Assembly (NCBI GenBank): GCA_963822765.1
Contig: CAWGJL010000016.1
Location: 79,158-143,157, forward strand
DNA: 64,000 nt
DNA from: an uncultured Actinomycetes bacterium
Lineage (GTDB): Bacteria > Actinomycetota > Actinomycetes > Streptosporangiales > Streptosporangiaceae
Direction of reading: 5' to 3'
The position numbers and the translations under genes are program-made. This document shows positions 1-64,000 of this stretch, one piece after another (positions within the stretch are counted from its first letter, which is position 1; every line of letters starts with the position of its first letter). The notes below the pieces were generated by a model. It worked only from the letters and a program-made list of their open reading frames with translations. It had not been told where the DNA came from and did no database searches.

Positions 1-430
1 CAACGTCGCCATGGTGCACGAGCACTCCAGGCTCGGCGCGGCCACGCGCAGGAAGGACGTCCTGGACGCCCTCGACTTCACCGGCCTGGGTGCCGTGTCG
101 CCGGACGCCAGGGTCCGCACGCTCACCGCCGGCCAGCGCCGGCTGGTCGAGGTCGCCCGCGCGGTCGTCGGCCGCCCGAGACTGGTCCTGCTCGACGAGC
201 CCGCCGCCGGCCTGCCCGACGAGGAGACCAGCCACCTCGGCGACGTCATCCGCGCCATCCCCGAACACACCGGCGCGCTGACCATCCTGGTCGACCACGA
301 TATGAGCCTGGTCTCGGCCTGCTGCACGACCACCGCCGTGCTCGACTTCGGCAAGCTGATCGCCTCCGGCCCGACCGCCGCCGTGCTCCGCAACGACGAC
401 GTGATCCGCGCCTACCTGGGGGTCGCGTGA
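1..430 (+). CDS. livG: Branched-chain amino acid ABC transporter ATP-binding protein, LivG-like (5' end outside window)
   Basis: C-terminal half of an ABC ATPase: signature LTAGQRRLVEVARA, Walker B LVLLDEPAAGL, H-loop ILVDHDM, LivG-type tail VIRAYLG. The frame is open to base 2. Its stop overlaps the next start (GTGA at 427-430). Confidence 0.85.
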   Translation, partial: NVAMVHEHSRLGAATRRKDVLDALDFTGLGAVSPDARVRTLTAGQRRLVEVARAVVGRPRLVLLDEPAAGLPDEETSHLGDVIRAIPEHTGALTILVDHDMSLVSACCTTTAVLDFGKLIASGPTAAVLRNDDVIRAYLGVA

Positions 431-1197
431 CCGCCCTGGCCATCACCAACCTGACCGTCGAGCGCGGCGGCCGCGCCGTGGTGAAGGACGTCAGCCTCGA
501 GATCCCGGCCGGCCAGGTTACCGCCCTCCTCGGCCCGAACGGCGCGGGCAAGTCCACCCTGGTCCTGTCCGTCGGCGGCGTCCTGAAGCCCAAGGCCGGC
601 GAGGTCCTCCTCGAGGGCACCGCCATCACCGGCCGCCGCCCCGAGCGCATCCGCCAGGCCGGCGTCGCGATCGTCCCCGAGGGCCGCCGCCTGCTCCCCG
701 ACCTGACCGTCGAGGACAACCTCCGGGTGGCCAGCTACGCCTTGACCAAAGAGCAGGCCCAGGCGGGCCGGGCCAAGGTCCTGGAGCTGTTCCCCCAGCT
801 AGACCAGCGCCTGTCCGCGCTGGCCCGCACCCTGTCCGGCGGCGAGCAGCAGATGGTCGTGCTGGCCCAGGCGCTGATCGCCCAGCCGCGCTACATGCTG
901 ATCGACGAGCTGTCGCTGGGCCTGGCCCCGGTGGTGGTCAGCCGGCTGATCCCGGTCATCGCCGCCATCGCCGGGGACGGCACCGGCGTGCTGCTCATCG
1001 AGCAGTTCGCCACCGTGGCCCTGGGCCTGGCCAACCACGCCCACGTCATGGAGGGCGGCCGGATCCGCTTCTCCGGCCCCGCCAGCGAGCTCCGCGCCCA
1101 CCCCGAACTCCTCCAGTCCGCCTACCTCCTGCGCGGCAGCCCGGACCAGCCGGCCGCCGTACCGCCCCCGCCCGCCGTAGCTCCCTCCGCCGAATGA
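427..1197 (+). CDS. livF: Branched-chain amino acid ABC transporter ATP-binding protein, LivF-like
   Basis: Walker A GPNGAGKST, signature LSGGEQQM, Walker B MLIDELSLGL. Translationally coupled to the upstream LivG-like gene. Confidence 0.9.
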   Translation: MTALAITNLTVERGGRAVVKDVSLEIPAGQVTALLGPNGAGKSTLVLSVGGVLKPKAGEVLLEGTAITGRRPERIRQAGVAIVPEGRRLLPDLTVEDNLRVASYALTKEQAQAGRAKVLELFPQLDQRLSALARTLSGGEQQMVVLAQALIAQPRYMLIDELSLGLAPVVVSRLIPVIAAIAGDGTGVLLIEQFATVALGLANHAHVMEGGRIRFSGPASELRAHPELLQSAYLLRGSPDQPAAVPPPPAVAPSAE

Positions 1198-1245
1198 AAC
1201 CCGGGTTTCACCAGGTTCTAGCAAAGTGGATCCCGGGTTTCATTC
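1193..1245 (+). terminator. Hairpin between convergent livF and GH2 genes (member of a repeated palindromic element)
   Basis: 14-bp inverted repeat GAATGAAACCCGGG (1193-1206) / CCCGGGTTTCATTC (1232-1245). It begins in the livF stop codon and is followed by TTGAAAAATTT. It also contains the internal palindrome TGAAACCCGGGTTTCA. Confidence 0.5.
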
Positions 1246-1259
1246 TTGAAAAATTTGTG

Positions 1260-1279
1260 CCGAACGGACCGTGGTACCC
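1260..1279 (+). repeat. Copy 1 of conserved 20-nt intergenic motif CCGAACGGACCGTGGTACCC
   Basis: Preceded by the A/T-rich run TTGAAAAATTTGTG. Near-identical copies at 8341, 23163 and 50609, all in the same orientation. Confidence 0.6.
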
Positions 1280-1294
1280 GCCCCCGGCCCCTTG

Positions 1295-1381
1295 ACCCGC
1301 CAGCCCGACGGTAAAGCTGGCTCACCCGCCAGCCCCACGGTAAAGCTGGCTCACCCGCCAGCCCGACGGTGAAGCTGGCCG
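1295..1381. repeat. 29-bp tandem repeat x3 at the 3' end of the GH2 gene
   Basis: Units acccgccagcccgacggtaaagctggctc (1295-1323), 1324-1352 (1 mismatch) and 1353-1381 (3 mismatches). The unit length is not a multiple of 3, so each copy is read in a different frame. Confidence 0.9.
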
Positions 1382-2344
1382 GGACCGCGGCCAGCGTGTG
1401 CCAGGCCGGCACGGGGGGCCCGCACGACGCGCTGCCCAGCCCGTGCTGCGCCGCGTCCAGGTGCAGGTGGATCCGCCCGTCCGGCCGCAGGTCGCAGGTG
1501 TGCCGGGCCGCGGTCAGCGCCGCGGTGCTCCACGGCCGGGCCGTCACGTCGATCACCGGGTCACCGAAGATGCTCAGCGTGGCCCCGTCGGCGCGGGTCA
1601 GCCGCGCCCAGCGCACCGCCCGCCGGTTCCCGTTCTCCTGCGGCCGCACGTACGGCGTCTGCAGCTCCGCGAGCGTGCGCCGGTAGCGCCCCACCCGCAC
1701 CGCGCTCTCGCTGTCCCGGTACGCCTCACCCGGCCCGAGCCCGAACCACTCAAGCTCCCCCTCCTCCCCGGCCACGCTGAGCGCCACCCCGAGCCGCGGT
1801 AGCGGCACATCCCAGCTGCCCCGCGGCGTCACCGCCACCGTCAGCCACAGCCGCTCCGCCGCCGCGCTCCACCGGTAGACCACGTCCAGCCCGAGCCCCG
1901 TCCCCGCCGCCCCCACCCGGGTCCGCACCGTCAGCCCCGCACCGTCCGCCTCGACCCCGAGCACCTTGTGCTGCAGCCGGTCCAGCCCCGCCCGCCGCCA
2001 CCCCCGCACCAGCGGCCGGTCGTTGTCGACCGGCGCCCGCCACACCTCCAGCCGCGGCCCGTCCACCTCGATCCCGCCCAGCCCGATCAGCTCCCCGCTC
2101 CGCCCGTCAAACCGCCCCACCCCCAGCAAGACCGTGTCCCCGTCCACCCCCGCGCCCGCCGCCACCCCCGTCGCCCCAGGCCCCCCAGCCGCCTCGCGCG
2201 TCCCAGACCCGCCGATCCGCTCCTGCGCCCACGCGACCTCATGCCCCGCCGCCGCCCACGACTCCGCCTCACCCGTGACCGCGCTGACCGTGAGCCAGAC
2301 CTCCCCCGCCCCCGCCCCCGCCCCCGCCCCCGCCCCCACGCCTA

Positions 2345-4285
<1,941 letters not shown>

Positions 4286-4342
4286 CTAAGCACCCGCACC
4301 GCGCCGGTGTCCGACCGCCCGATCCGCGCGGCACCTCCGGCC

Positions 4343-4436
4343 GACCGCGCGCCGCACCTCCGCCGGGACCGCGCACCGCACCTCCGCCGGGACCGCGCAC
4401 CGCACTCCGCCGGGACCGCGCACCGCACTCCGCCGG
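4343..4436. repeat. 23-24-bp tandem repeat x4 in a divergent intergenic region
   Basis: Units gaccgcgc(g/a)ccgcac(c)tccgccgg at 4343-4366, 4367-4390, 4391-4413 and 4414-4436, with a degenerate partial copy just upstream. Confidence 0.9.
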
Positions 4437-4635
4437 ACCCCGCCTGGCGCCCCGCCAGACAGAGAAACCAAAGATCAAATTTTCCGGAAAAAAATTGCTA
4501 GTTTTATATTTCAAGAGTAGCCTGAGGGCAGGACACCGAGGAAGCAGCAGCCGAAGGCCGCGAGGCAAGCCCGGGTCCGCAAGGGAGTCGGCCAGCGTCC
4601 TCGCGGCCCCGCTCCACTCCGGAAGAAGCCGTGTC

Positions 4636-5007
4636 ATGACCGAAACACCCGCGCCACAAAGCACCACCAGAACGCTGCCGCCCCCCTCACCCAACGGCTC
4701 TGCCCCGCCGCCCCCGACCGCTCCCCAATCGCCCCCGCGCCGGCCCGCGCGTACCCGGATCAGCGGCCTGCGTACCGGCCTGATCGCAGGCATCGCGATC
4801 CTGATCGTGGTGCTGATCTTCATCATCCAGAATGCCCACGCGGTGAACATCAGCTTCCTGGGCGCGCACCTGCACCTGTCGCTAGCCGTGGCGCTGCTCC
4901 TGGCCGCCATCGCGGGCGCCCTGGCGATGGCCGCCGTCGGAACCGCCCGGATCACCCAGCTGCGCCGGATCATGCGACGCAACCGGCGCAACTCGCAGGC
5001 CAGCTAA
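4636..5007 (+). CDS. LapA/DUF1049-domain small membrane protein
   Basis: Pro-rich N-terminus, then two TM helices flanking NAHAVNISFLG and a basic tail. ATG at 4636. The longer ORF from 4021 is an Arg/Pro-rich shadow. Confidence 0.65.
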   Translation: MTETPAPQSTTRTLPPPSPNGSAPPPPTAPQSPPRRPARTRISGLRTGLIAGIAILIVVLIFIIQNAHAVNISFLGAHLHLSLAVALLLAAIAGALAMAAVGTARITQLRRIMRRNRRNSQAS

Positions 5008-5084
5008 GCAACCCGGCCAATCACGCCCCCAGTACGTCCCCGGCCAGTCCCGCACCCCGTACGTCACTGACTTAGGAGTCGGTT

Positions 5085-5372
5085 ATGGGCATCATCGCCT
5101 GGATCGTTCTCGGCCTCGTCGCCGGGCTGCTCGCCAACATGCTGATCCCCGGCAAAAGATCGCAAGGCCTCATCCTGACCTGCGTGATCGGCATCGCCGG
5201 GGCGCTCGGCGGCGGCTGGGCGGCCACCGAACTGTTCCACGTCCACACGCTGCACGGGTTCTTCAACCTGTCCACCTGGCTCACCGCCATCGCCGGATCG
5301 GCCGTCCTGCTGCTGGCCAGCCACTTGCTCACCAGGAACAACGGCAGATCCCGCCGGTTCGCGCACCGCTAA
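5085..5372 (+). CDS. GlsB/YeaQ/YmgE family (transglycosylase-associated) stress membrane protein
   Basis: MGIIAWIVLGLVAGLLANMLIPG and IGIAGALGGGW are typical of the family. 95 aa with three TM segments. Confidence 0.85.
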   Translation: MGIIAWIVLGLVAGLLANMLIPGKRSQGLILTCVIGIAGALGGGWAATELFHVHTLHGFFNLSTWLTAIAGSAVLLLASHLLTRNNGRSRRFAHR

Positions 5373-5517
5373 CACGCGCCACCGGGCAGGCAGGCGGGGC
5401 AGGAGTGTCCGGTAACCGTGCCGCGCCAGCCCCGCCCGACCGCCGCCGGCCAGTCCCGCCCGACCGCCCGCCCCCGGCAAGGGCCGCAATGGCACGACCC
5501 CGCGAGCTAAGTCAAAA

Positions 5518-8271
5518 TCAGCGCTCCTGCTGGCCGACCAGCAGCACCACGTCGCCGATCGAGCGCACCATGCCGTGCCGCCGCCGGATGATGTCGGCGA
5601 TGATCCCGGTCCACCCGGTCTGGTGCCAGGCACCGAGCGCCGCGGCGTTGTCGCCGTGGAAGTACTCGGCGAACACCAGGTTGTCCCGCCAGGCCGGATC
5701 GGACTGCAAAAGCGAAACGGAACCGAAGCACGGCCGCTGGGCGTCGGGCCCGCGGGTGAAGATCGAGATGAGCCGGTCCTGCAGGTCGGCGGCCACCTTG
5801 TCCAGGGTCAGCTGGTTCCCCGATCCGGTCGGGTACTCGATGGTGAAGTCGTCGCCGAAGAACCGGTGGTACCGCTCCAGGGAGGCAATCACCAGGTAGT
5901 TCAGCGGGAACCAGACCGGCCCGCGCCAGTTGGAGTTCCCGCCGAACAGGGCCGTGGTGGACTCCGCGGGCTCATAGTCGATGCTCGCCGTGACGCCCTC
6001 CACGGAAAGCGAGTACGGATGGGACCGGTGGTAGGCCGACAGTGCCCGCAGCCCGTGCGCGGACAAGAACTCGTTCTCGTCGAACAGCCGCTCCAGCAGC
6101 CGCTTCAGCCGGTCCGGCCCGCACAGCGACAGCAGCAGCCGCTCCTGGCCGCCCAGCCCGCGCAGCACGCCGCGCGAGCGCATCGCGTCGGTGTCGGCCA
6201 GCTTCTCGCGCCCGAGCAGGTCCGCGAACTGCTTGCCCAGCACCAGCGCCTGCCGCAGGTCGTCCTCGCCGACCACGGCGGCGGCCAGCAGCGGGATCAT
6301 CCCCACCATCGACCTGACCTTGATCGGCACCTGCTCACCGGACGGCGTGACCAGCCGGTCGTAGTAGAACCCGTCGTCGTCATCCCACAGGCCCTGGCTG
6401 TCCAGCGCGTCGCGGATGGCGGCGAAGTGCTCCAGGAACTTGACCACCAGATCCGACGCCGGCCGCTGCCCGCTCTGCGCCAGCACGGTGGCGATCCCGC
6501 CCAGCGCGATCGCGTAGAAGCCCATCCACCCGGTGGCGTCGGACTGCTCCAGGATCCCGCCGACGGGCAGCTTGGACCGGTCCAGCGGCCCGATGTTGTC
6601 CAGGCCGAGGAAGCCGCCCTCGTAGACGTTCTTCCCGCCCGCGTCTTCCAGGTTGACCCACCAGGTGAAGTTGACCAGGAGCTTGTCGAACACCCGGGAC
6701 AGGAACTCCACGTCGCGGCCGTCATCGACGGCGAACACCTCCAGCGCCGCCCAGGCCTGCACCGGCGGGTTGACGTCGGAGAAGTTCCACTCGTACGCGG
6801 GCAGCGTCCCGCTCGGATGCTGGAACCACTCCCGGCACAGCAGGATCAGCTGGTACTTGGCGAAGGCCGGGTCCACGTGCGCCAGCGCGACGCAGTGGAA
6901 GCCCAGGTCCCACGCGGCGAACCAGGGGTACTCCCACTTGTCCGGCATCGACATGATGTCGAACGCGTCGAAGTTGCGCCAGCGCGAGTTACGCCCGGTC
7001 ATGCGTGCCGCAGGCGGAGCGGGCTGGCCCGGGTCGCCGTCCAGCCACCGCGCCACGTCGTAGTAGAACAGCTGCTTGCTCCACAGCATCCCGGCGAAGG
7101 CCTGCCGCATGACCAGCGCCTCGTCCTCGGAGGCCTCGCGCGGCGTCAGCTCGGCGTAGAACTCGTCGGCCTCGGCCCGCCTCCTGGCCACCACCTGGTC
7201 GAACTCAGCCCCCAGCGCCTCGGCCGCCGCGCCAGGCACCGGCACCGCCGAGCCCAGGGCCGCGGCGGCGGGGCCGTCGGAGGACGCGGGCCGCAGCCTC
7301 AGCCGCAGCTCCGCCGAAGCCCCGCCGGCCAGCGTGAGCTGGTACCAGAACGCGCACTTGGTTCCGGTGCGGCCCGGGTTGACCGTGGGTGCCCCGGTGA
7401 TCACGTGGTCGTTGATGCCGTCCTTGGGGTAGGGCGTGAGCGGCGCCGCGCCGTACAAGCGGGCCACGTTCGTGTCGTTCTCGCAGAACAGCGCGGCGGG
7501 CTTGGCCCCGTCCGGCCCGGGCCCGGCGATCAGCTCCAGCTCGCCCACGAACGGATGCTCGATGGTCACCACCGACGGGTCCGAGGTGGCCGCCCCGAGC
7601 ACCGGCTGCGCCGGGTCGTCCCCCCAGGACCAGGTGTTGCGGAACCAGGCCGTGGGCAGCACGTGCAGGGTCGCGGGGTCCGGGCCCGCGTTGGTCACCG
7701 AGATCGTCATCAGCAGGTCGTCCGGCGACGCCTTGGCGTAGTGCACCTCGGTGATCCAGTACCGGTTGCCGTCGAACGCGCCCGTGTCCAGCAGCTCGTA
7801 CTCCGGCTCCAGCCTGCTGCGGGACGCGTTCACGTCGATCAGGTCCTGGTACGGGAACGGCCCCTGCGGGTAGTGGTAGCGCCACCGGTTCCAGGCGTGG
7901 CTGGGGATGGCGTCCAGGTACCACCAGTGCTCCTTGACGTCCTCGCCGTGGTTGCCCTGCCCGCCGGTCAGCCCGAAGGCCCGCTCCTTGAGGATCGGGT
8001 CACGCCCGTTCCACAGCGCCAGGCCCAGGCAGAGCCGCTGCTCGACGTCGCAGAACCCGGCCAGCCCGTCCTCGCCCCACCGGTAGGCCCGCGACCGGGC
8101 CTGATCGTGCGGCAGGTAGTTCCACGCGTCACCGTCGGCGCTGTAGTCCTCACGGACCGTGCCCCACTGGCGCTCGCTCACGTAGGGCCCCCACCGGTAC
8201 CAGTCGCCGGCCTGCCGCAGCCCGTTCTCGAGCTTCCCGAATTCGTCGACCCGCTCACGCTCAGCGCCCAT
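5518..8271 (-). CDS. GH63-like (six-hairpin) glucosidase, about 917 aa
   Basis: N-terminal [21 protein letters not shown]...RAYRWGEDG and the central [11 protein letters not shown] / [13 protein letters not shown] motifs recall actinobacterial MOGS/GH63-family proteins. Confidence 0.75.
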
Positions 8272-8340
8272 CGGTGCCCTCTCCTCGGTCCGGGTCCTCG
8301 CCGTAGGCCTGTGTCACCGCCGTAGGCTTTCCTTTTTTAT

Positions 8341-8360
8341 CCGAACGAACCGTGGTACCA
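8341..8360 (+). repeat. Copy 2 of conserved 20-nt motif (CCGAACGAACCGTGGTACCA)
   Basis: Preceded by CTTTCCTTTTTTAT. Lies 70-90 nt upstream of the GH63 start codon, on the opposite strand. Confidence 0.6.
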
Positions 8361-8516
8361 CCGCCCGGGTCCCCGCCCCGGCCACCTGGCGGGACCACCC
8401 TGGTCAGGTGCTAGGCGCCGGGGGCGAGCCGCGCCTCATCCCGATAGCGGCCTCGACGTCGTGCACGATATATCGGACGCTGACCGTGGCCATGGGTACG
8501 AAACTACCAGCGTCCC

Positions 8517-8536
8517 GGCCGCCTGATCAGGCGGCC
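8517..8536 (-). terminator. 20-bp perfect palindrome overlapping the SGNH lipase stop codon
   Basis: GGCCGCCTGATCAGGCGGCC. The stop codon (tca, 8527-8529) lies inside it. There is no strong U-tract. Confidence 0.35.
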
Positions 8537-9357
8537 CGGCTGAAGACGGGCAGGTAGCCGAGTTCCTGCCCGGCGGCGGTGGGGTGGTAGGACGAGCTGA
8601 TCGCGAAGATGTCCACCGAGTGCAGCCAGCTGCCGGAGTCGCAGATCTCGTGCCCGGAGAACTGCCCGCGGACGTCGGCGAACGTGTCGTGATTGGCTGC
8701 CGCGGCGGCCTGCAGGGCGTTGTCGAGGTCGTCGGCGCCGTGGTTGAGTGCGGTGCGGTCCTTGGTGCTCAGCCCGATGCACGTGCTGGACTTGGACAGG
8801 TCGTACAGGTCCGGGTAGCCGAGCACGACGACCGCCGCCGACGGCGCGTCGGCCCTGATCGTGGTCAGGGTCTTGGCCAGCAGGGCCGGCAGCTGACTGG
8901 CGACGAACGCCTCGGCCTTCGCCACCGCGTTCAGGCAGGTGCTGGTCGAGGAGAGCACGCAGGTCTCCATCACGCTGGAGAAGCCCGCGTCGTTGCCGCC
9001 GATCGTGATGCTGACCAGCGTGGTGCTCGTGCTCAGCGCCGACACCTGGCTGTTGATGACGTCGGCCGTGGTCGCGCCCGCGCACGCCACCGAGGTAAAG
9101 GCGGCGGGGGAGTTGGCCGCGGCCCATTGCTCCGGATAGGCGTTTGTACTGCGATCGCAGCTTCCGCTGGACGAGATGTAATCACCGGCACCGAGTCCGG
9201 AGCTGTAGGAATCGCCGAGCGCCACGTAATTGACCGTGGTTGCCGCCCTGGCCGCGGTCGCCGTGACCAGGGCAGCCGAGGCCGCGCCAGCCACAACCGC
9301 CGCGCTGAGAACAATCCGGAAAGTACGCGCGAATTCACCCACGGTTACTTGTACCAC
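8527..9357 (-). CDS. Secreted SGNH/GDSL-family lipase/esterase
   Basis: Signal-like N-terminus, block I ALGDSYSSG, block III GGND, C-terminal catalytic SYHPT. Cys pairs typical of Streptomyces-type SGNH lipases. Confidence 0.9.
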   Translation of the reverse strand: MVQVTVGEFARTFRIVLSAAVVAGAASAALVTATAARAATTVNYVALGDSYSSGLGAGDYISSSGSCDRSTNAYPEQWAAANSPAAFTSVACAGATTADVINSQVSALSTSTTLVSITIGGNDAGFSSVMETCVLSSTSTCLNAVAKAEAFVASQLPALLAKTLTTIRADAPSAAVVVLGYPDLYDLSKSSTCIGLSTKDRTALNHGADDLDNALQAAAAANHDTFADVRGQFSGHEICDSGSWLHSVDIFAISSSYHPTAAGQELGYLPVFSRAA

Positions 9358-9431
9358 GAGCCGGCCGGCAGATCAATATTCAACCATCGCGGCCCAGGCC
9401 GGCGTCCCTGGCCAGCTCGTCCCGGTCAGGC

Positions 9432-10283
9432 TCAGCCTCCATCAGCGCCTCTCAGCATCTCGAGCAGTTCGTCAACGCCCCGCACGCGCAGGTGCGGCCG
9501 CCGCGACACGGGCAGCGTGTCGTAGGCGGCCGCGGCCCCCAGCCCGGTTTGCACGGCGATGGCCAGCGACCGGCCCCGGTGCGCCATCGGCACCTCGAGC
9601 TGCGGGTCGTCGCCCACCACGGCCAGCCGGGCCGGGCTGGCCCCGAGCCGCTCCGCCGCGCTGCGCAGCGCGTCCAGCGACGGCTTGCCCACGACCCGCA
9701 CCGCGCACCCGGTCAGCGAGGTGATCATGGCCGAGATGGCCCGGGAGGTGCCGAGCGCCCGGCCGCCGTCCACCGCGAAGAACGGTGTCTGCGAGGCGCT
9801 GTACAGCGTGGCGCCGTCCCACACCGCGTGGCAGGCCGCCTCGAGCGCGGGCATGGTGAACTCGGGGAACCAGCCGGCCAGCACCGCGTCCGCCGCCGTC
9901 CCGACGGCAGGCGGCACCACGTCGAAGCCGGCCTCGGCCAACGGCGAAGTGAGCCCGGGTCCGCCCAGCACCATGACCCGCTCGTGCCCCGCGCGGCGCA
10001 GCACCCGGACCGCGCTGCTGGCCGGCGTCATCATCGCCTCGTCGGGCAGGCCGAAGCCGATCTCCCGCATGGTCCCGGCCAGCCGGGCGGGCGTCCGCGT
10101 GGTCCCGTTGGTGAACACCACGAACGGCAGGCCGCGCCCCGCCACCCAGCTGATGATCTCCACCGCGCCCGGCAGCGGCCGCAGCCCCCGGCCTCCGCGG
10201 TCGCCGAGCACCAGCGTGCCGTCCATGTCGAACACGAAGCCCCGCGCGTGCCGCAGCCTGGCCAGCGGATCATCAACGCGCAT
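9432..10283 (-). CDS. HAD-IIA family hydrolase (NagD-like phosphatase)
   Basis: Motif I FVFDMDGTL, motif II VFTNGT, GKP, motif IV VGDD. The ATG at 10283 overlaps the upstream stop by 11 nt. The longer ORF to 10481 is a shadow. Confidence 0.8.
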   Translation of the reverse strand: MRVDDPLARLRHARGFVFDMDGTLVLGDRGGRGLRPLPGAVEIISWVAGRGLPFVVFTNGTTRTPARLAGTMREIGFGLPDEAMMTPASSAVRVLRRAGHERVMVLGGPGLTSPLAEAGFDVVPPAVGTAADAVLAGWFPEFTMPALEAACHAVWDGATLYSASQTPFFAVDGGRALGTSRAISAMITSLTGCAVRVVGKPSLDALRSAAERLGASPARLAVVGDDPQLEVPMAHRGRSLAIAVQTGLGAAAAYDTLPVSRRPHLRVRGVDELLEMLRGADGG

Positions 10284-11757
10284 GGCCGGGCCCCCGCAGC
10301 TCCAGCCGGAAGCCGGGCTTGTCCACCACCAGCCGCCCCGCCGGCGGCCGGGAGCCGAGCTCGCGCAGCAGCCGCAGGACCGGCTGCACCTCCGGGTGGT
10401 AGTGCCGGGCGGCGGGCGCGGCGGCCAGCATCGCGTCGACCTCCTCGCCCGGCATCCCGAACCGCAGCAGCAGTTCCTCATCGGTGATCCCGCGCGGCAG
10501 CCGCTGCCGCAGCTCGGCCACGGACGCCGGCGGCGGCTCGGCGGCCAGCTCGCGGGCCCGCGGCCGGTCCAGGATGCGGTCGAGCACCCACGGCTCGACG
10601 TCGGCCGTCGGCTTGCCGAAGCTGCCCAGCACGTACCTGATCACCTGGTCCGGAACCACCTCGTACCGGTTTTCGCTGACCACGTTGGCCAGTGCCTGCC
10701 CCATCACCATCTGCGGGAACGGCGTGACCATGATCGGGTAGCCGAGCTCGGCCCGGACCTGGGTCACCTCCTCGATGACCGCCTCGAACCGGTCCTCCAG
10801 CCCGATCTCGGCCAGCTGCCGCCGCAGTGTGGTCAGCACGCCGCCCGCAAGCTGGTGCCGGGCGAACGCCGCGTCGAACGGCCGGGGCTGCCCGGACGGC
10901 AGCGTTTCGGCGGCCGCGAGCCGGTCGAAGTACCGGGCCGCGCGGGCCAGCAGCCGGTCGTCCACGTTCACCGTGTGTCCCAGCTCGCGCAGGTTCGCCA
11001 CCGTGCGTTCGGCGTCGGGCAGCGAAGACCCGTCGGCCAGCGCCCCGCAGGCCACCTGCAGCACCTCCACGCCCAGGTCCGGCGCGGCCAGGTAGACCAG
11101 CGGGGACAGCCCGATCGTGCAGTGCGCGTGCAGCTCCAGCGGCTTGCCGGCCAGCCGCGCCCGCACCGCGGGGATCAGCGTGCGGGCCCGCTCCGGGGTC
11201 AGCAGCCCGGCCGGGTCCTTGATGTAGGCGCGGTCGATGTCCCGCGACGCGGCCGCCTGCCCGGCGATCCCGGCGTAGAACGCGTCGTCGTGGACGGCCG
11301 AGATCGTGTACGTCAGCGCCGCGATGATCTCGGTCCCGCCGGCCTGGCGGATCATCCGCGCGGTGGCCAGCACCGCGCTCATGTCGTGCGTCGGATCGAG
11401 CACCACGAACCGCGAGATCCCGGCCGCGACCAGCCGCTGGTAGACCAGCCGCATCACGTCCGGATGGGCCCGCTCCCAGGAGATGAAGCGGAACCCGGTC
11501 CCGATGAACTGCAGCGGCGTGTCCGGCATCGCGGCCCGGGTGAGCCGGATCCGGTGCCACGGATCCTCCCGGTGGTTCCGCACCGCCACCCCCATGGCCG
11601 TACTCGAGCAGAAGTCCAGCGCCCGGAACCCCACCCGGTTCAGCACCGGCGCGATCTGGGCGATGTGCGCCGTCCGCAGCCCGGTAGCACTCCACAAACT
11701 CTGGTTCCCGTCCCGCAACGACACGTCCACCAGCTGTACCTCACCCACCACCTCCAC
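10273..11757 (-). CDS. Pyruvate carboxylase subunit B / oxaloacetate decarboxylase alpha-type carboxyltransferase (5S, HMGL-like) without a BCCP domain
   Basis: DVSLRDGNQS, IKDPAGLL (carbamyl-Lys motif), ELHAHCTIG, then a PYC_OADA-like C-terminal region. No biotinyl domain at the C-terminus. Confidence 0.85.
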   Translation of the reverse strand: MEVVGEVQLVDVSLRDGNQSLWSATGLRTAHIAQIAPVLNRVGFRALDFCSSTAMGVAVRNHREDPWHRIRLTRAAMPDTPLQFIGTGFRFISWERAHPDVMRLVYQRLVAAGISRFVVLDPTHDMSAVLATARMIRQAGGTEIIAALTYTISAVHDDAFYAGIAGQAAASRDIDRAYIKDPAGLLTPERARTLIPAVRARLAGKPLELHAHCTIGLSPLVYLAAPDLGVEVLQVACGALADGSSLPDAERTVANLRELGHTVNVDDRLLARAARYFDRLAAAETLPSGQPRPFDAAFARHQLAGGVLTTLRRQLAEIGLEDRFEAVIEEVTQVRAELGYPIMVTPFPQMVMGQALANVVSENRYEVVPDQVIRYVLGSFGKPTADVEPWVLDRILDRPRARELAAEPPPASVAELRQRLPRGITDEELLLRFGMPGEEVDAMLAAAPAARHYHPEVQPVLRLLRELGSRPPAGRLVVDKPGFRLELRGPGHAR

Positions 11758-13132
11758 CCCCCTCAGTCCAACCCCGCTCCACCCCAGCCCCGCCCCGCCC
11801 CAGCCAGCGCCCCAGGTACCCCGCGTCCACCCCGCCCGCCGTAAACTCCTGGTCGTCGACCATGCTCGATAGCATCGGCAAGGTGGTCGCTATCCCGCTC
11901 ACCTGGCACCGGGCCAGCGCACCGCGCAGCCGGGCCAGCGCCTGCGCCCGGTCCGCGCCGCTGACCACGAGCTTGGCCAGCAGGCTGTCGTACTGCGGCG
12001 GCACGGCCGAACCCGCCTGGATGTGCGTGTCGACCCGGATGCCAGGTCCGGCCGGGAACACCGCGCTGGTCACGGTCCCTGGACTGGGCCGGAAAGCCTC
12101 CGCCGGGTCTTCGGCGTTGATCCGGCACTCGATCGCGTGGCCGCGGACGGCCACGCCGGCCTGGGATAGCCTCAGTCCGCGCCCTTCCGCGATCGCGATC
12201 TGCTCCGCGACCAGGTCCAGGCCGGTGACCGCCTCGGTCACCGGGTGCTCGACCTGGATCCGGGCGTTCAGCTCGAGGAACCAGAATGCTCCCCGTCGCG
12301 TGTCGACCAGGAACTCGACGGTTCCCAGGCCCTGGTACTTCAGGTGCAGGCCGAGGGCGACCGCCGCCACCCGCATGCTGACCCGCAGCGTCTCGCCGAG
12401 CAGCGGCGCCGGCGCCTCCTCGACCAGTTTCTGGTACCGCCGCTGCACCGAGCAGTCCCGGTCACCGAGGTGGATCACGTTCCGGCCGTCGCCCAGCAAC
12501 TGCACCTCGACGTGCCGGGCGGGGGAGACGTAGCGCTCCAGGTACACCCGCGGGTCGCCGAACGCCGCCTGCGCCTCGGCGCTGGCCACCGCGACCGCCT
12601 GCTCGAGGTCGCCGGCGTCGCGGACCACCCGCAGCCCCCGCCCGCCGCCACCGCCGGCCGCCTTGACCAGTACCGGGTACCCGATCCGCCCCGCCAGCGC
12701 GCCCGCGCCGGCTGGCTCGGCCGGCCCGCCGGGCAGCACCGGCAGCCCCGCCGCGACCGCGTGCGCCCGGGCCGCCAGCTTGTCCCCGGCCGCCCCCAGC
12801 ACCTCGGCGCCGGGTCCGATGAACACGATCCCGGCCGCCTCGCAGGCCCGCGCCAGCCGCGGGTTCTCGGCCAGGAACCCGTATCCGGGATGGATCGCGT
12901 CCGCTCCCGCCGCGACCGCCGCGGCGGTGACCGCCTCGACGCTGAGGTAGGTCTCGGCCAGTCCTCCCGGCCCGATTCTGATCGTCCGGTCGGCCATCCT
13001 GGCCGGCACCGCGTTTGCGTCCGCGTCGGAGACCGCGAGCACGCTCTCGATGCCGAGCCGCCGGCAGGTCCTGATGACCCGGACGGCGATCTCGCCACGG
13101 TTGGCGATCAGCACCCGCCGGATGGCAGGCAC
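11741..13132 (-). CDS. Biotin carboxylase subunit
   Basis: RVLIANRGEIAVRVIRTC, ATP-grasp GGGGRGLRVV, EHPVTE, IECRINAEDP. The GTG start overlaps the BCCP stop by 1 nt. Confidence 0.9.
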   Translation of the reverse strand: MPAIRRVLIANRGEIAVRVIRTCRRLGIESVLAVSDADANAVPARMADRTIRIGPGGLAETYLSVEAVTAAAVAAGADAIHPGYGFLAENPRLARACEAAGIVFIGPGAEVLGAAGDKLAARAHAVAAGLPVLPGGPAEPAGAGALAGRIGYPVLVKAAGGGGGRGLRVVRDAGDLEQAVAVASAEAQAAFGDPRVYLERYVSPARHVEVQLLGDGRNVIHLGDRDCSVQRRYQKLVEEAPAPLLGETLRVSMRVAAVALGLHLKYQGLGTVEFLVDTRRGAFWFLELNARIQVEHPVTEAVTGLDLVAEQIAIAEGRGLRLSQAGVAVRGHAIECRINAEDPAEAFRPSPGTVTSAVFPAGPGIRVDTHIQAGSAVPPQYDSLLAKLVVSGADRAQALARLRGALARCQVSGIATTLPMLSSMVDDQEFTAGGVDAGYLGRWLGRGGAGVERGWTEGGGGGG

Positions 13133-13578
13133 TAGTCCGCCCTGATGCTCAGCAGCGTGGCCCCGCGGTCGGCGAACTCGCCGTTCCCCAGGCAGATCTC
13201 GGCCACCGTGCCGGCCGTGCCCGCGCTCACCGAGTTGAACAGCTTCATGGTCTCCACGATCCCGACCACCGTGTCCGCCCCGACCCGGCTCCCCACCTCC
13301 ACGAACGGTGCCGCCCCCGGCCGCGGCGCCCGGTAGAACGTCCCCGGCAGCGGCGCCCGCACCGCCACCAGCTCCGCACCCGTTGTTTGCAGCGCACCGC
13401 CTGGCGGAGCAACGTCGGCCACGGTCGGTACAACCCGGGTCTCAACGGCCTGCGTCCACCCGTCCGGAGTGCGCCGCAGTGTCAGCCGGAAGCGAGGGGT
13501 CTGCAGGTCGAGTTCGTCGTAGGGCAGCGAGTCCAGCAGCGCCAGGATGTCGGCGACGTCCTCATTGGTCAGGTCCAT
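13132..13578 (-). CDS. Biotin carboxyl carrier protein
   Basis: C-terminal biotinyl domain with VETMKLFNSV (E-x-MK-L biotin attachment motif). The ATG overlaps the upstream TAA by 1 nt. Confidence 0.8.
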   Translation of the reverse strand: MDLTNEDVADILALLDSLPYDELDLQTPRFRLTLRRTPDGWTQAVETRVVPTVADVAPPGGALQTTGAELVAVRAPLPGTFYRAPRPGAAPFVEVGSRVGADTVVGIVETMKLFNSVSAGTAGTVAEICLGNGEFADRGATLLSIRAD

Positions 13579-14657
13579 TACAGCGGTTTCTCCAGCCAGG
13601 CCAGGATGTGGTCGCTGGCGCGGGGTTTAGGGGTGGCCAGGGGAGGTCGCTCCCGGGCCGCCCAGACCGTCTCCGGACGGCTCTGCAGCACCCTGATCCG
13701 GTCCGCGGGGTCGCCGTGCATCGGCGGGCAGGCCGGGTCATCGCCGACCAGCGCCCACTCGATGTCCTGCGGCGCGCCGTAGTGCTCCTCGACTCGTTGC
13801 CCGATCGCGGCCAGCGCCCGGGCCTCGTCGTCGGTCAGGCAGGGCCGGCCGCGCAGCGCGACAGGCATGGCCGAGGCGCAGATCCCCGGTTCGTTCGGCC
13901 GAAAAGTATGCAGCCTGAGCTTGGCACCGGTCCGCCGCCCGGTGATCTCGCCGGTCACCTTGCTGACCGTGAAGGAGTCCGGGGTCACCTCCCCGGCCAC
14001 CAGGGCCGAGCCGAGGCCCCAGGTGCCCTCGATGGCTACCACCGAACGGTCGCCGGTGACCGGGCTGCGGGTGAACATCACCCCGGCCGCGCGCGGCCGG
14101 AGCATGCGCTGCACGACCACGCCCATGGCCAGCCCGTCCTCCGGCAGCCGCAGACGGCGCCGGTAGGCGACCGACTCGTCGTTGTACAGGCTGGCCCAGC
14201 ACTTGCGCACCGCGTCGAGCACCCCGGCCGCGCCGCGCACGGCCAGGAAGGTGTCCTGCAGCCCGGCGAAGCTGGCGCCCGCGGAATCCTCCATGGTCGC
14301 GCTCGACCGTACCGCCACCGGCACGGCCGGGCCGCCGGCGGACAACTCCTCGTACGCCTGCGTGACCTGGGCCGCCACCTCCGGCGGCGGCGCGGTAGCG
14401 ACGATCCGCGAGCGCGCCCCGGCCGCCACCCGCGCGATGGCCGGCACGTCCGAAGCAGACAGCGACGCGACCGAGCCCACCAGCGACCCGGACGGATCGA
14501 CCGTGGCCAGCATCTGCCCGAACGCCAGCGTCGTCACCACGTAACCAGGCGGGACCGGAATCCCCGCCCGGATCAACTCGCCCAGGCCCGCCGCCTTGCC
14601 GCCACCAAAACCCGCAGCACCCGCCTGCGCGAGGCCACGGACAAGCGGGCCATTCAC
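13578..14657 (-). CDS. PEP/pyruvate-binding (PPDK_N, ATP-grasp) domain protein, PpsB-like nucleotide-binding subunit
   Basis: GGKAAGLGELIRAGIPVPPGYVV, VRSSATMEDSAGASFAGLQDTF, AGVMFTRSPVTGD, IEGTWGLGSALVAGEVTPD. About 40 kDa. The GTG at 14657 overlaps the upstream TGA. Confidence 0.8.
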   Translation of the reverse strand: MNGPLVRGLAQAGAAGFGGGKAAGLGELIRAGIPVPPGYVVTTLAFGQMLATVDPSGSLVGSVASLSASDVPAIARVAAGARSRIVATAPPPEVAAQVTQAYEELSAGGPAVPVAVRSSATMEDSAGASFAGLQDTFLAVRGAAGVLDAVRKCWASLYNDESVAYRRRLRLPEDGLAMGVVVQRMLRPRAAGVMFTRSPVTGDRSVVAIEGTWGLGSALVAGEVTPDSFTVSKVTGEITGRRTGAKLRLHTFRPNEPGICASAMPVALRGRPCLTDDEARALAAIGQRVEEHYGAPQDIEWALVGDDPACPPMHGDPADRIRVLQSRPETVWAARERPPLATPKPRASDHILAWLEKPL

Positions 14658-16465
14658 CCGATGACCTGGACGGTCCCGCGGTCGCCGTCGACCCGTATCC
14701 GCTGGCCGGTGCTGATCCGCTTGGTCGCGTCGCCGGTGCCGACCACGGCCGGCATGCCGTACTCCCGGGCCACGATCGCCGCGTGCGACATCGACCCGCC
14801 GATGTCCGAGACCGCCGCCTTGATCTTGCCGAACACCGGCGCCCAGCTCGGCGCGGTCACCGGGCAGACCAGGATCTCCCCGTCGCGGATGTCGCCGATC
14901 TGGTTCACGTCGGTCAGCACCCGGGCGGGGCCCTCGACCACGCCGGACGACGCGCCGAACCCCCTGATCTCGTCCGAGGACGGTGAGAGCCACGCCTCGA
15001 TCCGCTCCTGGGTCACGCCCCACAGCATGCGCACGGCAGGATCGTTCAACGCGGTGGGGACCGGCCCGAGCGCGGGCGGCGGCGACCAGTCCCGCAGCGC
15101 AGCGAGCATCCGCTTGCGCGAGGCCACGATCGGCTTCCAGTAAGCGCCGCCCAGCGGCGGGCCGCCCGCGGCCCAGGCCAGCATGACGTCCGACAGCGCC
15201 TGGTCGACCTCGGTGTGGTGCAGCTGGAACACGTCCTCGGCCTCGGCCAGCACCCCGAACCGGGCCAGCAGCGCGCCGAACTCGCGGATCTTGCCGAAGA
15301 ACTGCGTGGTGAACCAGTGCTCGCAGTAGAACTTGTGGTCCTCCACGAACGGGAACACCCGGCGGCACAGTCCCAGCATCTGGTCGAACGCCGCCTGTTC
15401 TTCCGGGGAGGTCAGCAGCGAACGGTACGCGGAGGCAAGACGGTCCCGCTCGGCTCGCAGCTTCTCGGTGGGACGCGAAGCCAGTGAACCGGACCGCACC
15501 TGGGCCACGTACCGGGGCAGCGCCGTGAACGGGACGGTCAGGTCATCGGCCCAGCTGCGGTGGTGATGATAGAAACCGTCGCCGGTGGAGACGTTGAACC
15601 ACGGCTCGCGTGCTTCCTCGAAGGCCGCCAGCCACCGCTTACCGCCCTCGCCGCGCGAGGCCAGAGCGTCAAGCACGACCGACGGCGAGCAGCCCTCGGT
15701 GAACAGGTCGTCCACCCCGGTCTCGACCGCCAGCCGGGCCAGCCCCCGCAGCTCGTCGTCGGGCCGGTACATGATCACGTCGATGCCGGCCACCATCCGG
15801 GCCGCGGTCTGGTCGCTGATCTCCGGCCAGGCCTGCTTGCAGAACTGGAAGAACACCACGTACGCGCCGTAGCCCAGCATCAGCATCTCGGTGTGGTGGT
15901 GCCACATCTTGGAGAACAGGTCGATGCACTTGTGGAAGTTCTCCCGCACGAAATGGTTCTGGGCCACACCGCGGGCCTCGAAAACCACCGACGCGTCCTC
16001 AAACTCCGGCAGCGATGGCACGGTCACCGACTCGATCGAGTCGATCAGGGCCCGCATCCGGACCTTCCACCCCTCGTAAAGGGAATCCCAGTTCTCGTAG
16101 TAGTAGCCGGCCCGCTCGCCGAAGATCGCCGCGCGGCGCCCGATCTCGGCTTGGTCGAGAACCGGGATGGCGGTGATGTAGACCCGCCCGTTGACGATCC
16201 GGTGCTCGATGCCGAGCGTGGTCGGGAAGACGAACACCCGGGCCGTGTTCGCCCCGATCGCGCTGTACGGTACTTCCGCGGTGATCGTGTCGAAGGCCGG
16301 CATCGGCTCCGGGAAGTGCATGGAGTTGTAGAACCAGAAGCGCTGGTCGTCCTCGGGCTGGAAGCGGGTGAAGTACGGGTACATGGACCGCCAGTCCTGC
16401 GCCCCGGGCGCGTCGGCGATTTCCGACGGGAGCGGGAACCTCGCGGCATCGTCAGTCCCGTCCAT
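14654..16465 (-). CDS. PEP-utilising enzyme mobile (phospho-His) domain protein with a large unassigned N-terminal domain, PpsA-like
   Basis: C-terminal swivel domain GEILVCPVTAPSWAPVF...GGSMSHAAIVAREYGMPAVVG. About 500 aa N-terminal region has no motif I recognise. The ATG at 16465 is preceded by GAGGAGGGCGCG. Confidence 0.8.
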   Translation of the reverse strand: MDGTDDAARFPLPSEIADAPGAQDWRSMYPYFTRFQPEDDQRFWFYNSMHFPEPMPAFDTITAEVPYSAIGANTARVFVFPTTLGIEHRIVNGRVYITAIPVLDQAEIGRRAAIFGERAGYYYENWDSLYEGWKVRMRALIDSIESVTVPSLPEFEDASVVFEARGVAQNHFVRENFHKCIDLFSKMWHHHTEMLMLGYGAYVVFFQFCKQAWPEISDQTAARMVAGIDVIMYRPDDELRGLARLAVETGVDDLFTEGCSPSVVLDALASRGEGGKRWLAAFEEAREPWFNVSTGDGFYHHHRSWADDLTVPFTALPRYVAQVRSGSLASRPTEKLRAERDRLASAYRSLLTSPEEQAAFDQMLGLCRRVFPFVEDHKFYCEHWFTTQFFGKIREFGALLARFGVLAEAEDVFQLHHTEVDQALSDVMLAWAAGGPPLGGAYWKPIVASRKRMLAALRDWSPPPALGPVPTALNDPAVRMLWGVTQERIEAWLSPSSDEIRGFGASSGVVEGPARVLTDVNQIGDIRDGEILVCPVTAPSWAPVFGKIKAAVSDIGGSMSHAAIVAREYGMPAVVGTGDATKRISTGQRIRVDGDRGTVQVIG

Positions 16466-17159
16466 CGCGCCCTCCTCAGCCGGCCACGGCGACCGCGGCC
16501 ACCGCACACGCCCGCGCACCTCTGCGCAGGTCCGCACCGCCGAAGCTGCCATAGCCTGCCAGGCGGATCAATGGCGGATCCAACCATTTCGGTCCGCCCG
16601 ATCTTGGGCCATCCACCAAGGCGACGCCGGGCATGGAAAATGGACTAGTAGGCACGACGGTCAGGAGCGCAGCAGACATGCCCCGCAGCGGTAATGCTTC
16701 GGATTGGCAGGACCGCCTGGCCGCGCAACGCCAGGAAGCCGAGCAGCTGGCGGCGGGAACGCAGACAGCAGATAAGGGACCGGGAGAAGGCCCGCCAGCA
16801 GGAGCATCTCGAATGCGCGGCGCACCGGCCCCCGCTGGCTGCGGCATCTTCACGGCGACAGGCGCACTCGGCGCGACGTTGACGGCCTGGAAGTGGTGCT
16901 GGCGGGCGCGCGGCAGCGGGATGCGGCGGGGACCCCGGCGGCCGGTCACCGGGTGCTGTGCGCGGCAGCCGCCGCGGACGTAGGGCTCGCGTCCGAAGGA
17001 CGCGGCGAAGCTGCCGCCCCGCAACGGCGAGTCCCCCGATTGAACCCCGGCCGCCTACAGCGGGTCACCCTGGCCGCTCTCTCCCTCCGACTACTCGCGT
17101 CCCTTCCTCGCTGCTCCACAGCCCCGGCCGTCAGGCATGGCGCGCCGGAGGTGCGCCCT

Positions 17160-19400
17160 TGAAGCCGTAAAGAAAGTTGTAACAGTTCCTGTTCGGGCGG
17201 TTGTGATCAAGGTCATTTCTGGTCATGATGGCCGCATGGTTGCCGCAGCGGTCTTCTTCGTTCTCCTCGTTTTTTTACGGCGCGGTTCGTCACGGGTGGC
17301 AGAGGTTTGCTGATCGGGCGGCTCGCTGGCATCCTTGCGATTTACATCCTTCTGTGGCTGTTCATCGCGATATCGAGCCCGACTACCGCTTCCGGTCTCG
17401 CCCGGTTCTTCGCTGGTGGCGTATCCGGGGCCATTACAGGCCTGGTCCATTTTCTGAATGACGTGTTCGGATCACACTAACGACCTTCAATAGCGGGGGT
17501 TACTGGGCCTGGTCACCCCGCACGCGGTGTGCTATGCCGCAGGGCGCTCGACATCTGGCTCGCTTGATCCGCAGAAGCTTCCAAGGCTGCCGAGACTCCG
17601 CCGCATCTGGCCGCCCTGATTGACCCGGATGACCCCGATGGCCTTCGCGATGCCTACGGTTGGCGAAGCGACAAGCTGGAGGAACATCTGTTGACGGATG
17701 TCCAGTTCAGTATGCTTCGTCACCCTTTGTATCGCTCGGACCAGCATGGGCGTTATACAAATATATGCGTGGACAGTTCGGAAGACACACGATTTATCCT
17801 AATTCATGCCGGAATCAACTACTACGGGCAGAGCAACATTTGTCTGCTAGAAACAAAGGTCCTGACGGTCTCCCCATCGTTACCATATCGCAAGATTAAT
17901 CTGTCATACCTTCGGTTGGCTTACGCGTCTTACAGGCATTAACAGCCACATCAAGCGGAATGCGGCCAATGCCATCACCTATGCAGATTATTGATCTGCT
18001 GCGGAAATAGAAACTATGAGAGGGTTAAGTGTCGATTATCCTTATGAATCAAATATCATCACTAGCCCGCCTGTAGCTACCGATGACAACCAGGCGGTCA
18101 ATTGCCCTGATCCTGTCGCCCGTTGGCTTGTTGCTTATCTCTGCAGCCAGGCTAATCATCGTCGCGAACTTCAATACGACGACAGCCGTAACGATCGCCT
18201 CGTCCGGCGGATTCGTTAACACCCTGCTAGGCACGGTTATACCGTTGATCCCTGTCTTCATGCCTTACGTGGCGCTCCTTCTGCTGCTCACCCGGCACTT
18301 TCTCCTTAGCATAATGACCTTCATATTCGCGGCATTTATCTCTCCCACCTCTATAACGGCGGCCGAGGGTCTCCGTGTTGCAGAAGCATACTGGAATCGA
18401 ACGGTCGCCGTATTTCACAACTATCGAACAATACCCCTGGTAATTTTGATAATAATCTTTATCGCTGTTTGGATCTATAACAGAAGTTTTGTTGAAGGAT
18501 TGAGCATTATCGTCGTGATGGTTGCAGCACTTACGCTCGTGATCGCGATACCGAACCCATATTTTCCATTGCCGGTGCGCTTGGCGAGTAACAATGAACA
18601 TCATCTAGTCGCCCGCGTGTCCTCCGGGGCTTTCGGATACTCTGGGCTCGACATACTAGTGGCCCTGGGCATACTGGCTATTGTATTCATTGTATATACC
18701 GCCGCTACAGCGTCAAGCCCGGAGGTTGGGCTACTAGATGGCTTTTCCTGGCTGCTAACCTCCGTAGTGGCTCTGATCGCCGCCATTGCCTTCTTTCCGT
18801 ACCTTCATTTTATATATCCGGTTCCGCAAAATCGTGGTTACTATGCTGAAGCCGCACACGCGATGTGGTTGAACGCGGAACGGATCGAACTGGATACTCA
18901 CCTTGTCTATTATGGCTACGTTTTAACATCCGATGACCAGTGGTTTACCGTGTTGCTGGTCAACAGCAGACTTATTGCCTATCTTCCCGCCAATGAAATC
19001 GTTGGCAGGTCTGTCTGCCAGCCTGGGATGCAAGGTCAATCCAACCAGTCCCCGCCCCTAATCCCTTGGCTCTATCACCGACCTCGAAGCCTTCGGTCCT
19101 GTGCACGCGAGGACGAGATCGCGTTGATTACTGCATTTCTATCAAGCGGTCAGTCACTCAGAGCGATATCCTCAATAACACACACCGAGCCAGAACGCAT
19201 CATTTTTCTCACTAACCGACATCTTCATGAAAAGCTTTCTGCTGCGCTGCGCGCATACGAATGCAGGCATGATTGGGATGCGCCAACCCCTGTAGGGCAG
19301 CGCTTCTACTACTATCCAAGACTCGCTCCTTACTAAGAAGTTGATAGTTGTAAACCAACATGCCTCTGACACGGCAGCCGTAGATCGTGATCTGTTGGAG
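17160..19400. other. AT-rich (low-GC) islet, probable horizontally acquired DNA
   Basis: Abrupt compositional change against GC-saturated flanks. One long ORF only. An IS-like remnant lies directly to the right. Confidence 0.7.
18083..19336 (+). CDS. Orphan polytopic membrane protein (7-8 TM) with a hydrophilic C-terminal domain, no recognised family
   Basis: 417-aa ORF with an in-frame stop just upstream of the ATG. Hydrophobic segments such as IPLVILIIIFIAVWIY and GLDILVALGILAIVFIVY. Codon usage is AT-rich, unlike the host. Confidence 0.6.
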   Translation: MTTRRSIALILSPVGLLLISAARLIIVANFNTTTAVTIASSGGFVNTLLGTVIPLIPVFMPYVALLLLLTRHFLLSIMTFIFAAFISPTSITAAEGLRVAEAYWNRTVAVFHNYRTIPLVILIIIFIAVWIYNRSFVEGLSIIVVMVAALTLVIAIPNPYFPLPVRLASNNEHHLVARVSSGAFGYSGLDILVALGILAIVFIVYTAATASSPEVGLLDGFSWLLTSVVALIAAIAFFPYLHFIYPVPQNRGYYAEAAHAMWLNAERIELDTHLVYYGYVLTSDDQWFTVLLVNSRLIAYLPANEIVGRSVCQPGMQGQSNQSPPLIPWLYHRPRSLRSCAREDEIALITAFLSSGQSLRAISSITHTEPERIIFLTNRHLHEKLSAALRAYECRHDWDAPTPVGQRFYYYPRLAPY

Positions 19401-19466
19401 CGTCCTCGTTGGTCAGCGGGACGGGTGGCCTCTGGCATGGCCCGGCCGCCGCAATCATGATCGTCT

Positions 19467-19862
19467 GTGACAACAAAGCAGGACGCGGCGACCGTGGAGG
19501 CAACCGTAGCGCAACAAGTGTGGCGGGACGGCTTAGGGGAGAGGGCGGGCCTGGTGGCCAGATGCTTCCCGCGCCGCGAGACGCGCGCGATGCTGATGGG
19601 TGTGGCGCAGGCGAACTGCTGGACGCTGGCCGAAGCCCTCGGTCACGGCGACTCGCACCGCCTCCAGAACTTCCTGGCCCATGCGGTGTGGAACCACGAT
19701 GCCGTGCGCGACCGGACGGCCCGGTGGGTCGCACATCAACTCGCTGATGACCAGGCGGTATTGGTGGTGGACGAGACGGGCGACGAGAAGTCGTCCACGG
19801 ACGGGGGCCGACGCCGGGCGCCAGTACTGCGGCGTGCTGGGCGCCCAGGACCAGGGCGGCTC
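19467..19862 (+). mobile_element. IS701-family transposase N-terminal remnant (frameshifted and truncated)
   Basis: CFPRRETRAML...NCWTLAEALGH..PHRLQNFL..AVWNHDAVRD...AVLVVDETG, then a frame change to GRQYCGVLG (the RQYSGTAG motif). Only about 130 of more than 400 aa are present. Confidence 0.65.
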
Positions 19863-20232
19863 CAGCTACGACATCATCGACCTCACCGCCGACCCACCTC
19901 GCCTCGACAGAAAGTACGTGCGGGACGAGGCGCTGCAAGCCCGGCAGCTCACCGAGACGCTCGCCATCTTCGACGACGCGAAGGTCGACGGCGCCTTCGT
20001 CCACACGTTCATCCAGCCGCTCAACGAGTACAACGCCGACCCGAGGTTCGACTTCGACATGGCCAGCTACAGCCTGGTCAAGAGCTACGGGACCCGGATT
20101 GGCGGCCTGGCCGCGCAGTTCCCTGGCATCCCCCTGGGACCTGACCCGTCCGGTACGGCCTACCCCGGCCTGTCCTGGCAGCCCAAGGAGTCATTTCACG
20201 CCGTCGCCACCTACTACGACGAAAAGCCCTAG
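19863..20232 (+). pseudogene. 3' fragment of a disrupted gene (C-terminal about 120 aa, glycosidase-like hypothetical)
   Basis: High-GC3 frame reading YDIIDLTADPP...VDGAFVHTFIQPLNEYNADPRFDFDMASYSLVK...HAVATYYDEKP. It has no start and is fused in frame to the IS remnant. Confidence 0.4.
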
Positions 20233-20885
20233 GCCAGCCGCCGCTCGGCGGCCCACCGGGTCAGCTGGTGCCGCGACGACAGCTGCAGCTTGCGCAGCAC
20301 CGACGATACGTGCGACTCGACCGTCTTGACCGAGATGTACAGCTCGCGCGCGATCTCCTTGTACGTGTAGCCCTGCGCGATCAGCCGCAGCACCTCCCGC
20401 TCCCGCGAGGTCAGCTGGTCAAGCTCCGGATCGAACGACGGCTTGACCCCCGCCGGGGAAGAGTCAGCGGCGAACGCGTCCAGCACGAACCCGGCCAGCC
20501 GGTGCGAGAACACCGCGTCGCCCGCCGCCACCCGCTGGATCGCATCGGCCAGCTCAGCGGTGGAAATGGTCTTCGTCACGTACCCGCGCGCGCCCGCCCG
20601 GATCACCGCGATCACGTCCTCGGGCGCGTCCGACGCGGACAGCGCCAGGAAGCGAACGGACGGGAACAAAGGCTTGATCGCCTCGATCACGGCCTGCCCG
20701 CCGCCGCCCGGCAGGTGCACGTCGAGCAGCACCACCTCGGGCTGCACCGACGTGATCAGGTCGATCGCGGGCTGCACGTCGTCCGCCTCGCCGAGCACCT
20801 CGACCCGCCGGCCAAGCTCGGACCGCACCCCGGACCGGAACAGCCCGTGGTCATCCACCAGCACCACCCGCGGCGTGCCGCTCAC
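20229..20885 (-). CDS. NarL/LuxR-family two-component response regulator
   Basis: REC domain VVLVDDHGLFRSG and LLDVHLPGGGG. LuxR HTH LTSREREVLRLIAQGYTYKEIARELYISVKTVESHV. Confidence 0.9.
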   Translation of the reverse strand: MSGTPRVVLVDDHGLFRSGVRSELGRRVEVLGEADDVQPAIDLITSVQPEVVLLDVHLPGGGGQAVIEAIKPLFPSVRFLALSASDAPEDVIAVIRAGARGYVTKTISTAELADAIQRVAAGDAVFSHRLAGFVLDAFAADSSPAGVKPSFDPELDQLTSREREVLRLIAQGYTYKEIARELYISVKTVESHVSSVLRKLQLSSRHQLTRWAAERRLA

Positions 20886-22258
20886 GACGCACCCCCCGAA
20901 CGAGCCGGGGCGGCCGCGGGCCGCGCGATCCGAAGCGTCACCTTGGTTCCCTCACCTTCCGCGCTCACCACGTCCGCCGTCCCGCCGCGCCGGGCCATCC
21001 GCCCGTACACGGACTCGGCCAGCCCCTTGCGGTCCGCGGGCACCGAGGAAGGGTCGAAGCCCTTCCCGCGGTCCCGGACGACCAGAGACACCGAGTCCGG
21101 CTCGACCTCGGCGAACAGCGAGATCACCCCGGCCCCGGACCATTTCGCCGCGTTGACGGTGGCCTCCCGGGCCGCGGCCAGCAGCGCGTTCAGGTTCTCG
21201 TCCAGCTCGCAGTCCCCGACCGTCACCGCCTCGACCGGGACCCCGTACCGGGACTCCACGTCTTGCTGGATCTGCCGGACGCCCGCGGCGAACGTCATGT
21301 CGGCCTCGGCCTCGCCCGGCGCGCGCCCCTCGAACAGCCAGGACCGCAGCTCCCGTTCCTGCATCCGCGCCAGCCACACGACCTTCTGCGGGTCGTCCGC
21401 GCGCCGCTGGATCAGGGCCAGCGTCTGCAGCACCGAGTCGTGCACCCGGGCCGAGATGTCGGCCCGTTCCTCGGCCCGGACCTTGGCCTGGCGCTCCAGC
21501 ACCAGGTCCCGCGCGATCCGCAGCCACCACGGCCCGAGCAGCACCACGATGCCGGCGATGACCAGCACCACTCCGCCGAGCGGGCGCAGTAGCGCCAGGC
21601 TCTCCCTGGCCGAGGCCAGCCACCCCGCGCCGGCGAACACCAGCGCTCCGGCGAGCGCCACCCGGATCACCGCCCGGCGCCCGGGCCGGCCCCGGCCGGG
21701 CCCGACGCCCGCCGCGCTCAGCGGCTCGACCAGCCGGCGCAGCGTGGCCTGCTCGTCCGGCGAGGCGTTCCGCCAGATCAGGGCCAGCCCCGCCACGGTC
21801 ACCGTCTGCGGCCACGCCCAGCCGGCGAACCAGCCGTCGTTGAATACGCCGCCCACCAGCAGCACCAGCGCCAGCAGCGTGGCCAGGCCCGCCGCGAGCG
21901 CGATGCCCGCCGAGTCCGACCGGGCCCGGCTGCCGATGTTCGTGTCCTCGCCCGCGGCCGGGATCAGCAGCCACCCGACCACGTAGAACGGCACGCAGAA
22001 CCCGCCACTGACCAGGGCGATCAGCACGAAGACGATCCGCACGGTGGTGACGTTGACGCCCCTCCAGGCCGCCACGCCGGAGGCCACGCCGCCGGCCAGC
22101 CGGTCCGCCGTGTCCCGCCGCAGCGGTCCGCCGTTCCCCCGGTGCCGCATCCAGAACGGCCCGCGGTGCCGGCGCCCGAACGGCCCGTGCGGCCCCCACG
22201 GGCCGAACTGGTCGCGTCCGCGCTGCCAGGGTGCCGGATCCTCCATGCCATCCATCAT
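20882..22258 (-). CDS. PspC-domain sensor histidine kinase (LiaS/NarX-type HisKA_3)
   Basis: N-terminal PspC motif LAGGVASGVAAWRGVNVTTVRIVFVL, TM segments, H-box ARVHDSVLQTLALI, HATPase VVRDRGKGFD. Its stop overlaps the RR start. Confidence 0.85.
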   Translation of the reverse strand: MMDGMEDPAPWQRGRDQFGPWGPHGPFGRRHRGPFWMRHRGNGGPLRRDTADRLAGGVASGVAAWRGVNVTTVRIVFVLIALVSGGFCVPFYVVGWLLIPAAGEDTNIGSRARSDSAGIALAAGLATLLALVLLVGGVFNDGWFAGWAWPQTVTVAGLALIWRNASPDEQATLRRLVEPLSAAGVGPGRGRPGRRAVIRVALAGALVFAGAGWLASARESLALLRPLGGVVLVIAGIVVLLGPWWLRIARDLVLERQAKVRAEERADISARVHDSVLQTLALIQRRADDPQKVVWLARMQERELRSWLFEGRAPGEAEADMTFAAGVRQIQQDVESRYGVPVEAVTVGDCELDENLNALLAAAREATVNAAKWSGAGVISLFAEVEPDSVSLVVRDRGKGFDPSSVPADRKGLAESVYGRMARRGGTADVVSAEGEGTKVTLRIARPAAAPARSGGAS

Positions 22259-22389
22259 CGCTCCCCGTACGCGCGCGTGGGTATAGGGACCAACCCTGAC
22301 CCGACCCCTACTCCGGCCGGAATGGATCAGGGTCGGATCAGGGATCATCCCCGATGCGCGGCCCCGGCCCGGGGACGCAATCTAGGGCC

Positions 22390-22695
22390 ATGAACACGAG
22401 CACCGTGAACCCAGAAGACACCACCACCACCGAATCCGAGCGGAACACCCAGCCCGCTCCGGAGCACGCCCTCCTCCGCCGGTCCTACACCGACCGCATG
22501 CTGGGCGGCGTGGCCGGGGGCCTGGCCCGCTACTTCAACGTCGACCCGATGATCGTCCGGATCGCGTTCGTCGTCCTGACCATCGTCGGCGGCGCGGGCA
22601 TCCCGCTCTACCTGGCCGGCCTGCTGCTGATCCCCGACGAGGGCAGCGACCAGTCCATCGCCAGCGCCCTCATCGAGTCCCTCGCCAGGAGGTAG
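22390..22695 (+). CDS. PspC-domain protein
   Basis: RMLGGVAGGLARYFNVDPMIVRIAFVVLTIVGGAGIPLYLAGLLLIP. Divergent from the PspC-kinase. Confidence 0.8.
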   Translation: MNTSTVNPEDTTTTESERNTQPAPEHALLRRSYTDRMLGGVAGGLARYFNVDPMIVRIAFVVLTIVGGAGIPLYLAGLLLIPDEGSDQSIASALIESLARR

Positions 22696-22699
22696 CACC

Positions 22700-23152
22700 A
22701 TGTCGTCGCAGCGCACCAATACCCTCGGCGGCTTCTCCCCGCTGTTCCGGGGCATGTACTCCGACCAGCACCTGCGCGTCTCGGACGCCGAGCGGCAGAC
22801 CGTGACCGACCGGCTGTCCGAGCACTTCGCGGACGGCCGGCTTGACCAGGCCGAGTTCGACGACCGGGTCGGGCGGGCCATGAACGCCAAGACCCGGGGC
22901 GACCTGAGCGGCCTGTTCTCCGACCTGCCGGAAACAGGGGCTCCGGCAGTCGCGGACCACGCCCGCGGCCGGCGGCGCCGTCACCCCGTGCTGGTCTTCG
23001 TGCTGCTCGTCCTGTTCATCATGGCGACCGCGCACGCGGTGCTGTGGGCGACCCTGCCCTGGCTGTGGGTGGCGTTTCTCGGCCTCGCCCTGTTGTTCGT
23101 CACCGGCACGGTCGGCCGGCACCGCCCGCACCAGGACCGTGAAAACCTTTAA
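22700..23152 (+). CDS. DUF1707 (SHOCT-like) domain membrane protein
   Basis: LRVSDAERQTVTDRLSEHFADGRLDQAEFDDRVGRAMNAKTRGDLSGLFSDLP followed by two TM helices. Confidence 0.8.
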   Translation: MSSQRTNTLGGFSPLFRGMYSDQHLRVSDAERQTVTDRLSEHFADGRLDQAEFDDRVGRAMNAKTRGDLSGLFSDLPETGAPAVADHARGRRRRHPVLVFVLLVLFIMATAHAVLWATLPWLWVAFLGLALLFVTGTVGRHRPHQDRENL

Positions 23153-23162
23153 AACATTTTGG

Positions 23163-23182
23163 CCGAACGGAACGTGGTTCCA
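23163..23182 (+). repeat. Copy 3 of conserved 20-nt motif (CCGAACGGAACGTGGTTCCA)
   Basis: Preceded by CCTTTAAAACATTTTGG. Lies in a convergent intergenic gap. Confidence 0.6.
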
Positions 23183-23230
23183 CCCCCGCGACCTGCACAG
23201 GAGCGCCCCGGGGCGGGACCGCGTTCGCGT

Positions 23231-23650
23231 TCACGCCGTGGGTCTTGCCTGACGGGCCGGCAGGCCGCAGCATAGGGGTATGGAGCCTGGGCCGGCCATC
23301 CCGCCACCGCCCGGTACCACGCTGTCCGGCACCGAGATCCCGCCGCCGCCCGGCACCACGCTGCCCGGCACCAAGATCCCGCCGCCGCCCAGCACCGCGG
23401 TCTCGTGCTCGGCCATCCCGCCGCCGCCGGTCACCGCGCTGTCCTGCACCGCGATCTCGATCGCGCCCAGTACCGCGCTTGACTGCTCGGCCATCCCGGT
23501 GGCGCCCAGCACCAACCTGTCCCGGTCCGCGATACCGTCGCCACCCAGCACGGCCGTCTCGTGCTCGGCCATCCCGCCGCCGCCCAGCACCAAGCTGACC
23601 TGCTCAGCTATCCCGCCGCCGCCCAGCACGGCGGTCTTGTGCTCGGCCAT
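23231..23650 (-). CDS. Hypothetical Gly-rich 13-residue-repeat protein (139 aa)
   Basis: ORF spans the whole repeat array, 61 nt downstream of the GntR gene on the same strand. The minus frame has typical G-rich first and mixed second codon positions. The overlapping plus frame (IPPPPSTAVSCSA repeats) fits less well. No signal peptide and no known family. Confidence 0.4.
   Translation of the reverse strand: MAEHKTAVLGGGGIAEQVSLVLGGGGMAEHETAVLGGDGIADRDRLVLGATGMAEQSSAVLGAIEIAVQDSAVTGGGGMAEHETAVLGGGGILVPGSVVPGGGGISVPDSVVPGGGGMAGPGSIPLCCGLPARQARPTA
23261..23650. repeat. Ten degenerate 39-bp tandem repeats (alternating, so the higher-order unit is 78 bp)
   Basis: On the minus strand the units read MAEHKTAVLGGGG / IAEQVSLVLGGGG / MAEHETAVLGGDG / IADRDRLVLGATG / ... 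/ ISVPDSVVPGGGG. Confidence 0.9.
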
Positions 23651-23711
23651 CCCGCCGCCGCCGCCGACCGGACGGCAGCCGAGCCACCCGCAGCCCGCGA
23701 GCTGACGCCGC

Positions 23712-24542
23712 TCAGATCCCGCCCGCCAGCTCCGAGCTCCACACCACGAGCTTGGTCAGGTCGCCGCGGAACAGGTCCCGCGCGAATTCCAGCGGCTCGC
23801 CGGACCGGGCGTACGCGGTCCGCTCGACCAGCATCAGCGGCGCGCCCACGTCAACCTCGAGCGCCTCGGCCTCGCGCACCCCGGCCGTCACCGCCTCCAG
23901 GCTCTCCCGGGCCCGGTGCGGCCGCAGCCCGTACCTGACCTCGAGCAGCTCGTACAGCGAGCCGTCCAGCCGGCCGTCAAGCAGTCCGGGGAACCGCTCG
24001 GCCGGGAACAGCGAGTGTTCCAGCACCATGGGCAGGCCGTCGGCCAGCCGGATCCGCCTGATCTCGTACGCCTGGCCGTCCGCGCCGACCTGCAGCGCCG
24101 CCCCGGCGGCCGGGCCCGCCGGGCGCACGGTGGCGGACAGCACCCGGGCCCCGGCCACCATCCCGTGCCTGCGCAGCTGCTCGGAGAACCCGGCCAGCGT
24201 GGTCAGGTCCTGCTCCAGTTTGGGCGCGGCCACGAACGTCCCGCCGTGCCGCCCCATGGTCCGCGAGACCAGGCCGCGGCGGCCCAGTTCGGCCAGCGCG
24301 TGCCGCAGCGTCATCCGGCTGACCCCGAACCACGCGGCCAGGTCGTGCTCGGTCGGCAGCCGGTCGCCAGGTACCAGCGCGCCGGCCGCGATCTGGCCCG
24401 CCAGCCAGTCCTCGATCTGCCCGTGCACGGTGGTGCCCGGCCCGCGGACGATCTCCGGCGGCTGCCGGGCGCCGGTGCGCAGCGCGGGGCGGACCCGACG
24501 GCGCCCGCCCGCTGGCTGCCCGGTGCTGGGCTGCGGGGTCAT
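23712..24542 (-). CDS. GntR-family transcriptional regulator, HutC/UTRA subfamily
   Basis: wHTH LPTEHDLAAWFGVSRMTLRHALAELGRRGLV plus a UTRA-like effector domain. Immediately downstream of the permease gene. Confidence 0.9.
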   Translation of the reverse strand: MTPQPSTGQPAGGRRRVRPALRTGARQPPEIVRGPGTTVHGQIEDWLAGQIAAGALVPGDRLPTEHDLAAWFGVSRMTLRHALAELGRRGLVSRTMGRHGGTFVAAPKLEQDLTTLAGFSEQLRRHGMVAGARVLSATVRPAGPAAGAALQVGADGQAYEIRRIRLADGLPMVLEHSLFPAERFPGLLDGRLDGSLYELLEVRYGLRPHRARESLEAVTAGVREAEALEVDVGAPLMLVERTAYARSGEPLEFARDLFRGDLTKLVVWSSELAGGI

Positions 24543-24549
24543 GCCGGGA

Positions 24550-26106
24550 TCAAGCAGCCGCCGCCCCGGAGCCGCCTGCGGCCGCCTCGACCGGGTCGTC
24601 GTCGGGTGGCGCGGTCACCGGCGCGAACGCCTTGGTCCGCCCGACCGCCAGGTAGTAGATGGCCCCGACCAGCGCGATGAAGACCACCACGGTCCACAGG
24701 ATCGGGATCCCGTCCAGGAAGTTCAGCTTGAGCAGCCCGCCTTCCTGGTTGGGCTTGGGGTTGCTGGCTAGCCGCGGCCAGGCGAAGTTGACCAGCATGG
24801 CCCCGCCGTACAGCAGAGCGACGACGTTGACCAGCAGGCCCCAGCGGCCCAGCCGGAACGGCGCGCGCGTCCTCGGCCAGCCGCGGACGCGCGCGCGCAT
24901 GATCACGATATTGCCCAGGAAGTAGCTCAGGTAGATCATGCCGGTGGCCGCGATGGCGATGATCGCGACCCCCGAGTACTGGTAGAAGGGGATCGCGGCG
25001 ATCGCCGCGACCGCGACGCAGCTCCACACCGGGGTGTGCAGGCTGGGGGAGACCCTGGACAGGAACTTGGACCCCGGCAGCTGGTTATCCCGCGACATCC
25101 CGAAGCACAGTCGGATCGTCGCGGCCAGGATCGACAGGCAGCAGACAAAGATCGCCGCGGAGACCACGAACAGGTAAAGGGTGGCGAAGCCGGTAGAGAA
25201 GTTGGCCTCGATGACCTGCGCCGGGCTCCAGCCGAGGCCCGAGGTGGCGGTTTTCAGGTTCGGGATCGCCACCAGCGCGCCCAGCAGGAACACGCCGCCG
25301 ATGATGAACGCGCCAATTACCGAGTACAGCACCGCCTTGGGCGCGGCCCGGCGCGGGTCCTTGGTCTCCTCGGACAGCGTCGAGGCGGTGTCGAAGCCAT
25401 AGATCACAAAGAGGCTCATGAACATCGCGGCCAGGAACGAGGCCGGCTCGACACGGAAGCCCGCGCTGTTGGTCACCACGTGAAAGCCCTGGTGGTTGTG
25501 GAACGCCATCAGCACGATCGCGAATACGAACATGCCGAGGATCTCGAACACCACGCCAGTGTTGTTGATGAGCGCGACCAGCCGGACCCCGTAGATGTTC
25601 AGGATCGTGATCACGACCAGCGTGATCAGCGCCACGACCAGCTGGGTGTTCAGGCTGCCCGCGTTCAGCGAGTGCCAGCCGAGCCCGTTCAGCGCGGGGA
25701 TCAACGCCAGCGGCAGCGTGGCCACCACCGCGGCGACGGTCAGGATGCCGGCGAACAGGTAGATCCACCCGGTGAACCACGAATACGAGCGGCTGGCCAT
25801 GAACTTGGTCCACTGGAAGACCGAACCCGCCACCGGGTAGTGGCTGGACACCTCGGCGAAGTTCAGCGCCACGATGAACTGCCCGAGCGCGACCACCGGC
25901 CAGGTCCAGATGAACACCCCGCCGAGGGTGGTCAGGCCCAGCGCGAACAGCGTGAAGATCCCGGTCGACGGCGAGATGTAGCTGAACGCGACCGCGAACG
26001 AGCTGAACAGCCCGAGCGAGCGCTTGAGTTCCTGCTTGTAGCCGAACCGGGCCAGGTCGGCGGAGTCCCGCTCCTGCCCGCCGGAAACCTCGGTGCCAGT
26101 GCTCAT
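24550..26106 (-). CDS. APC-superfamily amino acid/amine permease
   Basis: 518 aa, about 12 TM. N-terminal LKRSLGLFSSFAVAFSYISPSTGIF is typical of APC transporters. Confidence 0.9.
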   Translation of the reverse strand: MSTGTEVSGGQERDSADLARFGYKQELKRSLGLFSSFAVAFSYISPSTGIFTLFALGLTTLGGVFIWTWPVVALGQFIVALNFAEVSSHYPVAGSVFQWTKFMASRSYSWFTGWIYLFAGILTVAAVVATLPLALIPALNGLGWHSLNAGSLNTQLVVALITLVVITILNIYGVRLVALINNTGVVFEILGMFVFAIVLMAFHNHQGFHVVTNSAGFRVEPASFLAAMFMSLFVIYGFDTASTLSEETKDPRRAAPKAVLYSVIGAFIIGGVFLLGALVAIPNLKTATSGLGWSPAQVIEANFSTGFATLYLFVVSAAIFVCCLSILAATIRLCFGMSRDNQLPGSKFLSRVSPSLHTPVWSCVAVAAIAAIPFYQYSGVAIIAIAATGMIYLSYFLGNIVIMRARVRGWPRTRAPFRLGRWGLLVNVVALLYGGAMLVNFAWPRLASNPKPNQEGGLLKLNFLDGIPILWTVVVFIALVGAIYYLAVGRTKAFAPVTAPPDDDPVEAAAGGSGAAAA

Positions 26107-26173
26107 CTGGGGGACCTCCCCTTGCGACCGACGGACGCTCGTTTGAGCGCTAAATGTACGACCGCAACCCTTT

Positions 26174-26187
26174 ACTGTCTAGACCCA
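26174..26187. promoter_or_regulatory. dre-like GntR/HutC operator candidate 1
   Basis: ACTGTCTAGACCCA with core GTCTAGAC at 26177-26184, in the divergent permease/kinase intergenic region. Confidence 0.5.
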
Positions 26188-26214
26188 TAAACGGCAAAGC
26201 ATTACCGTGGCCCC

Positions 26215-27138
26215 GTGACGCCCTCAGGGTCTAGACCGGAACTCGACGCGCTCCTCGACCAGACCGTTTCCCTGGCCGCCCGGCCGCGCACCGTGGAGGA
26301 ACTGCCCGGCGGCCTGACCAACCGCAACTACAAGGTCAGCACGCCGGACGGGACCTTCGTCGCGCGCCTGGCCTCGGGCGGCACCGAGCTGCTGGCCATC
26401 GACCGGGACTGCGAGTACCGGAACTCGGTGGCCGCGGCCGCCGCCGGGGCCGGGGCGCCGGTCATCGAGTACCGCCCCGCCGACCGCCTGCTGGTCCTGC
26501 GCTTCATCGAGGGGCGGACGCTGGACGCCGCCGACGTCGCCGCCGGGCCGAACCTCCCGCGCATCGCGGCGGCCTGCCGCCGGCTGCACGCGGGCGCCCG
26601 GTTCGGCAACGACTTCGACATGTTCGACATCCAGCGCGGGTACCGGGCCGTGGCCCGCGAGCACGGCTTCCGCGTCCCGGCCGGCTACGACGACCTGCTC
26701 CCGCCGTTCGCCGCGGCCCGCAACGCGCTCGCGGTCCGGGCCGCCGCGACCGTCCCCTGCCACAACGACCTGCTCGCCGCCAACTTCATCGACGACGGGG
26801 ACCGGATCTGGCTCATCGACTACGAGCTGTCCGGCAACAACGACCCCTGCTTCGAGCTGGGCAACATCGCGTCCGAGTCTCGCCTTGATGCCAATGCCCT
26901 GGCCGCGCTGGTCACCGCGTACTACGGCCGTCCCCGGCGCGCCATGATCGCCAGGGCCCGGCTGTTCGGCCTGGTCAGCATGTACGGGTGGACGTTGTGG
27001 GGCGCGATCCAGAACGGCGCAAGCCCGATCGAGTACGACTTCTGGTCCTGGGCCATGGAACGCTTCGAGGGCGCCGCCGCCGGCTTCACCGCCCCCGGCT
27101 TCCCCGCCCTGCTCGAGGAGGTCCAGCTCGATGACTGA
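26215..27138 (+). CDS. Choline/ethanolamine kinase-family phosphotransferase
   Basis: LPGGLTNRNYKV, Brenner motif CHNDLLAANFI, choline-kinase motif LIDYELSGNNDPCFELGNI. Confidence 0.8.
   Translation: MTPSGSRPELDALLDQTVSLAARPRTVEELPGGLTNRNYKVSTPDGTFVARLASGGTELLAIDRDCEYRNSVAAAAAGAGAPVIEYRPADRLLVLRFIEGRTLDAADVAAGPNLPRIAAACRRLHAGARFGNDFDMFDIQRGYRAVAREHGFRVPAGYDDLLPPFAAARNALAVRAAATVPCHNDLLAANFIDDGDRIWLIDYELSGNNDPCFELGNIASESRLDANALAALVTAYYGRPRRAMIARARLFGLVSMYGWTLWGAIQNGASPIEYDFWSWAMERFEGAAAGFTAPGFPALLEEVQLDD
26225..26240. promoter_or_regulatory. dre-like GntR/HutC operator candidate 2
   Basis: CAGGGTCTAGACCGGA containing the perfect 10-bp palindrome GGTCTAGACC (26228-26237). Its core lies 52 bp from site 1 and overlaps the first codons of the kinase-like gene. 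Confidence 0.5.
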
Positions 27139-29599
27139 GGATCTACCCCAACGCGCACGCGTGGTGATCATCGGCGGGGGAGTTATCGGCACCAGCGTCG
27201 CCTACCACCTGGCCCGCCTGGGCTGGACCGATGTGCTCCTGCTCGAGCAGGGCCAGCTGTCCTGCGGCACCACCTGGCACGCGGCCGGCCTGGTCGGCCA
27301 GCTGCGCTCCTCGGAGAACGGCACCCGCCTGGTCCAGTACTCCACCGAGCTGTACGAGCGGCTGGAGGCCGAGACCGGCCTGAGCGCGGGATTCCGGCGC
27401 TGCGGCGGGGTCACCGTGGCCCGCACCGCGGACCGGATGACCTACCTGAAGCGGACCGCCGCCACCGCCGAGGCCTTCGAGCTGGAGTGCGAGCTGATCA
27501 GCCCGGAACGGGCCCGCGAGCTCTACCCGGTCATCCGCGCCGATGATCTCGTGGGAGCCCTCTGGCTCCCCGGCGACGGCAAGGCCAACCCCACCGACCT
27601 GACCTTCGCGCTGGCCCGCGGCGCCCGGGACCACGGCGTCACCATCCGCGAGCGAACCCGCGTCACCGGTGTCCTGACCAAGGACGGCGCGGTGGCCGGC
27701 GTCCGCACCGACGCCGGCGACGTCGAGGCCGAATTCGTGGTCAACTGCGCCGGCCAGTGGGCCAAGGCGGTCGGCGCGCTGGCCGGGGTGACCGTGCCGC
27801 TGCACTCGGCCGAGCACTTCTACGTGGTCACCGAGCAGGTCGACGGGGTGCACCGGGACCTGCCCGTGCTGCGTGACCAGGACGGCTACATCTACGTCAA
27901 GGAAGAGGTCGGCGGCCTGCTGGTCGGCGGTTTCGAGCCGGTGGCCAAGCCGTGGGTCTCGCCCGACGCGCTGCCCTACCCGTTCGAATTCCAGCTGCTC
28001 GAGGAGGACTGGGACCACTTCTCGATCCTGATGGAGAACGGGATCACCCGGATCCCGGCGCTCGCCGAGACCGGCATCAAGAAGTTCTACAACGGCCCGG
28101 AGAGTTTCACCCCGGACGGCCAGTTCATCCTGGGCGAGGCGGCGGAGCTGCGGAACTTCTTCGTGGCCGCGGGCTTCAACTCCTTCGGCATCGCGTCCGC
28201 GGGCGGCGCGGGCCGGGCGCTGGCGCAGTGGATCACCGAGGGCGAGCCGGGCATGGACCTGTCCGCGGTCGACATCCGGCGCTTCGCCGCCTTCAACGGC
28301 AACAGCCAGTGGCTGCACGACCGGGTCGGCGAGGTCCTGGGCCTGCACTACGCCATTCCATGGCCGAACCGCGAGCTCACCACCGCCCGGCCGTTCCGCC
28401 GGTCCCCGGCCTACCATCTGCTCCAGCAGGCCGGCGCCTGCTTCGGCGCCAAGATGGGCTGGGAGCGGGCCAACTTCTTCGCCCCGCGCGGTCAGGACCC
28501 GGTCATCGAGTACGCCTGGGGCCAGCAGAACTGGCAGCCCTACGCCAACGCCGAGCACCGCGCCGCGCGGACCGCGGTCGCCGTCTTCGACCAGACCAGC
28601 TTCTCCAAGTACCTGGTCACCGGGCCGGACGCCGAGCAGGTCCTGCAGTGGCTGTGCACCAACGACGTCGCGGTCGAGCCCGGCCGCACCGTCTACACCG
28701 GCATGCTCAACGCGCGCGGCACCTACGAGGCCGACATCACCGTCACCCGCCTGTCCGCCGAGGAGTTCCTCCTGGTCAGCAGCTCGGCCAGCACCGAACG
28801 CGACCAGGACCACATCCGCAGGCGGATCCCCGCGGGCGCGCACGCGTCGCTGGTCGACGTCACCTCCGGCTACGCCGTCTACGGCGTCATGGGCCCGCGC
28901 TCCCGGGACCTGCTGTCCCGCCTGTCCCGCGCCGACTTCGGCGACGAGGCGTTCCCGTTCGGCACCAGCCGCGAGATCGACCTGGGCTACGCCACCGTCC
29001 GCGCCACCCGGATCACCTACGTCGGCGAGCTCGGCTGGGAACTGTACGTCCGCCCCGACTTCGCCGTCGGCGTCTACCAGGACCTGATCGCCGCCGGCGC
29101 CGACCTCGGCCTGGCCAACGCCGGCTACTACGCGATCGAGTCGCTGCGCCTGGAAAAGGCCTACCGCGCCTTCGGCCGCGAGCTGACCCCGGACTACAAC
29201 CCGGTCGAGGCCGGCCTGCTGTTCGCCTGCAAGCTCAAGACCGCGATCGGGTTCCTCGGCCGCGAAGCGGTCGAGAAGGCCCGCGCCGAGGGTTCCCCCC
29301 GCCGCCTGATCTCCCTCGTCCTCGACGATCCCGCCGCCATGATCTGGGGCGGCGAGCTAGTCCTGGCCGACGGCCAAGCCGTCGGCCAGGTCACCTCCGG
29401 CGCCTGGTGCGACACCCTAGCCACCTGCGCAGCCCTGGCCTACATCCGCCACCCCGCCGGCCTCCCCCTAACCCCCGACCACATCCGCAGCGCCCGCTAC
29501 CAGATCAACGTAGGCGGCCACCTCCACCCCGCCACCCCCCACCTCCGCCCCCCCTTCGACCCCCCAAGCCTCCGCGTCCAAGGCCGCTACGACATCTAG
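27131..29599 (+). CDS. FAD-dependent oxidoreductase fused to a GcvT/aminomethyltransferase folate-binding domain (dimethylglycine/sarcosine dehydrogenase family)
   Basis: N-terminal VVIIGGGVIGTSVAYHLA (DAO domain). C-terminal GcvT-like TYVGELGWELY...YYAIESLRLEKAY. 822 aa. Confidence 0.9.
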   Translation: MTEDLPQRARVVIIGGGVIGTSVAYHLARLGWTDVLLLEQGQLSCGTTWHAAGLVGQLRSSENGTRLVQYSTELYERLEAETGLSAGFRRCGGVTVARTADRMTYLKRTAATAEAFELECELISPERARELYPVIRADDLVGALWLPGDGKANPTDLTFALARGARDHGVTIRERTRVTGVLTKDGAVAGVRTDAGDVEAEFVVNCAGQWAKAVGALAGVTVPLHSAEHFYVVTEQVDGVHRDLPVLRDQDGYIYVKEEVGGLLVGGFEPVAKPWVSPDALPYPFEFQLLEEDWDHFSILMENGITRIPALAETGIKKFYNGPESFTPDGQFILGEAAELRNFFVAAGFNSFGIASAGGAGRALAQWITEGEPGMDLSAVDIRRFAAFNGNSQWLHDRVGEVLGLHYAIPWPNRELTTARPFRRSPAYHLLQQAGACFGAKMGWERANFFAPRGQDPVIEYAWGQQNWQPYANAEHRAARTAVAVFDQTSFSKYLVTGPDAEQVLQWLCTNDVAVEPGRTVYTGMLNARGTYEADITVTRLSAEEFLLVSSSASTERDQDHIRRRIPAGAHASLVDVTSGYAVYGVMGPRSRDLLSRLSRADFGDEAFPFGTSREIDLGYATVRATRITYVGELGWELYVRPDFAVGVYQDLIAAGADLGLANAGYYAIESLRLEKAYRAFGRELTPDYNPVEAGLLFACKLKTAIGFLGREAVEKARAEGSPRRLISLVLDDPAAMIWGGELVLADGQAVGQVTSGAWCDTLATCAALAYIRHPAGLPLTPDHIRSARYQINVGGHLHPATPHLRPPFDPPSLRVQGRYDI

Positions 29600-29839
29600 C
29601 CTCCGTCAGCTCGCCGCCGAGGTGGGCTTACCAGCGCCGAACGGCTTCCAGGTCCGCGGCGTCGGTGCAGCCGGCGTCGGTGACGCCGTCGCGATCTGCG
29701 CCTGGTTGGCCGCCGCGCTCTCCTGGCTCTCCGGGGTTCTCGCCCGCTTCCCGCCGAACATGGCCTGGAGCTCGGTGAAGAACACGGTCTGCGGCTGCTT
29801 GAAGCTGTACCCGTTCCTGGCCATGCACGTGACCCAGGC

Positions 29840-30529
29840 GTGGGTGGCACGCCGCTGGCCTCGCTGCGCGCCAACGCCGAGCTCTACCAGCAGGGCGCGC
29901 TGCGCGGACCCGACGAGGTCGACGAGGTGATGGACCGGATCGTGCTGGAGACCCGGCGCATGGGCCGGCTGGTCGACGACATGCTGCGGCTGGCCCGCCT
30001 CGGCCAGCATCCCGGCCAGTCGTGCGAGCCGGTCGACATGACCGCCGTGGTCGCCGGGTGCGCGGAGCGGGCCCGGATCGCCGACCCCGCCCGGACCTGG
30101 CAGGTGCGGATCGCCGGCGGCCTGGCCACGGTCGGCGACGAGGAACTGCTGCGCCGCGCGGTCGACAACCTGCTGACGAACGTGCTCGTGCACACCCCGG
30201 CCGGCACCGCGGGCGTCATCAGCGCGTACCAGACCGGCGGCCAGGTCATCGTCGACGTCAGCGACGACGGTCCGGGCGTTCCGCCCGATCAGCTGCCGCA
30301 CATCTTCGAGCGCTTCTACCGCGGCGCAGCCCGGTCCCGGCGCCCCGGCTCGGGCCTCGGCCTGGCCATCGCCGCCGAGATCGCCGCCGCGCACGGCGGC
30401 CTCGCCTACGCCGCGCCGGGCAGCCCGACGGGCCTGCGGATCACCCTGTCCCTCCCGGTCGACGGCCGCCCGGCCCACGACCCGGACCCGTACGCCGGCC
30501 AACGCGACCTAGCCGCCACCATCGGATGA
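29840..30529 (+). pseudogene. 5'-truncated sensor histidine kinase fragment
   Basis: Begins inside the H-box (..TPLASLRANAEL, the phospho-His residue itself is missing) and continues through N/G boxes LLTNVLVHTP, DDGPGVP, GSGLGLAIA. No TM/HAMP region, and an in-frame stop lies at 29810. Confidence 0.7.
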
Positions 30530-30553
30530 GCCCGGCTCGAGGCCGCAAGCGGC

Positions 30554-31111
30554 TCAGCCCGCGCTGACTTCCGGACCCAGCACGTCCGCGGTGGTCAGCG
30601 TCCCGGCTCGGGGCGCCCGCGCGGTGGCCCTCCGCGCCTTGGCGGCCAGGATGCCGGTCCGGCCGAGCAGCATCGCGATCGACACGAAGATGAGGCTGTC
30701 GGTCAGCGCGCCCACGCTGACCTGGTTGGCCACCAGCCAGCTGCCGAGCTGGTCGCTGAAGATGTGGCTGGCCCCGTACGTGAAGTAGATCCGGCCCGCT
30801 ACCACGACCACCCAGACCAGGGCGTACGGCAGGCCCGCCCACGACACGGCGCGCCGCGCCTGGCCGTCGTACGCGACATGCAGGAACGACCCGGCCAGTG
30901 CGCCCAGGACCACTCCGGCCGCCAGCCCGGCAATCTCCAGGAGCAGCCCGTTGCCCGAGGACGCGGCGCCCTTGAAGAAGAACGGGATGATGATCGCCGC
31001 GGCGATGACCGGTCGCAGCAGCCGCATCACGGTGACCTTGCGCCGACCGAGGTCGGCGGCCAGCACGATGCCCAGGATGACCAGGTTGAGAATCCAGACG
31101 CTCGCGTCCAC
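30554..31111 (-). CDS. Hypothetical integral membrane protein (about 5 TM)
   Basis: 185 aa, high GC3, hydrophobic segments [17 protein letters not shown] and AAIIIPFFF. Family not recognised. Confidence 0.6.
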
Positions 31112-31160
31112 GCAGCAGGCCCCTTTCAGCTCTGCTTGTCCCGCTCGCCTCCGGGCGCCG

Positions 31161-31230
31161 GCTAGCCGGGTTAGCCCCGGTGAAACCCGATTAGCCCGGT
31201 GATACCCGGTTAACCCTGGTGTAGCCCGTC
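31161..31230. repeat. Seven phased, degenerate decamers T-N-A-N-N-CCCGG
   Basis: gctagccggg ttagccccgg tgaaacccga ttagcccggt gatacccggt taaccctggt gtagcccgtc. About 10-bp periodicity, in the divergent promoter region of the membrane-protein and PadR genes. Confidence 0.55.
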
Positions 31231-31276
31231 GGCTCGCGGTGTCCGTCCCCTTCCGGTATGCCGCCCATAGGATATA

Positions 31277-31289
31277 AGTCGAATCGACT
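31277..31289. promoter_or_regulatory. 13-bp palindrome upstream of the PadR gene (operator candidate)
   Basis: AGTCGA-A-TCGACT, 38 nt upstream of the PadR ATG. Confidence 0.35.
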
Positions 31290-31326
31290 CATCGGAAGAG
31301 AAACCAACCAGGAAGCCGGAGCACGA

Positions 31327-31899
31327 ATGGCATCATCCAGCCCGGTCGGCCGGCCACTGACCGACTTCGAGCAGGTCCTGCTCGGTGTCATCGACAGCGA
31401 GCCGCGCTCCGGGTACGGGCTGAAGAAGATGTTCAACTCCTCGCCTTCCAGCGTTTACCAGCCCAGCCCGGGCGCGCTGTACCCGGCGCTGCGCCGCCTG
31501 GAGGCCCGCGGCCTCCTAAGGGCCGAGAAGATCTCTACCGGCCGTCGCGCCCAGCGCATGTACCACGTGACCGACGCCGGCCACGCCGCCCACGTGGACT
31601 GGCTGCGCCAGCCGGTCATCCCGGCCACCGTCGGTGCCGACCTCGGCCTGCACCTGATGCGCTTCGCCCTGATGGAGGACCGCCTGCCCCGCGCCGCCAT
31701 CCGAGCCTTCCTCGAAGACCTGGAAAACGCGCTGGACACCTTCGTGACCGCCATGGAGCAGTACCTCGCCTCCGGCGTCCAGTCCGGCCGCCCGCACGCC
31801 GAGCTGGCCATCAAGCACGGCATCGCCGTCCACCGCGCCAGCCTGGACTGGACCCGCTCCGCCCTAGCCGCCCTGTCGCAGACCCCGGTCCCCAGCTAA
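31327..31899 (+). CDS. PadR-family transcriptional regulator
   Basis: SGYGLKKMF...GALYPALRRLEARGLL...RRAQRMYHVT (PadR wHTH). Confidence 0.85.
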   Translation: MASSSPVGRPLTDFEQVLLGVIDSEPRSGYGLKKMFNSSPSSVYQPSPGALYPALRRLEARGLLRAEKISTGRRAQRMYHVTDAGHAAHVDWLRQPVIPATVGADLGLHLMRFALMEDRLPRAAIRAFLEDLENALDTFVTAMEQYLASGVQSGRPHAELAIKHGIAVHRASLDWTRSALAALSQTPVPS

Positions 31900-31961
31900 T
31901 CCCGCGCCCAACACCATCCCCACCCGCCTCACCACGCGCTGCCAGACCTGGCCGCTCTCAC

Positions 31962-32009
31962 GATCGTGGACCGTTACTGGCGTGATAGCACCAGTAACGG
32001 TCCACGATC
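31962..32009. terminator. 19-bp perfect-stem hairpin between convergent PadR and crotonase genes
   Basis: gatcgtggaccgttactgg (31962-31980), 10-nt loop, ccagtaacggtccacgatc (31991-32009). Overlaps the last 12 codons of the crotonase ORF. Confidence 0.6.
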
Positions 32010-32888
32010 ATGGTTTCGACGTGCGCTCAGTCGAAGTTGTTCTTCCGGCCCTCCCGCACGTAGTCGACGGTTGAAGCAATGTGCTGCGTAACCGTGTACG
32101 GCCCGCTTCTTCGCGATGTGACCGAACATCTGGATGCCGAACCCTCCGTCCAGGTCGTTCACGATCCGCTGCTTCCACGGCCGCCGGACGATCTGCGTGG
32201 TCAGCCGGCGCACCGTCCGCGGCTGGGTCATGATGTGACCGGCGATCTCGTACGCGCGAGGAATCAGCTGGTCCCGGGGTACCACCTCGTTGACCATGCC
32301 CCACTCCAGAGCCTGCTGGGCGGTGATCGCCTCGCCGGTCAGCAGCGCGTAGGCGGCGCGCTTGACCCCGAGCAGCTCCTGGAACGCGTTGTGGATCCCG
32401 TCGGCGGGCACCGACCCGATGTCGTAGTGCAGGTCGAACAGGACCGCGTCCGACGCGGCCAGCGTGATATCGCACATCAGCACGATCTCGGAGTGGAACC
32501 CGGGCCCGTTGAGCAGCCCGATGGTCGGGATTTCCACGTCGTTGACCAGCGCGCTGACGTTGATGCGCCCGTCCTTGTACGCGTACTCGTAGGCCCAGTA
32601 CTCCATGTCGGCCTCCTCCAGGGCGAAACCCGAAGGATCGGACGCCATCATGAAGTCCGGCCCCGTCCCGGTCAGGATGAGCACCTCGTTCGATGGGTCC
32701 GCGCCGACCGTCTTGAGCATCTGCCCGACCGACCGGTGGTTCTGCACGCTGAGCTGGACCGGACCCCCAAGCGTGTGCGCGGCCACCAGCAGCACGCCGT
32801 CGTCCCGGCGCTCCATCCGGTAGAAGTCCTTGAACGCCTCCCGGTACTCCTCGAACCGCGGCGTGGGCACGAATTCCTGCAGCGACAT
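31974..32888 (-). CDS. Crotonase-superfamily protein (enoyl-CoA hydratase/isomerase family, resembles 6-oxocamphor-hydrolase-type members)
   Basis: EVLILTGTGPDF and NGPGFHSEIVLMCDITLAA. The overall pattern recalls beta-diketone hydrolase-like crotonases. There is an unusual C-terminal extension of about 40 aa. Confidence 0.7.
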   Translation of the reverse strand: MSLQEFVPTPRFEEYREAFKDFYRMERRDDGVLLVAAHTLGGPVQLSVQNHRSVGQMLKTVGADPSNEVLILTGTGPDFMMASDPSGFALEEADMEYWAYEYAYKDGRINVSALVNDVEIPTIGLLNGPGFHSEIVLMCDITLAASDAVLFDLHYDIGSVPADGIHNAFQELLGVKRAAYALLTGEAITAQQALEWGMVNEVVPRDQLIPRAYEIAGHIMTQPRTVRRLTTQIVRRPWKQRIVNDLDGGFGIQMFGHIAKKRAVHGYAAHCFNRRLRAGGPEEQLRLSARRNHDRGPLLVLSRQ

Positions 32889-32891
32889 GGG

Positions 32892-33923
32892 TCAGTCCTT
32901 TCCCAAACAGGTCACACCGGCGAGTATTCGCCTCCGCCGGCCGCCACCACAGGCACCGCCGGCGGCGCGCCAGAACAGCCAAGCGCAGACCAGATCGTCT
33001 CGACGATCGCGGCGGTGGACAGCCCGTACCGCTCGAACAAGTACGGCGCGTCCCGCGCCCCCTCCGCGAACGTGTCGCGCAGCCCGACCCGGCGCAGCGG
33101 GCAGCCCACCCCGGCCTCGGCCATCGTCTCGGCCACCGCCGATCCAAGCCCGCCGATGATCGAGTGGTTCTCGGCCGTGACCACCAGCCGCACCGAAGGC
33201 GGCGATGCGGCGGCCAGCACCCCAGCTGTATCCAGCGGCTTGATCACCGGCACGTTGATCACCGACACGGACACGCCGCCCGCGCCCAGCGCTCGCGAGG
33301 CGGCGAGCGCGGCGGCCAGCATCATCCCGCTGGCGAACAGCGCCACGTCCGTACCAGCACACCACCACCGACGCCCGGTCCAGCCGAAGCGCATGGTCCG
33401 AGGAGAAGATCACCGGGATCTCCCCGCGCTTGAGCCGCACGTACACCGGCCCCGGCACGTCGGCCACCAAGGCTGGCACCTGCCGCGTCTCGACCGCGTC
33501 GGCCACGTCCACCACCGTCATGTTCGGCAGTGCCCGCATCAGCGCCACGTCGTCGGTGGCCTGGTGCGACGGACCGCCCGGCGTCGACACACCCGGCATG
33601 AACCCGATGATCCGCACCGGCAGGTTCGGGTAGGCGATCGCGTTGGCGATCTGGTCGTAGGGCCGCCGGGTGGCGAACACCCCGAAGGTATGCACGAACG
33701 GGACGAAGCCGCACCGGGCCAGCGCCCCGGCCATGCCCATCATGTTCGCCTCGGCCATCCCGCCGTGGATGAACCGATCCGGGAATTCCGCCTGGAACAG
33801 GTCGACCTCGGTCTGCCTGGTCAGGTCGCCGGAAAGGCAGAGCACGTCAGCGCGCCGCCGGGCCAGTTCGACTAGCGCCCGGCCGTAGGGCTTGACCTCC
33901 ACCCGGTACGGCGGCTCACGCAC
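32892..33923 (-). pseudogene. Transketolase C-terminal subunit, apparent frameshift
   Basis: Frame 1 reads FIHGGMAEANMMGMAGALA and GPSHQATDDVALMRALPNM up to ..LDRASVVV. Frame 2 (ORF 32912-33394) continues AGTDVALFASGMML...INVPVIKPLD...TAENHSIIGGLGSAVAE. The switch is near 33355-33365. Confidence 0.75.
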
Positions 33924-34716
33924 GCAGCGCCTCCAGCTTCCCGGTCAGCTCGGCGACCGCCACTGCTACCAGCGACGGCGGCAGCTTGATGAAGTGCCCG
34001 TCCGCGTCCGCGGGCAGGCAGTCCAGCCCGTGCCGGGTCGAGGTCCGGCACACCAGGACGCTCGGCCGCCCCCGCTCCGAACCCGCCGCGGCCAGCGCAG
34101 CAGACACCCCCGCCACGTCGTGCCCGTCCAGCTCAGCGACGCTCCACCCGAACGCCGACCACTTATCCGCGATCGGCTCGAGCGTGGTGATCGAATCGAC
34201 CGGCCCGTCCACCTGCGAGTTGTTCGCGTCCAGCAGCACCACGAGCCGGTCCAGCCGGTGGTGCGCGGCGAACAGCGCGGCCTCCCAGACCTGCCCCTCC
34301 TCCAGTTCCCCGTCGCTGACCATGGCGAAGACCCGCGCGTCCGAGCCGCGGAACCGGTCGGCCAGCGCGAACCCCAGCGCCGCGGACAGCCCCTGGCCGA
34401 GCGACCCGCACGTGTAGTCCACCACCGGCGAGCGCTCGGTGCCGATCGCCTCGAACACCGACCCGTTCTGCCCGTACCCGGACACGGTGGCCAGCCCGAG
34501 CTCGGCCGCGGCCGCGAACGGCCCGATGATGTAGTGCCCGGGCGAGCACACGATCCGGTCCACCCCGGGCCGCGCGGCGCCGAACACCGCGGCCACCTGC
34601 TCCGCGGACGACAGCGCCTGTCCCAGATACCCGAACCCCTGCGGCGCCACCATCCGCACCGCCCGCAAGCGGATCCGCAGCGCCAGCTCCCGCAGATCGA
34701 GCATCTGAGTCATCAC
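33916..34716 (-). CDS. Transketolase N-terminal (TPP-binding) subunit
   Basis: CGSLGQGLSAALGFALA, VSDGELEEGQVWEAALFAAHHRLDRLVVLLDAN. Confidence 0.85.
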   Translation of the reverse strand: MMTQMLDLRELALRIRLRAVRMVAPQGFGYLGQALSSAEQVAAVFGAARPGVDRIVCSPGHYIIGPFAAAAELGLATVSGYGQNGSVFEAIGTERSPVVDYTCGSLGQGLSAALGFALADRFRGSDARVFAMVSDGELEEGQVWEAALFAAHHRLDRLVVLLDANNSQVDGPVDSITTLEPIADKWSAFGWSVAELDGHDVAGVSAALAAAGSERGRPSVLVCRTSTRHGLDCLPADADGHFIKLPPSLVAVAVAELTGKLEALRA

Positions 34717-34795
34717 ACCGCATTATGCACGTTAGGCCGGGCACCGCCGGGGTACGCGCCCTGAACCTAACCGGAACGGAAGGAGGGGCGGTCGC

Positions 34796-35227
34796 ATGGA
34801 ACGTTCAAGCATCCATGATCAGGAGCACTCGACCGGCGAACTCGTCAAGATGATGTCCGAACAGGTCAGCGTGCTCATCCGCGATGAGCTCAAGCTTGCC
34901 CAGCTGGAGATGACCAGCAAGGGCAAGCAGGCCGCGCTCGGCGCGGGGATGTTCGGGGCCAGCGGCGTGGTGGCTGTCTACGGCGTGGGCTGCCTGCTGG
35001 CGTGCGCGATCATCGCCCTGGCCGGCGTGCTGGCGGCGTGGCTGGCTGCGCTCATCGTGGGCGTGGCCTTGCTCGCCGCCGCGGGCTGCGTCACGCTGAT
35101 GGGCAGACAGCGGCTACGGAAGGCCGCGCCGCTAGTACCCGAGCAAACCGTGGCCAGCGTCAAGGCCGACGTCGACGAAATCAGGACCGAGATCAGGAAC
35201 GAGAACAAGGACAGGACGCATCCATGA
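34796..35227 (+). CDS. Actinobacterial Holin-X (holin superfamily III / DUF1469-like) membrane protein
   Basis: LVKMMSEQVSVLIRDELKLAQLEM..KGKQAALGAGMFG followed by two TM helices. Confidence 0.75.
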   Translation: MERSSIHDQEHSTGELVKMMSEQVSVLIRDELKLAQLEMTSKGKQAALGAGMFGASGVVAVYGVGCLLACAIIALAGVLAAWLAALIVGVALLAAAGCVTLMGRQRLRKAAPLVPEQTVASVKADVDEIRTEIRNENKDRTHP

Positions 35228-35535
35228 CCACACCCGAATCCCGGCAGGAGATCGAGCAGGAGATCGAGCAGACCCGGGAGCGACTCGGCGCGACCGTGGA
35301 AGAACTGGCCGCCAGGGCCGACGTAAAGGCCCGGGCCCAGGAGAAGGCCGCCGAGGTGAAGGCCGGGGCACAGGCCAGGGCCGCGGCGGCATCCGGGCGG
35401 GTCAAGGCTGAGCTCACCGCCCTGCCAGGGCGCGCGCGGCGCAGCCCGCTGGTCCAGCGCCGCTGGCCGCTCGCGGTGGCCGCCGGCGTCGTGGCGGTCG
35501 GCGCGGTGATCGTCTGGCGGTGGCGGAAGGCATGA
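35224..35535 (+). CDS. DUF3618-like protein
   Basis: [25 protein letters not shown] plus a C-terminal TM helix. ATGA overlaps with both neighbours. Confidence 0.7.
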
Positions 35536-36500
35536 CCGCGATCCCGCCGCAGAACGAGATCTCGGGCGGTCCGCGGACACCGCTCGAGCTGGGCGGGACC
35601 GGGTGGAAGAACACGATCAAGCGCACCGGGAAGAAGTTCGTCCGCGACCGCTGCAGCCTGACCGCCGGGAGCCTGGCCTATCACTGGTTCCTGGCCCTGT
35701 TCCCGGCGCTCATCGCCCTGCTCGGGGTGGCGAGCCTGGTGCACATCGGGTCCGCCGGTCTGCACCGGCTGGTCAACGGCCTGAACCAGGTCCTGCCGCC
35801 GGGGGCTTCGACGGTGTTCAGCGAGGCCGTCCAGTCGGCCGTGAAGCGCTCGTCGTCCGGTGCGCATGCGGCCCTGATCATCGGCCTGGTCGTCGCGGTG
35901 TGGAGCGCGTCCAGCGGCATGGCCGCGCTGGAAACCGGGCTCGACATCGCCTATGAGGTCCCGGTCGACCGCAAGTTCCTGGTCAAGCGCCTCTACGCGG
36001 TCCCGCTCATGCTGGCCACGGCAGTCGCCGGCGGCGTCGCCTCGGCGCTGCTCGTGTTCGGCCCCGAGATCGGAAAGGTGATCGAGGGCCACGTCGGAAT
36101 GGCCGGGACCGCGTTCATCGTCGCCTGGACGATCGTGCGCTGGGCCGCGACCGTCGTCCTGGTCACGCTGTTGTTCTCCGTCTACTACTTCTTCGGGCCC
36201 AACCGCGAGACACCGCGCTGGCGATGGGTAAGCCCGGGCGGGATCCTCGGCACGGTCATCTTCCTGCTCGCCTCGCTCGGCTTCTCGTTCTACGTGAAGA
36301 GCTCCGGCTCGTACGCCAAGACCTACGGGGCGTTCGCCGGAGTGGTCATCCTGATTTTCTGGCTCTACCTGGCCGGCCTGGCGGTCCTGCTCGGCGCCGA
36401 GCTGAACGCCGAAACCGAACGCCAGGCCGCCGCGCAAGCCGCTGACCCCGACCGAGCGACCCGCTCAGGGCGCGCCCAGGGCGATCTCGATGCCGCCTGA
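35532..36500 (+). CDS. YihY/BrkB-family membrane protein
   Basis: [31 protein letters not shown] and [22 protein letters not shown]. Confidence 0.85.
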
Positions 36501-37625
36501 GTCGAACGCGTCCAGCGACTGAGCCCAGCTCCGGCCCGGCCAGTAGTAGCGCGCCACGCCGTCGGCCGGCCGGTACTCGGCGGTGTACAGGGTCCCGAAA
36601 CCCTCGTGGAAACGCGTGGCGTACAGCGGGGACCGCAGGCACGCCGCCACCACGGCGGCCGCGTCGGCATGCTCGGCGAGCAGGTGCTCCAGGTGCTCCT
36701 GGCGCTCGACGGTGCGGATCGCCGCGGCGTACGGATCCCATTCCACCTGACCCTGGTAGTTGGTGGCCACGGCCCGGTCGGTGACCTGGGCTGGCCGGTC
36801 CGGGGCCAGGTACACGGTGGCCCGCTGTCCGGCGGCGTCCAGCACGGTGACGTTATAGGACATGTGGACCGGGATCCGGCGCAGCGCCGCCACGGCCTGC
36901 TCCGCGGTGGCGCAGGTCTCCAGCACGTACCGGATCACCAGCGGGATCCCGAACCCCTCGCCCACCTGCGGCCGCCCCCCGAACGTCAGCGAGACGGCGA
37001 GCCCGGCATCGTTCACCCCGTCGAGCAGTCCCCACAGGCAGTCCAGCATGCCGAGCACCCGGCGGCCGGTGTACGCGGTCCTGGCCACCACCGCGTCGAA
37101 CAGCCGGTAGTCCCAGTCGTAGTTGCGGATCAGCGCCGGGCCGCCGTCCAGGACCGCCGCCTGCGAGCACCCGGTGAGGAAGGGCGGCGGGTTCCACAGC
37201 GCCAGGGCCGGACCCGCGTCGGCCGCGCCGGGTCCGGTGATCATGCCGGTCAGCCGCTCCCACGCCGGCACGAGTTCGGGCATGTGCTCCTCGAGCCGGG
37301 CCCGGGCCTGGGCCGCGGTCGGCCGGGCGTTCGCGCCCTCCCGCCACCACCGTGAGAACGCCGGCCAGGTGCTGGCCAGGTGGTCGCGGATCAGGTCGCC
37401 GGGTTCGTCTTCGGCGAAGGCCCCCAGCGCCAGCGAGATCTCGCCCGCCGCGGGCGCCTGCTGCCACGGGACGGCGGGCACCGGCCCGGCGGCCCAGTCG
37501 GTGGCGGCGACCCGGGCCAGCCAGCCGCGCCAGTCCGACCAGTCCACGCCCTCGACCCACCGCTGCCAGTCCTGCCAGCTGGACGGCGGGGCCACCCGGC
37601 TCGTGCCGTCCTCGTCCTGTGCCAT
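36465..37625 (-). CDS. C45-family (acyl-CoA:6-APA acyltransferase-like) Ntn-hydrolase-fold protein
   Basis: Candidate nucleophile context [27 protein letters not shown]. Family assignment is tentative. Confidence 0.6.
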
Positions 37626-37664
37626 GCGACCTCCCGGCCGCTTCCCTCCCCACCCGGGCCCGGG

Positions 37665-38126
37665 TTAACCGCCCGCGGCCGTGACCGGCTCGGTGGCGTA
37701 CCGGGCCATGACGTCGGCTAGCGCCTCCGCCGGCCGCGGCCGGCCGTCGGCGGTCAGCTCGCGCAGGTCGCGGAAGTACTGCACGTAGAGGTCCGGGGTG
37801 AACGTGTTGAGGATGACGGCCGGCTCGTCGCCCGGGTTGGCGAACGTGTGCGGCGCGCCGGGCGGGACCATGACCAGGGTCCGGGGTGCCGCGTCGAAGG
37901 ACTTCTCGCCGCTGGTGAACCGGACCGTGCCGGACACCACGTAGAAGCCTTCGTCGTGCCGTTCGTGCCGGTGCTGCGGCGGCCCGGTGGTGTGCGGGGC
38001 CAGGACGATCTCGGCCATCCCCAGCCGGTGTGACGTGGTGCTGCCGTCTTCGATGATCCGGACGGTGGCCGGGCCGGACAGCGCCGGCTCGCCGTCCGCC
38101 GGGCCGACGACCGAGATCTCAGCCAT
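37665..38126 (-). CDS. Cupin-domain protein
   Basis: PQHRHERHDEGFYVVSGTVRF and VPPGAPHTFAN. ATG at 38126. The longer ORF to 38618 is a shadow. Confidence 0.8.
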   Translation of the reverse strand: MAEISVVGPADGEPALSGPATVRIIEDGSTTSHRLGMAEIVLAPHTTGPPQHRHERHDEGFYVVSGTVRFTSGEKSFDAAPRTLVMVPPGAPHTFANPGDEPAVILNTFTPDLYVQYFRDLRELTADGRPRPAEALADVMARYATEPVTAAGG

Positions 38127-38131
38127 GGCGC

Positions 38132-38926
38132 TCAGTGTCCCGGTCCGGTCGTCTCGGCGAAGTCCTGGACCGCCGCGAGCAGCCGGTCCGGCGTCTCGAG
38201 CTGAGGCAGGTGCCCGGCCTCGGCGATCAGCAGGAACCGGGCGCCCGGGATGGCCTTGGCGTACGCCCGCCCGTGCTCGACCGGGATCATCCGGTCGGCC
38301 TCGCCCCAGACCACGAGCACCGGGACGGTGATGTCGGGCAGGCGGTCCAGCAGCCCGGGGTCGGCCATGCCCGGCCCGCCGTAGACCGCCAGCGCGGCCC
38401 GGTTCCCGGCCAGCATCGCCTTCACCGCGTCCGGCATGTGGTCCAGGTCCAGGCGGAAGGCGTCCGGCCGGTAGTAGCTGAGCTCGGCCACCTGGTCCAT
38501 GGTCAGCGAGAAGAAGTCCGGGGACGGGTAGTCGGGGAGCACCAGCCCGGCCGCGTCGACCAGGACCACGCCGCTCACCCGGGGACTGCCGGCCAGCGCG
38601 ATCTCGGCCGCGATCCACCCGCCGATGGAGTTCCCGACCACGGTCACCCCGGTCAGCTCCAGCTCGTCGAGCAGCCCGGCGTACACGCGGGCCAGGGACC
38701 GCATGCTGTCCAGCCCCTCCGGGCGCGGCGTGCCGCCAAACCCCGGATGGACCGGAACGATCACCCGTCCCTGCGCGGCCAGCAGCTCAGCGAACCCCTC
38801 CACGGACTGCGGACCCGCCCCGCCGTGCAGCAGCAGGAACGGCCGCCCCTGTCCGCGCTCGGTCACCGCCACCGGCACTTCCCCGATCCCGCCGACGCTC
38901 ACCGTCACCACCGTGGTCTCCGCCAT
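38132..38926 (-). CDS. Alpha/beta-fold hydrolase
   Basis: LLLHGGAG, nucleophile elbow VGNSIGGW, C-terminal AGHLPQLE. Confidence 0.85.
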   Translation of the reverse strand: MAETTVVTVSVGGIGEVPVAVTERGQGRPFLLLHGGAGPQSVEGFAELLAAQGRVIVPVHPGFGGTPRPEGLDSMRSLARVYAGLLDELELTGVTVVGNSIGGWIAAEIALAGSPRVSGVVLVDAAGLVLPDYPSPDFFSLTMDQVAELSYYRPDAFRLDLDHMPDAVKAMLAGNRAALAVYGGPGMADPGLLDRLPDITVPVLVVWGEADRMIPVEHGRAYAKAIPGARFLLIAEAGHLPQLETPDRLLAAVQDFAETTGPGH

Positions 38927-38997
38927 GTCTCCGACTCCCTCATAAGAGTGAACTATCACGAGCAGGCTACGAGACCTGCCGTCATAATGCAAATCTC

Positions 38998-39031
38998 CTC
39001 TCATAAAGAGCATTAACTTGTTTAATGAGAG
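38998..39031. promoter_or_regulatory. Nested AT-rich inverted repeat, TetR operator candidate
   Basis: CTCTCATAAA...ATTAActtgtTTAAT..GAGAG. Lies between the divergent hydrolase and TetR genes, 22 nt before the TetR ATG. Confidence 0.45.
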
Positions 39032-39052
39032 TCAACTTCGTATGGTAAGCCT

Positions 39053-39829
39053 ATGACCACGAGCACCGGCACCGCCCCCGCCCCCGGCGCGTCCGCCACG
39101 GCCCCAGGCGCCCCCGCCGCGTCCATCGCGCCCGCATCCACCGCGCCGACCGCGGGCCGCGTGAACCAGAAGGCCCGCACTCGCGCCGCCATCGTCCGGG
39201 CCGTGCAGGACCTGGCCCGCGACGGCGCGGAGATCACCATGCCGTCGGTGGCCCGGGCGGCCCTGGTCTCCGAGGCCACCGCCTACCGGTACTTCCCCGA
39301 CCTGGTCTCGCTGCTGCTGGAATCCGACCTCGGTGTCTGGCCCGACCCCGCCGAGGCGCTGGCCCCGGTCGCGGCCAGCGCCGACCCGGTCGAACGCGTC
39401 GGCTACGCCGCCGAGGTCCTGTTCACCGGGATCGTGGCCCGGCAGAGCGCGGTCCGCGCCATGATCGCGGCCTCCGTCACCCGCCCCGACGTCGCCGCCC
39501 AGCGCCCCGGCCACCGGTTCGCCCTCATCGACCACGCCCTGGCCCCCCTAGCCAGCCCAAACCCCGAGGCCGGCGCAGACCCCGAGGTCCGCCCAGACCC
39601 CGATGTCGGCCCAGACCCCGATGTCGGCCCAGACCCCGAGGTCCTAGCCCAGCTCAAGCGCGACCTGGCCGTCGTCATGAGCGCCGAGGCCCTGTTCGTC
39701 CTCACTGACCTGTGCCGCCTGCCCCCCGCCGACGCCATAGCCAGCGCCGTCCACACCGCCCGCACCCTCACCGCCGCCGCCCTCCACCCCGGTTCCGCGT
39801 TTCACTCCAGTCCCACCCGCCCCAGCTAA
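39053..39829 (+). CDS. TetR-family transcriptional regulator
   Basis: HTH RAAIVRAVQDLARDGAEITMPSVARAALVSEATAYRYFP. Ala/Pro-rich N-terminus. Confidence 0.85.
   Translation: MTTSTGTAPAPGASATAPGAPAASIAPASTAPTAGRVNQKARTRAAIVRAVQDLARDGAEITMPSVARAALVSEATAYRYFPDLVSLLLESDLGVWPDPAEALAPVAASADPVERVGYAAEVLFTGIVARQSAVRAMIAASVTRPDVAAQRPGHRFALIDHALAPLASPNPEAGADPEVRPDPDVGPDPDVGPDPEVLAQLKRDLAVVMSAEALFVLTDLCRLPPADAIASAVHTARTLTAAALHPGSAFHSSPTRPS
39575..39646 (+). repeat. 18-bp in-frame tandem repeat x4 inside the TetR gene
   Basis: (g/c)cagaccccga(g/t)gtc(c/g)gc units encode ADPEVR-PDPDVG-PDPDVG-PDPEVL. Confidence 0.85.
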
Positions 39830-39845
39830 AGTCCCTCACCCAGCG

Positions 39846-39894
39846 GCATGATTGCGGCAATCATGCCGTCAGGTGCGCATGATTGCGGCAATCA
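39846..39894. promoter_or_regulatory. Two copies of the palindrome TGATTGC-G-GCAATCA
   Basis: 21-bp perfect palindrome GCATGATTGCGGCAATCATGC (39846-39866) and a second 15-bp copy (39880-39894). Upstream of the DUF559-type gene. Confidence 0.5.
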
Positions 39895-39942
39895 CGTCGT
39901 TGCCGGCGCCGGAATGTCGGTCCAGGTCCGCATGATCCTCCT

Positions 39943-40911
39943 ATGGGATCAACAACATGCCTTAACCAGGCGGGTCTGACCGTGATCCTCGATCGTCAGC
40001 TGGACGTGATCACGCGGCGACAAGCCCGGGCGGCCGGCGTCACGGAGAGCGCGCTGCGGCACCGGCTCCGGCCGGGCGGCCCCTGGCGGGTGCTGTTGCC
40101 GACCGTGTATATCGCCGCTACCGGTCTGCCCTCCATGGCTCAGCAGCAGGTAGCCGCTCAGCTGTACGGCGGAGCCCGAAGCGTGATCACCGGTTCGGCC
40201 GCCGTGCTTGCCCACGGCATCCGGGCTCCGCAGTCTGAGTTCGTGGACGTGCTTGTCCCGCTGAGTCGGCAGCGCCGGGATGCGGACTTCGCACGGTTGC
40301 ATCGGACCAGCCGCATGCCCGATCGCGTCTACGACTTCGGCCCAATCCGGTTTGCGCTCGCTCCTCGGGCGGTCGCGGACACGGTCCGCGGCCTGACCAG
40401 CTTGCGCGACGTGCGCGCGATCGTGGCCGACGCCGTGCAGCGGCGGCGGTGCGACGTGCACGAGCTCGTCACGGAACTCAACGCGGGAGCAATCCCGAGG
40501 TCGGCGCTGTTCCGCGAGGCGCTGGGTGACGTAGTCGACGGAATCCGGTCCACCGCGGAGGGAGATCTCAAAGATCTGCTCGTGGGATCCCGGCTTCCGA
40601 CGCCGCTATTCAACGCGTCCGTCTACGACGGCGACACGTTCGTCGCCCGGCCGGACGCATGGTGGCCGCAGTTCCGCGTCGCGGTCGAGGTCGATTCCCA
40701 CGAATGGCACCTGTCGCCGCACGATCACGCCCGGACGCTCGAGCGGCAGCGCCAGATGGCCAAGCGCGGCATCCTCATGCTGCCGTTTACCCCCCGGGAT
40801 ATCCGCACCCAGCCGGCCAAGGTGGTGGCCGCCATCCGGGACGCCCTCGACAGCGCCCGCGACGGCGCCCGCGAGCACCCCCTGGCGGAACTGCGTACCG
40901 TGGCGGCCTGA
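39943..40911 (+). CDS. AbiEi-like N-terminal domain / DUF559 (Vsr-like endonuclease fold) protein
   Basis: N-terminal VITRRQARAAGVTESALRHRL..G.W..LLPTVY. C-terminal ARPDAWWPQFRVAVEVDSHEWH...RQRQMAKRGILMLPFT. Confidence 0.7.
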   Translation: MGSTTCLNQAGLTVILDRQLDVITRRQARAAGVTESALRHRLRPGGPWRVLLPTVYIAATGLPSMAQQQVAAQLYGGARSVITGSAAVLAHGIRAPQSEFVDVLVPLSRQRRDADFARLHRTSRMPDRVYDFGPIRFALAPRAVADTVRGLTSLRDVRAIVADAVQRRRCDVHELVTELNAGAIPRSALFREALGDVVDGIRSTAEGDLKDLLVGSRLPTPLFNASVYDGDTFVARPDAWWPQFRVAVEVDSHEWHLSPHDHARTLERQRQMAKRGILMLPFTPRDIRTQPAKVVAAIRDALDSARDGAREHPLAELRTVAA

Positions 40912-40967
40912 CCGACGGGCCGGGATCAGCTGCCTAGGGGCTGCGCTGCGCGATCCCGTCCGGCGTC

Positions 40968-41480
40968 TTATAAAGCCTGGGGCGGGACCTCCGGCGACTG
41001 GTCGGCGATCAGCTTGCTCAGCTTGGCCAGCGAATCCTCCAGGTCCTGCGTGGTCACCACGTCGGCCAGCGCCAGCCGCACCGACGCGATCTCCCGCGCC
41101 AGGAACTCGGTGTCGGCCTGGGTCCGCGCCGCCACCTCCCGGTCCCGCTCGATGTTGGCCCGGTCCCGGTCGTCCTGCCGGTTCTGGGCCAGCAGGATCA
41201 GCGGCGCGGCGTAGGCCGCCTGGGTCGAGAAGGCCAGGTTGAGCAGGATGAACGGGTAGGGGTCCCAATGACGGATGAGGCCCAGGGTGTTGAGGATGAT
41301 CCAGCCGATCACCAGCACGGTCTGGCCGACGATGAATCGCCCGGTACCGAGGAACCGCGCCATCCCCTCCGCGAACCGCCCGAACGCGTCGGCGTCGTAG
41401 CGTGCGCCCATCTGCGGCGATCCGCGCGGAACGGACAGGTCGGCCCGGTCGCTGAGCCGGCGCAGGGAAATCCGTGACAT
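40968..41480 (-). CDS. DUF1003-domain membrane protein
   Basis: WDPYPFILLNLAFSTQAAYAAPLILLAQNRQDDRDR. Confidence 0.85.
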   Translation of the reverse strand: MSRISLRRLSDRADLSVPRGSPQMGARYDADAFGRFAEGMARFLGTGRFIVGQTVLVIGWIILNTLGLIRHWDPYPFILLNLAFSTQAAYAAPLILLAQNRQDDRDRANIERDREVAARTQADTEFLAREIASVRLALADVVTTQDLEDSLAKLSKLIADQSPEVPPQAL

Positions 41481-41482
41481 CG

Positions 41483-42682
41483 TCAGCCTCCCGTCTTCCG
41501 CCAGTTCGCGGGCAGCAAGTGGTCAAGCACGTCGTCCACGGTCACCGCGCCGACCAGACGGCCGTCCTCATCGCACACCGCCACGCTGACCAGGTTGTAG
41601 GCCGCGATCCGGGCCGCCAGGTCGCGTTCGGGCAGGTCCGGCCGGACGAAGATGCGCGCCTCGATGCACTCGCCGATCGGCACGGACGGGGCCCGGCGCA
41701 GCAGCCGCTGGAACCCGACGGTGCCGAGGTAGCGGCCGGTCGGTGTCACCATGGGTGGCTCGCACACGTACACCTGCGCGGCCGAGGTGATCGGCATGTC
41801 CGGGTCCCTGACCCGGGCCAGCACCTCGGCGACCGACGTCTCCGGGGTCACGATCAGCGGCTCGGAGGTCATCAGGCCGCCCGCCGTCTGCGGGCCGTAC
41901 CGCAGCAGCCGCCGCAGGTCCTCGGCCTGAACGCTCTCCATCGCGGTCAGCAGGCGTTCGCGCTGTTCGGCCGGCAACTCGGCCAGCAGGTCCGCGGCGT
42001 CGTCCGGCTGCATCTCTTCCACCACGTCGGCGCTGCGTTCCAGCCCGAGGCTGGCTAGCAGCCGGACCTGGTCCTGCTCGGGCATCTCCTCCAGCAGGTC
42101 GGCCAGTTGCTCGTCGTCCAGGCCCGCCGCGATCTGATCGCGGCGGGTCGGCGGCAGCCCCTCGACGGCGGTGGCCAGGTCGGCCGGCTGCAGCTCGCGC
42201 AGCTCAGCCAGCTGCTCGGTCAGCGGGTCGGTCTTGAACAGCTCCGGGTACTGGTCCCAGGGCACGATCTCCGGGCCGCGGTGCAGCAGGCTCCGGCCCC
42301 GTGAGACGGCCAGCGCGCAGACCTCCCAGCCGATCCGCTGCTGCTCGCTCTGGCTGATCGCCACGTCGACGACGCTCCCGTCCGTGACGTGCTGCCCGTA
42401 AAGCTCCGAGGCCAGGATCTCTCCGGTCCGGCGGGTGAAGCGGTCCAGGTCGACCGAAGCTCCCTTCAGGTGGGCGCCCTCGACGGAGATCTCCACGATC
42501 TGCCCGAGGTTGACGAAGATCCGGCGCCGCTGCAACGTCACGACCAGGCCCAGCGCCCGGGGCGGTTCCTTCGCGGCACCGGGCATGATCACGACGTCGC
42601 GGATCCGGCCGATGGTCAGGCCCTCGCTGTCCAGCAGCGGACGGCCCTTCAGCCTGGACGTGAATACCTGATGGCCCGACAT
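41483..42682 (-). CDS. MgtE N-terminal domain + tandem CBS protein lacking the MgtE membrane domain
   Basis: PRC-barrel-like start, MgtE_N helices (LADLLEEMPEQDQVRLL, AADLLAELPAEQRERLL), two CBS motifs, no TM region. Confidence 0.8.
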   Translation of the reverse strand: MSGHQVFTSRLKGRPLLDSEGLTIGRIRDVVIMPGAAKEPPRALGLVVTLQRRRIFVNLGQIVEISVEGAHLKGASVDLDRFTRRTGEILASELYGQHVTDGSVVDVAISQSEQQRIGWEVCALAVSRGRSLLHRGPEIVPWDQYPELFKTDPLTEQLAELRELQPADLATAVEGLPPTRRDQIAAGLDDEQLADLLEEMPEQDQVRLLASLGLERSADVVEEMQPDDAADLLAELPAEQRERLLTAMESVQAEDLRRLLRYGPQTAGGLMTSEPLIVTPETSVAEVLARVRDPDMPITSAAQVYVCEPPMVTPTGRYLGTVGFQRLLRRAPSVPIGECIEARIFVRPDLPERDLAARIAAYNLVSVAVCDEDGRLVGAVTVDDVLDHLLPANWRKTGG

Positions 42683-42826
42683 GACCCGGCATCTCCTCCT
42701 CGCGGCCGACCCGGCCGACCCGGCCAGCACCATTATCGGTTCAAGTCACCAGGTCAGGCGAGACTATGGTGAGCAGGCCGCTACCCAGGTATCCGGCCCG
42801 CTAAGCCGAGATAACCAGGGAGCACG

Positions 42827-44833
42827 ATGACCACTGCCACCGACGGTATCTTCTCGCCCATCCGGATCGGCACCATGTCGCTCGGCCACCGGCTCGTGGT
42901 CCCGCCGCACAGCGGCGGCGGCGGCGCGCTGCTCGGCACCGAGGAGCAGTTCGACCGGATGTGCCGGTACTGGCTGGCCCGCGTCGAGGGCGGCATGCAA
43001 TGGGTGGGCGGCGGCCCGGTGTTCGTCCGCAACCCGCTGATCCCCGGCTTCGAGCCGAGCGGAATCGGGGCCAACGCCGACGGTTTCTTCCGGCATCCGG
43101 CCTTCACCGACCGGATGGGCCGTTACATGGACCGGCTGCACGCCGCCGGCGGCTGCGGCACCGTGCAGATGGTGCTGCAGGGCGGGATGCCGATCGCGCC
43201 GTCGCAGACCCTGTCCGGCCATCTCGACCACGCCATCCCGCACCGGCTTGACCTGGACGAGATCGCGTGGCTGATCGCCGAGTACGGGGAATCGGCAAAG
43301 CTCGCCGCGCAGGCCGGCGCCGACGCGATCGAACTGCACAGCAATCATGACGACGTGCTGCAGTGGTTCCTGTCCCCGCGGACCAACCAGCGCGACGACC
43401 AGTACGGCGGCGACTTCGCGGGACGCCGCCGACTGGTAAAGGATGTCTGCGAGGCGATCCGCGGTCACGTGACCCGGCCCGTCACCCTGGGCCTGCGCCT
43501 GTGCCTGGACGAGCGGATCGACGGCGGCTACGGCGTCGAAGAATGCGCCGCTTTTGTCGAAGCCTTCACCGCGGACGGCACCGTCGACTACTTCAGCCTC
43601 GACATCGGCAGCAACTGGGGCTCGCCGAGCTACGTGCCGATCGGGACTCATCCCGAGGGGGAGTGGGCCGTCCTGGCCGGGCAGGTCAAGGCGGCCACGC
43701 ACCTACCCGTCGTCTACGCCGGCCGGGTGGTGCACCCGCGGGTCGCCGAGGCCATCCTGGCCGCCGGGCAGGCCGACCTGGTCGGGATGGCCCGGGCCCT
43801 GATCGCCGATCCGCGGCTGGTCGAGAAGACCCGCGCGGGCCGGCGCCCCGACATCCGCCCGTGCATCGCGGTCAACGACTGCATCAACCGGCGCTCCGGC
43901 GAGAATCTGCCGTTCGCCTGCTCGGTCAACCCGGACGCGGGCCGCGAGTTCGAAGGACCGACCGCGAAACCAAGGACGGTCCGCGACGTGCTGGTGGTCG
44001 GGGCGGGCCCGGCCGGGACCGAGGCCGCCGCGCTCGCCGCCGAGCTCGGGCACCGGGTAACACTGCTCGAACGCGGCGACCGGATCGGCGGCCAGCTCGC
44101 CGTGGCCGCGCTGGCCCGGATGAACCACCAGTACGCGGACTGGATCCAGTGGCAGGAGCGCCGACTCCGCCAACTCGGGGTCACCGTCGAGTTCAACCAC
44201 CAGGCGAGCCCGGACGACGTGCTGACCCGTGATCCGGAAGTAATCGTCGTAGCCACTGGCGCCCGGCCGCGCCTCCCCGGCATACCTGGCGTGGACCTGC
44301 CGCACGTGCTCACCTCGGTGGCCGCGCTGACCGACGGCATACCGCGCAGCGGATCGCCCGGCGGACCGCGCGGCGGAGCGCCCGGCGCACCGCCCGGCGA
44401 CCGGGTGGTCGTGGTGTCCGAAGACGACCGCGCGGCGCCGCTGGCCGTGGCCGATCACCTGGCCGGCGCCGGGCACCAGGTGACCCTGGTCTACCAGTCG
44501 CCCGCGCCGTCCCCGCAGGTCGGCAAGTACTCCATCGGGTCGGTGCTGGCCCGGCTGGACGCCGACGGCGTGCGCCTGGTGCCGATGGCGCGCGCCGTGG
44601 AGTTCCGGCCCGGCGCCGTCGAGCTGGCCCACTCCTACAGCGGCCGGCGCTGGACCCTCGACGGAATCGGCACCGTGGTCCTGGCCTGCGGGTCGGTCTC
44701 GGACGATACCCTGTACCACGCGCTGACAAAACAGCACCCCGCCGTGCACCTGCTAGGCGACGCGTACGCCCCCCGACGGCTCTCGTTCGCGACCCGCCAG
44801 GCCCGTGACCTGGTCCGCGCCGTGCTTACCTAA
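42827..44833 (+). CDS. NADH:flavin oxidoreductase (OYE TIM barrel) fused to an FAD/NAD(P)-binding domain (2,4-dienoyl-CoA reductase architecture)
   Basis: N-terminal OYE-like barrel (DAIELHSNHDDVL), Cys cluster RPCIAVNDCINR...ACSVNP, dinucleotide fold VLVVGAGPAGTEAA. Confidence 0.9.
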   Translation: MTTATDGIFSPIRIGTMSLGHRLVVPPHSGGGGALLGTEEQFDRMCRYWLARVEGGMQWVGGGPVFVRNPLIPGFEPSGIGANADGFFRHPAFTDRMGRYMDRLHAAGGCGTVQMVLQGGMPIAPSQTLSGHLDHAIPHRLDLDEIAWLIAEYGESAKLAAQAGADAIELHSNHDDVLQWFLSPRTNQRDDQYGGDFAGRRRLVKDVCEAIRGHVTRPVTLGLRLCLDERIDGGYGVEECAAFVEAFTADGTVDYFSLDIGSNWGSPSYVPIGTHPEGEWAVLAGQVKAATHLPVVYAGRVVHPRVAEAILAAGQADLVGMARALIADPRLVEKTRAGRRPDIRPCIAVNDCINRRSGENLPFACSVNPDAGREFEGPTAKPRTVRDVLVVGAGPAGTEAAALAAELGHRVTLLERGDRIGGQLAVAALARMNHQYADWIQWQERRLRQLGVTVEFNHQASPDDVLTRDPEVIVVATGARPRLPGIPGVDLPHVLTSVAALTDGIPRSGSPGGPRGGAPGAPPGDRVVVVSEDDRAAPLAVADHLAGAGHQVTLVYQSPAPSPQVGKYSIGSVLARLDADGVRLVPMARAVEFRPGAVELAHSYSGRRWTLDGIGTVVLACGSVSDDTLYHALTKQHPAVHLLGDAYAPRRLSFATRQARDLVRAVLT

Positions 44834-44844
44834 GCCGAACGCGG

Positions 44845-45813
44845 TCAGCGCCCCGCCAGCCGCGCCACGACCGGCGCGAACGCCTCCATGGAGCGCTGCG
44901 CGACGTTGATGTAGCTGACGCCGAGCTCGCCCCGTCGCTGCTCGAGTTGGTCGCAGATCTGGGGCACCGACCCGATCAGCGCATGCGGATGCGAGGCCAG
45001 CACCTCGTCCGGCACGCCGAACCGCCGGGCCATCGCGGCCACCGCCTCGGCGGGATCCTCGCTGATCGCGATGAAGTACGCCGCGATCTCCAGCTCGATG
45101 TCGCCGAACCGGTCGCCCGCGCCCTCCCGGATCCAGCCGATCTTCTCCGCGGTCGCCTCCCGGGTCGAGCTCGCCACGCTGCCCGCCCCGAGCTTCCCGG
45201 CCGCGTTGTTGAAGTTGATGCTCACGATGTCGGCCAGCCCGGCCAGCCGAAGCACCCGCGGCGCGCCCCCGCCGATAAACACCGGCGGATGCGGCTGCTG
45301 CACCGGCCGCGGCCGCCCGGCGAACCCGGAGGCCCGGACGAACGTAAGCGGCGAACCGGCCCAGTGCGCCTTGAGCAGCTCCACGGTTTCCGCCAGCCGC
45401 TCGATCCGAACCCCCGGACGATCCATCGCGATGCCGAGCCCCTCGTACTCGGCGGTCACCCACCCGGCCCCCAGCCCGACCTCTACCCGCCCGCCAGACA
45501 GCATGTCCAGCGTCGCGAGTTCCTTGGCCAGCACGACCGGATGGTGATAGTCGACGCAGAACACCCGGCAGCCGACCCGCAGCTCGCGAGTGCACATCGC
45601 GGCCGCGGTCATCGCGGTCAGCGGCGCGACGTCGACCGGCCGATGCCCGGACGCCGCCGAGATGTCCCCGGGTCCGAAGTAGTGGTCGGTCGTAAACAGG
45701 GTCGAGTAACCGAGATCCTCGGCCCGCCGGGCCAGGCCGGTCCACTGCGGGCCCGATTGAGCCTCAAACGCCTGCACCGAGAACCGGAACGGGCGGATTC
45801 TGCCGTCGCTCAC
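44845..45813 (-). CDS. LLM-class (luciferase-like) flavin/F420-dependent oxidoreductase
   Basis: FSVQAFEAQS...YSTLFTTDHY...LDMLSGGRVEVGLGAGW. The GTG at 45813 is preceded by AGGAGG. The longer ORF is a shadow. Confidence 0.85.
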   Translation of the reverse strand: MSDGRIRPFRFSVQAFEAQSGPQWTGLARRAEDLGYSTLFTTDHYFGPGDISAASGHRPVDVAPLTAMTAAAMCTRELRVGCRVFCVDYHHPVVLAKELATLDMLSGGRVEVGLGAGWVTAEYEGLGIAMDRPGVRIERLAETVELLKAHWAGSPLTFVRASGFAGRPRPVQQPHPPVFIGGGAPRVLRLAGLADIVSINFNNAAGKLGAGSVASSTREATAEKIGWIREGAGDRFGDIELEIAAYFIAISEDPAEAVAAMARRFGVPDEVLASHPHALIGSVPQICDQLEQRRGELGVSYINVAQRSMEAFAPVVARLAGR

Positions 45814-45909
45814 GGGCTCCTCCTGTTCTGCCCCCAACCCAATGGTTATTGTAGTCCGTGACAAGATAGTCGCGCCGGTCCGACAAAACGGACGGCCGGA
45901 GGGAGAGCC

Positions 45910-46774
45910 GTGACAGGACGGGTTTCGGGTAAGGTCGCCGTCGTCACCGGCGCCGCGAGCGGGCTGGGGGAGGCCACCGCGCGGCTCATGCACGCCGAGG
46001 GTGCCAGCGTGATCCTCACCGACATCCAGGACGACCGCAGGCCAGCGGGTCGCCGCCGACCTCGGCGAGCGGGCCCGCTACCTGCACTGTGACGTCTCGT
46101 CCGAGCCGGACGTCGCGCAGGCGGTCGACGAGGCGGTGCGTGAGTTCGGCCGGCTGGACTGCATGTTCAACAACGCCGGGATCGTCGGCACGCAGGGCGG
46201 GATCGACGAGATCCCGCTCGAGGAGTACGAGTTCACCATGGCCGTCTTGCTGCGGTCGGTGTTTCTCGGCATGAAGCACGCCGCCCGGGTCATGAAGCCG
46301 CAGTGCTCCGGCGTGATCTTGAACACCACCAGCATCGGCGGCCTGCAGGGCGGCCTCGGCCCGCACGTCTACGGCGCGGCCAAGGGCGCGGTCGTCGCGC
46401 TGACCAAGAACGTCGCCGCCGAACTCGGCGCCTGGTCGATCCGGGTCAACGCGATCGCCCCGGGCAAGATCCTCACCCCGATGAACGCGGCCAACCTCAC
46501 CGGCGACCCCGATGCCATGGACCAGGCCCGGGAGGCGTTCGCGACCCGCACCCCGCTGCGCGGCCGGATCGGCGAGGCCGACGACATCGCGCACGCCGCC
46601 TTGTGGCTGGCCAGCGACGACGCCGGGTTCGTCAGCGGGCACGTCCTGGTCGTGGACGGCGGCCTGACCACCGGGTCCAGGGAAAACGTCGCCCCGGGCG
46701 AGCACGGCCGGTGGGCCGTCCGGAGCGATCTGGTCCGGGAGGCGGGACGCAGCGGCCTCCCGGCCGGCACATGA
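45910..46774 (+). pseudogene. Short-chain dehydrogenase/reductase, apparent frameshift
   Basis: GKVAVVTGAASGLG...VILTDIQDD in one frame. GQRVAADLGERARYLHCDVS...NNAG...YGAAKGAV...VVDGGLT in the next. The switch is near 46035-46040. Confidence 0.75.
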
Positions 46775-47712
46775 GTGCCGCCACGGAGGCGCTCGCCGCC
46801 CTGCCCGGATACCCCGATCTGGGGCCGGACGACCTGATCCTCAGCCACTTCAGCCTCGGCCGGTTCCGCCCGTTCGAGGAGCGCGTGCGCGCCGCCGCCG
46901 AGGCCGGGTTCGCCGCCATGGGCCTGTACATCGGCGACTACCAGCGGCTGAAGGCGCAGGGCGCCAGCGACGCCGACCTGCGGGCGGTGCTGGACCACCA
47001 TGGCCTGCGAATCGTCGAGATCGAGGCGCTGCGCGGCTGGTCCGCGACCGGAAAAGCCGGAAAAGCCGGAAAAGCCGGAGAAGCCGGAGAAGCCGGAAAA
47101 GCCGGAGAAGACCGCGACGCCTACCTCAAGGCCGAAACGGACGTCTTCAACATGAGCGATGCCCTCGGCCCCGGCCACCACGTCCAGGTCATCGGTCCCT
47201 ACGCCGGGACCCTGGACGACGCGGCGCAGGCCTTCGCCGGCGTCTGCGACCGGGCCGCTGAGCACGGGCTCGCCGCGGCCATCGAGTTCCTGCCCGAGAT
47301 GACGAACATCCCGGACGCCGCCACCGCGATGCAGATCGTGACAAAAGCCGGCCGGGCCAACGGCGGCATCTGCCTGGACTCCTGGCACCACTTCCGCGGC
47401 GCCAACGACGACGACATGCTGCGCGCCATCCCGGCCGAACGCATCTTCACCGTGCAGTTCGACGACGGCCCCCGCCAGCGGGTCGACCCGGACTACTACA
47501 CCGACTGCACGCTGTACCGCGAGGTACCCGGCGACGGCGACTTCGACCTGACCGGCTTCCTGCGCTTGGTGGCCGAGATGGGCGTGCACCTGCCGCTGTC
47601 CGTCGAGGTCATGTCCACGAAGCTCCAGGATCAGACGGCCAGCGAGATAACCCGGAGGCTGGCCGACGCCACGCGCGCAGTCGTCACGGCAGCCGAAAGG
47701 AGGCACCAGTGA
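46771..47712 (+). CDS. Sugar phosphate isomerase/epimerase (xylose-isomerase-like TIM barrel)
   Basis: AAIEFLPEM, ICLDSWHHFRG, LSVEVMS. ATGA overlap with the SDR gene. Contains an inserted GKAGKAGKAGEAGEAGKAGE tract. Confidence 0.85.
   Translation: MSAATEALAALPGYPDLGPDDLILSHFSLGRFRPFEERVRAAAEAGFAAMGLYIGDYQRLKAQGASDADLRAVLDHHGLRIVEIEALRGWSATGKAGKAGKAGEAGEAGKAGEDRDAYLKAETDVFNMSDALGPGHHVQVIGPYAGTLDDAAQAFAGVCDRAAEHGLAAAIEFLPEMTNIPDAATAMQIVTKAGRANGGICLDSWHHFRGANDDDMLRAIPAERIFTVQFDDGPRQRVDPDYYTDCTLYREVPGDGDFDLTGFLRLVAEMGVHLPLSVEVMSTKLQDQTASEITRRLADATRAVVTAAERRHQ
47050..47110 (+). repeat. 9-bp in-frame tandem repeat (gga[a/g]aagcc) x6.7
   Basis: Encodes GKA GKA GKA GEA GEA GKA GE within the TIM-barrel enzyme. 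Confidence 0.9.
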
Positions 47713-48158
47713 GCGTCGCGGACGAACTGGCCATCAGGGCCCTGGTGGCGCGGTACGCCGACGCGGTGTGCCGCCGTGACCCGGCCGCGTGGGCGGCGAC
47801 CTGGGCGCAGGACTGCCGGTGGGATCTCGGCGGCGGCCGGGTGACCTCTGGCCGTTCTGAAACCCTCAATTTGTACCTAACGGCCGTGGCTAAATACGAC
47901 TGGGTAGGGCAGGTCGTGACGACCGGGCTGGTCGAGGTCGATGGTGACCGCGCCACCGGCTGGTGGTACCTGATCGAGTTCAATCAGCGCGCGCAGGGCG
48001 ACGGCACCTTGCACCTCGGGCACTACGACGACGAGTACGTGCGCACCCAGGACGGGTGGCGGTTCGCGTCCCGGACCATGCACATGATCTACCGCGGCGC
48101 CATGGACCGGGGCACGGTCGTCCCCCTCCCGCCCCGCGCCGCGAGACCCCAGGCGTAG
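47709..48158 (+). CDS. NTF2/SnoaL-like (SnoaL_4-type) protein
   Basis: ELAIRALVARYADAVCRRDPAAWAATWAQDCRW and HYDDEYVRTQDGWRFASR. Confidence 0.8.
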   Translation: MSVADELAIRALVARYADAVCRRDPAAWAATWAQDCRWDLGGGRVTSGRSETLNLYLTAVAKYDWVGQVVTTGLVEVDGDRATGWWYLIEFNQRAQGDGTLHLGHYDDEYVRTQDGWRFASRTMHMIYRGAMDRGTVVPLPPRAARPQA

Positions 48159-48167
48159 GCTCCGCTC

Positions 48168-48977
48168 GTGCCGGAACCTCCGCTGATCCTGGTCACCAAC
48201 GACGACGGGATGGACTCGCCGGGGCTGCACGCGGCCGCCGAGGCCGTGGCCGGCCTGGGCGACCTGCTCCTGGTCGCGCCCGCGACGCAGCAGACCGCCA
48301 TGAGCCGCGCCTTCGTGACCGACGCCGGAGCCGGCGTCGTCGAACGCGTCATAAGGCACATCGGCGGCCAGGACGTGCCCGGCTACGCGATCACCGGATC
48401 ACCGGTGATGGCCGTGACCCACGCGGTCCTGGAACTGGCCGAACGGCCCATCGCCCTGTGCGTCAGCGGAATCAACTACGGCGAGAACATCGGCGGCTCG
48501 ATCGGCGTCAGCGGCACCGTCGGCGCCGCGTTCGAGGCCAGCGCCCACGGCATCCCGGCCATCGCCGCCGCGATCACCGCCCAGGTCACCGAGTGGCGGA
48601 CGTTCGGCACCCTGGACTGGACCGCCGCCCGGCACTTCACCAGGCTGCTGGCCCGGCAGGTCCTGCAGGCCGGCCTGCCGCCGGGCGTGTCGGTGCTCAA
48701 CCTCAACGTGCCGCGCGGCGCCGGCCCCCGCACCGAGCTGCGCCGGACGGTGCAGGACGAGCAGCCGTACTACGTGCGCCGGGCCCCGGACCAGGCCCGG
48801 CCCCTGGACCAGCCCTTCCAGTTCCCGGTCGAGGTCGTCGTCGACCGGGACCGGCTGGCGCCCGGCACCGACATCCACGCCATCGTCTGCGACCAGGTGG
48901 CCTCGGTCACCCCGCTGACCTGGCAGTGGACAGCCCAGACGGACTGGATGCCGCCGGCCGGGACGGGGGAGGCCTGA
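48168..48977 (+). CDS. surE: 5'/3'-nucleotidase SurE
   Basis: ILVTNDDGMDSPGL and SGINYGENIG. Confidence 0.9.
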   Translation: MPEPPLILVTNDDGMDSPGLHAAAEAVAGLGDLLLVAPATQQTAMSRAFVTDAGAGVVERVIRHIGGQDVPGYAITGSPVMAVTHAVLELAERPIALCVSGINYGENIGGSIGVSGTVGAAFEASAHGIPAIAAAITAQVTEWRTFGTLDWTAARHFTRLLARQVLQAGLPPGVSVLNLNVPRGAGPRTELRRTVQDEQPYYVRRAPDQARPLDQPFQFPVEVVVDRDRLAPGTDIHAIVCDQVASVTPLTWQWTAQTDWMPPAGTGEA

Positions 48978-48978
48978 C

Positions 48979-49629
48979 GTGGGCGTGCTGGTGCTGCTCC
49001 GGCACGGCCAGGCCTCGATGGGCACCGCCGACTACGACAAGCTCTCCGGCCTCGGCCACCGGCAGGCCCGCGCCGCCGGCGCCCGGCTGGCCCGCGCCGA
49101 CCTGAGCATCGGCCAGGTCTGGTCCGGCGCCCTGGCGCGTCAGCAGGAGACCGCCGGGGCGGTCCTGGCCGAGCTGGGCCGCCCGCCGGGCGACCTGCGC
49201 ACCGATGACCGGCTCGACGAGTACGACCCGGCCGGGATCCTGGGTACCAGCGAGCCCTTCGCCGGGGCCACGACGCCGGGGTCCCGCCGGGCCCTGCAGG
49301 TCACGCTGGACGAGGCGCTCGCCCGGTGGATCCAGGGCGGCACGGCCTACCCGGAGCCGCACGCCGCGTTCACCACCCGGGTGCAAGCGGCCGTCGCGGA
49401 ACTGGCCGCCCTGCCGGGCACGACGCTCGCCGTCACCTCGGCCGGGGTCATCGCGGTGGCCTGCGCCCAGGTCACCGGCCTGCCCGCGGCCCGGTGGCCG
49501 GCCCTGGCCCGGGTGGCCGTGAACGCGAGCCTGACCAAGCTCATCACCGGCTCGACCGGGACCAACCTGCTGACCTTCAACGACCACGCGCATCTGGAGG
49601 GTGACCGGTCCCTGATCACCTACCGCTGA
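48979..49629 (+). CDS. Histidine phosphatase (phosphoglycerate mutase-like) family protein
   Basis: VLVLLRHGQ (RHG motif) and LSGLGHRQA. Confidence 0.85.
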   Translation: MGVLVLLRHGQASMGTADYDKLSGLGHRQARAAGARLARADLSIGQVWSGALARQQETAGAVLAELGRPPGDLRTDDRLDEYDPAGILGTSEPFAGATTPGSRRALQVTLDEALARWIQGGTAYPEPHAAFTTRVQAAVAELAALPGTTLAVTSAGVIAVACAQVTGLPAARWPALARVAVNASLTKLITGSTGTNLLTFNDHAHLEGDRSLITYR

Positions 49630-50260
49630 GTCAGCCGGGCCAGCCCGTCGGCCAGCAGCGCCCGCTGCGGCAGCGCGGCCTGCGACAACGAGGCCACGGC
49701 AGGCTCGAACACCGCCTGCAGCGCGATCGCCGAGCTCTCCCTCGACGGCTGGCTGGCCGGCCAGCATACGGTCTGGCCCGACCGCTTCGCCGAACTGGTC
49801 CGCGACACGGTCGGCGAGCCATTCCGCGCCCTGCTCGACGAGCCGAGGCAGGTCATGACCGCCATCCGCGCCGCCTTCCACGAGCCGGGTAACTGACCTG
49901 ATGGCCGCGGCGCACAGACCGGCCTTGCCGATGAACCAGTGACCCCTGAGCTCGGCGCCAAACTCGCCACGGTCAGCGCTTGAGGTCAGGATGACCACCG
50001 GCGGGGCGGGCAGCACGAGCAACTCGTCCGCGATCCAGAATCCGGTCGCAGCCGCCGGGCCGACATCGACGATCGCCACATCCGGCCGCAGCGCCCGGGC
50101 CGCCGCCACCGCCCGGCCATCAACGCCCACGTCACCGACCACCTCAAGCCCCTCGGTGCGCAGCAGCGCCCGGTACGCCCCCGGTACGCCCCCGGGAGAC
50201 CTCGTGATCATCGCCGATCAAGACCCGCGCCGGCCGCGCGCCGTTGCCAACGTCATGCAT
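49620..50260 (-). pseudogene. Degenerate NarL-type receiver-domain gene with at least two frame changes
   Basis: MHDVGNGARPARVLIGDDHEV in one frame. YRALLRTEGLEVVGDV...PDVAIVDV...VVILTSSAD...FIGKAGL in a second. High-GC3 ending ..SSAIALQAVFEPAVASLSQAALPQRALLADGLARLTQR in a third. An 11-bp tandem duplication lies at 50171-50192. Confidence 0.5.
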
Positions 50261-50384
50261 ACCCGCCACGATCCCGGCCTGGACCCTCCCGTCGCATCAG
50301 CGATATCGCCGGTCCAGGACCTCTGAGCCCCAGGGTGCACTTCCGCCCCAGAATCGTGGAAGATCCGGCTTCCGTGGAAACTTT

Positions 50385-50408
50385 GGGCAACTATAGTTGC
50401 CCTTTTTT
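50385..50408 (+). terminator. Intrinsic-terminator-like hairpin with T-tract in an AT-rich gap
   Basis: GGGCAACTA/TAGTTGCCC followed by TTTTTT. There is no annotated plus-strand gene upstream. Confidence 0.5.
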
Positions 50409-50608
50409 GACTCTAAAGCCTAATGTTCCACGATAATTTCCGCATCATGGAATTTGTAAGCGAGAACTGGCGCGCATACAGGGAGGTCCCGTTCAGACGG
50501 GCACGGTGCCCGCGACCGGTCCCCCCAAGCGACCGGTAAGCGCGACAACCCGCTGCGTACCAGGTCGGTCCGGAAGGCTATGCCGAGCTTGCTCGATGAG
50601 CCCGTATG

Positions 50609-50628
50609 CCGAACGGTCCGTGGCTCAC
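50609..50628 (+). repeat. Copy 4 of conserved 20-nt motif (CCGAACGGTCCGTGGCTCAC)
   Basis: Same orientation as the other copies. Lies just 3' of the stop of the minus-strand gene ending at 50641. Confidence 0.5.
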
Positions 50629-50640
50629 GCCCCGCGTCAG

Positions 50641-51105
50641 CTAGCGAGCGTACGCGGAGATGATCTGGTCCACGGTGGGAAAGGTCGGCATGGTCGTGCC
50701 GATGGTGCCGGGGGCCAGGTGCCGGAACAGCTGCCCCATCTCCCGGTAAGGGTCTTGCACGTTCTTGAAGTCGCGGGAGATGTCATGGGTGCGCCCGTCC
50801 GCGGTCCGCAGCCGGTACCCGCCCAGGACCGTCCTGGGTTCCTCGGCGACGGGGTCGTGCTGCTGGGTCCAGAACGGGCTGGCGTCCGATGACCAGGAAC
50901 GGGACCGCGGCCAGCGGCAGCAGCCCGGTCACCACCGCCGGCGCCCTGAAGGGCGCCTGCCTGCTGAACACCCCGGCCAGCTGACCGCACCCGGATCCGG
51001 CGGCCAGCTGCGCCGCGTGCGCCAGATCCGGGGCGTGCCGCTCGCGCTGCTTGTCGACGCGCCGCTGGAAGCCCGCACGCAGCCGCTGCTCAGCCTCGGG
51101 CCGCA
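50641..51105 (-). pseudogene. Hypothetical protein, apparent frameshift
   Basis: High-GC3 frame MRPEAEQRLRAGFQRRVDKQ...LLPLAAVPFLV switches near 50890 to a second high-GC3 frame SDASPFWTQQHDP...DISRDFKNVQDPYREMGQLFRHL...VDQIISAYAR-stop (50641). Confidence 0.45.
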
Positions 51106-51189
51106 TCCTCACCACAGACCTCCCGGTGGCCCGCGTCGTCGTCCCCCTCAGGGCAACGTCCCGGACAGCCCGCCGGTTCGACCCCGGTC

Positions 51190-52296
51190 TCAGCCGCCCG
51201 ACCACTCCCGGGGCTCGGTGATGACCACGCACTCGAAGTGCGCCAGCCCGGCCTCGCCGTCGCTGGTCAGCCGGGTGAAGTTCTCCGCCCACGCGTGGTC
51301 GAACTCGAACGTCCGCCCGCTGCGGTCGGTGATCTGGGTCGGGTGAGAGACGTCCCAGACCTCGCCTTCGACGTGATAATCGCCGCGGTACACGCCCTGG
51401 CCCAGGCCGTCATCGAAGCCGCCGAAGTACCCGCCGCCCTGGCAGTACACCCAGCCCAGGTCCTGCACCTGGTACCGGCGGACCACGCCCTCGGCGTCGG
51501 TCAGACCGAACGTCCCGGATCGCAGCCGCCGCCCGCCCTCATAGAACTGCAGGTCGTGCTCGACGGCGGTAACCGGCACGCTGCGGTCGGCCAGCATGAT
51601 GGCCCCCTTGCCGGACGCCTGGCGGCCGCTCGGGTCGATGAAGTAGAAGCCGCCGTGACCGGGCATGTCGAACAGCACCCACTGCCGGACGCCGGGCACC
51701 CGGCGCCTGGCGCCAATGGTGGGCGCGGCGTACAGCCGGGGGCCACCCCGGCCGGCCTGGGATCCCCAGGAGTGGTTCCGGAAGAACGAGTCCGTCGCCG
51801 CGTCCAGCCCGAACCGCTCGTCGCCGACCTGGACCCACCCCTCGCACTTCCCGGTGATCTCGTAGGTCATCCGTTCGCTGACCAGCCGGCCGTCGATGCG
51901 GGTCACCTCGGCGGGATCCTCGTACGGCACGGTCGCGCTGCGGCAGGTCACGTCCAGCGCGAAGCCGAAGTCGTTGTCCTCCAGGACCAGCCGCACGGTC
52001 CGCATCGGCTCCAGGATCTCCAGCCGCAGCGGGCCCGCGGCCAGCTCGTCCATGTGCGGGCGCAGCCGACGCGACAGCCGGATGTTGTGCTGGCGGCCCG
52101 CGTGCCGCAGGCACACGAACCCGTCCAGGACGTCGTTGTTGTGGTAGAGCCGCAGCGAGGACGTCAGGCATACCTGCCCGGCCTGGTCGCTCAGGCAGAC
52201 GTAGTGCCCGTCGTTCCACTGCGGGTCGCTCCCCGCGACGCCGGCGAACGACGCGGTGATCTGGTGGTACGGGTATTCGTCGAACCGGAGCAGCAC
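51190..52296 (-). CDS. Conserved hypothetical protein (368 aa)
   Basis: The GTG at 52296 is preceded by AGGAGGGG, 18 nt after the VOC stop. The product starts LLRFDEYPYHQITASF. High GC3 throughout. The 686-aa ORF extension is a shadow. Confidence 0.65.
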   Translation of the reverse strand: MLLRFDEYPYHQITASFAGVAGSDPQWNDGHYVCLSDQAGQVCLTSSLRLYHNNDVLDGFVCLRHAGRQHNIRLSRRLRPHMDELAAGPLRLEILEPMRTVRLVLEDNDFGFALDVTCRSATVPYEDPAEVTRIDGRLVSERMTYEITGKCEGWVQVGDERFGLDAATDSFFRNHSWGSQAGRGGPRLYAAPTIGARRRVPGVRQWVLFDMPGHGGFYFIDPSGRQASGKGAIMLADRSVPVTAVEHDLQFYEGGRRLRSGTFGLTDAEGVVRRYQVQDLGWVYCQGGGYFGGFDDGLGQGVYRGDYHVEGEVWDVSHPTQITDRSGRTFEFDHAWAENFTRLTSDGEAGLAHFECVVITEPREWSGG

Positions 52297-52313
52297 CCTG
52301 CCCCTCCTGTCTC

Positions 52314-52811
52314 TCAGTCGCCCGCCTGGGCGGACCCGGCGAGCGTGTCGGCAATCCAGTCCGCCAGCTGGGCCTTGAACGACGTATGCACCAGCTCGAT
52401 CCACAGGCCGCCCGCGAACGGGTGGTAGCTGAACCGGGCCGGCCGCCCGTCCCGGCCGGCGTCGTGCACCCGGGCCGCCAGGCCGGACTCCTCCAGCGCG
52501 CGCCGGCCGGCGCTGAGGTCCTCGGCCCAGAAGCCGACGTGGGTCAGCGTCAGCCCGTCCGCGCCCCAGATCGAGCCGCGCCGCTCCTGCACCAGCTCCA
52601 GGTAGGGCGGACCCTGTATTGAGTAAGTCACCGCGATCTCGGCCTGGCGCCGCTCGCCGTCGACGATCACCTCGGGGCGGCTCTCGTGGATCGTGGCCCA
52701 GCTGAACCCGAACGTCGCGGTGTACTGCTCCATGGCCACGCCCAGGTCCGGCACGGTCAAGCCGATGTGGTAGAGCTCCAGCCCGGGGCCGGGAGCACCG
52801 AAGATGGTCAT
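52314..52811 (-). CDS. VOC-family (glyoxalase/bleomycin resistance/dioxygenase) protein
   Basis: LYHIGLTVPDLGVAMEQY and LTHVGFWAEDL. Confidence 0.85.
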   Translation of the reverse strand: MTIFGAPGPGLELYHIGLTVPDLGVAMEQYTATFGFSWATIHESRPEVIVDGERRQAEIAVTYSIQGPPYLELVQERRGSIWGADGLTLTHVGFWAEDLSAGRRALEESGLAARVHDAGRDGRPARFSYHPFAGGLWIELVHTSFKAQLADWIADTLAGSAQAGD

Positions 52812-52929
52812 GTGCGGCGGCCTCACTAGGATCGTCGGGCAGAGCATCCGCTATCACTACAAACTGTTGACCCACTATAGTTTCTCCCAGTGCTGGGGTC
52901 AGCCTCCCGGTACGGTTCGGAGGTTCGCG

Positions 52930-53427
52930 GTGCCTGATCCGTCCCTGCCTGATCGAACGCTGAGACAGCTCCTGGACCGCCAGGAGATCACGGCCGTGAT
53001 GGCCGCCTACGCCCGCTGGGCCGACCTGAACGAGCCCGAGCAGCAGGCGGCGGTGTTCGTGGCGGACTGCCGGGTCAGCTATCACCCCGGCGACTGGATC
53101 ACCGGCCGCGCGGCGCTGACCGACAAGCTGCGCACCGCGGTGGCCGGGTACGTGCGGACCAGTCACCACGTGAGCAACATCGAGATCGACTTCGAGGGCC
53201 CGGACGCCGCCACCGCCCAGAGCGCGGTCATCGCCTGGCACCGCCGTCACGACGGGTCCGAGTGGACCCTGTACGGCCGGTACGTCGATCGCTGGACGCG
53301 GACCGAGGAGGGCTGGCGGCTGGCCGAACGCGAGCTCCGGGCGGCGGGCGCCGCCGGCCGGGATGACCGCGAGCTACGGCCGCTGGGCCGCGCCTTCGGC
53401 GCCCCGACCCGACCAGCCCTCACCTGA
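52930..53427 (+). CDS. NTF2/SnoaL-like (SnoaL_4-type) protein
   Basis: RQEITAVMAAYARWADLNEPEQQAAVFVADCRVSY and GRYVDRWTRTEEGWRLAER. Confidence 0.75.
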   Translation: MPDPSLPDRTLRQLLDRQEITAVMAAYARWADLNEPEQQAAVFVADCRVSYHPGDWITGRAALTDKLRTAVAGYVRTSHHVSNIEIDFEGPDAATAQSAVIAWHRRHDGSEWTLYGRYVDRWTRTEEGWRLAERELRAAGAAGRDDRELRPLGRAFGAPTRPALT

Positions 53428-53457
53428 GCGGCCCACCCTTCCAGCACCGGAGGCGCC

Positions 53458-54459
53458 ATGCGCTCGCTCGTCCTCGGCGGCTCGACGTTCGTCGGGCGCC
53501 GCCTGGTGCGCCTCCTGGCCGGGTCCGGCCACGAGGTTGCCGTCCTCAACCGGGGCCGGACCCCCAGCGAGCTGCCCTCCGGTGTCCGCCGGTACGTCGC
53601 CGACCGCACCGACGTCGGCTCGATGCGCTCGGCGCTGACGGATACGCAGTGGGATGCCGTCTTCGACGTGTCCGGGTTCGTGATGGTGGCGGGCGACTCG
53701 CCCATCGCCGACCTGCTCGCGCTGTTCGACGGACGCACCGCCGCCTATGTCTTCGTCTCCTCGATCATGGCCTACCAGGCCAGCCCGCTGATGCCATGGA
53801 CCGAGGATCAGCCGTCCTCGGCCGACCCGGTTACCAGCTACGGCGGCTTCAAGGCGTACGCCGAATCCGAGGTCCGCAAGCGCCACGAGCAGACCGGATT
53901 CCCGGGCTGTATCGCCCGGCCGGCCGCGATCTACGGCCCGGACAACAACATCCTGGACATGGAGACCGCCATGTTCCTGCGGCTGCGGCGCAAGCTGCCG
54001 GTGCTGCTGCCGCACGGCGGGCTGGTCACCGGGAACTACGGCCACGTGGACGACCTGTGCGCGCTGCTGCTGGCCATGGCCCAGGCCCCGCAGGCCGTCG
54101 CGGGGGAGGTGGTCAACGCGACCGGGCAGGCCATCACCACTGCGGGCTACGTGCACGCGCTCGCCGAGATCGTCGGCGTGGAACCGGATATCCACCTGCT
54201 TCCCGACCAGTTGCTGGGGAAGGTGCCCGGCCCGCTGTTCGGCCACCTGTTCGGTGTCCGCCACCACGGGGTGATCTCCACGGAAAAGGCCCGGCGGCTC
54301 GGCCTGCCGGACGAGCGCGGCTTCGTCGAGGGGCACCGCCAGACCTACGAGTGGTTCTGCTCGTCGCCCTTCGCCGACGCGCCGGACGCGATGTCCGACC
54401 CGGTCTGGGGCGCCGGGTACGACTTCGCCGCCGAGGCCAACGCCCTCGCGCGGCTATGA
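53458..54459 (+). CDS. NAD-dependent epimerase/dehydratase (extended SDR)
   Basis: VLGGSTFVGRRLV (GxxGxxG) and YGGFKAYAE (YxxxK). Confidence 0.9.
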   Translation: MRSLVLGGSTFVGRRLVRLLAGSGHEVAVLNRGRTPSELPSGVRRYVADRTDVGSMRSALTDTQWDAVFDVSGFVMVAGDSPIADLLALFDGRTAAYVFVSSIMAYQASPLMPWTEDQPSSADPVTSYGGFKAYAESEVRKRHEQTGFPGCIARPAAIYGPDNNILDMETAMFLRLRRKLPVLLPHGGLVTGNYGHVDDLCALLLAMAQAPQAVAGEVVNATGQAITTAGYVHALAEIVGVEPDIHLLPDQLLGKVPGPLFGHLFGVRHHGVISTEKARRLGLPDERGFVEGHRQTYEWFCSSPFADAPDAMSDPVWGAGYDFAAEANALARL

Positions 54460-55796
54460 CCGTCTTCGTCGAGGACGCCGTCCTGCTCGACGCGCAGCAA
54501 CGCGCGGGACGGCTCCCGCTCAGTCCCGCCGAACACCGGCGCTGGCAGGAGGTGGCCGCGTACCGCGCGGCCCGCCGGCCCGACCCCAACCCGGAGCGCG
54601 CGGCGGTGCTGCGCGACCTGCTCGGCCTGCCCGGCGCCGACGACCGGCAGGTGCTGCACGCGACGAGCCGGCTGCTCAGCGACGCGGTGACCGGCGACGC
54701 CAAGCCCGCCGGGCCGGCGTACGCGCTGTGCAGGCAATGGTTCGAGGAGGACGTCACGCAGGCCGCCCCGCTGCTCGAGCTGTTCACCGGCCACCACCGC
54801 GACCCCGAGGGCGGGCCGCCCGCGGCCGACCCGGACCTGCTGGACCGGCTCGCCCGGTGGCTGGACCAGCGCGGCGTCCGGCTGCGAGACGCGACCGTCA
54901 TCTCCGGCGGGTTCAGCCGGCTGATGCTCGACGTGCACTGGACCAGCGAGCAGGGCACCGGCGAGCAGGGCACCAGCGGGCAGGAGACCGGCGGGCACGG
55001 CGTGGTGCGGGTCGAGCAGGACGGCATGTTCGCCACCGAGGGCCGCCGCGAGGCGTCCGTCATGCGGATCCTGCGGGCCCGCGGCTATCCCGTGCCCCCC
55101 GTCCTGTGGGAAGAGCCCGACCCGGACGCGCTCGGCCATCCGTTCTTCGTGATGGAGTTCGTCGACGGCCGCGCGCGGACCGATGACGAGGGCCTGGCCG
55201 ACATGCTGCGAGCGCTGCGCCGGCTGCACGACCTCGGCCAGGACGCGACGGACGAGGTCGCCGCGCTGGACGGCCTCCCGCCCGGGCGCGGGCCGGAACA
55301 GGCCATCGACGCCCAGCTGCGGCACTGGCACGACGTGTACCGGTCGGCCGTGCCCTATCCGATCCCGCTGCTCGAACGGGGCTTCGCGTGGCTGCGCGCC
55401 AACCTGCGCCCGACCGGCCCGCCGGTCGTCGTGCACGGCGACCCCGGCCCGGGCAACGCGCTGCAGAACGCCAGCGGGGTGGCCGCGGTCATCGACTGGG
55501 AGCTCGCCCACGCCGGCGACGCGGCCGAGGACTGGGCCTACCTCGCCCTGATCCGCGGCCGCAGGATCGGCTCCCCCGAGTTCTGGAAAAAGAAGCTGGC
55601 CGCGACCGTGGGCGTGGCGTACGACGAGCCGACCTGGAACGCCTGGGAGGCGTTCAACTCGGTCAAGGGCGCCTGCGTCAACCTGACCGCCCTGGACGTC
55701 TTCCCCCGTACCGCCCGTCCCACTCCCGACCTGCTCGCCATCGGGGTCGCCGTGCACCTGCGCTTCCTGCGCCGCGCCGTAGAACTGACCGGCTGA
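54456..55796 (+). CDS. Aminoglycoside/APH-family phosphotransferase with an N-terminal extension of about 150 aa
   Basis: VVHGDPGPGNAL (HxDxxxxN) and VIDWELAHAGDAAEDW. ATGA overlap with the epimerase gene. Contains the internal tract EQGTGEQGTSGQETG. Confidence 0.85.
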   Translation: MTVFVEDAVLLDAQQRAGRLPLSPAEHRRWQEVAAYRAARRPDPNPERAAVLRDLLGLPGADDRQVLHATSRLLSDAVTGDAKPAGPAYALCRQWFEEDVTQAAPLLELFTGHHRDPEGGPPAADPDLLDRLARWLDQRGVRLRDATVISGGFSRLMLDVHWTSEQGTGEQGTSGQETGGHGVVRVEQDGMFATEGRREASVMRILRARGYPVPPVLWEEPDPDALGHPFFVMEFVDGRARTDDEGLADMLRALRRLHDLGQDATDEVAALDGLPPGRGPEQAIDAQLRHWHDVYRSAVPYPIPLLERGFAWLRANLRPTGPPVVVHGDPGPGNALQNASGVAAVIDWELAHAGDAAEDWAYLALIRGRRIGSPEFWKKKLAATVGVAYDEPTWNAWEAFNSVKGACVNLTALDVFPRTARPTPDLLAIGVAVHLRFLRRAVELTG

Positions 55797-55861
55797 ACAA
55801 GCCAGCTGGTCAAGCGGCATCCGGGCGGTAACCCCGTAGCCATCAAGCCTGGCGCCCTAGG

Positions 55862-56767
55862 TCACTGCGCGGCGGAACGCTGATACACGCGGGCTCGGCT
55901 TCTTACCTCGAACCCGGCTTTCAGATACGCCCCGGCCGGGGCCGGGTAGTCGGGTCGCGGGCCGACATTGATGAAGACCTGTTCGCCGCCGAGCGCTGCG
56001 ACCTGCGCAGCCACCTCCAGGCACATCGCTCCGGCCAGGCCTTTGCCGCGATGCCCGGGAACTACTCCCAGCGGCTCAATCTCCGCACACCCGGCCGCCG
56101 GATCCCACCAGGCAATACAGCAGGCTGCCAGCGTCCCGTCGGGTGCCTCGACGACCAGATCCCGGCTCTGCTCATAAAGCCAGGTCCGGCGGACCTGATC
56201 GTAGTGGGCCGGGGTGAACCTGCTGGTTGCCTCCGGCGATATCGCCGGCTGAGAGCCGGCTGGCCACGGCAAGGTCGCCGGGCGCCAAGCTGCCCGATGC
56301 ACCTGGACCCGCGCGTCTAGCTCCTGGTCACGTACGCCGCGGATCTTGTAGCCCTCAGGCAGTAGCGGGCGGCGCGGACTGGCGGAGCGGAACATTCCGG
56401 CAACCGGCCCGGCATCAGCGTCTGGTACGAAGCCAGCCTCGGCAAGCGCATGGCGCATGGCCTCGTCGCCGTCAAACACGGCCGCCGTCAAGTCGCGGCC
56501 CCCGGCGGCGTCAACGGCCCACTCGGTGAGCGTCCGGGCCGCCTCAGCGCTGGCCGGATCAGCGTGCAGGACTATCTCGCCGTTACCGAGACCGGCCCAC
56601 CCGGTCACCCCGCCGCCATCTTCGGCGAGAACCGTCTCATCCGGCAGCTGCTCGATTGCTGCCTCCCAGCCGACACCACCGGGGTGCGGGCCACGCGGCC
56701 ACAGCCGGACCGCGAGCTGCTGCATCGCCGTCGTATCCGCCGGGCCTGCCCACGGTCGCACCATCAT
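55862..56767 (-). CDS. GNAT-family N-acetyltransferase (two GNAT-like halves)
   Basis: LGVVPGHRGKGLAGAM (acetyl-CoA motif A). Noticeably more A/T-ending codons than its neighbours. Start chosen at MMVRPW (GGAG upstream); the ORF is open to 56818. Confidence 0.8.
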   Translation of the reverse strand: MMVRPWAGPADTTAMQQLAVRLWPRGPHPGGVGWEAAIEQLPDETVLAEDGGGVTGWAGLGNGEIVLHADPASAEAARTLTEWAVDAAGGRDLTAAVFDGDEAMRHALAEAGFVPDADAGPVAGMFRSASPRRPLLPEGYKIRGVRDQELDARVQVHRAAWRPATLPWPAGSQPAISPEATSRFTPAHYDQVRRTWLYEQSRDLVVEAPDGTLAACCIAWWDPAAGCAEIEPLGVVPGHRGKGLAGAMCLEVAAQVAALGGEQVFINVGPRPDYPAPAGAYLKAGFEVRSRARVYQRSAAQ

Positions 56768-56834
56768 CGTCACTCCGATCGGAGACCTGACGCCATTCCG
56801 CTCAGCTAGGTTGATCATGGGGCTCAGCCCGGCG

Positions 56835-56898
56835 CTGAATGAGGTGAACCTGGGCTTTCACCTCGTTCAGAGCGTGGTGAAACCCGGGTTTCATTCGG
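56835..56898. repeat. Palindromic element: hairpin plus a 24-nt sequence identical to 1190-1213
   Basis: CTGAATGAGGTGAA (56835-56848) pairs with TTCACCTCGTTCAG (56857-56870). TGGTGAAACCCGGGTTTCATTCGG (56875-56898) is the exact reverse complement of CCGAATGAAACCCGGGTTTCACCA at 1190-1213. Confidence 0.8.
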
Positions 56899-57147
56899 TT
56901 CCGGTCGATCCGGAGCACCCGAGACTTGGTGCTGGCGGTACCAGCGTGACTGAGTCCCATTCCTGGGCCCGCGGTGCTGACCGCGACCACCAGGCCAAGC
57001 GCATTGAGACCTGACACCGAAGAGGCCGGATCGGGGATGGCGGTGGCTGTCTGGTCCGACTGGCGGGGACCGGAACGTGGCGGGGGTTCCTGCTCGACAG
57101 GCCGGCCCCGCAAGGCACCCGCCCCGGCGTCCGGGTACCGTGCCGGT

Positions 57148-57525
57148 ATGACCAACGCGCATGACGTGATCGCGGCTTACTGGGCCGCGGCGAACGCCCG
57201 GGACTGGCCCGCGTTCGGCGCCCTGCTGACCGACGACGTGGTCTACCGCGGTCCGCAGACCAGGGAGCAGGTCCGCGGCCGGGAAGCCTACATCCGGTTC
57301 AACGTGGAGGGCTTCGCGTACGACTGGCACATTACTGTGCAGCGGATCGTCGGCGAAGGCCAGCACGCGGCCAGCTGGATCGAGTTCACCGGCCCGCAGG
57401 GCCCGCAGCCCGGGCTGTGCTTTTTCGAGCTCGCCGACGACGGCCGGATCACCCAGATCACCGACTTCTGGCCCGATCCGTACGAGCTGCCCGACAGCCG
57501 TGCTCATCTGGTCGAACGCTACTGA
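57148..57525 (+). CDS. NTF2/SnoaL-like protein
   Basis: VIAAYWAAANARDWPAFGALLTDDVVYRGPQT. Confidence 0.8.
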   Translation: MTNAHDVIAAYWAAANARDWPAFGALLTDDVVYRGPQTREQVRGREAYIRFNVEGFAYDWHITVQRIVGEGQHAASWIEFTGPQGPQPGLCFFELADDGRITQITDFWPDPYELPDSRAHLVERY

Positions 57526-57533
57526 CCAGACAG

Positions 57534-57947
57534 CTACTGACCCGTAGAACGCAGGGACCGCTCCCGCGACCCGCCGTCGTGGTAGTCCGCCTCGCGGACG
57601 ACGGTCAGCCCGTCGAAGATCAGGTACGACATCCCCTCGACGGTCCAGCGGCGCCCGACCAGCTCCGGGCCCAGGTTGTCCGTGACCTGGGTGGCGCTCA
57701 TCGTCCACAACATGGCCAGCCCGTCCGGGCGCGACCAGAAGTCCCCGGTCGGCTCCAGCACCAGGTCGGGGTAGCGCTGCCGGCCATGGCCGAAGTAGGC
57801 GCGGATCGCGGGCCAGCCGCGGTGCTCGCCGCCGATGGCGTCGTAGAGCACGCCGTCTTCGGCGAAGTAGCGCCGCGGTCCGTCCAGGTCCGTGCCCGAC
57901 CACGCGCCGAACAGCCCGGTAGCTACCTCGATCCGCTGCTCAAACAA
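57534..57947 (-). CDS. NTF2-like protein
   Basis: GLFGAWSGTDLDGPRRYFAEDGVLYD. About 137 aa, high GC3. Confidence 0.7.
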   Translation of the reverse strand: MFEQRIEVATGLFGAWSGTDLDGPRRYFAEDGVLYDAIGGEHRGWPAIRAYFGHGRQRYPDLVLEPTGDFWSRPDGLAMLWTMSATQVTDNLGPELVGRRWTVEGMSYLIFDGLTVVREADYHDGGSRERSLRSTGQ

Positions 57948-57950
57948 GGG

Positions 57951-58997
57951 TCAAGCCTTGCGCCGTGTCGACCGGACCGCCAGCGCCACCGCGATGATCA
58001 GGGCGAAGCCGTTGAACAGGTCGTTGATGTACCCGGGCGCGCCGGCCAGCTGCAGCCCCTTGACGCCCGTCGCGAGCAGGAAGATCGCGATCAGCGTGCC
58101 GAGCACGTTCACCCGGCCGGGCAGGATCTGGGTGGCGCCCAGGAAGACGGCGGAGAAGGCCGGCAGCAGGTAGGGGACCCCGACGTCCGGGCTCGAGGAG
58201 CCGAGCTCGGCGGCCAGCATGACGCCGGCGAACGCCGCCACTACACCGCAGACCACGAAGGCGCCGGTCGTGATGCGGCCGACCCGGATGCCCGCCAGCC
58301 GGGCGGCCTGCGGGTTGCCGCCCACGCTGTACAGGTACCGGCCGGCCGGGGTGTACTCCAGCAGCCACCACAAAATGATGGCCAGGATCACCATGTAGTA
58401 GACCGGCAGCGGCAGGCCGAGGATCTGCTTCTGGCCGATCGCGGTGAAGTGCGGGGAGATGCCGTTGGCCACCTGGAACCCGCCGGTGACCCAGGTCGTG
58501 CCCGCGGCCAGGATGCTGCCCATGCCGAGCGTGGCGATGAACGAGTCGACGTGCAGCATGACCACGATGAACGAGTTGACCAGCCCGACCAGCAGCCCGA
58601 AGGCCAAGGCGGCGAAGATGCCGAGGATGAAGCCGTGGCCGTTGGCCTGGAACCAGACGACGATGCACACCCCCATGCCGAGGGTGCCGCCGATGGACAG
58701 GTCGAACGCGCCGCAGGCCACCGGCACGATCAGGCCCAGGGCCACCATGGCCGTGATGGCCTGCGACCCGGCGATGATCCGGAAGTTGGTGGCCGTGAGG
58801 AACAGGTTCGGCACCCACAGCGCGAAGATGAGGATCAGCACCGCCCACACGTACAGGCCGCTGAACCGGTCCAGGCCGAGGGTGGCCGCCAGGCTTCGCT
58901 GCCTCCGCGCGGCGTGGCTGCCGGCCTGGGCGTCAGGGTCCGGTTCGAGGGACCCGTGCTCGTCCGGCTCGAGGGGCCTGTGCTCGTTGACGGTCAT
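57951..58997 (-). CDS. Sugar-type ABC transporter permease (RbsC/XylH-like)
   Basis: AITAMVALGLIVPVACGAFDLSIGGTLG and GGNPQAARLAGI. Confidence 0.9.
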   Translation of the reverse strand: MTVNEHRPLEPDEHGSLEPDPDAQAGSHAARRQRSLAATLGLDRFSGLYVWAVLILIFALWVPNLFLTATNFRIIAGSQAITAMVALGLIVPVACGAFDLSIGGTLGMGVCIVVWFQANGHGFILGIFAALAFGLLVGLVNSFIVVMLHVDSFIATLGMGSILAAGTTWVTGGFQVANGISPHFTAIGQKQILGLPLPVYYMVILAIILWWLLEYTPAGRYLYSVGGNPQAARLAGIRVGRITTGAFVVCGVVAAFAGVMLAAELGSSSPDVGVPYLLPAFSAVFLGATQILPGRVNVLGTLIAIFLLATGVKGLQLAGAPGYINDLFNGFALIIAVALAVRSTRRKA

Positions 58998-59067
58998 TCC
59001 GGTTCCCTTCTCCCGGTAACGTCCCGGGAGCTCATCGGCTGGCGGGTCCGGCGCGCGGACGGTTCGT

Positions 59068-60576
59068 TCACGCGGCGTCGTGCCGATCACGGCCGATCGT
59101 GGCCGCGGTGATCAGGTCGTGGTCCATCCGGCCGCCGGAGATCTCGTCGGCGATCTTCCCGCGCCGCAGGACCAGCACCCGATGGCATAGCCGGACGAGT
59201 TCCTCGTGGTCGGTGGACACGACGATCACGGCGGTCCCGTCGGCGGCGGCCTCGTCGACGAGCTTGTGGATGTCGGACTTGGCCCCGACGTCCACGCCCT
59301 GGGTGGGCTCGTTGAGGATGAGCACCTTGGGTTTCATCCGCAGCCAGCGGGCCAGCACCACCTTCTGCTGGTTCCCGCCGGACAGGTCGGACATGGCGAA
59401 CTCGCTGTTCCGCGGGCGCACGTCCAGGCGCTCCAGCCACACCGCGACGTCGGAGCGTTCCCGGCCCTTGCGCAGGAAGCCGTTGCGCCAGTGCAGGGAG
59501 GTACCGACTACGGTGATGTTCTCGCGCAGGGTCGAGGTCATGAACGCGGCGTTGGCGTGACGCTCGGCCGGGACCAGCCCCATGCCCAGGGCCATGGCCT
59601 GGTCCGGCCGCATCTTGGGCACCGCGGCCCCGTTGAGCGTGACCTTGCCCGCCCGGTCGACGCCGCCGAACAGCGCCGTCGCCACCTCGTCCCGCCCGGA
59701 GCCGGTGATGCCGGCGATGCCGACGATCTCGCCGGCGTGCACGGTCAGGTCCACATTGCTCAGCACGTCGCAGCCCAGGCCCTTGACCTCCAGGACGACA
59801 TCGCGCTGCTCGGCGGCCTTGGCGTCGTGCACGACGTGCTCTAGCTGGCGCCCGATGACCAGCTCGATCAGCTGGTCTTCGGTCAGTCCGGCCACCGGGC
59901 GGGTGATGATGTGCTTGCCGTCCCGCAGCACCGTGACGTTCTGGGCCAGCTCGAAGACCTCGTCGAAGTGGTGGGACACGAACATGACGGCCATGCCGGA
60001 GTCCGCCACCCGCCTGGCCAGCTGGAACAGCCGCTCGGCCTCCGCCGCGGGCAGGTTGGCCGTCGGCTCGTCCAGGATGAGGACCTTGGCCGGGTTCTGC
60101 CGGGGTGCCAGCGCGCGGGCCACCGCGAGCGCCGTGCGCTCGCTCATGGCCAGGCTGCCGGCCTGCCGGCGAATGTCGAATTCGTAGCCGAGGTCAGCCA
60201 GTGCCGCCCGGGTGCGCTTGCGCTCCTGCCGCCAGCGGATCCGGCCGCGGAAACTGGGATACCCGGCGCCCAGGGCGATGTTGTCCACCGCGTCGAGGTT
60301 GTTGACCAGGCCGAGATCCTGATGGACGAACCGCAGCCCGGCCGCCTCGCTCGCCTCGCCGTGGCCGAGTTGCAGCGCCTCACCGCCCACCTCGGCCGAT
60401 CCCTCGTCGGGCACGTGGAACCCGGCCAGAATCTTAATCAGGGTTGACTTACCTGACCCGTTCTCGCCTACGAGCGCGCGGATCTCGCCCGGCTCGACCG
60501 ACAGGCTCACGCCGTCCAGGACCCGTGGTCCGGCAAAGCTCTTCGACATGTTGGTCACGATCAGCGCGGCCGTCAT
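59068..60576 (-). CDS. Sugar-type ABC transporter ATP-binding protein (duplicated ATPase, RbsA-like)
   Basis: GENGSGKST, ILDEPTANL, second half LSGGNQQKVVLARWL and LILNEPTQGVD. Confidence 0.9.
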   Translation of the reverse strand: MTAALIVTNMSKSFAGPRVLDGVSLSVEPGEIRALVGENGSGKSTLIKILAGFHVPDEGSAEVGGEALQLGHGEASEAAGLRFVHQDLGLVNNLDAVDNIALGAGYPSFRGRIRWRQERKRTRAALADLGYEFDIRRQAGSLAMSERTALAVARALAPRQNPAKVLILDEPTANLPAAEAERLFQLARRVADSGMAVMFVSHHFDEVFELAQNVTVLRDGKHIITRPVAGLTEDQLIELVIGRQLEHVVHDAKAAEQRDVVLEVKGLGCDVLSNVDLTVHAGEIVGIAGITGSGRDEVATALFGGVDRAGKVTLNGAAVPKMRPDQAMALGMGLVPAERHANAAFMTSTLRENITVVGTSLHWRNGFLRKGRERSDVAVWLERLDVRPRNSEFAMSDLSGGNQQKVVLARWLRMKPKVLILNEPTQGVDVGAKSDIHKLVDEAAADGTAVIVVSTDHEELVRLCHRVLVLRRGKIADEISGGRMDHDLITAATIGRDRHDAA

Positions 60577-61020
60577 GCTGCCTCCTGCGACCTGCGGCGG
60601 CGAGTGTTACTCGTTGGCCCGAGGTGGTACGGGGTACCTGCTCGAACTCTTTAGGTGGAGCTTAGGCTTCGGCGTGCCGCAGGACCAGACCCCGTTTCGG
60701 ACGAGTACGGTCTTACCGCAAGCGATACAAAGTTACTGCCCGAATACGGTCAGGTCAACGGGGTCGGTGTCCTGTTACCTGAGGGAGCCGGAACCACCCT
60801 CACGATCAGGTCATCGATTGAGAAAACCACAGTTAGCAGCCGGATTAAGCGCTATCCAGGACCCACGCATAACAACTTCGCTTCGGTGTGAACTGGGTGT
60901 AGACAGTCAGTCCTTGGAAATCCTAGGTTGAGAGCCAACTCAGTAACCTATCGTTAACATGACCCCAGCAGACCCTCGGCTGCCCGGAATCTCCGGGCCG
61001 CTGTGCAGAAGGAGGCGCGG

Positions 61021-62175
61021 ATGAGGAGAACACTCGCGGCTGTCGTCGCGGTTGCTACCTCAATGCTCGCCATCGCCGCGTGCAGTAGCAGCAGTAGCAG
61101 CAGCAGCACCGGCAGCACCGGTGGCGGTACCAGCGCCAGCGCGACGGCCGGTGCCACCAGCGCCGGCATGGCGGCGGCGATGCAGTACGAGCAGCAGTTC
61201 CTGGGCACGCCGACCTCGATCGGCATCACCACGCCGCTCACGTCAAAGCCCGCGACCGGGAAGCTGCTCGTCGGCCTGGACTCCGGCCTCGGCAGCGCGA
61301 AGGTGCTCGCCCAGTACTGGGCGCAGGCCGCTGCGGACATCGGCTGGAAGTACAAGGACCTGATCTCCGGCTCGACCCCGGCCACCCAGCAGGCGGCCAT
61401 GAACTCGGCCATCCAGCTGAGCCCGGCGGGCATCCTCACCAGCGGGATCCCCAACTCCACGATCCAGGCGCAGCTCACCCTCGCCGCGCAGAAGGGCATC
61501 TGGGTCAACAGCAGCGCGGACACCAGCCCGCCGTCGGGCGCCATGTTCGACACCTCGATCGCGAGCCCGGCTCAGCTCGCCGAGTGGGGCAAGATGGTCG
61601 CCGCCTACGTGACCGTCCAGTCGCAGGGCAAGGCCGTCGTCCAGGACTTCCAGCTGACCGCGTTCCCGATCCTGCTGGACTTCGACACCGCGTTCGTGGC
61701 CGCGATGGGCCAGTGGTGCCCGAGCTGCAAGGTCAGCACCAACGCGGTACCCGCGGCCAGCCTCGGCACCAGCGCCCTGACCAGCCAGGTGACCTCCGTC
61801 GTGACCAGGAATCCCAGCACCAACTGGCTGATCTTCGACCTCGGCGACCTGGAGATCGGCGTCGACGCCGCGCTCAAGGCGGCCAGCCTGTCCGGTCTGC
61901 ACATTGGCGGCCTGACCGCGGACACCCCGAACATCGCGGGGCTGAAGGCCGGGACGGAGAGCGTCTGGACCGCGTACTCGCTGCCCATCGTCGCCTACCG
62001 TCAGGTCGACTCGATGGCGCGCAAGTTCGAGAACATGACGCCCCTGAGCGCCAACCTGCCGACGCAGCTGATCACGCCGCAGAACGTCGGCTCGCTGGTA
62101 GTGGACTCGGCGGGCAACTACGTCGGCGTGGCCGACTACCGCACCCAGTTCAAGAAGCTCTGGCTCGAAAGCTAG
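61021..62175 (+). CDS. ABC transporter periplasmic-binding-protein-type lipoprotein
   Basis: Signal peptide with lipobox LAIAAC followed by a Ser/Gly linker. Peripla_BP-like body. Divergent from the ATPase/permease pair. Confidence 0.8.
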   Translation: MRRTLAAVVAVATSMLAIAACSSSSSSSSTGSTGGGTSASATAGATSAGMAAAMQYEQQFLGTPTSIGITTPLTSKPATGKLLVGLDSGLGSAKVLAQYWAQAAADIGWKYKDLISGSTPATQQAAMNSAIQLSPAGILTSGIPNSTIQAQLTLAAQKGIWVNSSADTSPPSGAMFDTSIASPAQLAEWGKMVAAYVTVQSQGKAVVQDFQLTAFPILLDFDTAFVAAMGQWCPSCKVSTNAVPAASLGTSALTSQVTSVVTRNPSTNWLIFDLGDLEIGVDAALKAASLSGLHIGGLTADTPNIAGLKAGTESVWTAYSLPIVAYRQVDSMARKFENMTPLSANLPTQLITPQNVGSLVVDSAGNYVGVADYRTQFKKLWLES

Positions 62176-62258
62176 CGCTGCCAGCTGTACCGCATGCGGA
62201 TGCCGCCCCTGTCCGGGGCGGCATCCGCGCGCGCGGGCCAGCGTGAGAGGCACACGAC

Positions 62259-62822
62259 ATGGCGGAGGAGTCCCTGGAACGGCGGATCGCCCGCCTGGAG
62301 TCCCGGGCGGAGATCGCCGAACTGCTCGCCCGGTACGCCTTCCTGATCGATGACCACGAGTTCGACGCGCTGGGCGAGCTGTTCACGCCGGACGCCCGGT
62401 TCGGCTCGCCGGGCAGCACCCACACGGGCCGCGAGGCCATCGTCGCGAACTACCGGGCCCTCGGCGACCTGTACCCCATCACGCTGCACGAGGCGCGCGG
62501 CTTCGTCCTTGACTTTCTCGACGAGGAACATGCCCGCGGCCAGGTGCTTGGCTTCTCCGAGCAGGCCTCCGCCCGGCACACCGTCATTACGTCGTTCCGG
62601 TACGACGACGAGTACGTCCGCCTGGACGGACGGGACGGACGGTGGCGTTTCGCCTCCCGCCAGGTGCGGACCCTGTACGCCATGACCCACGCCGAGCTCG
62701 CCGCCGGCGGGCTGGCCACCAGGCTGCGCAAGCGCTGGCCGCACCGGACCCCGGCCCCCGCCGAGCTTCCTGCCTACCGCCCCGACGCCGGAACCGACCC
62801 AGCGGCAGGCGGCCGATGCTAG
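62259..62822 (+). CDS. NTF2/SnoaL-like (SnoaL_4-type) protein
   Basis: RIARLESRAEIAELLARYAFLIDDHEFDALGELFTPDARF and YDDEYVRLDGRDGRWRFASR. Confidence 0.8.
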   Translation: MAEESLERRIARLESRAEIAELLARYAFLIDDHEFDALGELFTPDARFGSPGSTHTGREAIVANYRALGDLYPITLHEARGFVLDFLDEEHARGQVLGFSEQASARHTVITSFRYDDEYVRLDGRDGRWRFASRQVRTLYAMTHAELAAGGLATRLRKRWPHRTPAPAELPAYRPDAGTDPAAGGRC

Positions 62823-63388
62823 TCATCGCGATGGAGACGGAGCCCGGCGGGCACGTGCGCTGGGCCGGGCGACGTCATGACGATGACCGGCCGGACGCGA
62901 CCGCCGGCGCCTCGCCCGCCGAGCTGTTCGACGCGGTCTTCCACGCGCTGCACGACGGCGAGCAGGTGGCGCTCGGCCTCGACTGCGCGCTGACTATGCC
63001 GGCAGCCCCGGACCAGGCCTGCGCCGGCGACCTGGCCGAGGCGGCCGCGAACCAGCCGGGCCTGGCCGAGCTGGGCTACCTGCTGGGGGAGCTGGGCAAC
63101 TGGCGGCCGTGGACCACGGTCAGCACGTCGCTGGCGCGGTGGAAGGCGAACACGTCGATCCTGGTCTGGCAGGCCGTCCCGGCGCCCGGCGCGGGCCCCG
63201 TCACGGCCACCGCCGCGACCGACAGCTTCTTCCGCCAGCTGCCCGCCGCCCAGGAGGCCCCAAAGGCCGACGAGACCAACGGGACGGTAGTCAACCTGGC
63301 CGCCGCGACCGCCCGCCGGGCCGGCCTGTTCGTCGACCCGTCCGAGCTGGCCCAGCCCACCGTCTCGATCACCGTGACCGACGGCTGA
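62816..63388 (+). CDS. Hypothetical protein (190 aa)
   Basis: The ATG at 62816 overlaps the upstream stop. High GC3. No recognised motif. Confidence 0.5.
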   Translation: MLVIAMETEPGGHVRWAGRRHDDDRPDATAGASPAELFDAVFHALHDGEQVALGLDCALTMPAAPDQACAGDLAEAAANQPGLAELGYLLGELGNWRPWTTVSTSLARWKANTSILVWQAVPAPGAGPVTATAATDSFFRQLPAAQEAPKADETNGTVVNLAAATARRAGLFVDPSELAQPTVSITVTDG

Positions 63389-63953
63389 CCGCGAATAACG
63401 GCTCCCGGCCGGTGAACGCGATCAGCCGCTCCAGGGCGGTAGCCGACGGCCCGGCCGGCACCTCGGCGGCAAAGCTGCGGCCGCGCTTATCCGGGGTGAT
63501 CAGCAAGCGGGCCCGCCCCAGCACGTAATCCGCGACCTCCGGCGCCACGTCGATCTCGGACCCGGTCGCCCGGGCCAGGTCCCAGCCGTGCACGAGCAGT
63601 TCCAGCGGGATGATCTCCACGGCCAGGCTGGCGGGCAGCGTGCTGCGCCCCACCGCCACCGAACCATCCACCCCCCGCTGCCGCCAGGCCTCCAGCGCCG
63701 CCCCGGCACTCGCCGTCACCCGTTCCTCCAGCGAGCCCGAAGCCGACCCGCCAGCAGGCCCCCCAGCAGGCCCCTCAGCAAGCCCCCCAGCCACCGAGCC
63801 CAGCAGCACCATGGACCGCACCACGTGCTCACCGACCTCGCCGACCGTGTACTCCGAGCACGGGCTAGGCCGGCCCAGGTCGTCCGCGGTGAGCCGCCCC
63901 AGCACCGGACGGCAGGCCGCCAGCGTCACCGACGCGCACTCGAAGGCATCCAT
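63369..63953 (-). CDS. Mycothiol-dependent maleylpyruvate-isomerase-like (DinB/TIGR03086-type) protein
   Basis: LTADDLGRPSPCSEYTVGEVGEHV and LELLVHGWDLARATG. Confidence 0.8.
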   Translation of the reverse strand: MDAFECASVTLAACRPVLGRLTADDLGRPSPCSEYTVGEVGEHVVRSMVLLGSVAGGLAEGPAGGPAGGSASGSLEERVTASAGAALEAWRQRGVDGSVAVGRSTLPASLAVEIIPLELLVHGWDLARATGSEIDVAPEVADYVLGRARLLITPDKRGRSFAAEVPAGPSATALERLIAFTGREPLFAVSRRSR

Positions 63954-64000
63954 AACTCGTCCGCCGCGGAAAGCCCGCCCGGGGACATCCGCTGGGCCAG

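What the first reader, a model, noticed from the sequence alone, without database searches (positions are those of the whole stretch)
9432..16465. Six-gene coupled operon joining a split phenylphosphate-synthase/PEP-synthase-like kinase to a pyruvate-carboxylase-type biotin carboxylase and a HAD phosphatase
SEEN:
- Six minus-strand CDSs have overlapping or abutting stop/start codons: GTGA at 14654-14657, TAATG at 13576-13580, TAGTG at 13130-13134, a 17-nt overlap at 11741-11757 and an 11-nt overlap at 10273-10283. One transcript is very likely.
- Gene 1 is a 603-aa protein with about 500 aa of unassigned N-terminus and a C-terminal swivelling phospho-His domain (GGSMSHAAIVAREYG).
- Gene 2 is a 359-aa PPDK_N/ATP-grasp nucleotide-binding protein.
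- Gene 3 is BCCP (ETMKL) and gene 4 is biotin carboxylase.
- Gene 5 is a 5S/PycB-type carboxyltransferase (LRDGNQS, IKDPAGLL, ELHAHCT) with no BCCP of its own.
- Gene 6 is a HAD-IIA hydrolase (DMDGTL).

ESTABLISHED:
- The split into a 70-kDa His-domain protein and a 40-kDa ATP-binding protein is the architecture of phenylphosphate synthase PpsA/PpsB of Thauera aromatica. The fused form is seen in rifampicin phosphotransferase.
- In the phenol pathway the partner carboxylase is UbiD-type, not biotin dependent.
- PycB/OadA-type CT domains carboxylate the carbon adjacent to a 2-oxo group.

INFERENCE: this may be a phosphorylation-coupled carboxylation route for an unidentified ketone, enol or phenolic substrate. 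The order could be phosphorylate then carboxylate, or carboxylate then trap as an enol phosphate, with the HAD enzyme removing the phosphate. I know of no characterised system with this composition.
Basis: partly seen in the sequence, partly recalled or inferred. Interest (0 to 1): 0.75.

Follow-up and report, generated by a model that had tools for sequence, protein, structure and literature searches.

The report
Known acetovanillone/hydroxyacetophenone kinase–carboxylase–phosphatase operon
The six genes are a real, tightly coupled operon, but it is not a new system: it is an uncharacterised actinomycete copy of the Hpe/Acv pathway module, described in 2022, that lets bacteria break down lignin-derived hydroxyphenyl methyl ketones by phosphorylating, carboxylating and then dephosphorylating them.

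Summary
Six minus-strand genes (9432-16465) have overlapping or abutting stop and start codons. They encode a 603-aa swivel-His protein, a PPDK_N ATP-grasp protein, BCCP, biotin carboxylase, a PycB-like carboxyltransferase without BCCP, and a HAD-IIA hydrolase.

Its claim that no characterised system has this composition is wrong.
- Gene content and order match acvABCDEF of Sphingobium SYK-6 and hpeHICBAD of Rhodococcus rhodochrous GD02. Both were characterised biochemically and genetically from 2022 to 2026.
- The best solved-structure match of gene 2 is HpeI (PDB 9GOJ).
- Gene 1 sits inside the kinase clade that is linked to this carboxylase (43 of 47 judgeable loci). It lies apart from the phenylphosphate-synthase and cresol-kinase clades.
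- The carboxyltransferase carries the Hpe-type signature (RDGNQSLW, and TGFRFISW in place of RGQNLLGY) and not the pyruvate-type one.
- A model of gene 1 matches rifampin phosphotransferase over about 600 alignment columns.

The window lacks the downstream genes (hpeEF or vceAB) and any AcvR-type regulator. The substrate is inferred, not shown.

Verdict: a new member of a known kind, of low interest.

The parts
14654..16465 (-). G1, HpeH/AcvA-like alpha subunit of a two-component phenol dikinase. It has an RPH-like substrate-binding domain (about residues 1-495) and a C-terminal swivel phospho-His domain (GGSMSH561AAIV).
   Evidence: - Pfam PEP-utilizers at residues 527-597; NCBIfam PRK08296, 800 bits.
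- AF2 model with pLDDT 91; Foldseek top hits are RPH 5FBU/5FBT/5HV1, E 1e-18, TMq 0.63.
- 48% identical to the Rhodococcus HpeH proxy and 55% to a sphingomonad AcvA-like protein.
- Falls inside the carboxyltransferase-linked clade of the tree.
- Catalytic His motif conserved.
13578..14657 (-). G2, HpeI/AcvB-like beta subunit (ATP-grasp, PPDK_N). It presents ATP to the swivel His of G1.
   Evidence: - Pfam PPDK_N, E 2e-90.
- Best PDB hit by sequence is 9GOJ, the HpeI of R. rhodochrous GD02: E 6e-63, 39% identity over 322 aa.
- GTGA overlap with the G1 stop.
13132..13578 (-). G3, HpeC/AcvC-like biotin carboxyl carrier protein (biotinyl-Lys in ETMKLF).
   Evidence: - Pfam Biotin_lipoyl; NCBIfam BCCP models.
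- The E-x-MK-[LM] motif is conserved in 53 cluster homologues.
- TAATG junction with G2.
11741..13132 (-). G4, HpeB/AcvD-like biotin carboxylase.
   Evidence: - Biotin_carb_N, CPSase_L_D2 and Biotin_carb_C domains.
- Glycine-rich loop KAAGGGGGRG and the ELNARIQVEHPVTE motif are intact.
- 51% identical to the Rhodococcus HpeB proxy and 62% to a sphingomonad homologue.
10273..11757 (-). G5, HpeA/AcvE-like carboxyltransferase. It has the PycB/5S fold, no BCCP domain, and Hpe-type substrate-site motifs.
   Evidence: - PYC_OADA and HMGL-like domains.
- PDB hits: PycB 5KS8, OadA 2NX9, 5S 1S3H.
- Signature RDGNQSLW, TGFRFISW, KDP and VTPFPQ is shared with all 46 cluster-linked carboxyltransferases aligned from the loci, including the GD02-like L084. 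It differs from the RDxHQSL, RGQNLLGY, KDM and VTP[TS]SQ of pyruvate-type carboxyltransferases.
- Metal and carbamyl-Lys ligands (D, K, HxH) are kept.
9432..10283 (-). G6, HpeD/AcvF-like HAD-IIA (NagD-like) phosphatase.
   Evidence: - Hydrolase_6, Hydrolase_like and HAD-SF-IIA hits.
- HAD motifs DMDGT, TNGT, GKPS and GDD are intact and conserved in cluster homologues.
- 37% identical to the Rhodococcus HpeD proxy and 45% to sphingomonad and Rhizobium homologues.

Best explanation
The operon is an orthologue of the Hpe/Acv 'upper' module for catabolism of 4-hydroxyphenyl methyl ketones (4-hydroxyacetophenone, acetovanillone, perhaps acetosyringone).

Proposed steps:
1. G2 binds ATP and pyrophosphorylates His561 on the swivel domain of G1. 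The gamma-phosphate is hydrolysed, and the swivel domain carries the beta-phosphate to the RPH-like substrate domain. There the ring 4-OH of the ketone is phosphorylated (ATP -> AMP + Pi + aryl phosphate).
2. G4 carboxylates the biotin on G3 (ATP -> ADP). G5 transfers the carboxyl group to the methyl carbon next to the ketone of the 4-phospho-aryl ketone, giving a 4-phosphophenyl-beta-ketopropionate.
3. G6 hydrolyses the aryl phosphate, releasing 4-hydroxy(3-methoxy)phenyl-beta-ketopropionate.

[quoted passage not shown] These are not encoded in this window.

Shown here: gene content, gene order, coupling, clade membership, the active-site signature and intact catalytic motifs. Inferred from characterised homologues: the chemistry, the step order and the substrate.
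For: - The order kinase-alpha, kinase-beta, BCCP, BC, CT, HAD is identical to acvABCDEF and hpeHICBAD (the subunit masses show HpeB is the BC and HpeA the CT).
[quoted passage not shown] HpeCBA carboxylates only the phospho-forms, using 1 ATP -> ADP. HpeD dephosphorylates the carboxylated product.
- HpeHI is a dikinase with an essential swivel His and an RPH-like fold.
- Six-gene modules from GD02, SYK-6 and Actinomadura macra all convert HAP, AV and acetosyringone (AS) to hydroxyphenyl-beta-ketopropionates.
- The best solved-structure hit of G2 is HpeI, 9GOJ.
- L084, a Rhodococcus plasmid whose HpeI is 97.5% identical to 9GOJ, carries hpeHICBADEF. The window proteins are 48/39/51/51/46/37% identical to it. 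That is as close as sphingomonad acv-like proteins are to it: 46/43/54/51/47/35%.
- In the NJ tree, G1 is nested in a clade whose members are followed by the carboxylase. The Pps clade (Azoarcus, with ppcBDAG) and the Cre clade (Rhodococcus, with a P450) are separate and lack it.
- Census: 43 of 47 loci with a G1 homologue at >=50% identity and enough flank carry the carboxyltransferase, against 1 of 15 below 50%.
- The carboxyltransferase signature is shared with Hpe-type and not with pyruvate-type enzymes.
- All catalytic motifs are intact.
- The G1 model matches RPH.
Against: - No biochemical or expression data exist for this locus.
- Identity to the characterised proteins is only 37-51% (GD02 proxy). 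No sequence of SYK-6 or A. macra itself could be compared.
- By identity alone, G1 is almost as close to PpsA (46%) as to HpeH (48%). In the midpoint-rooted NJ tree, which has no bootstrap, the Rhodococcus HpeH branch lies outside the main carboxylase-linked clade. The assignment therefore rests on context and on the carboxyltransferase signature, not on kinase identity.
- The window holds no hpeE/hpeF-like or other evident downstream gene, no AcvR-type regulator, and no vanAB, pobA or pca genes.
- Higuchi et al. proposed a different step order, with dephosphorylation before carboxylation.
Confidence: 0.82

Rival explanations
1. The enzyme chemistry is the same (phenol phosphorylation, biotin-dependent carboxylation of a side-chain methyl ketone, dephosphorylation) but the physiological substrate or fate differs. 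The substrate could be another phenolic ketone from plant or microbial metabolites. The beta-keto acid could feed something other than the vanillate/4-hydroxybenzoate route.
For: - The window and its closest relatives (L001 at 87%, L003 at 92%) lack hpeEF next to the operon and have variable downstream genes.
- There is no AcvR-type regulator.
- The kinase is known to set pathway specificity and to accept several phenols.
- Identity to the characterised enzymes is only 37-55%.
Against: - All three tested modules, from very distant hosts, take HAP and AV, and the window's proteins lie within the sequence span they define.
- SYK-6 also lacks clustered downstream genes and still grows on AV.
- Slightly more distant relatives (L002, L009, L017, L034) have the hpeE-like ligase directly upstream of the same six genes.
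Confidence: 0.12
2. The pathway is the same but the step order is the one proposed for SYK-6: the HAD enzyme dephosphorylates the aryl phosphate first, generating a phenolate or enolate-like anion, and the biotin enzyme then carboxylates that.
For: - AcvF dephosphorylates phospho-AV and phospho-AS.
- Crude AcvCDE converted phospho-AV to the beta-keto acid, and the authors proposed this order.
Against: - Purified HpeCBA carboxylates phospho-AV and phospho-HAP directly and does not touch the unphosphorylated ketones.
- HpeD is much more active on the carboxylated phospho-product than on phospho-AV.
- The SYK-6 carboxylase was not purified, and host phosphatases were present.
Confidence: 0.05
3. 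This is an ordinary multi-subunit pyruvate (or 2-oxoglutarate) carboxylase that merely sits next to a PEP-synthase-like or rifamycin-type kinase and a housekeeping phosphatase, with no functional coupling.
For: The G5 fold and its best PDB hits are PycB, OadA and the 5S subunit. NCBIfam gives partial hits to PycB and PEP-synthase models, all far below their cut-offs.
Against: - G5 lacks the RGQNLLGY and RDxHQS motifs of pyruvate-type carboxyltransferases and has no fused BCCP.
- The adjacency with the kinase is conserved across phyla.
- G1 has no PEP/pyruvate-binding TIM-barrel domain, and the kinase is split, unlike RPH.
- The translational coupling of all six genes argues against an accidental neighbourhood.
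Confidence: 0.01

Closest known systems
acvABCDEF of Sphingobium (lignivorans) sp. SYK-6 (Higuchi et al. 2022)
   Same: - The same six proteins in the same order: kinase alpha, kinase beta, BCCP, BC, CT, HAD.
- It is a single operon.
- There are no downstream CoA-ligase or hydrolase genes in the cluster.
- Sphingomonad acv-like loci are 54-55% (G1), 47% (G2), 62% (G4), 52-56% (G5) and 41-45% (G6) identical to the window proteins.
   Different: - SYK-6 has an AraC-type activator, AcvR, immediately upstream. The window has none; instead a low-GC island lies upstream.
- The host is an alphaproteobacterium, against a high-GC actinomycete here.
- The SYK-6 sequence itself was not available for direct comparison.
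hpeHICBADEF of Rhodococcus rhodochrous GD02 (Dexter et al. 2022, 2025) and of Actinomadura macra NBRC 14102 (Lalande et al. 2026)
   Same: - The first six genes are the same and in the same order, with overlapping stop and start codons.
- The best PDB match of G2 is HpeI (9GOJ).
- The carboxyltransferase signature motifs are shared.
- The swivel His motif and the RPH-like fold of the alpha subunit are shared.
   Different: - hpeE (AcsA-like CoA synthetase) and hpeF (CouO-like amidohydrolase) follow hpeD in GD02, A. macra, Rhodococcus JS3073 and Rhizobium pRlBT01c. They are absent from the window.
- Identities to the GD02 proxy are only 37-51%.
- The window has Ser, not Cys, before the catalytic His, as in PpsA and CreH.
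Phenylphosphate synthase PpsAB(C) with UbiD-type phenylphosphate carboxylase (Thauera, Azoarcus)
   Same: A homologous split dikinase (G1 is 46% identical and G2 39% identical to the Azoarcus KH32C proteins). The logic is also the same: phosphorylate the phenol before carboxylation.
   Different: - The partner there is a UbiD/UbiX-type carboxylase acting on the ring, plus a CBS protein PpsC. There is no biotin enzyme and no NagD-like HAD.
- It forms a separate clade in the tree.
CreHI 4-methylphenol kinase of Corynebacterium/Rhodococcus
   Same: A homologous two-component phenol dikinase used in aerobic catabolism, with a later dephosphorylation step.
   Different: - It is linked to a P450, ferredoxin, reductase, an HD-domain phosphohydrolase and dehydrogenases, not to a carboxylase.
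- Identity to G1 is only 40%.
- It forms a separate clade.
Rifampin phosphotransferase (RPH)
   Same: Same overall fold and swivel-His dikinase mechanism. The G1 model matches 5FBU, 5FBT and 5HV1 over about 600 alignment columns.
   Different: - RPH is a single fused polypeptide.
- Sequence identity is 18%.
- It is a resistance enzyme, not a catabolic one.

Membership tests
Hpe/Acv hydroxyphenylethanone kinase-carboxylase-phosphatase module | Two-component dikinase: an alpha subunit with an RPH-like substrate-binding domain plus a C-terminal swivel domain carrying the catalytic His | tested here: met
   - PEP-utilizers domain at residues 527-597 and a full-length PRK08296 hit.
- GGSMSH561AAIV is conserved.
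- AF2 model, pLDDT 91, matches RPH at E 1e-18 and TMq 0.63.
Hpe/Acv hydroxyphenylethanone kinase-carboxylase-phosphatase module | A separate ATP-grasp beta subunit homologous to HpeI | tested here: met
   PPDK_N at E 2e-90. The top PDB hit is 9GOJ (HpeI of GD02), E 6e-63, 39% identity.
Hpe/Acv hydroxyphenylethanone kinase-carboxylase-phosphatase module | A three-component biotin carboxylase: free BCCP, BC, and a PycB-fold carboxyltransferase without a BCCP domain | tested here: met
   Pfam and NCBIfam results for G3, G4 and G5. The biotinyl-Lys and BC motifs are intact.
Hpe/Acv hydroxyphenylethanone kinase-carboxylase-phosphatase module | Carboxyltransferase of the Hpe/Acv/Xcc clade, not the pyruvate type. 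The substrate-site signature used here was derived here. | tested here: met
   RDGNQSLW, TGFRFISW, KDP and VTPFPQ are shared with all 46 cluster-linked carboxyltransferases aligned from the loci, including the GD02-like L084. PycB, OadA and 5S have RDxHQSL, RGQNLLGY, KDM and VTP[TS]SQ.
Hpe/Acv hydroxyphenylethanone kinase-carboxylase-phosphatase module | A NagD-like HAD-IIA phosphatase as the last gene of the module | tested here: met
   Hydrolase_6 and HAD-SF-IIA hits. The four HAD motifs are intact.
Hpe/Acv hydroxyphenylethanone kinase-carboxylase-phosphatase module | Gene order alpha-beta-BCCP-BC-CT-HAD in one translationally coupled unit | tested here: met
   ORFs and junctions. The same order is reported in the papers and is seen in 23 fully colinear GTDB loci, plus L084 and L085.
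Hpe/Acv hydroxyphenylethanone kinase-carboxylase-phosphatase module | The kinase alpha subunit falls in the carboxylase-linked clade, distinct from the Pps and Cre clades | tested here: met
   NJ tree of 85 homologues and census of 43/47 against 1/15. Caveats: NJ method, midpoint rooting, no bootstrap, and the Rhodococcus HpeH proxy branches near the root.
Hpe/Acv hydroxyphenylethanone kinase-carboxylase-phosphatase module | Activity on 4-hydroxyacetophenone or acetovanillone, and induction by them | not testable with these tools
   This needs enzyme assays, RNA-seq or genetics. It is known only for the GD02, SYK-6 and A. macra modules.
Hpe/Acv hydroxyphenylethanone kinase-carboxylase-phosphatase module | Clustered downstream enzymes (hpeE CoA synthetase, hpeF beta-ketoacyl-CoA hydrolase). 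This is typical of the Hpe form and absent from the Acv form, so it is not strictly defining. | tested here: not met
   tblastn with hpeE/F-like proteins from L002 and L085 finds nothing in the 64-kb window.
Phenylphosphate synthase / phenylphosphate carboxylase (Pps/Ppc) | Kinase pair followed by the PpsC (CBS) protein and UbiD/UbiX-type ppc genes | tested here: not met
   The reference locus L086 shows that layout. The window has biotin-carboxylase genes instead, and G1 lies outside the Pps clade.
Two-subunit pyruvate carboxylase (PycA/PycB) / oxaloacetate decarboxylase alpha | Carboxyltransferase with the RGQNLLGY and RDxHQS pyruvate-site motifs and a fused C-terminal biotinyl domain | tested here: not met
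   The motifs are replaced and there is no Biotin_lipoyl domain in G5. All PycB and OadA NCBIfam scores are far below their cut-offs.
Rifamycin phosphotransferase (RPH) | A single polypeptide of about 865 aa fusing the ATP-grasp, rifampin-binding and swivel domains | tested here: not met
   The protein is split into G1 and G2. NCBIfam RIF_Ptrans_rph scores are 114 and 269 bits against a cut-off of 999. Structural identity is 18%.

The most novel reading that the evidence does not exclude
The lineage to which the window belongs is probably Streptosporangiales-like soil actinomycetes. It keeps only the six-gene core, with no hpeEF, no AcvR and variable flanks. It may use the module on a different phenolic methyl ketone, or as a scavenging or detoxifying device whose beta-keto-acid product enters an undescribed route.

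Separately, the census suggests the module is far more widespread in uncultured soil bacteria than published counts indicate. It also suggests that a variant without a biotin carboxylase gene exists.
Probability: 0.1. Interest if true: 0.4.

Novelty: new member of a known kind. Interest (0 to 1): 0.15.

Why it matters
Practically, this is another and quite divergent actinomycete variant of a pathway that is actively mined for lignin valorisation (conversion of acetovanillone, 4-hydroxyacetophenone and acetosyringone). It could be screened for better kinetics or substrate range.

Conceptually it adds little, because the phosphorylate, carboxylate, dephosphorylate logic and all six components are already characterised.

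Two by-products may help annotation. These genes are still labelled 'PEP-utilizing enzyme', 'hypothetical protein' or 'pyruvate, water dikinase' in databases.
- The first is a simple sequence signature that separates Hpe-type from pyruvate-type carboxyltransferases.
- The second is the evidence that the cluster is common in soil MAGs across at least four phyla.

Tried and rejected
- **Distant-homologue scan:** The search for related loci with a 28-sequence alignment failed because it had no conserved stretch. A 9-sequence alignment worked.
- **Source record:** an exact-sequence look-up of G1 found nothing, so the organism is not identified. The closest GTDB representative is a Streptosporangiaceae MAG at 86%.
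- **Solved structure of the G1 N-terminal domain:** a sequence search found only swivel-domain hits. A model plus Foldseek was needed to show the RPH relationship.
- **Downstream and regulatory genes in the window:** tblastn with hpeE/F-like, ECH, MFS, flavodoxin, methyltransferase, ADH and AcvR-like queries found nothing. Pfam on 30 other window genes found no vanAB, pobA or pca genes.
- **Promoter and terminator scan of 8200-18200:** not above shuffled expectation. The G6-GDSL intergenic fold has a z-score of -0.2. Operon boundaries are therefore set only by gene spacing and by comparison with relatives.
- **Upstream low-GC island:** its ORFs have no Pfam, NCBIfam or PADLOC hit.
- **SYK-6 and A. 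macra sequences:** A Rhodococcus plasmid whose HpeI is 97.5% identical to 9GOJ, together with sphingomonad loci, served as proxies.
- **Rejected readings:** ordinary pyruvate carboxylase, phenylphosphate synthase, the cresol kinase system and RPH (see the membership tests).

Full report
**Observation.** The window is high-GC DNA (about 71%). Between 9432 and 16465 on the minus strand lie six ORFs with high third-position GC. The G1 start at 16465 follows GAGGAGG. The G5 start could be 6 or 9 nt further in, which is immaterial.

Pfam and NCBIfam confirm each annotation:
- G1 (603 aa) has only a C-terminal PEP-utilizers swivel domain in Pfam. It matches NCBIfam PRK08296 ('hypothetical protein') over its full length at 800 bits.
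- G2 is PPDK_N.
- G3 is a BCCP.
- G4 is a biotin carboxylase.
- G5 is a PYC_OADA/HMGL-like carboxyltransferase with no biotinyl domain.
- G6 is a HAD-IIA hydrolase.

**What it is.** A full-text search for the combination of phenylphosphate-synthase-like kinase and biotin carboxylase immediately returned two 2022 papers.
- Higuchi et al. described acvABCDEF of Sphingobium sp. SYK-6: kinase alpha, kinase beta, BCCP, BC, CT and a NagD-like HAD, in that order. It is one operon. Every gene is essential for growth on acetovanillone and acetosyringone, and the six genes are sufficient to confer carboxylation on a heterologous host.
- Dexter et al. described hpeHICBADEF of Rhodococcus rhodochrous GD02. 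HpeHI phosphorylates the phenolic OH of acetovanillone and 4-hydroxyacetophenone. Purified HpeCBA carboxylates only the phosphorylated ketones, using one ATP to ADP. HpeD dephosphorylates the carboxylated product.
- A 2025 paper showed that HpeHI is a swivel-His dikinase producing AMP. HpeI (PDB 9GOJ) is the ATP-grasp part, and HpeH corresponds to the rifampin-binding plus swivel domains of rifampin phosphotransferase.
[quoted passage not shown] All three convert HAP, AV and AS to hydroxyphenyl-beta-ketopropionates.

The window's gene content and order are therefore those of a characterised module. One discrepancy was noted in passing. Table 1 of Dexter 2022 swaps the BC and CT labels of hpeB and hpeA. 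The subunit masses and Higuchi's assignments show HpeB is the BC and HpeA the CT, so the order matches the window.

**Tests of membership.**

1. *Direct comparison with a characterised protein.* The best solved-structure hit of G2 is 9GOJ, the HpeI of GD02 (E 6e-63; 39% identity over 322 aa).

2. *A proxy for the whole GD02 cluster.* A tblastn search of plasmids found Rhodococcus sp. JS3073 plasmid NZ_CP113952 (L084). Its HpeI is 97.5% identical to the 9GOJ sequence. It carries the eight genes in hpeHICBADEF order, with predicted subunit masses within about 0.2 kDa of those reported for HpeA, HpeB and HpeC of GD02. The window proteins are 48, 39, 51, 51, 46 and 37% identical to it. A sphingomonad acv-like locus (L031) is 46, 43, 54, 51, 47 and 35% identical to it. 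The window is 55, 47, 39, 62, 56 and 45% identical to that sphingomonad locus. The window's module therefore lies within the sequence span of functionally validated modules.

3. *Neighbourhood census.* I scanned one genome per GTDB species with an alignment of G1 homologues, which gave 79 loci, and then ran tblastn with G1-G6.
   - 62 loci have a G1 homologue at >=50% identity, and 47 of those have enough downstream sequence to judge. Of these 47, 43 carry the carboxyltransferase.
   - 23 loci are fully colinear for all six genes.
   - 11 loci are colinear but lack a BC gene.
   - The hosts include Actinomycetota (Streptomyces, Blastococcus, Actinomycetospora, Streptosporangiaceae, Solirubrobacterales, Gaiellales), Acidobacteriota, and Alpha-, Beta- and Gammaproteobacteria.
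   - 15 loci below 50% identity have enough flank, and only one carries the carboxyltransferase. These are Azoarcus, Rhodocyclaceae, Deltaproteobacteria and Chloroflexota, which carry the kinase pair alone.

4. *Reference clusters from annotated plasmids.* Azoarcus KH32C has PpsA, PpsB, a CBS protein and ppcBDAG with UbiD/UbiX genes. Rhodococcus oxybenzonivorans has a cre-type cluster with a P450, ferredoxin, reductase, an HD-domain protein and an aldehyde dehydrogenase. Rhizobium leguminosarum pRlBT01c has an HTH regulator followed by the six genes, then an acetoacetate-CoA ligase and an amidohydrolase, which is the full eight-gene Hpe form.

5. *Phylogeny.* In an NJ tree of 85 G1 homologues, the window's protein is nested deep in the clade whose members are followed by the carboxylase. 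The Pps and Cre references fall in separate clades that lack it. Caveats: the tree is NJ, midpoint-rooted and not bootstrapped. The Rhodococcus HpeH proxy branches near the root and not inside the main clade. G1 is almost as similar to PpsA (46%) as to HpeH (48%).

6. *Carboxyltransferase signature.* This settles the question of whether G5 is just a pyruvate carboxylase. I aligned 46 cluster-linked carboxyltransferases from the loci with the PycB (5KS8), OadA (2NX9) and transcarboxylase 5S (1S3H) sequences recovered from the PDB alignments.

| Feature | Pyruvate-type enzymes | Window G5 and cluster CTs, including the GD02-like one |
|---|---|---|
| Motif 1 | RD[GA]HQSL | RDGNQS[LC]W |
| Motif 2 | LLRGQNLLGY | [TSP]G[FLM]RF[IM][SA]W |
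| Motif 3 | KDM | KDP |
| Motif 4 | VTP[TS]SQ | VTP[FVLY][PSA]Q |
| Metal and carbamyl-Lys ligands (Asp, Lys, HxH) | present | retained |

   From my own knowledge of pyruvate carboxylase structures, the RGQN arginine binds the substrate carboxylate. Its loss fits a methyl-ketone substrate that has no carboxylate. That last step is inference.

7. *Catalytic motifs.* All are intact: His561 in GGSMSHAAIV (G1), the biotinyl Lys in ETMKLF (G3), the glycine-rich loop and ELNARIQVEHPVTE (G4), and the HAD motifs DMDGT, TNGT, GKPS and GDD (G6).

8. *The 'unassigned' N-terminal 500 residues of G1.* An AlphaFold2 model (pLDDT 91, pTM 0.90) matches rifampin phosphotransferase structures 5FBU, 5FBT and 5HV1 over about 600 alignment columns (E 1e-18, TMq 0.63, 18% identity). 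All other hits cover only the swivel domain. This reproduces what was reported for HpeH.

**Context.**
- Downstream of G6 lie a GDSL lipase gene (8527-9357), 74 nt away, and glycoside hydrolase genes.
- Upstream lies a stretch of about 2.3 kb at 44-60% GC (about 17100-19400). It holds a 417-aa orphan ORF. Beyond it are a LuxR-type response regulator and a PspC-domain histidine kinase.
- Close metagenomic relatives keep the kinase-regulator pair and the six genes (L001 at 87%, L003 at 92%). The slot between them holds different cargo: a methyltransferase in one, and an FtsK/SpoIIIE-bearing island in the other. Their downstream genes also differ. The conserved unit is therefore exactly the six genes.
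- Slightly more distant relatives (L002 at 79%, Streptomyces L017, Blastococcus L009) have an hpeE-like acetoacetyl-CoA-synthetase gene directly upstream, and some have the hpeF-like amidohydrolase.
- The window has neither of these, and no AcvR-like regulator. No vanillate, 4-hydroxybenzoate or protocatechuate genes were seen among 30 other window genes scanned with Pfam. SYK-6 also keeps its downstream enzymes (VceA, VceB) elsewhere, so this does not argue against membership. It does leave the fate of the product in this organism unknown.

**Mechanism (best explanation, confidence about 0.8).**
1. G2 binds ATP. His561 of G1 is pyrophosphorylated, the gamma-phosphate is lost, and the swivel domain delivers the beta-phosphate to the ring 4-OH of the hydroxyphenyl methyl ketone bound in the RPH-like domain.
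2. G4 carboxylates biotinyl-G3.
3. G5 transfers CO2 to the methyl carbon alpha to the ketone of the 4-phospho-aryl ketone.
4. G6 removes the aryl phosphate, giving the 4-hydroxyphenyl-beta-ketopropionate.

Gene content, clade, signature and intact active sites are shown here. Chemistry, step order and substrate are inferred from the GD02, SYK-6 and A. macra work.

Rivals:
- The same chemistry acts on another phenolic ketone, or the product has another fate (about 0.12).
- The SYK-6-style order applies, with dephosphorylation first (about 0.05). This is contradicted by purified HpeCBA.
- The carboxylase is an ordinary pyruvate carboxylase sitting beside an unrelated kinase (about 0.01). This is contradicted by the signature and the conserved adjacency.

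**Novelty and score.** This locus is an uncharacterised, fairly divergent actinomycete member of it. It is a new member of a known kind, with interest about 0.15.

Minor points of possible use:
- The carboxyltransferase signature could improve annotation.
- The cluster is abundant in soil metagenomes. 3510 proteins matched among the 8000 candidates scored, and all of the best 120 are >=71% identical to G1. At least 43 GTDB species carry the linked cluster. Published censuses report '4 additional genomes' and '25 genomes' with colocalised genes.
- A recurrent variant without a BC gene exists.

Noticed in passing
window 17100-19400 (ORF 18083-19336, + strand): A low-GC island (44-60% GC against about 71% for the genome) lies between the operon start and the LuxR-type response regulator. 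It holds a 417-aa ORF with no Pfam, NCBIfam or PADLOC hit. In close relatives the same slot holds other cargo: an FtsK/SpoIIIE island in L003 and a Methyltransf_19 gene in L001. This suggests an insertion hot spot.
   Followed up: partly
L015, L023, L024, L030, L036, L041, L042, L048, L050, L056, L079 (GTDB loci): Eleven otherwise colinear clusters run kinase alpha, kinase beta, BCCP, CT, HAD with no biotin carboxylase gene between BCCP and CT. An example is Croceibacterium soli, where the gap between BCCP and CT is only about 200 nt. This may be a BC-less variant that borrows the housekeeping AccC. I did not see it mentioned in the papers I read.
   Followed up: partly
L038 and L080 (Solirubrobacterales MAGs): The alpha-subunit gene stands alone. 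A beta-subunit, CT and HAD set lies 5-8 kb away on the opposite strand, and no BCCP or BC hit is found in the locus. This is a rearranged form of the cluster.
   Followed up: no
L084 (Rhodococcus sp. JS3073 plasmid NZ_CP113952, 321-332 kb); L085 (Rhizobium leguminosarum pRlBT01c): Complete eight-gene hpeHICBADEF clusters sit on a 1.39-Mb Rhodococcus plasmid (HpeI 97.5% identical to PDB 9GOJ; the record is unannotated) and on a mobilisable 653-kb Rhizobium plasmid. In the Rhizobium record the CT is annotated 'hypothetical protein'. This fits horizontal spread of the pathway.
   Followed up: partly
Literature: PMC9618137, Table 1: Table 1 labels hpeB as the carboxyltransferase and hpeA as the biotin carboxylase. 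The subunit masses in the same paper (HpeA 57.4 kDa, HpeB 49.3 kDa), Higuchi's assignments (apkA is CT, apkB is BC) and the Rhodococcus proxy ORFs (BC 49.5 kDa, CT 57.5 kDa) indicate the labels are swapped.
   Followed up: yes
window 20229-22381 (- strand), also L001 and L003: A PspC-domain histidine kinase and a LuxR-type response regulator are conserved upstream of the operon in the window and its two closest relatives. Further PspC and DUF1707 genes lie beyond them in the relatives. There is no evidence that they regulate the operon.
   Followed up: no
window 8527-9357 (- strand): A GDSL lipase/acylhydrolase gene lies 74 nt downstream of G6 on the same strand. It is not conserved next to the operon in relatives. 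No convincing terminator was found between the two genes, so read-through co-transcription cannot be excluded.
   Followed up: partly
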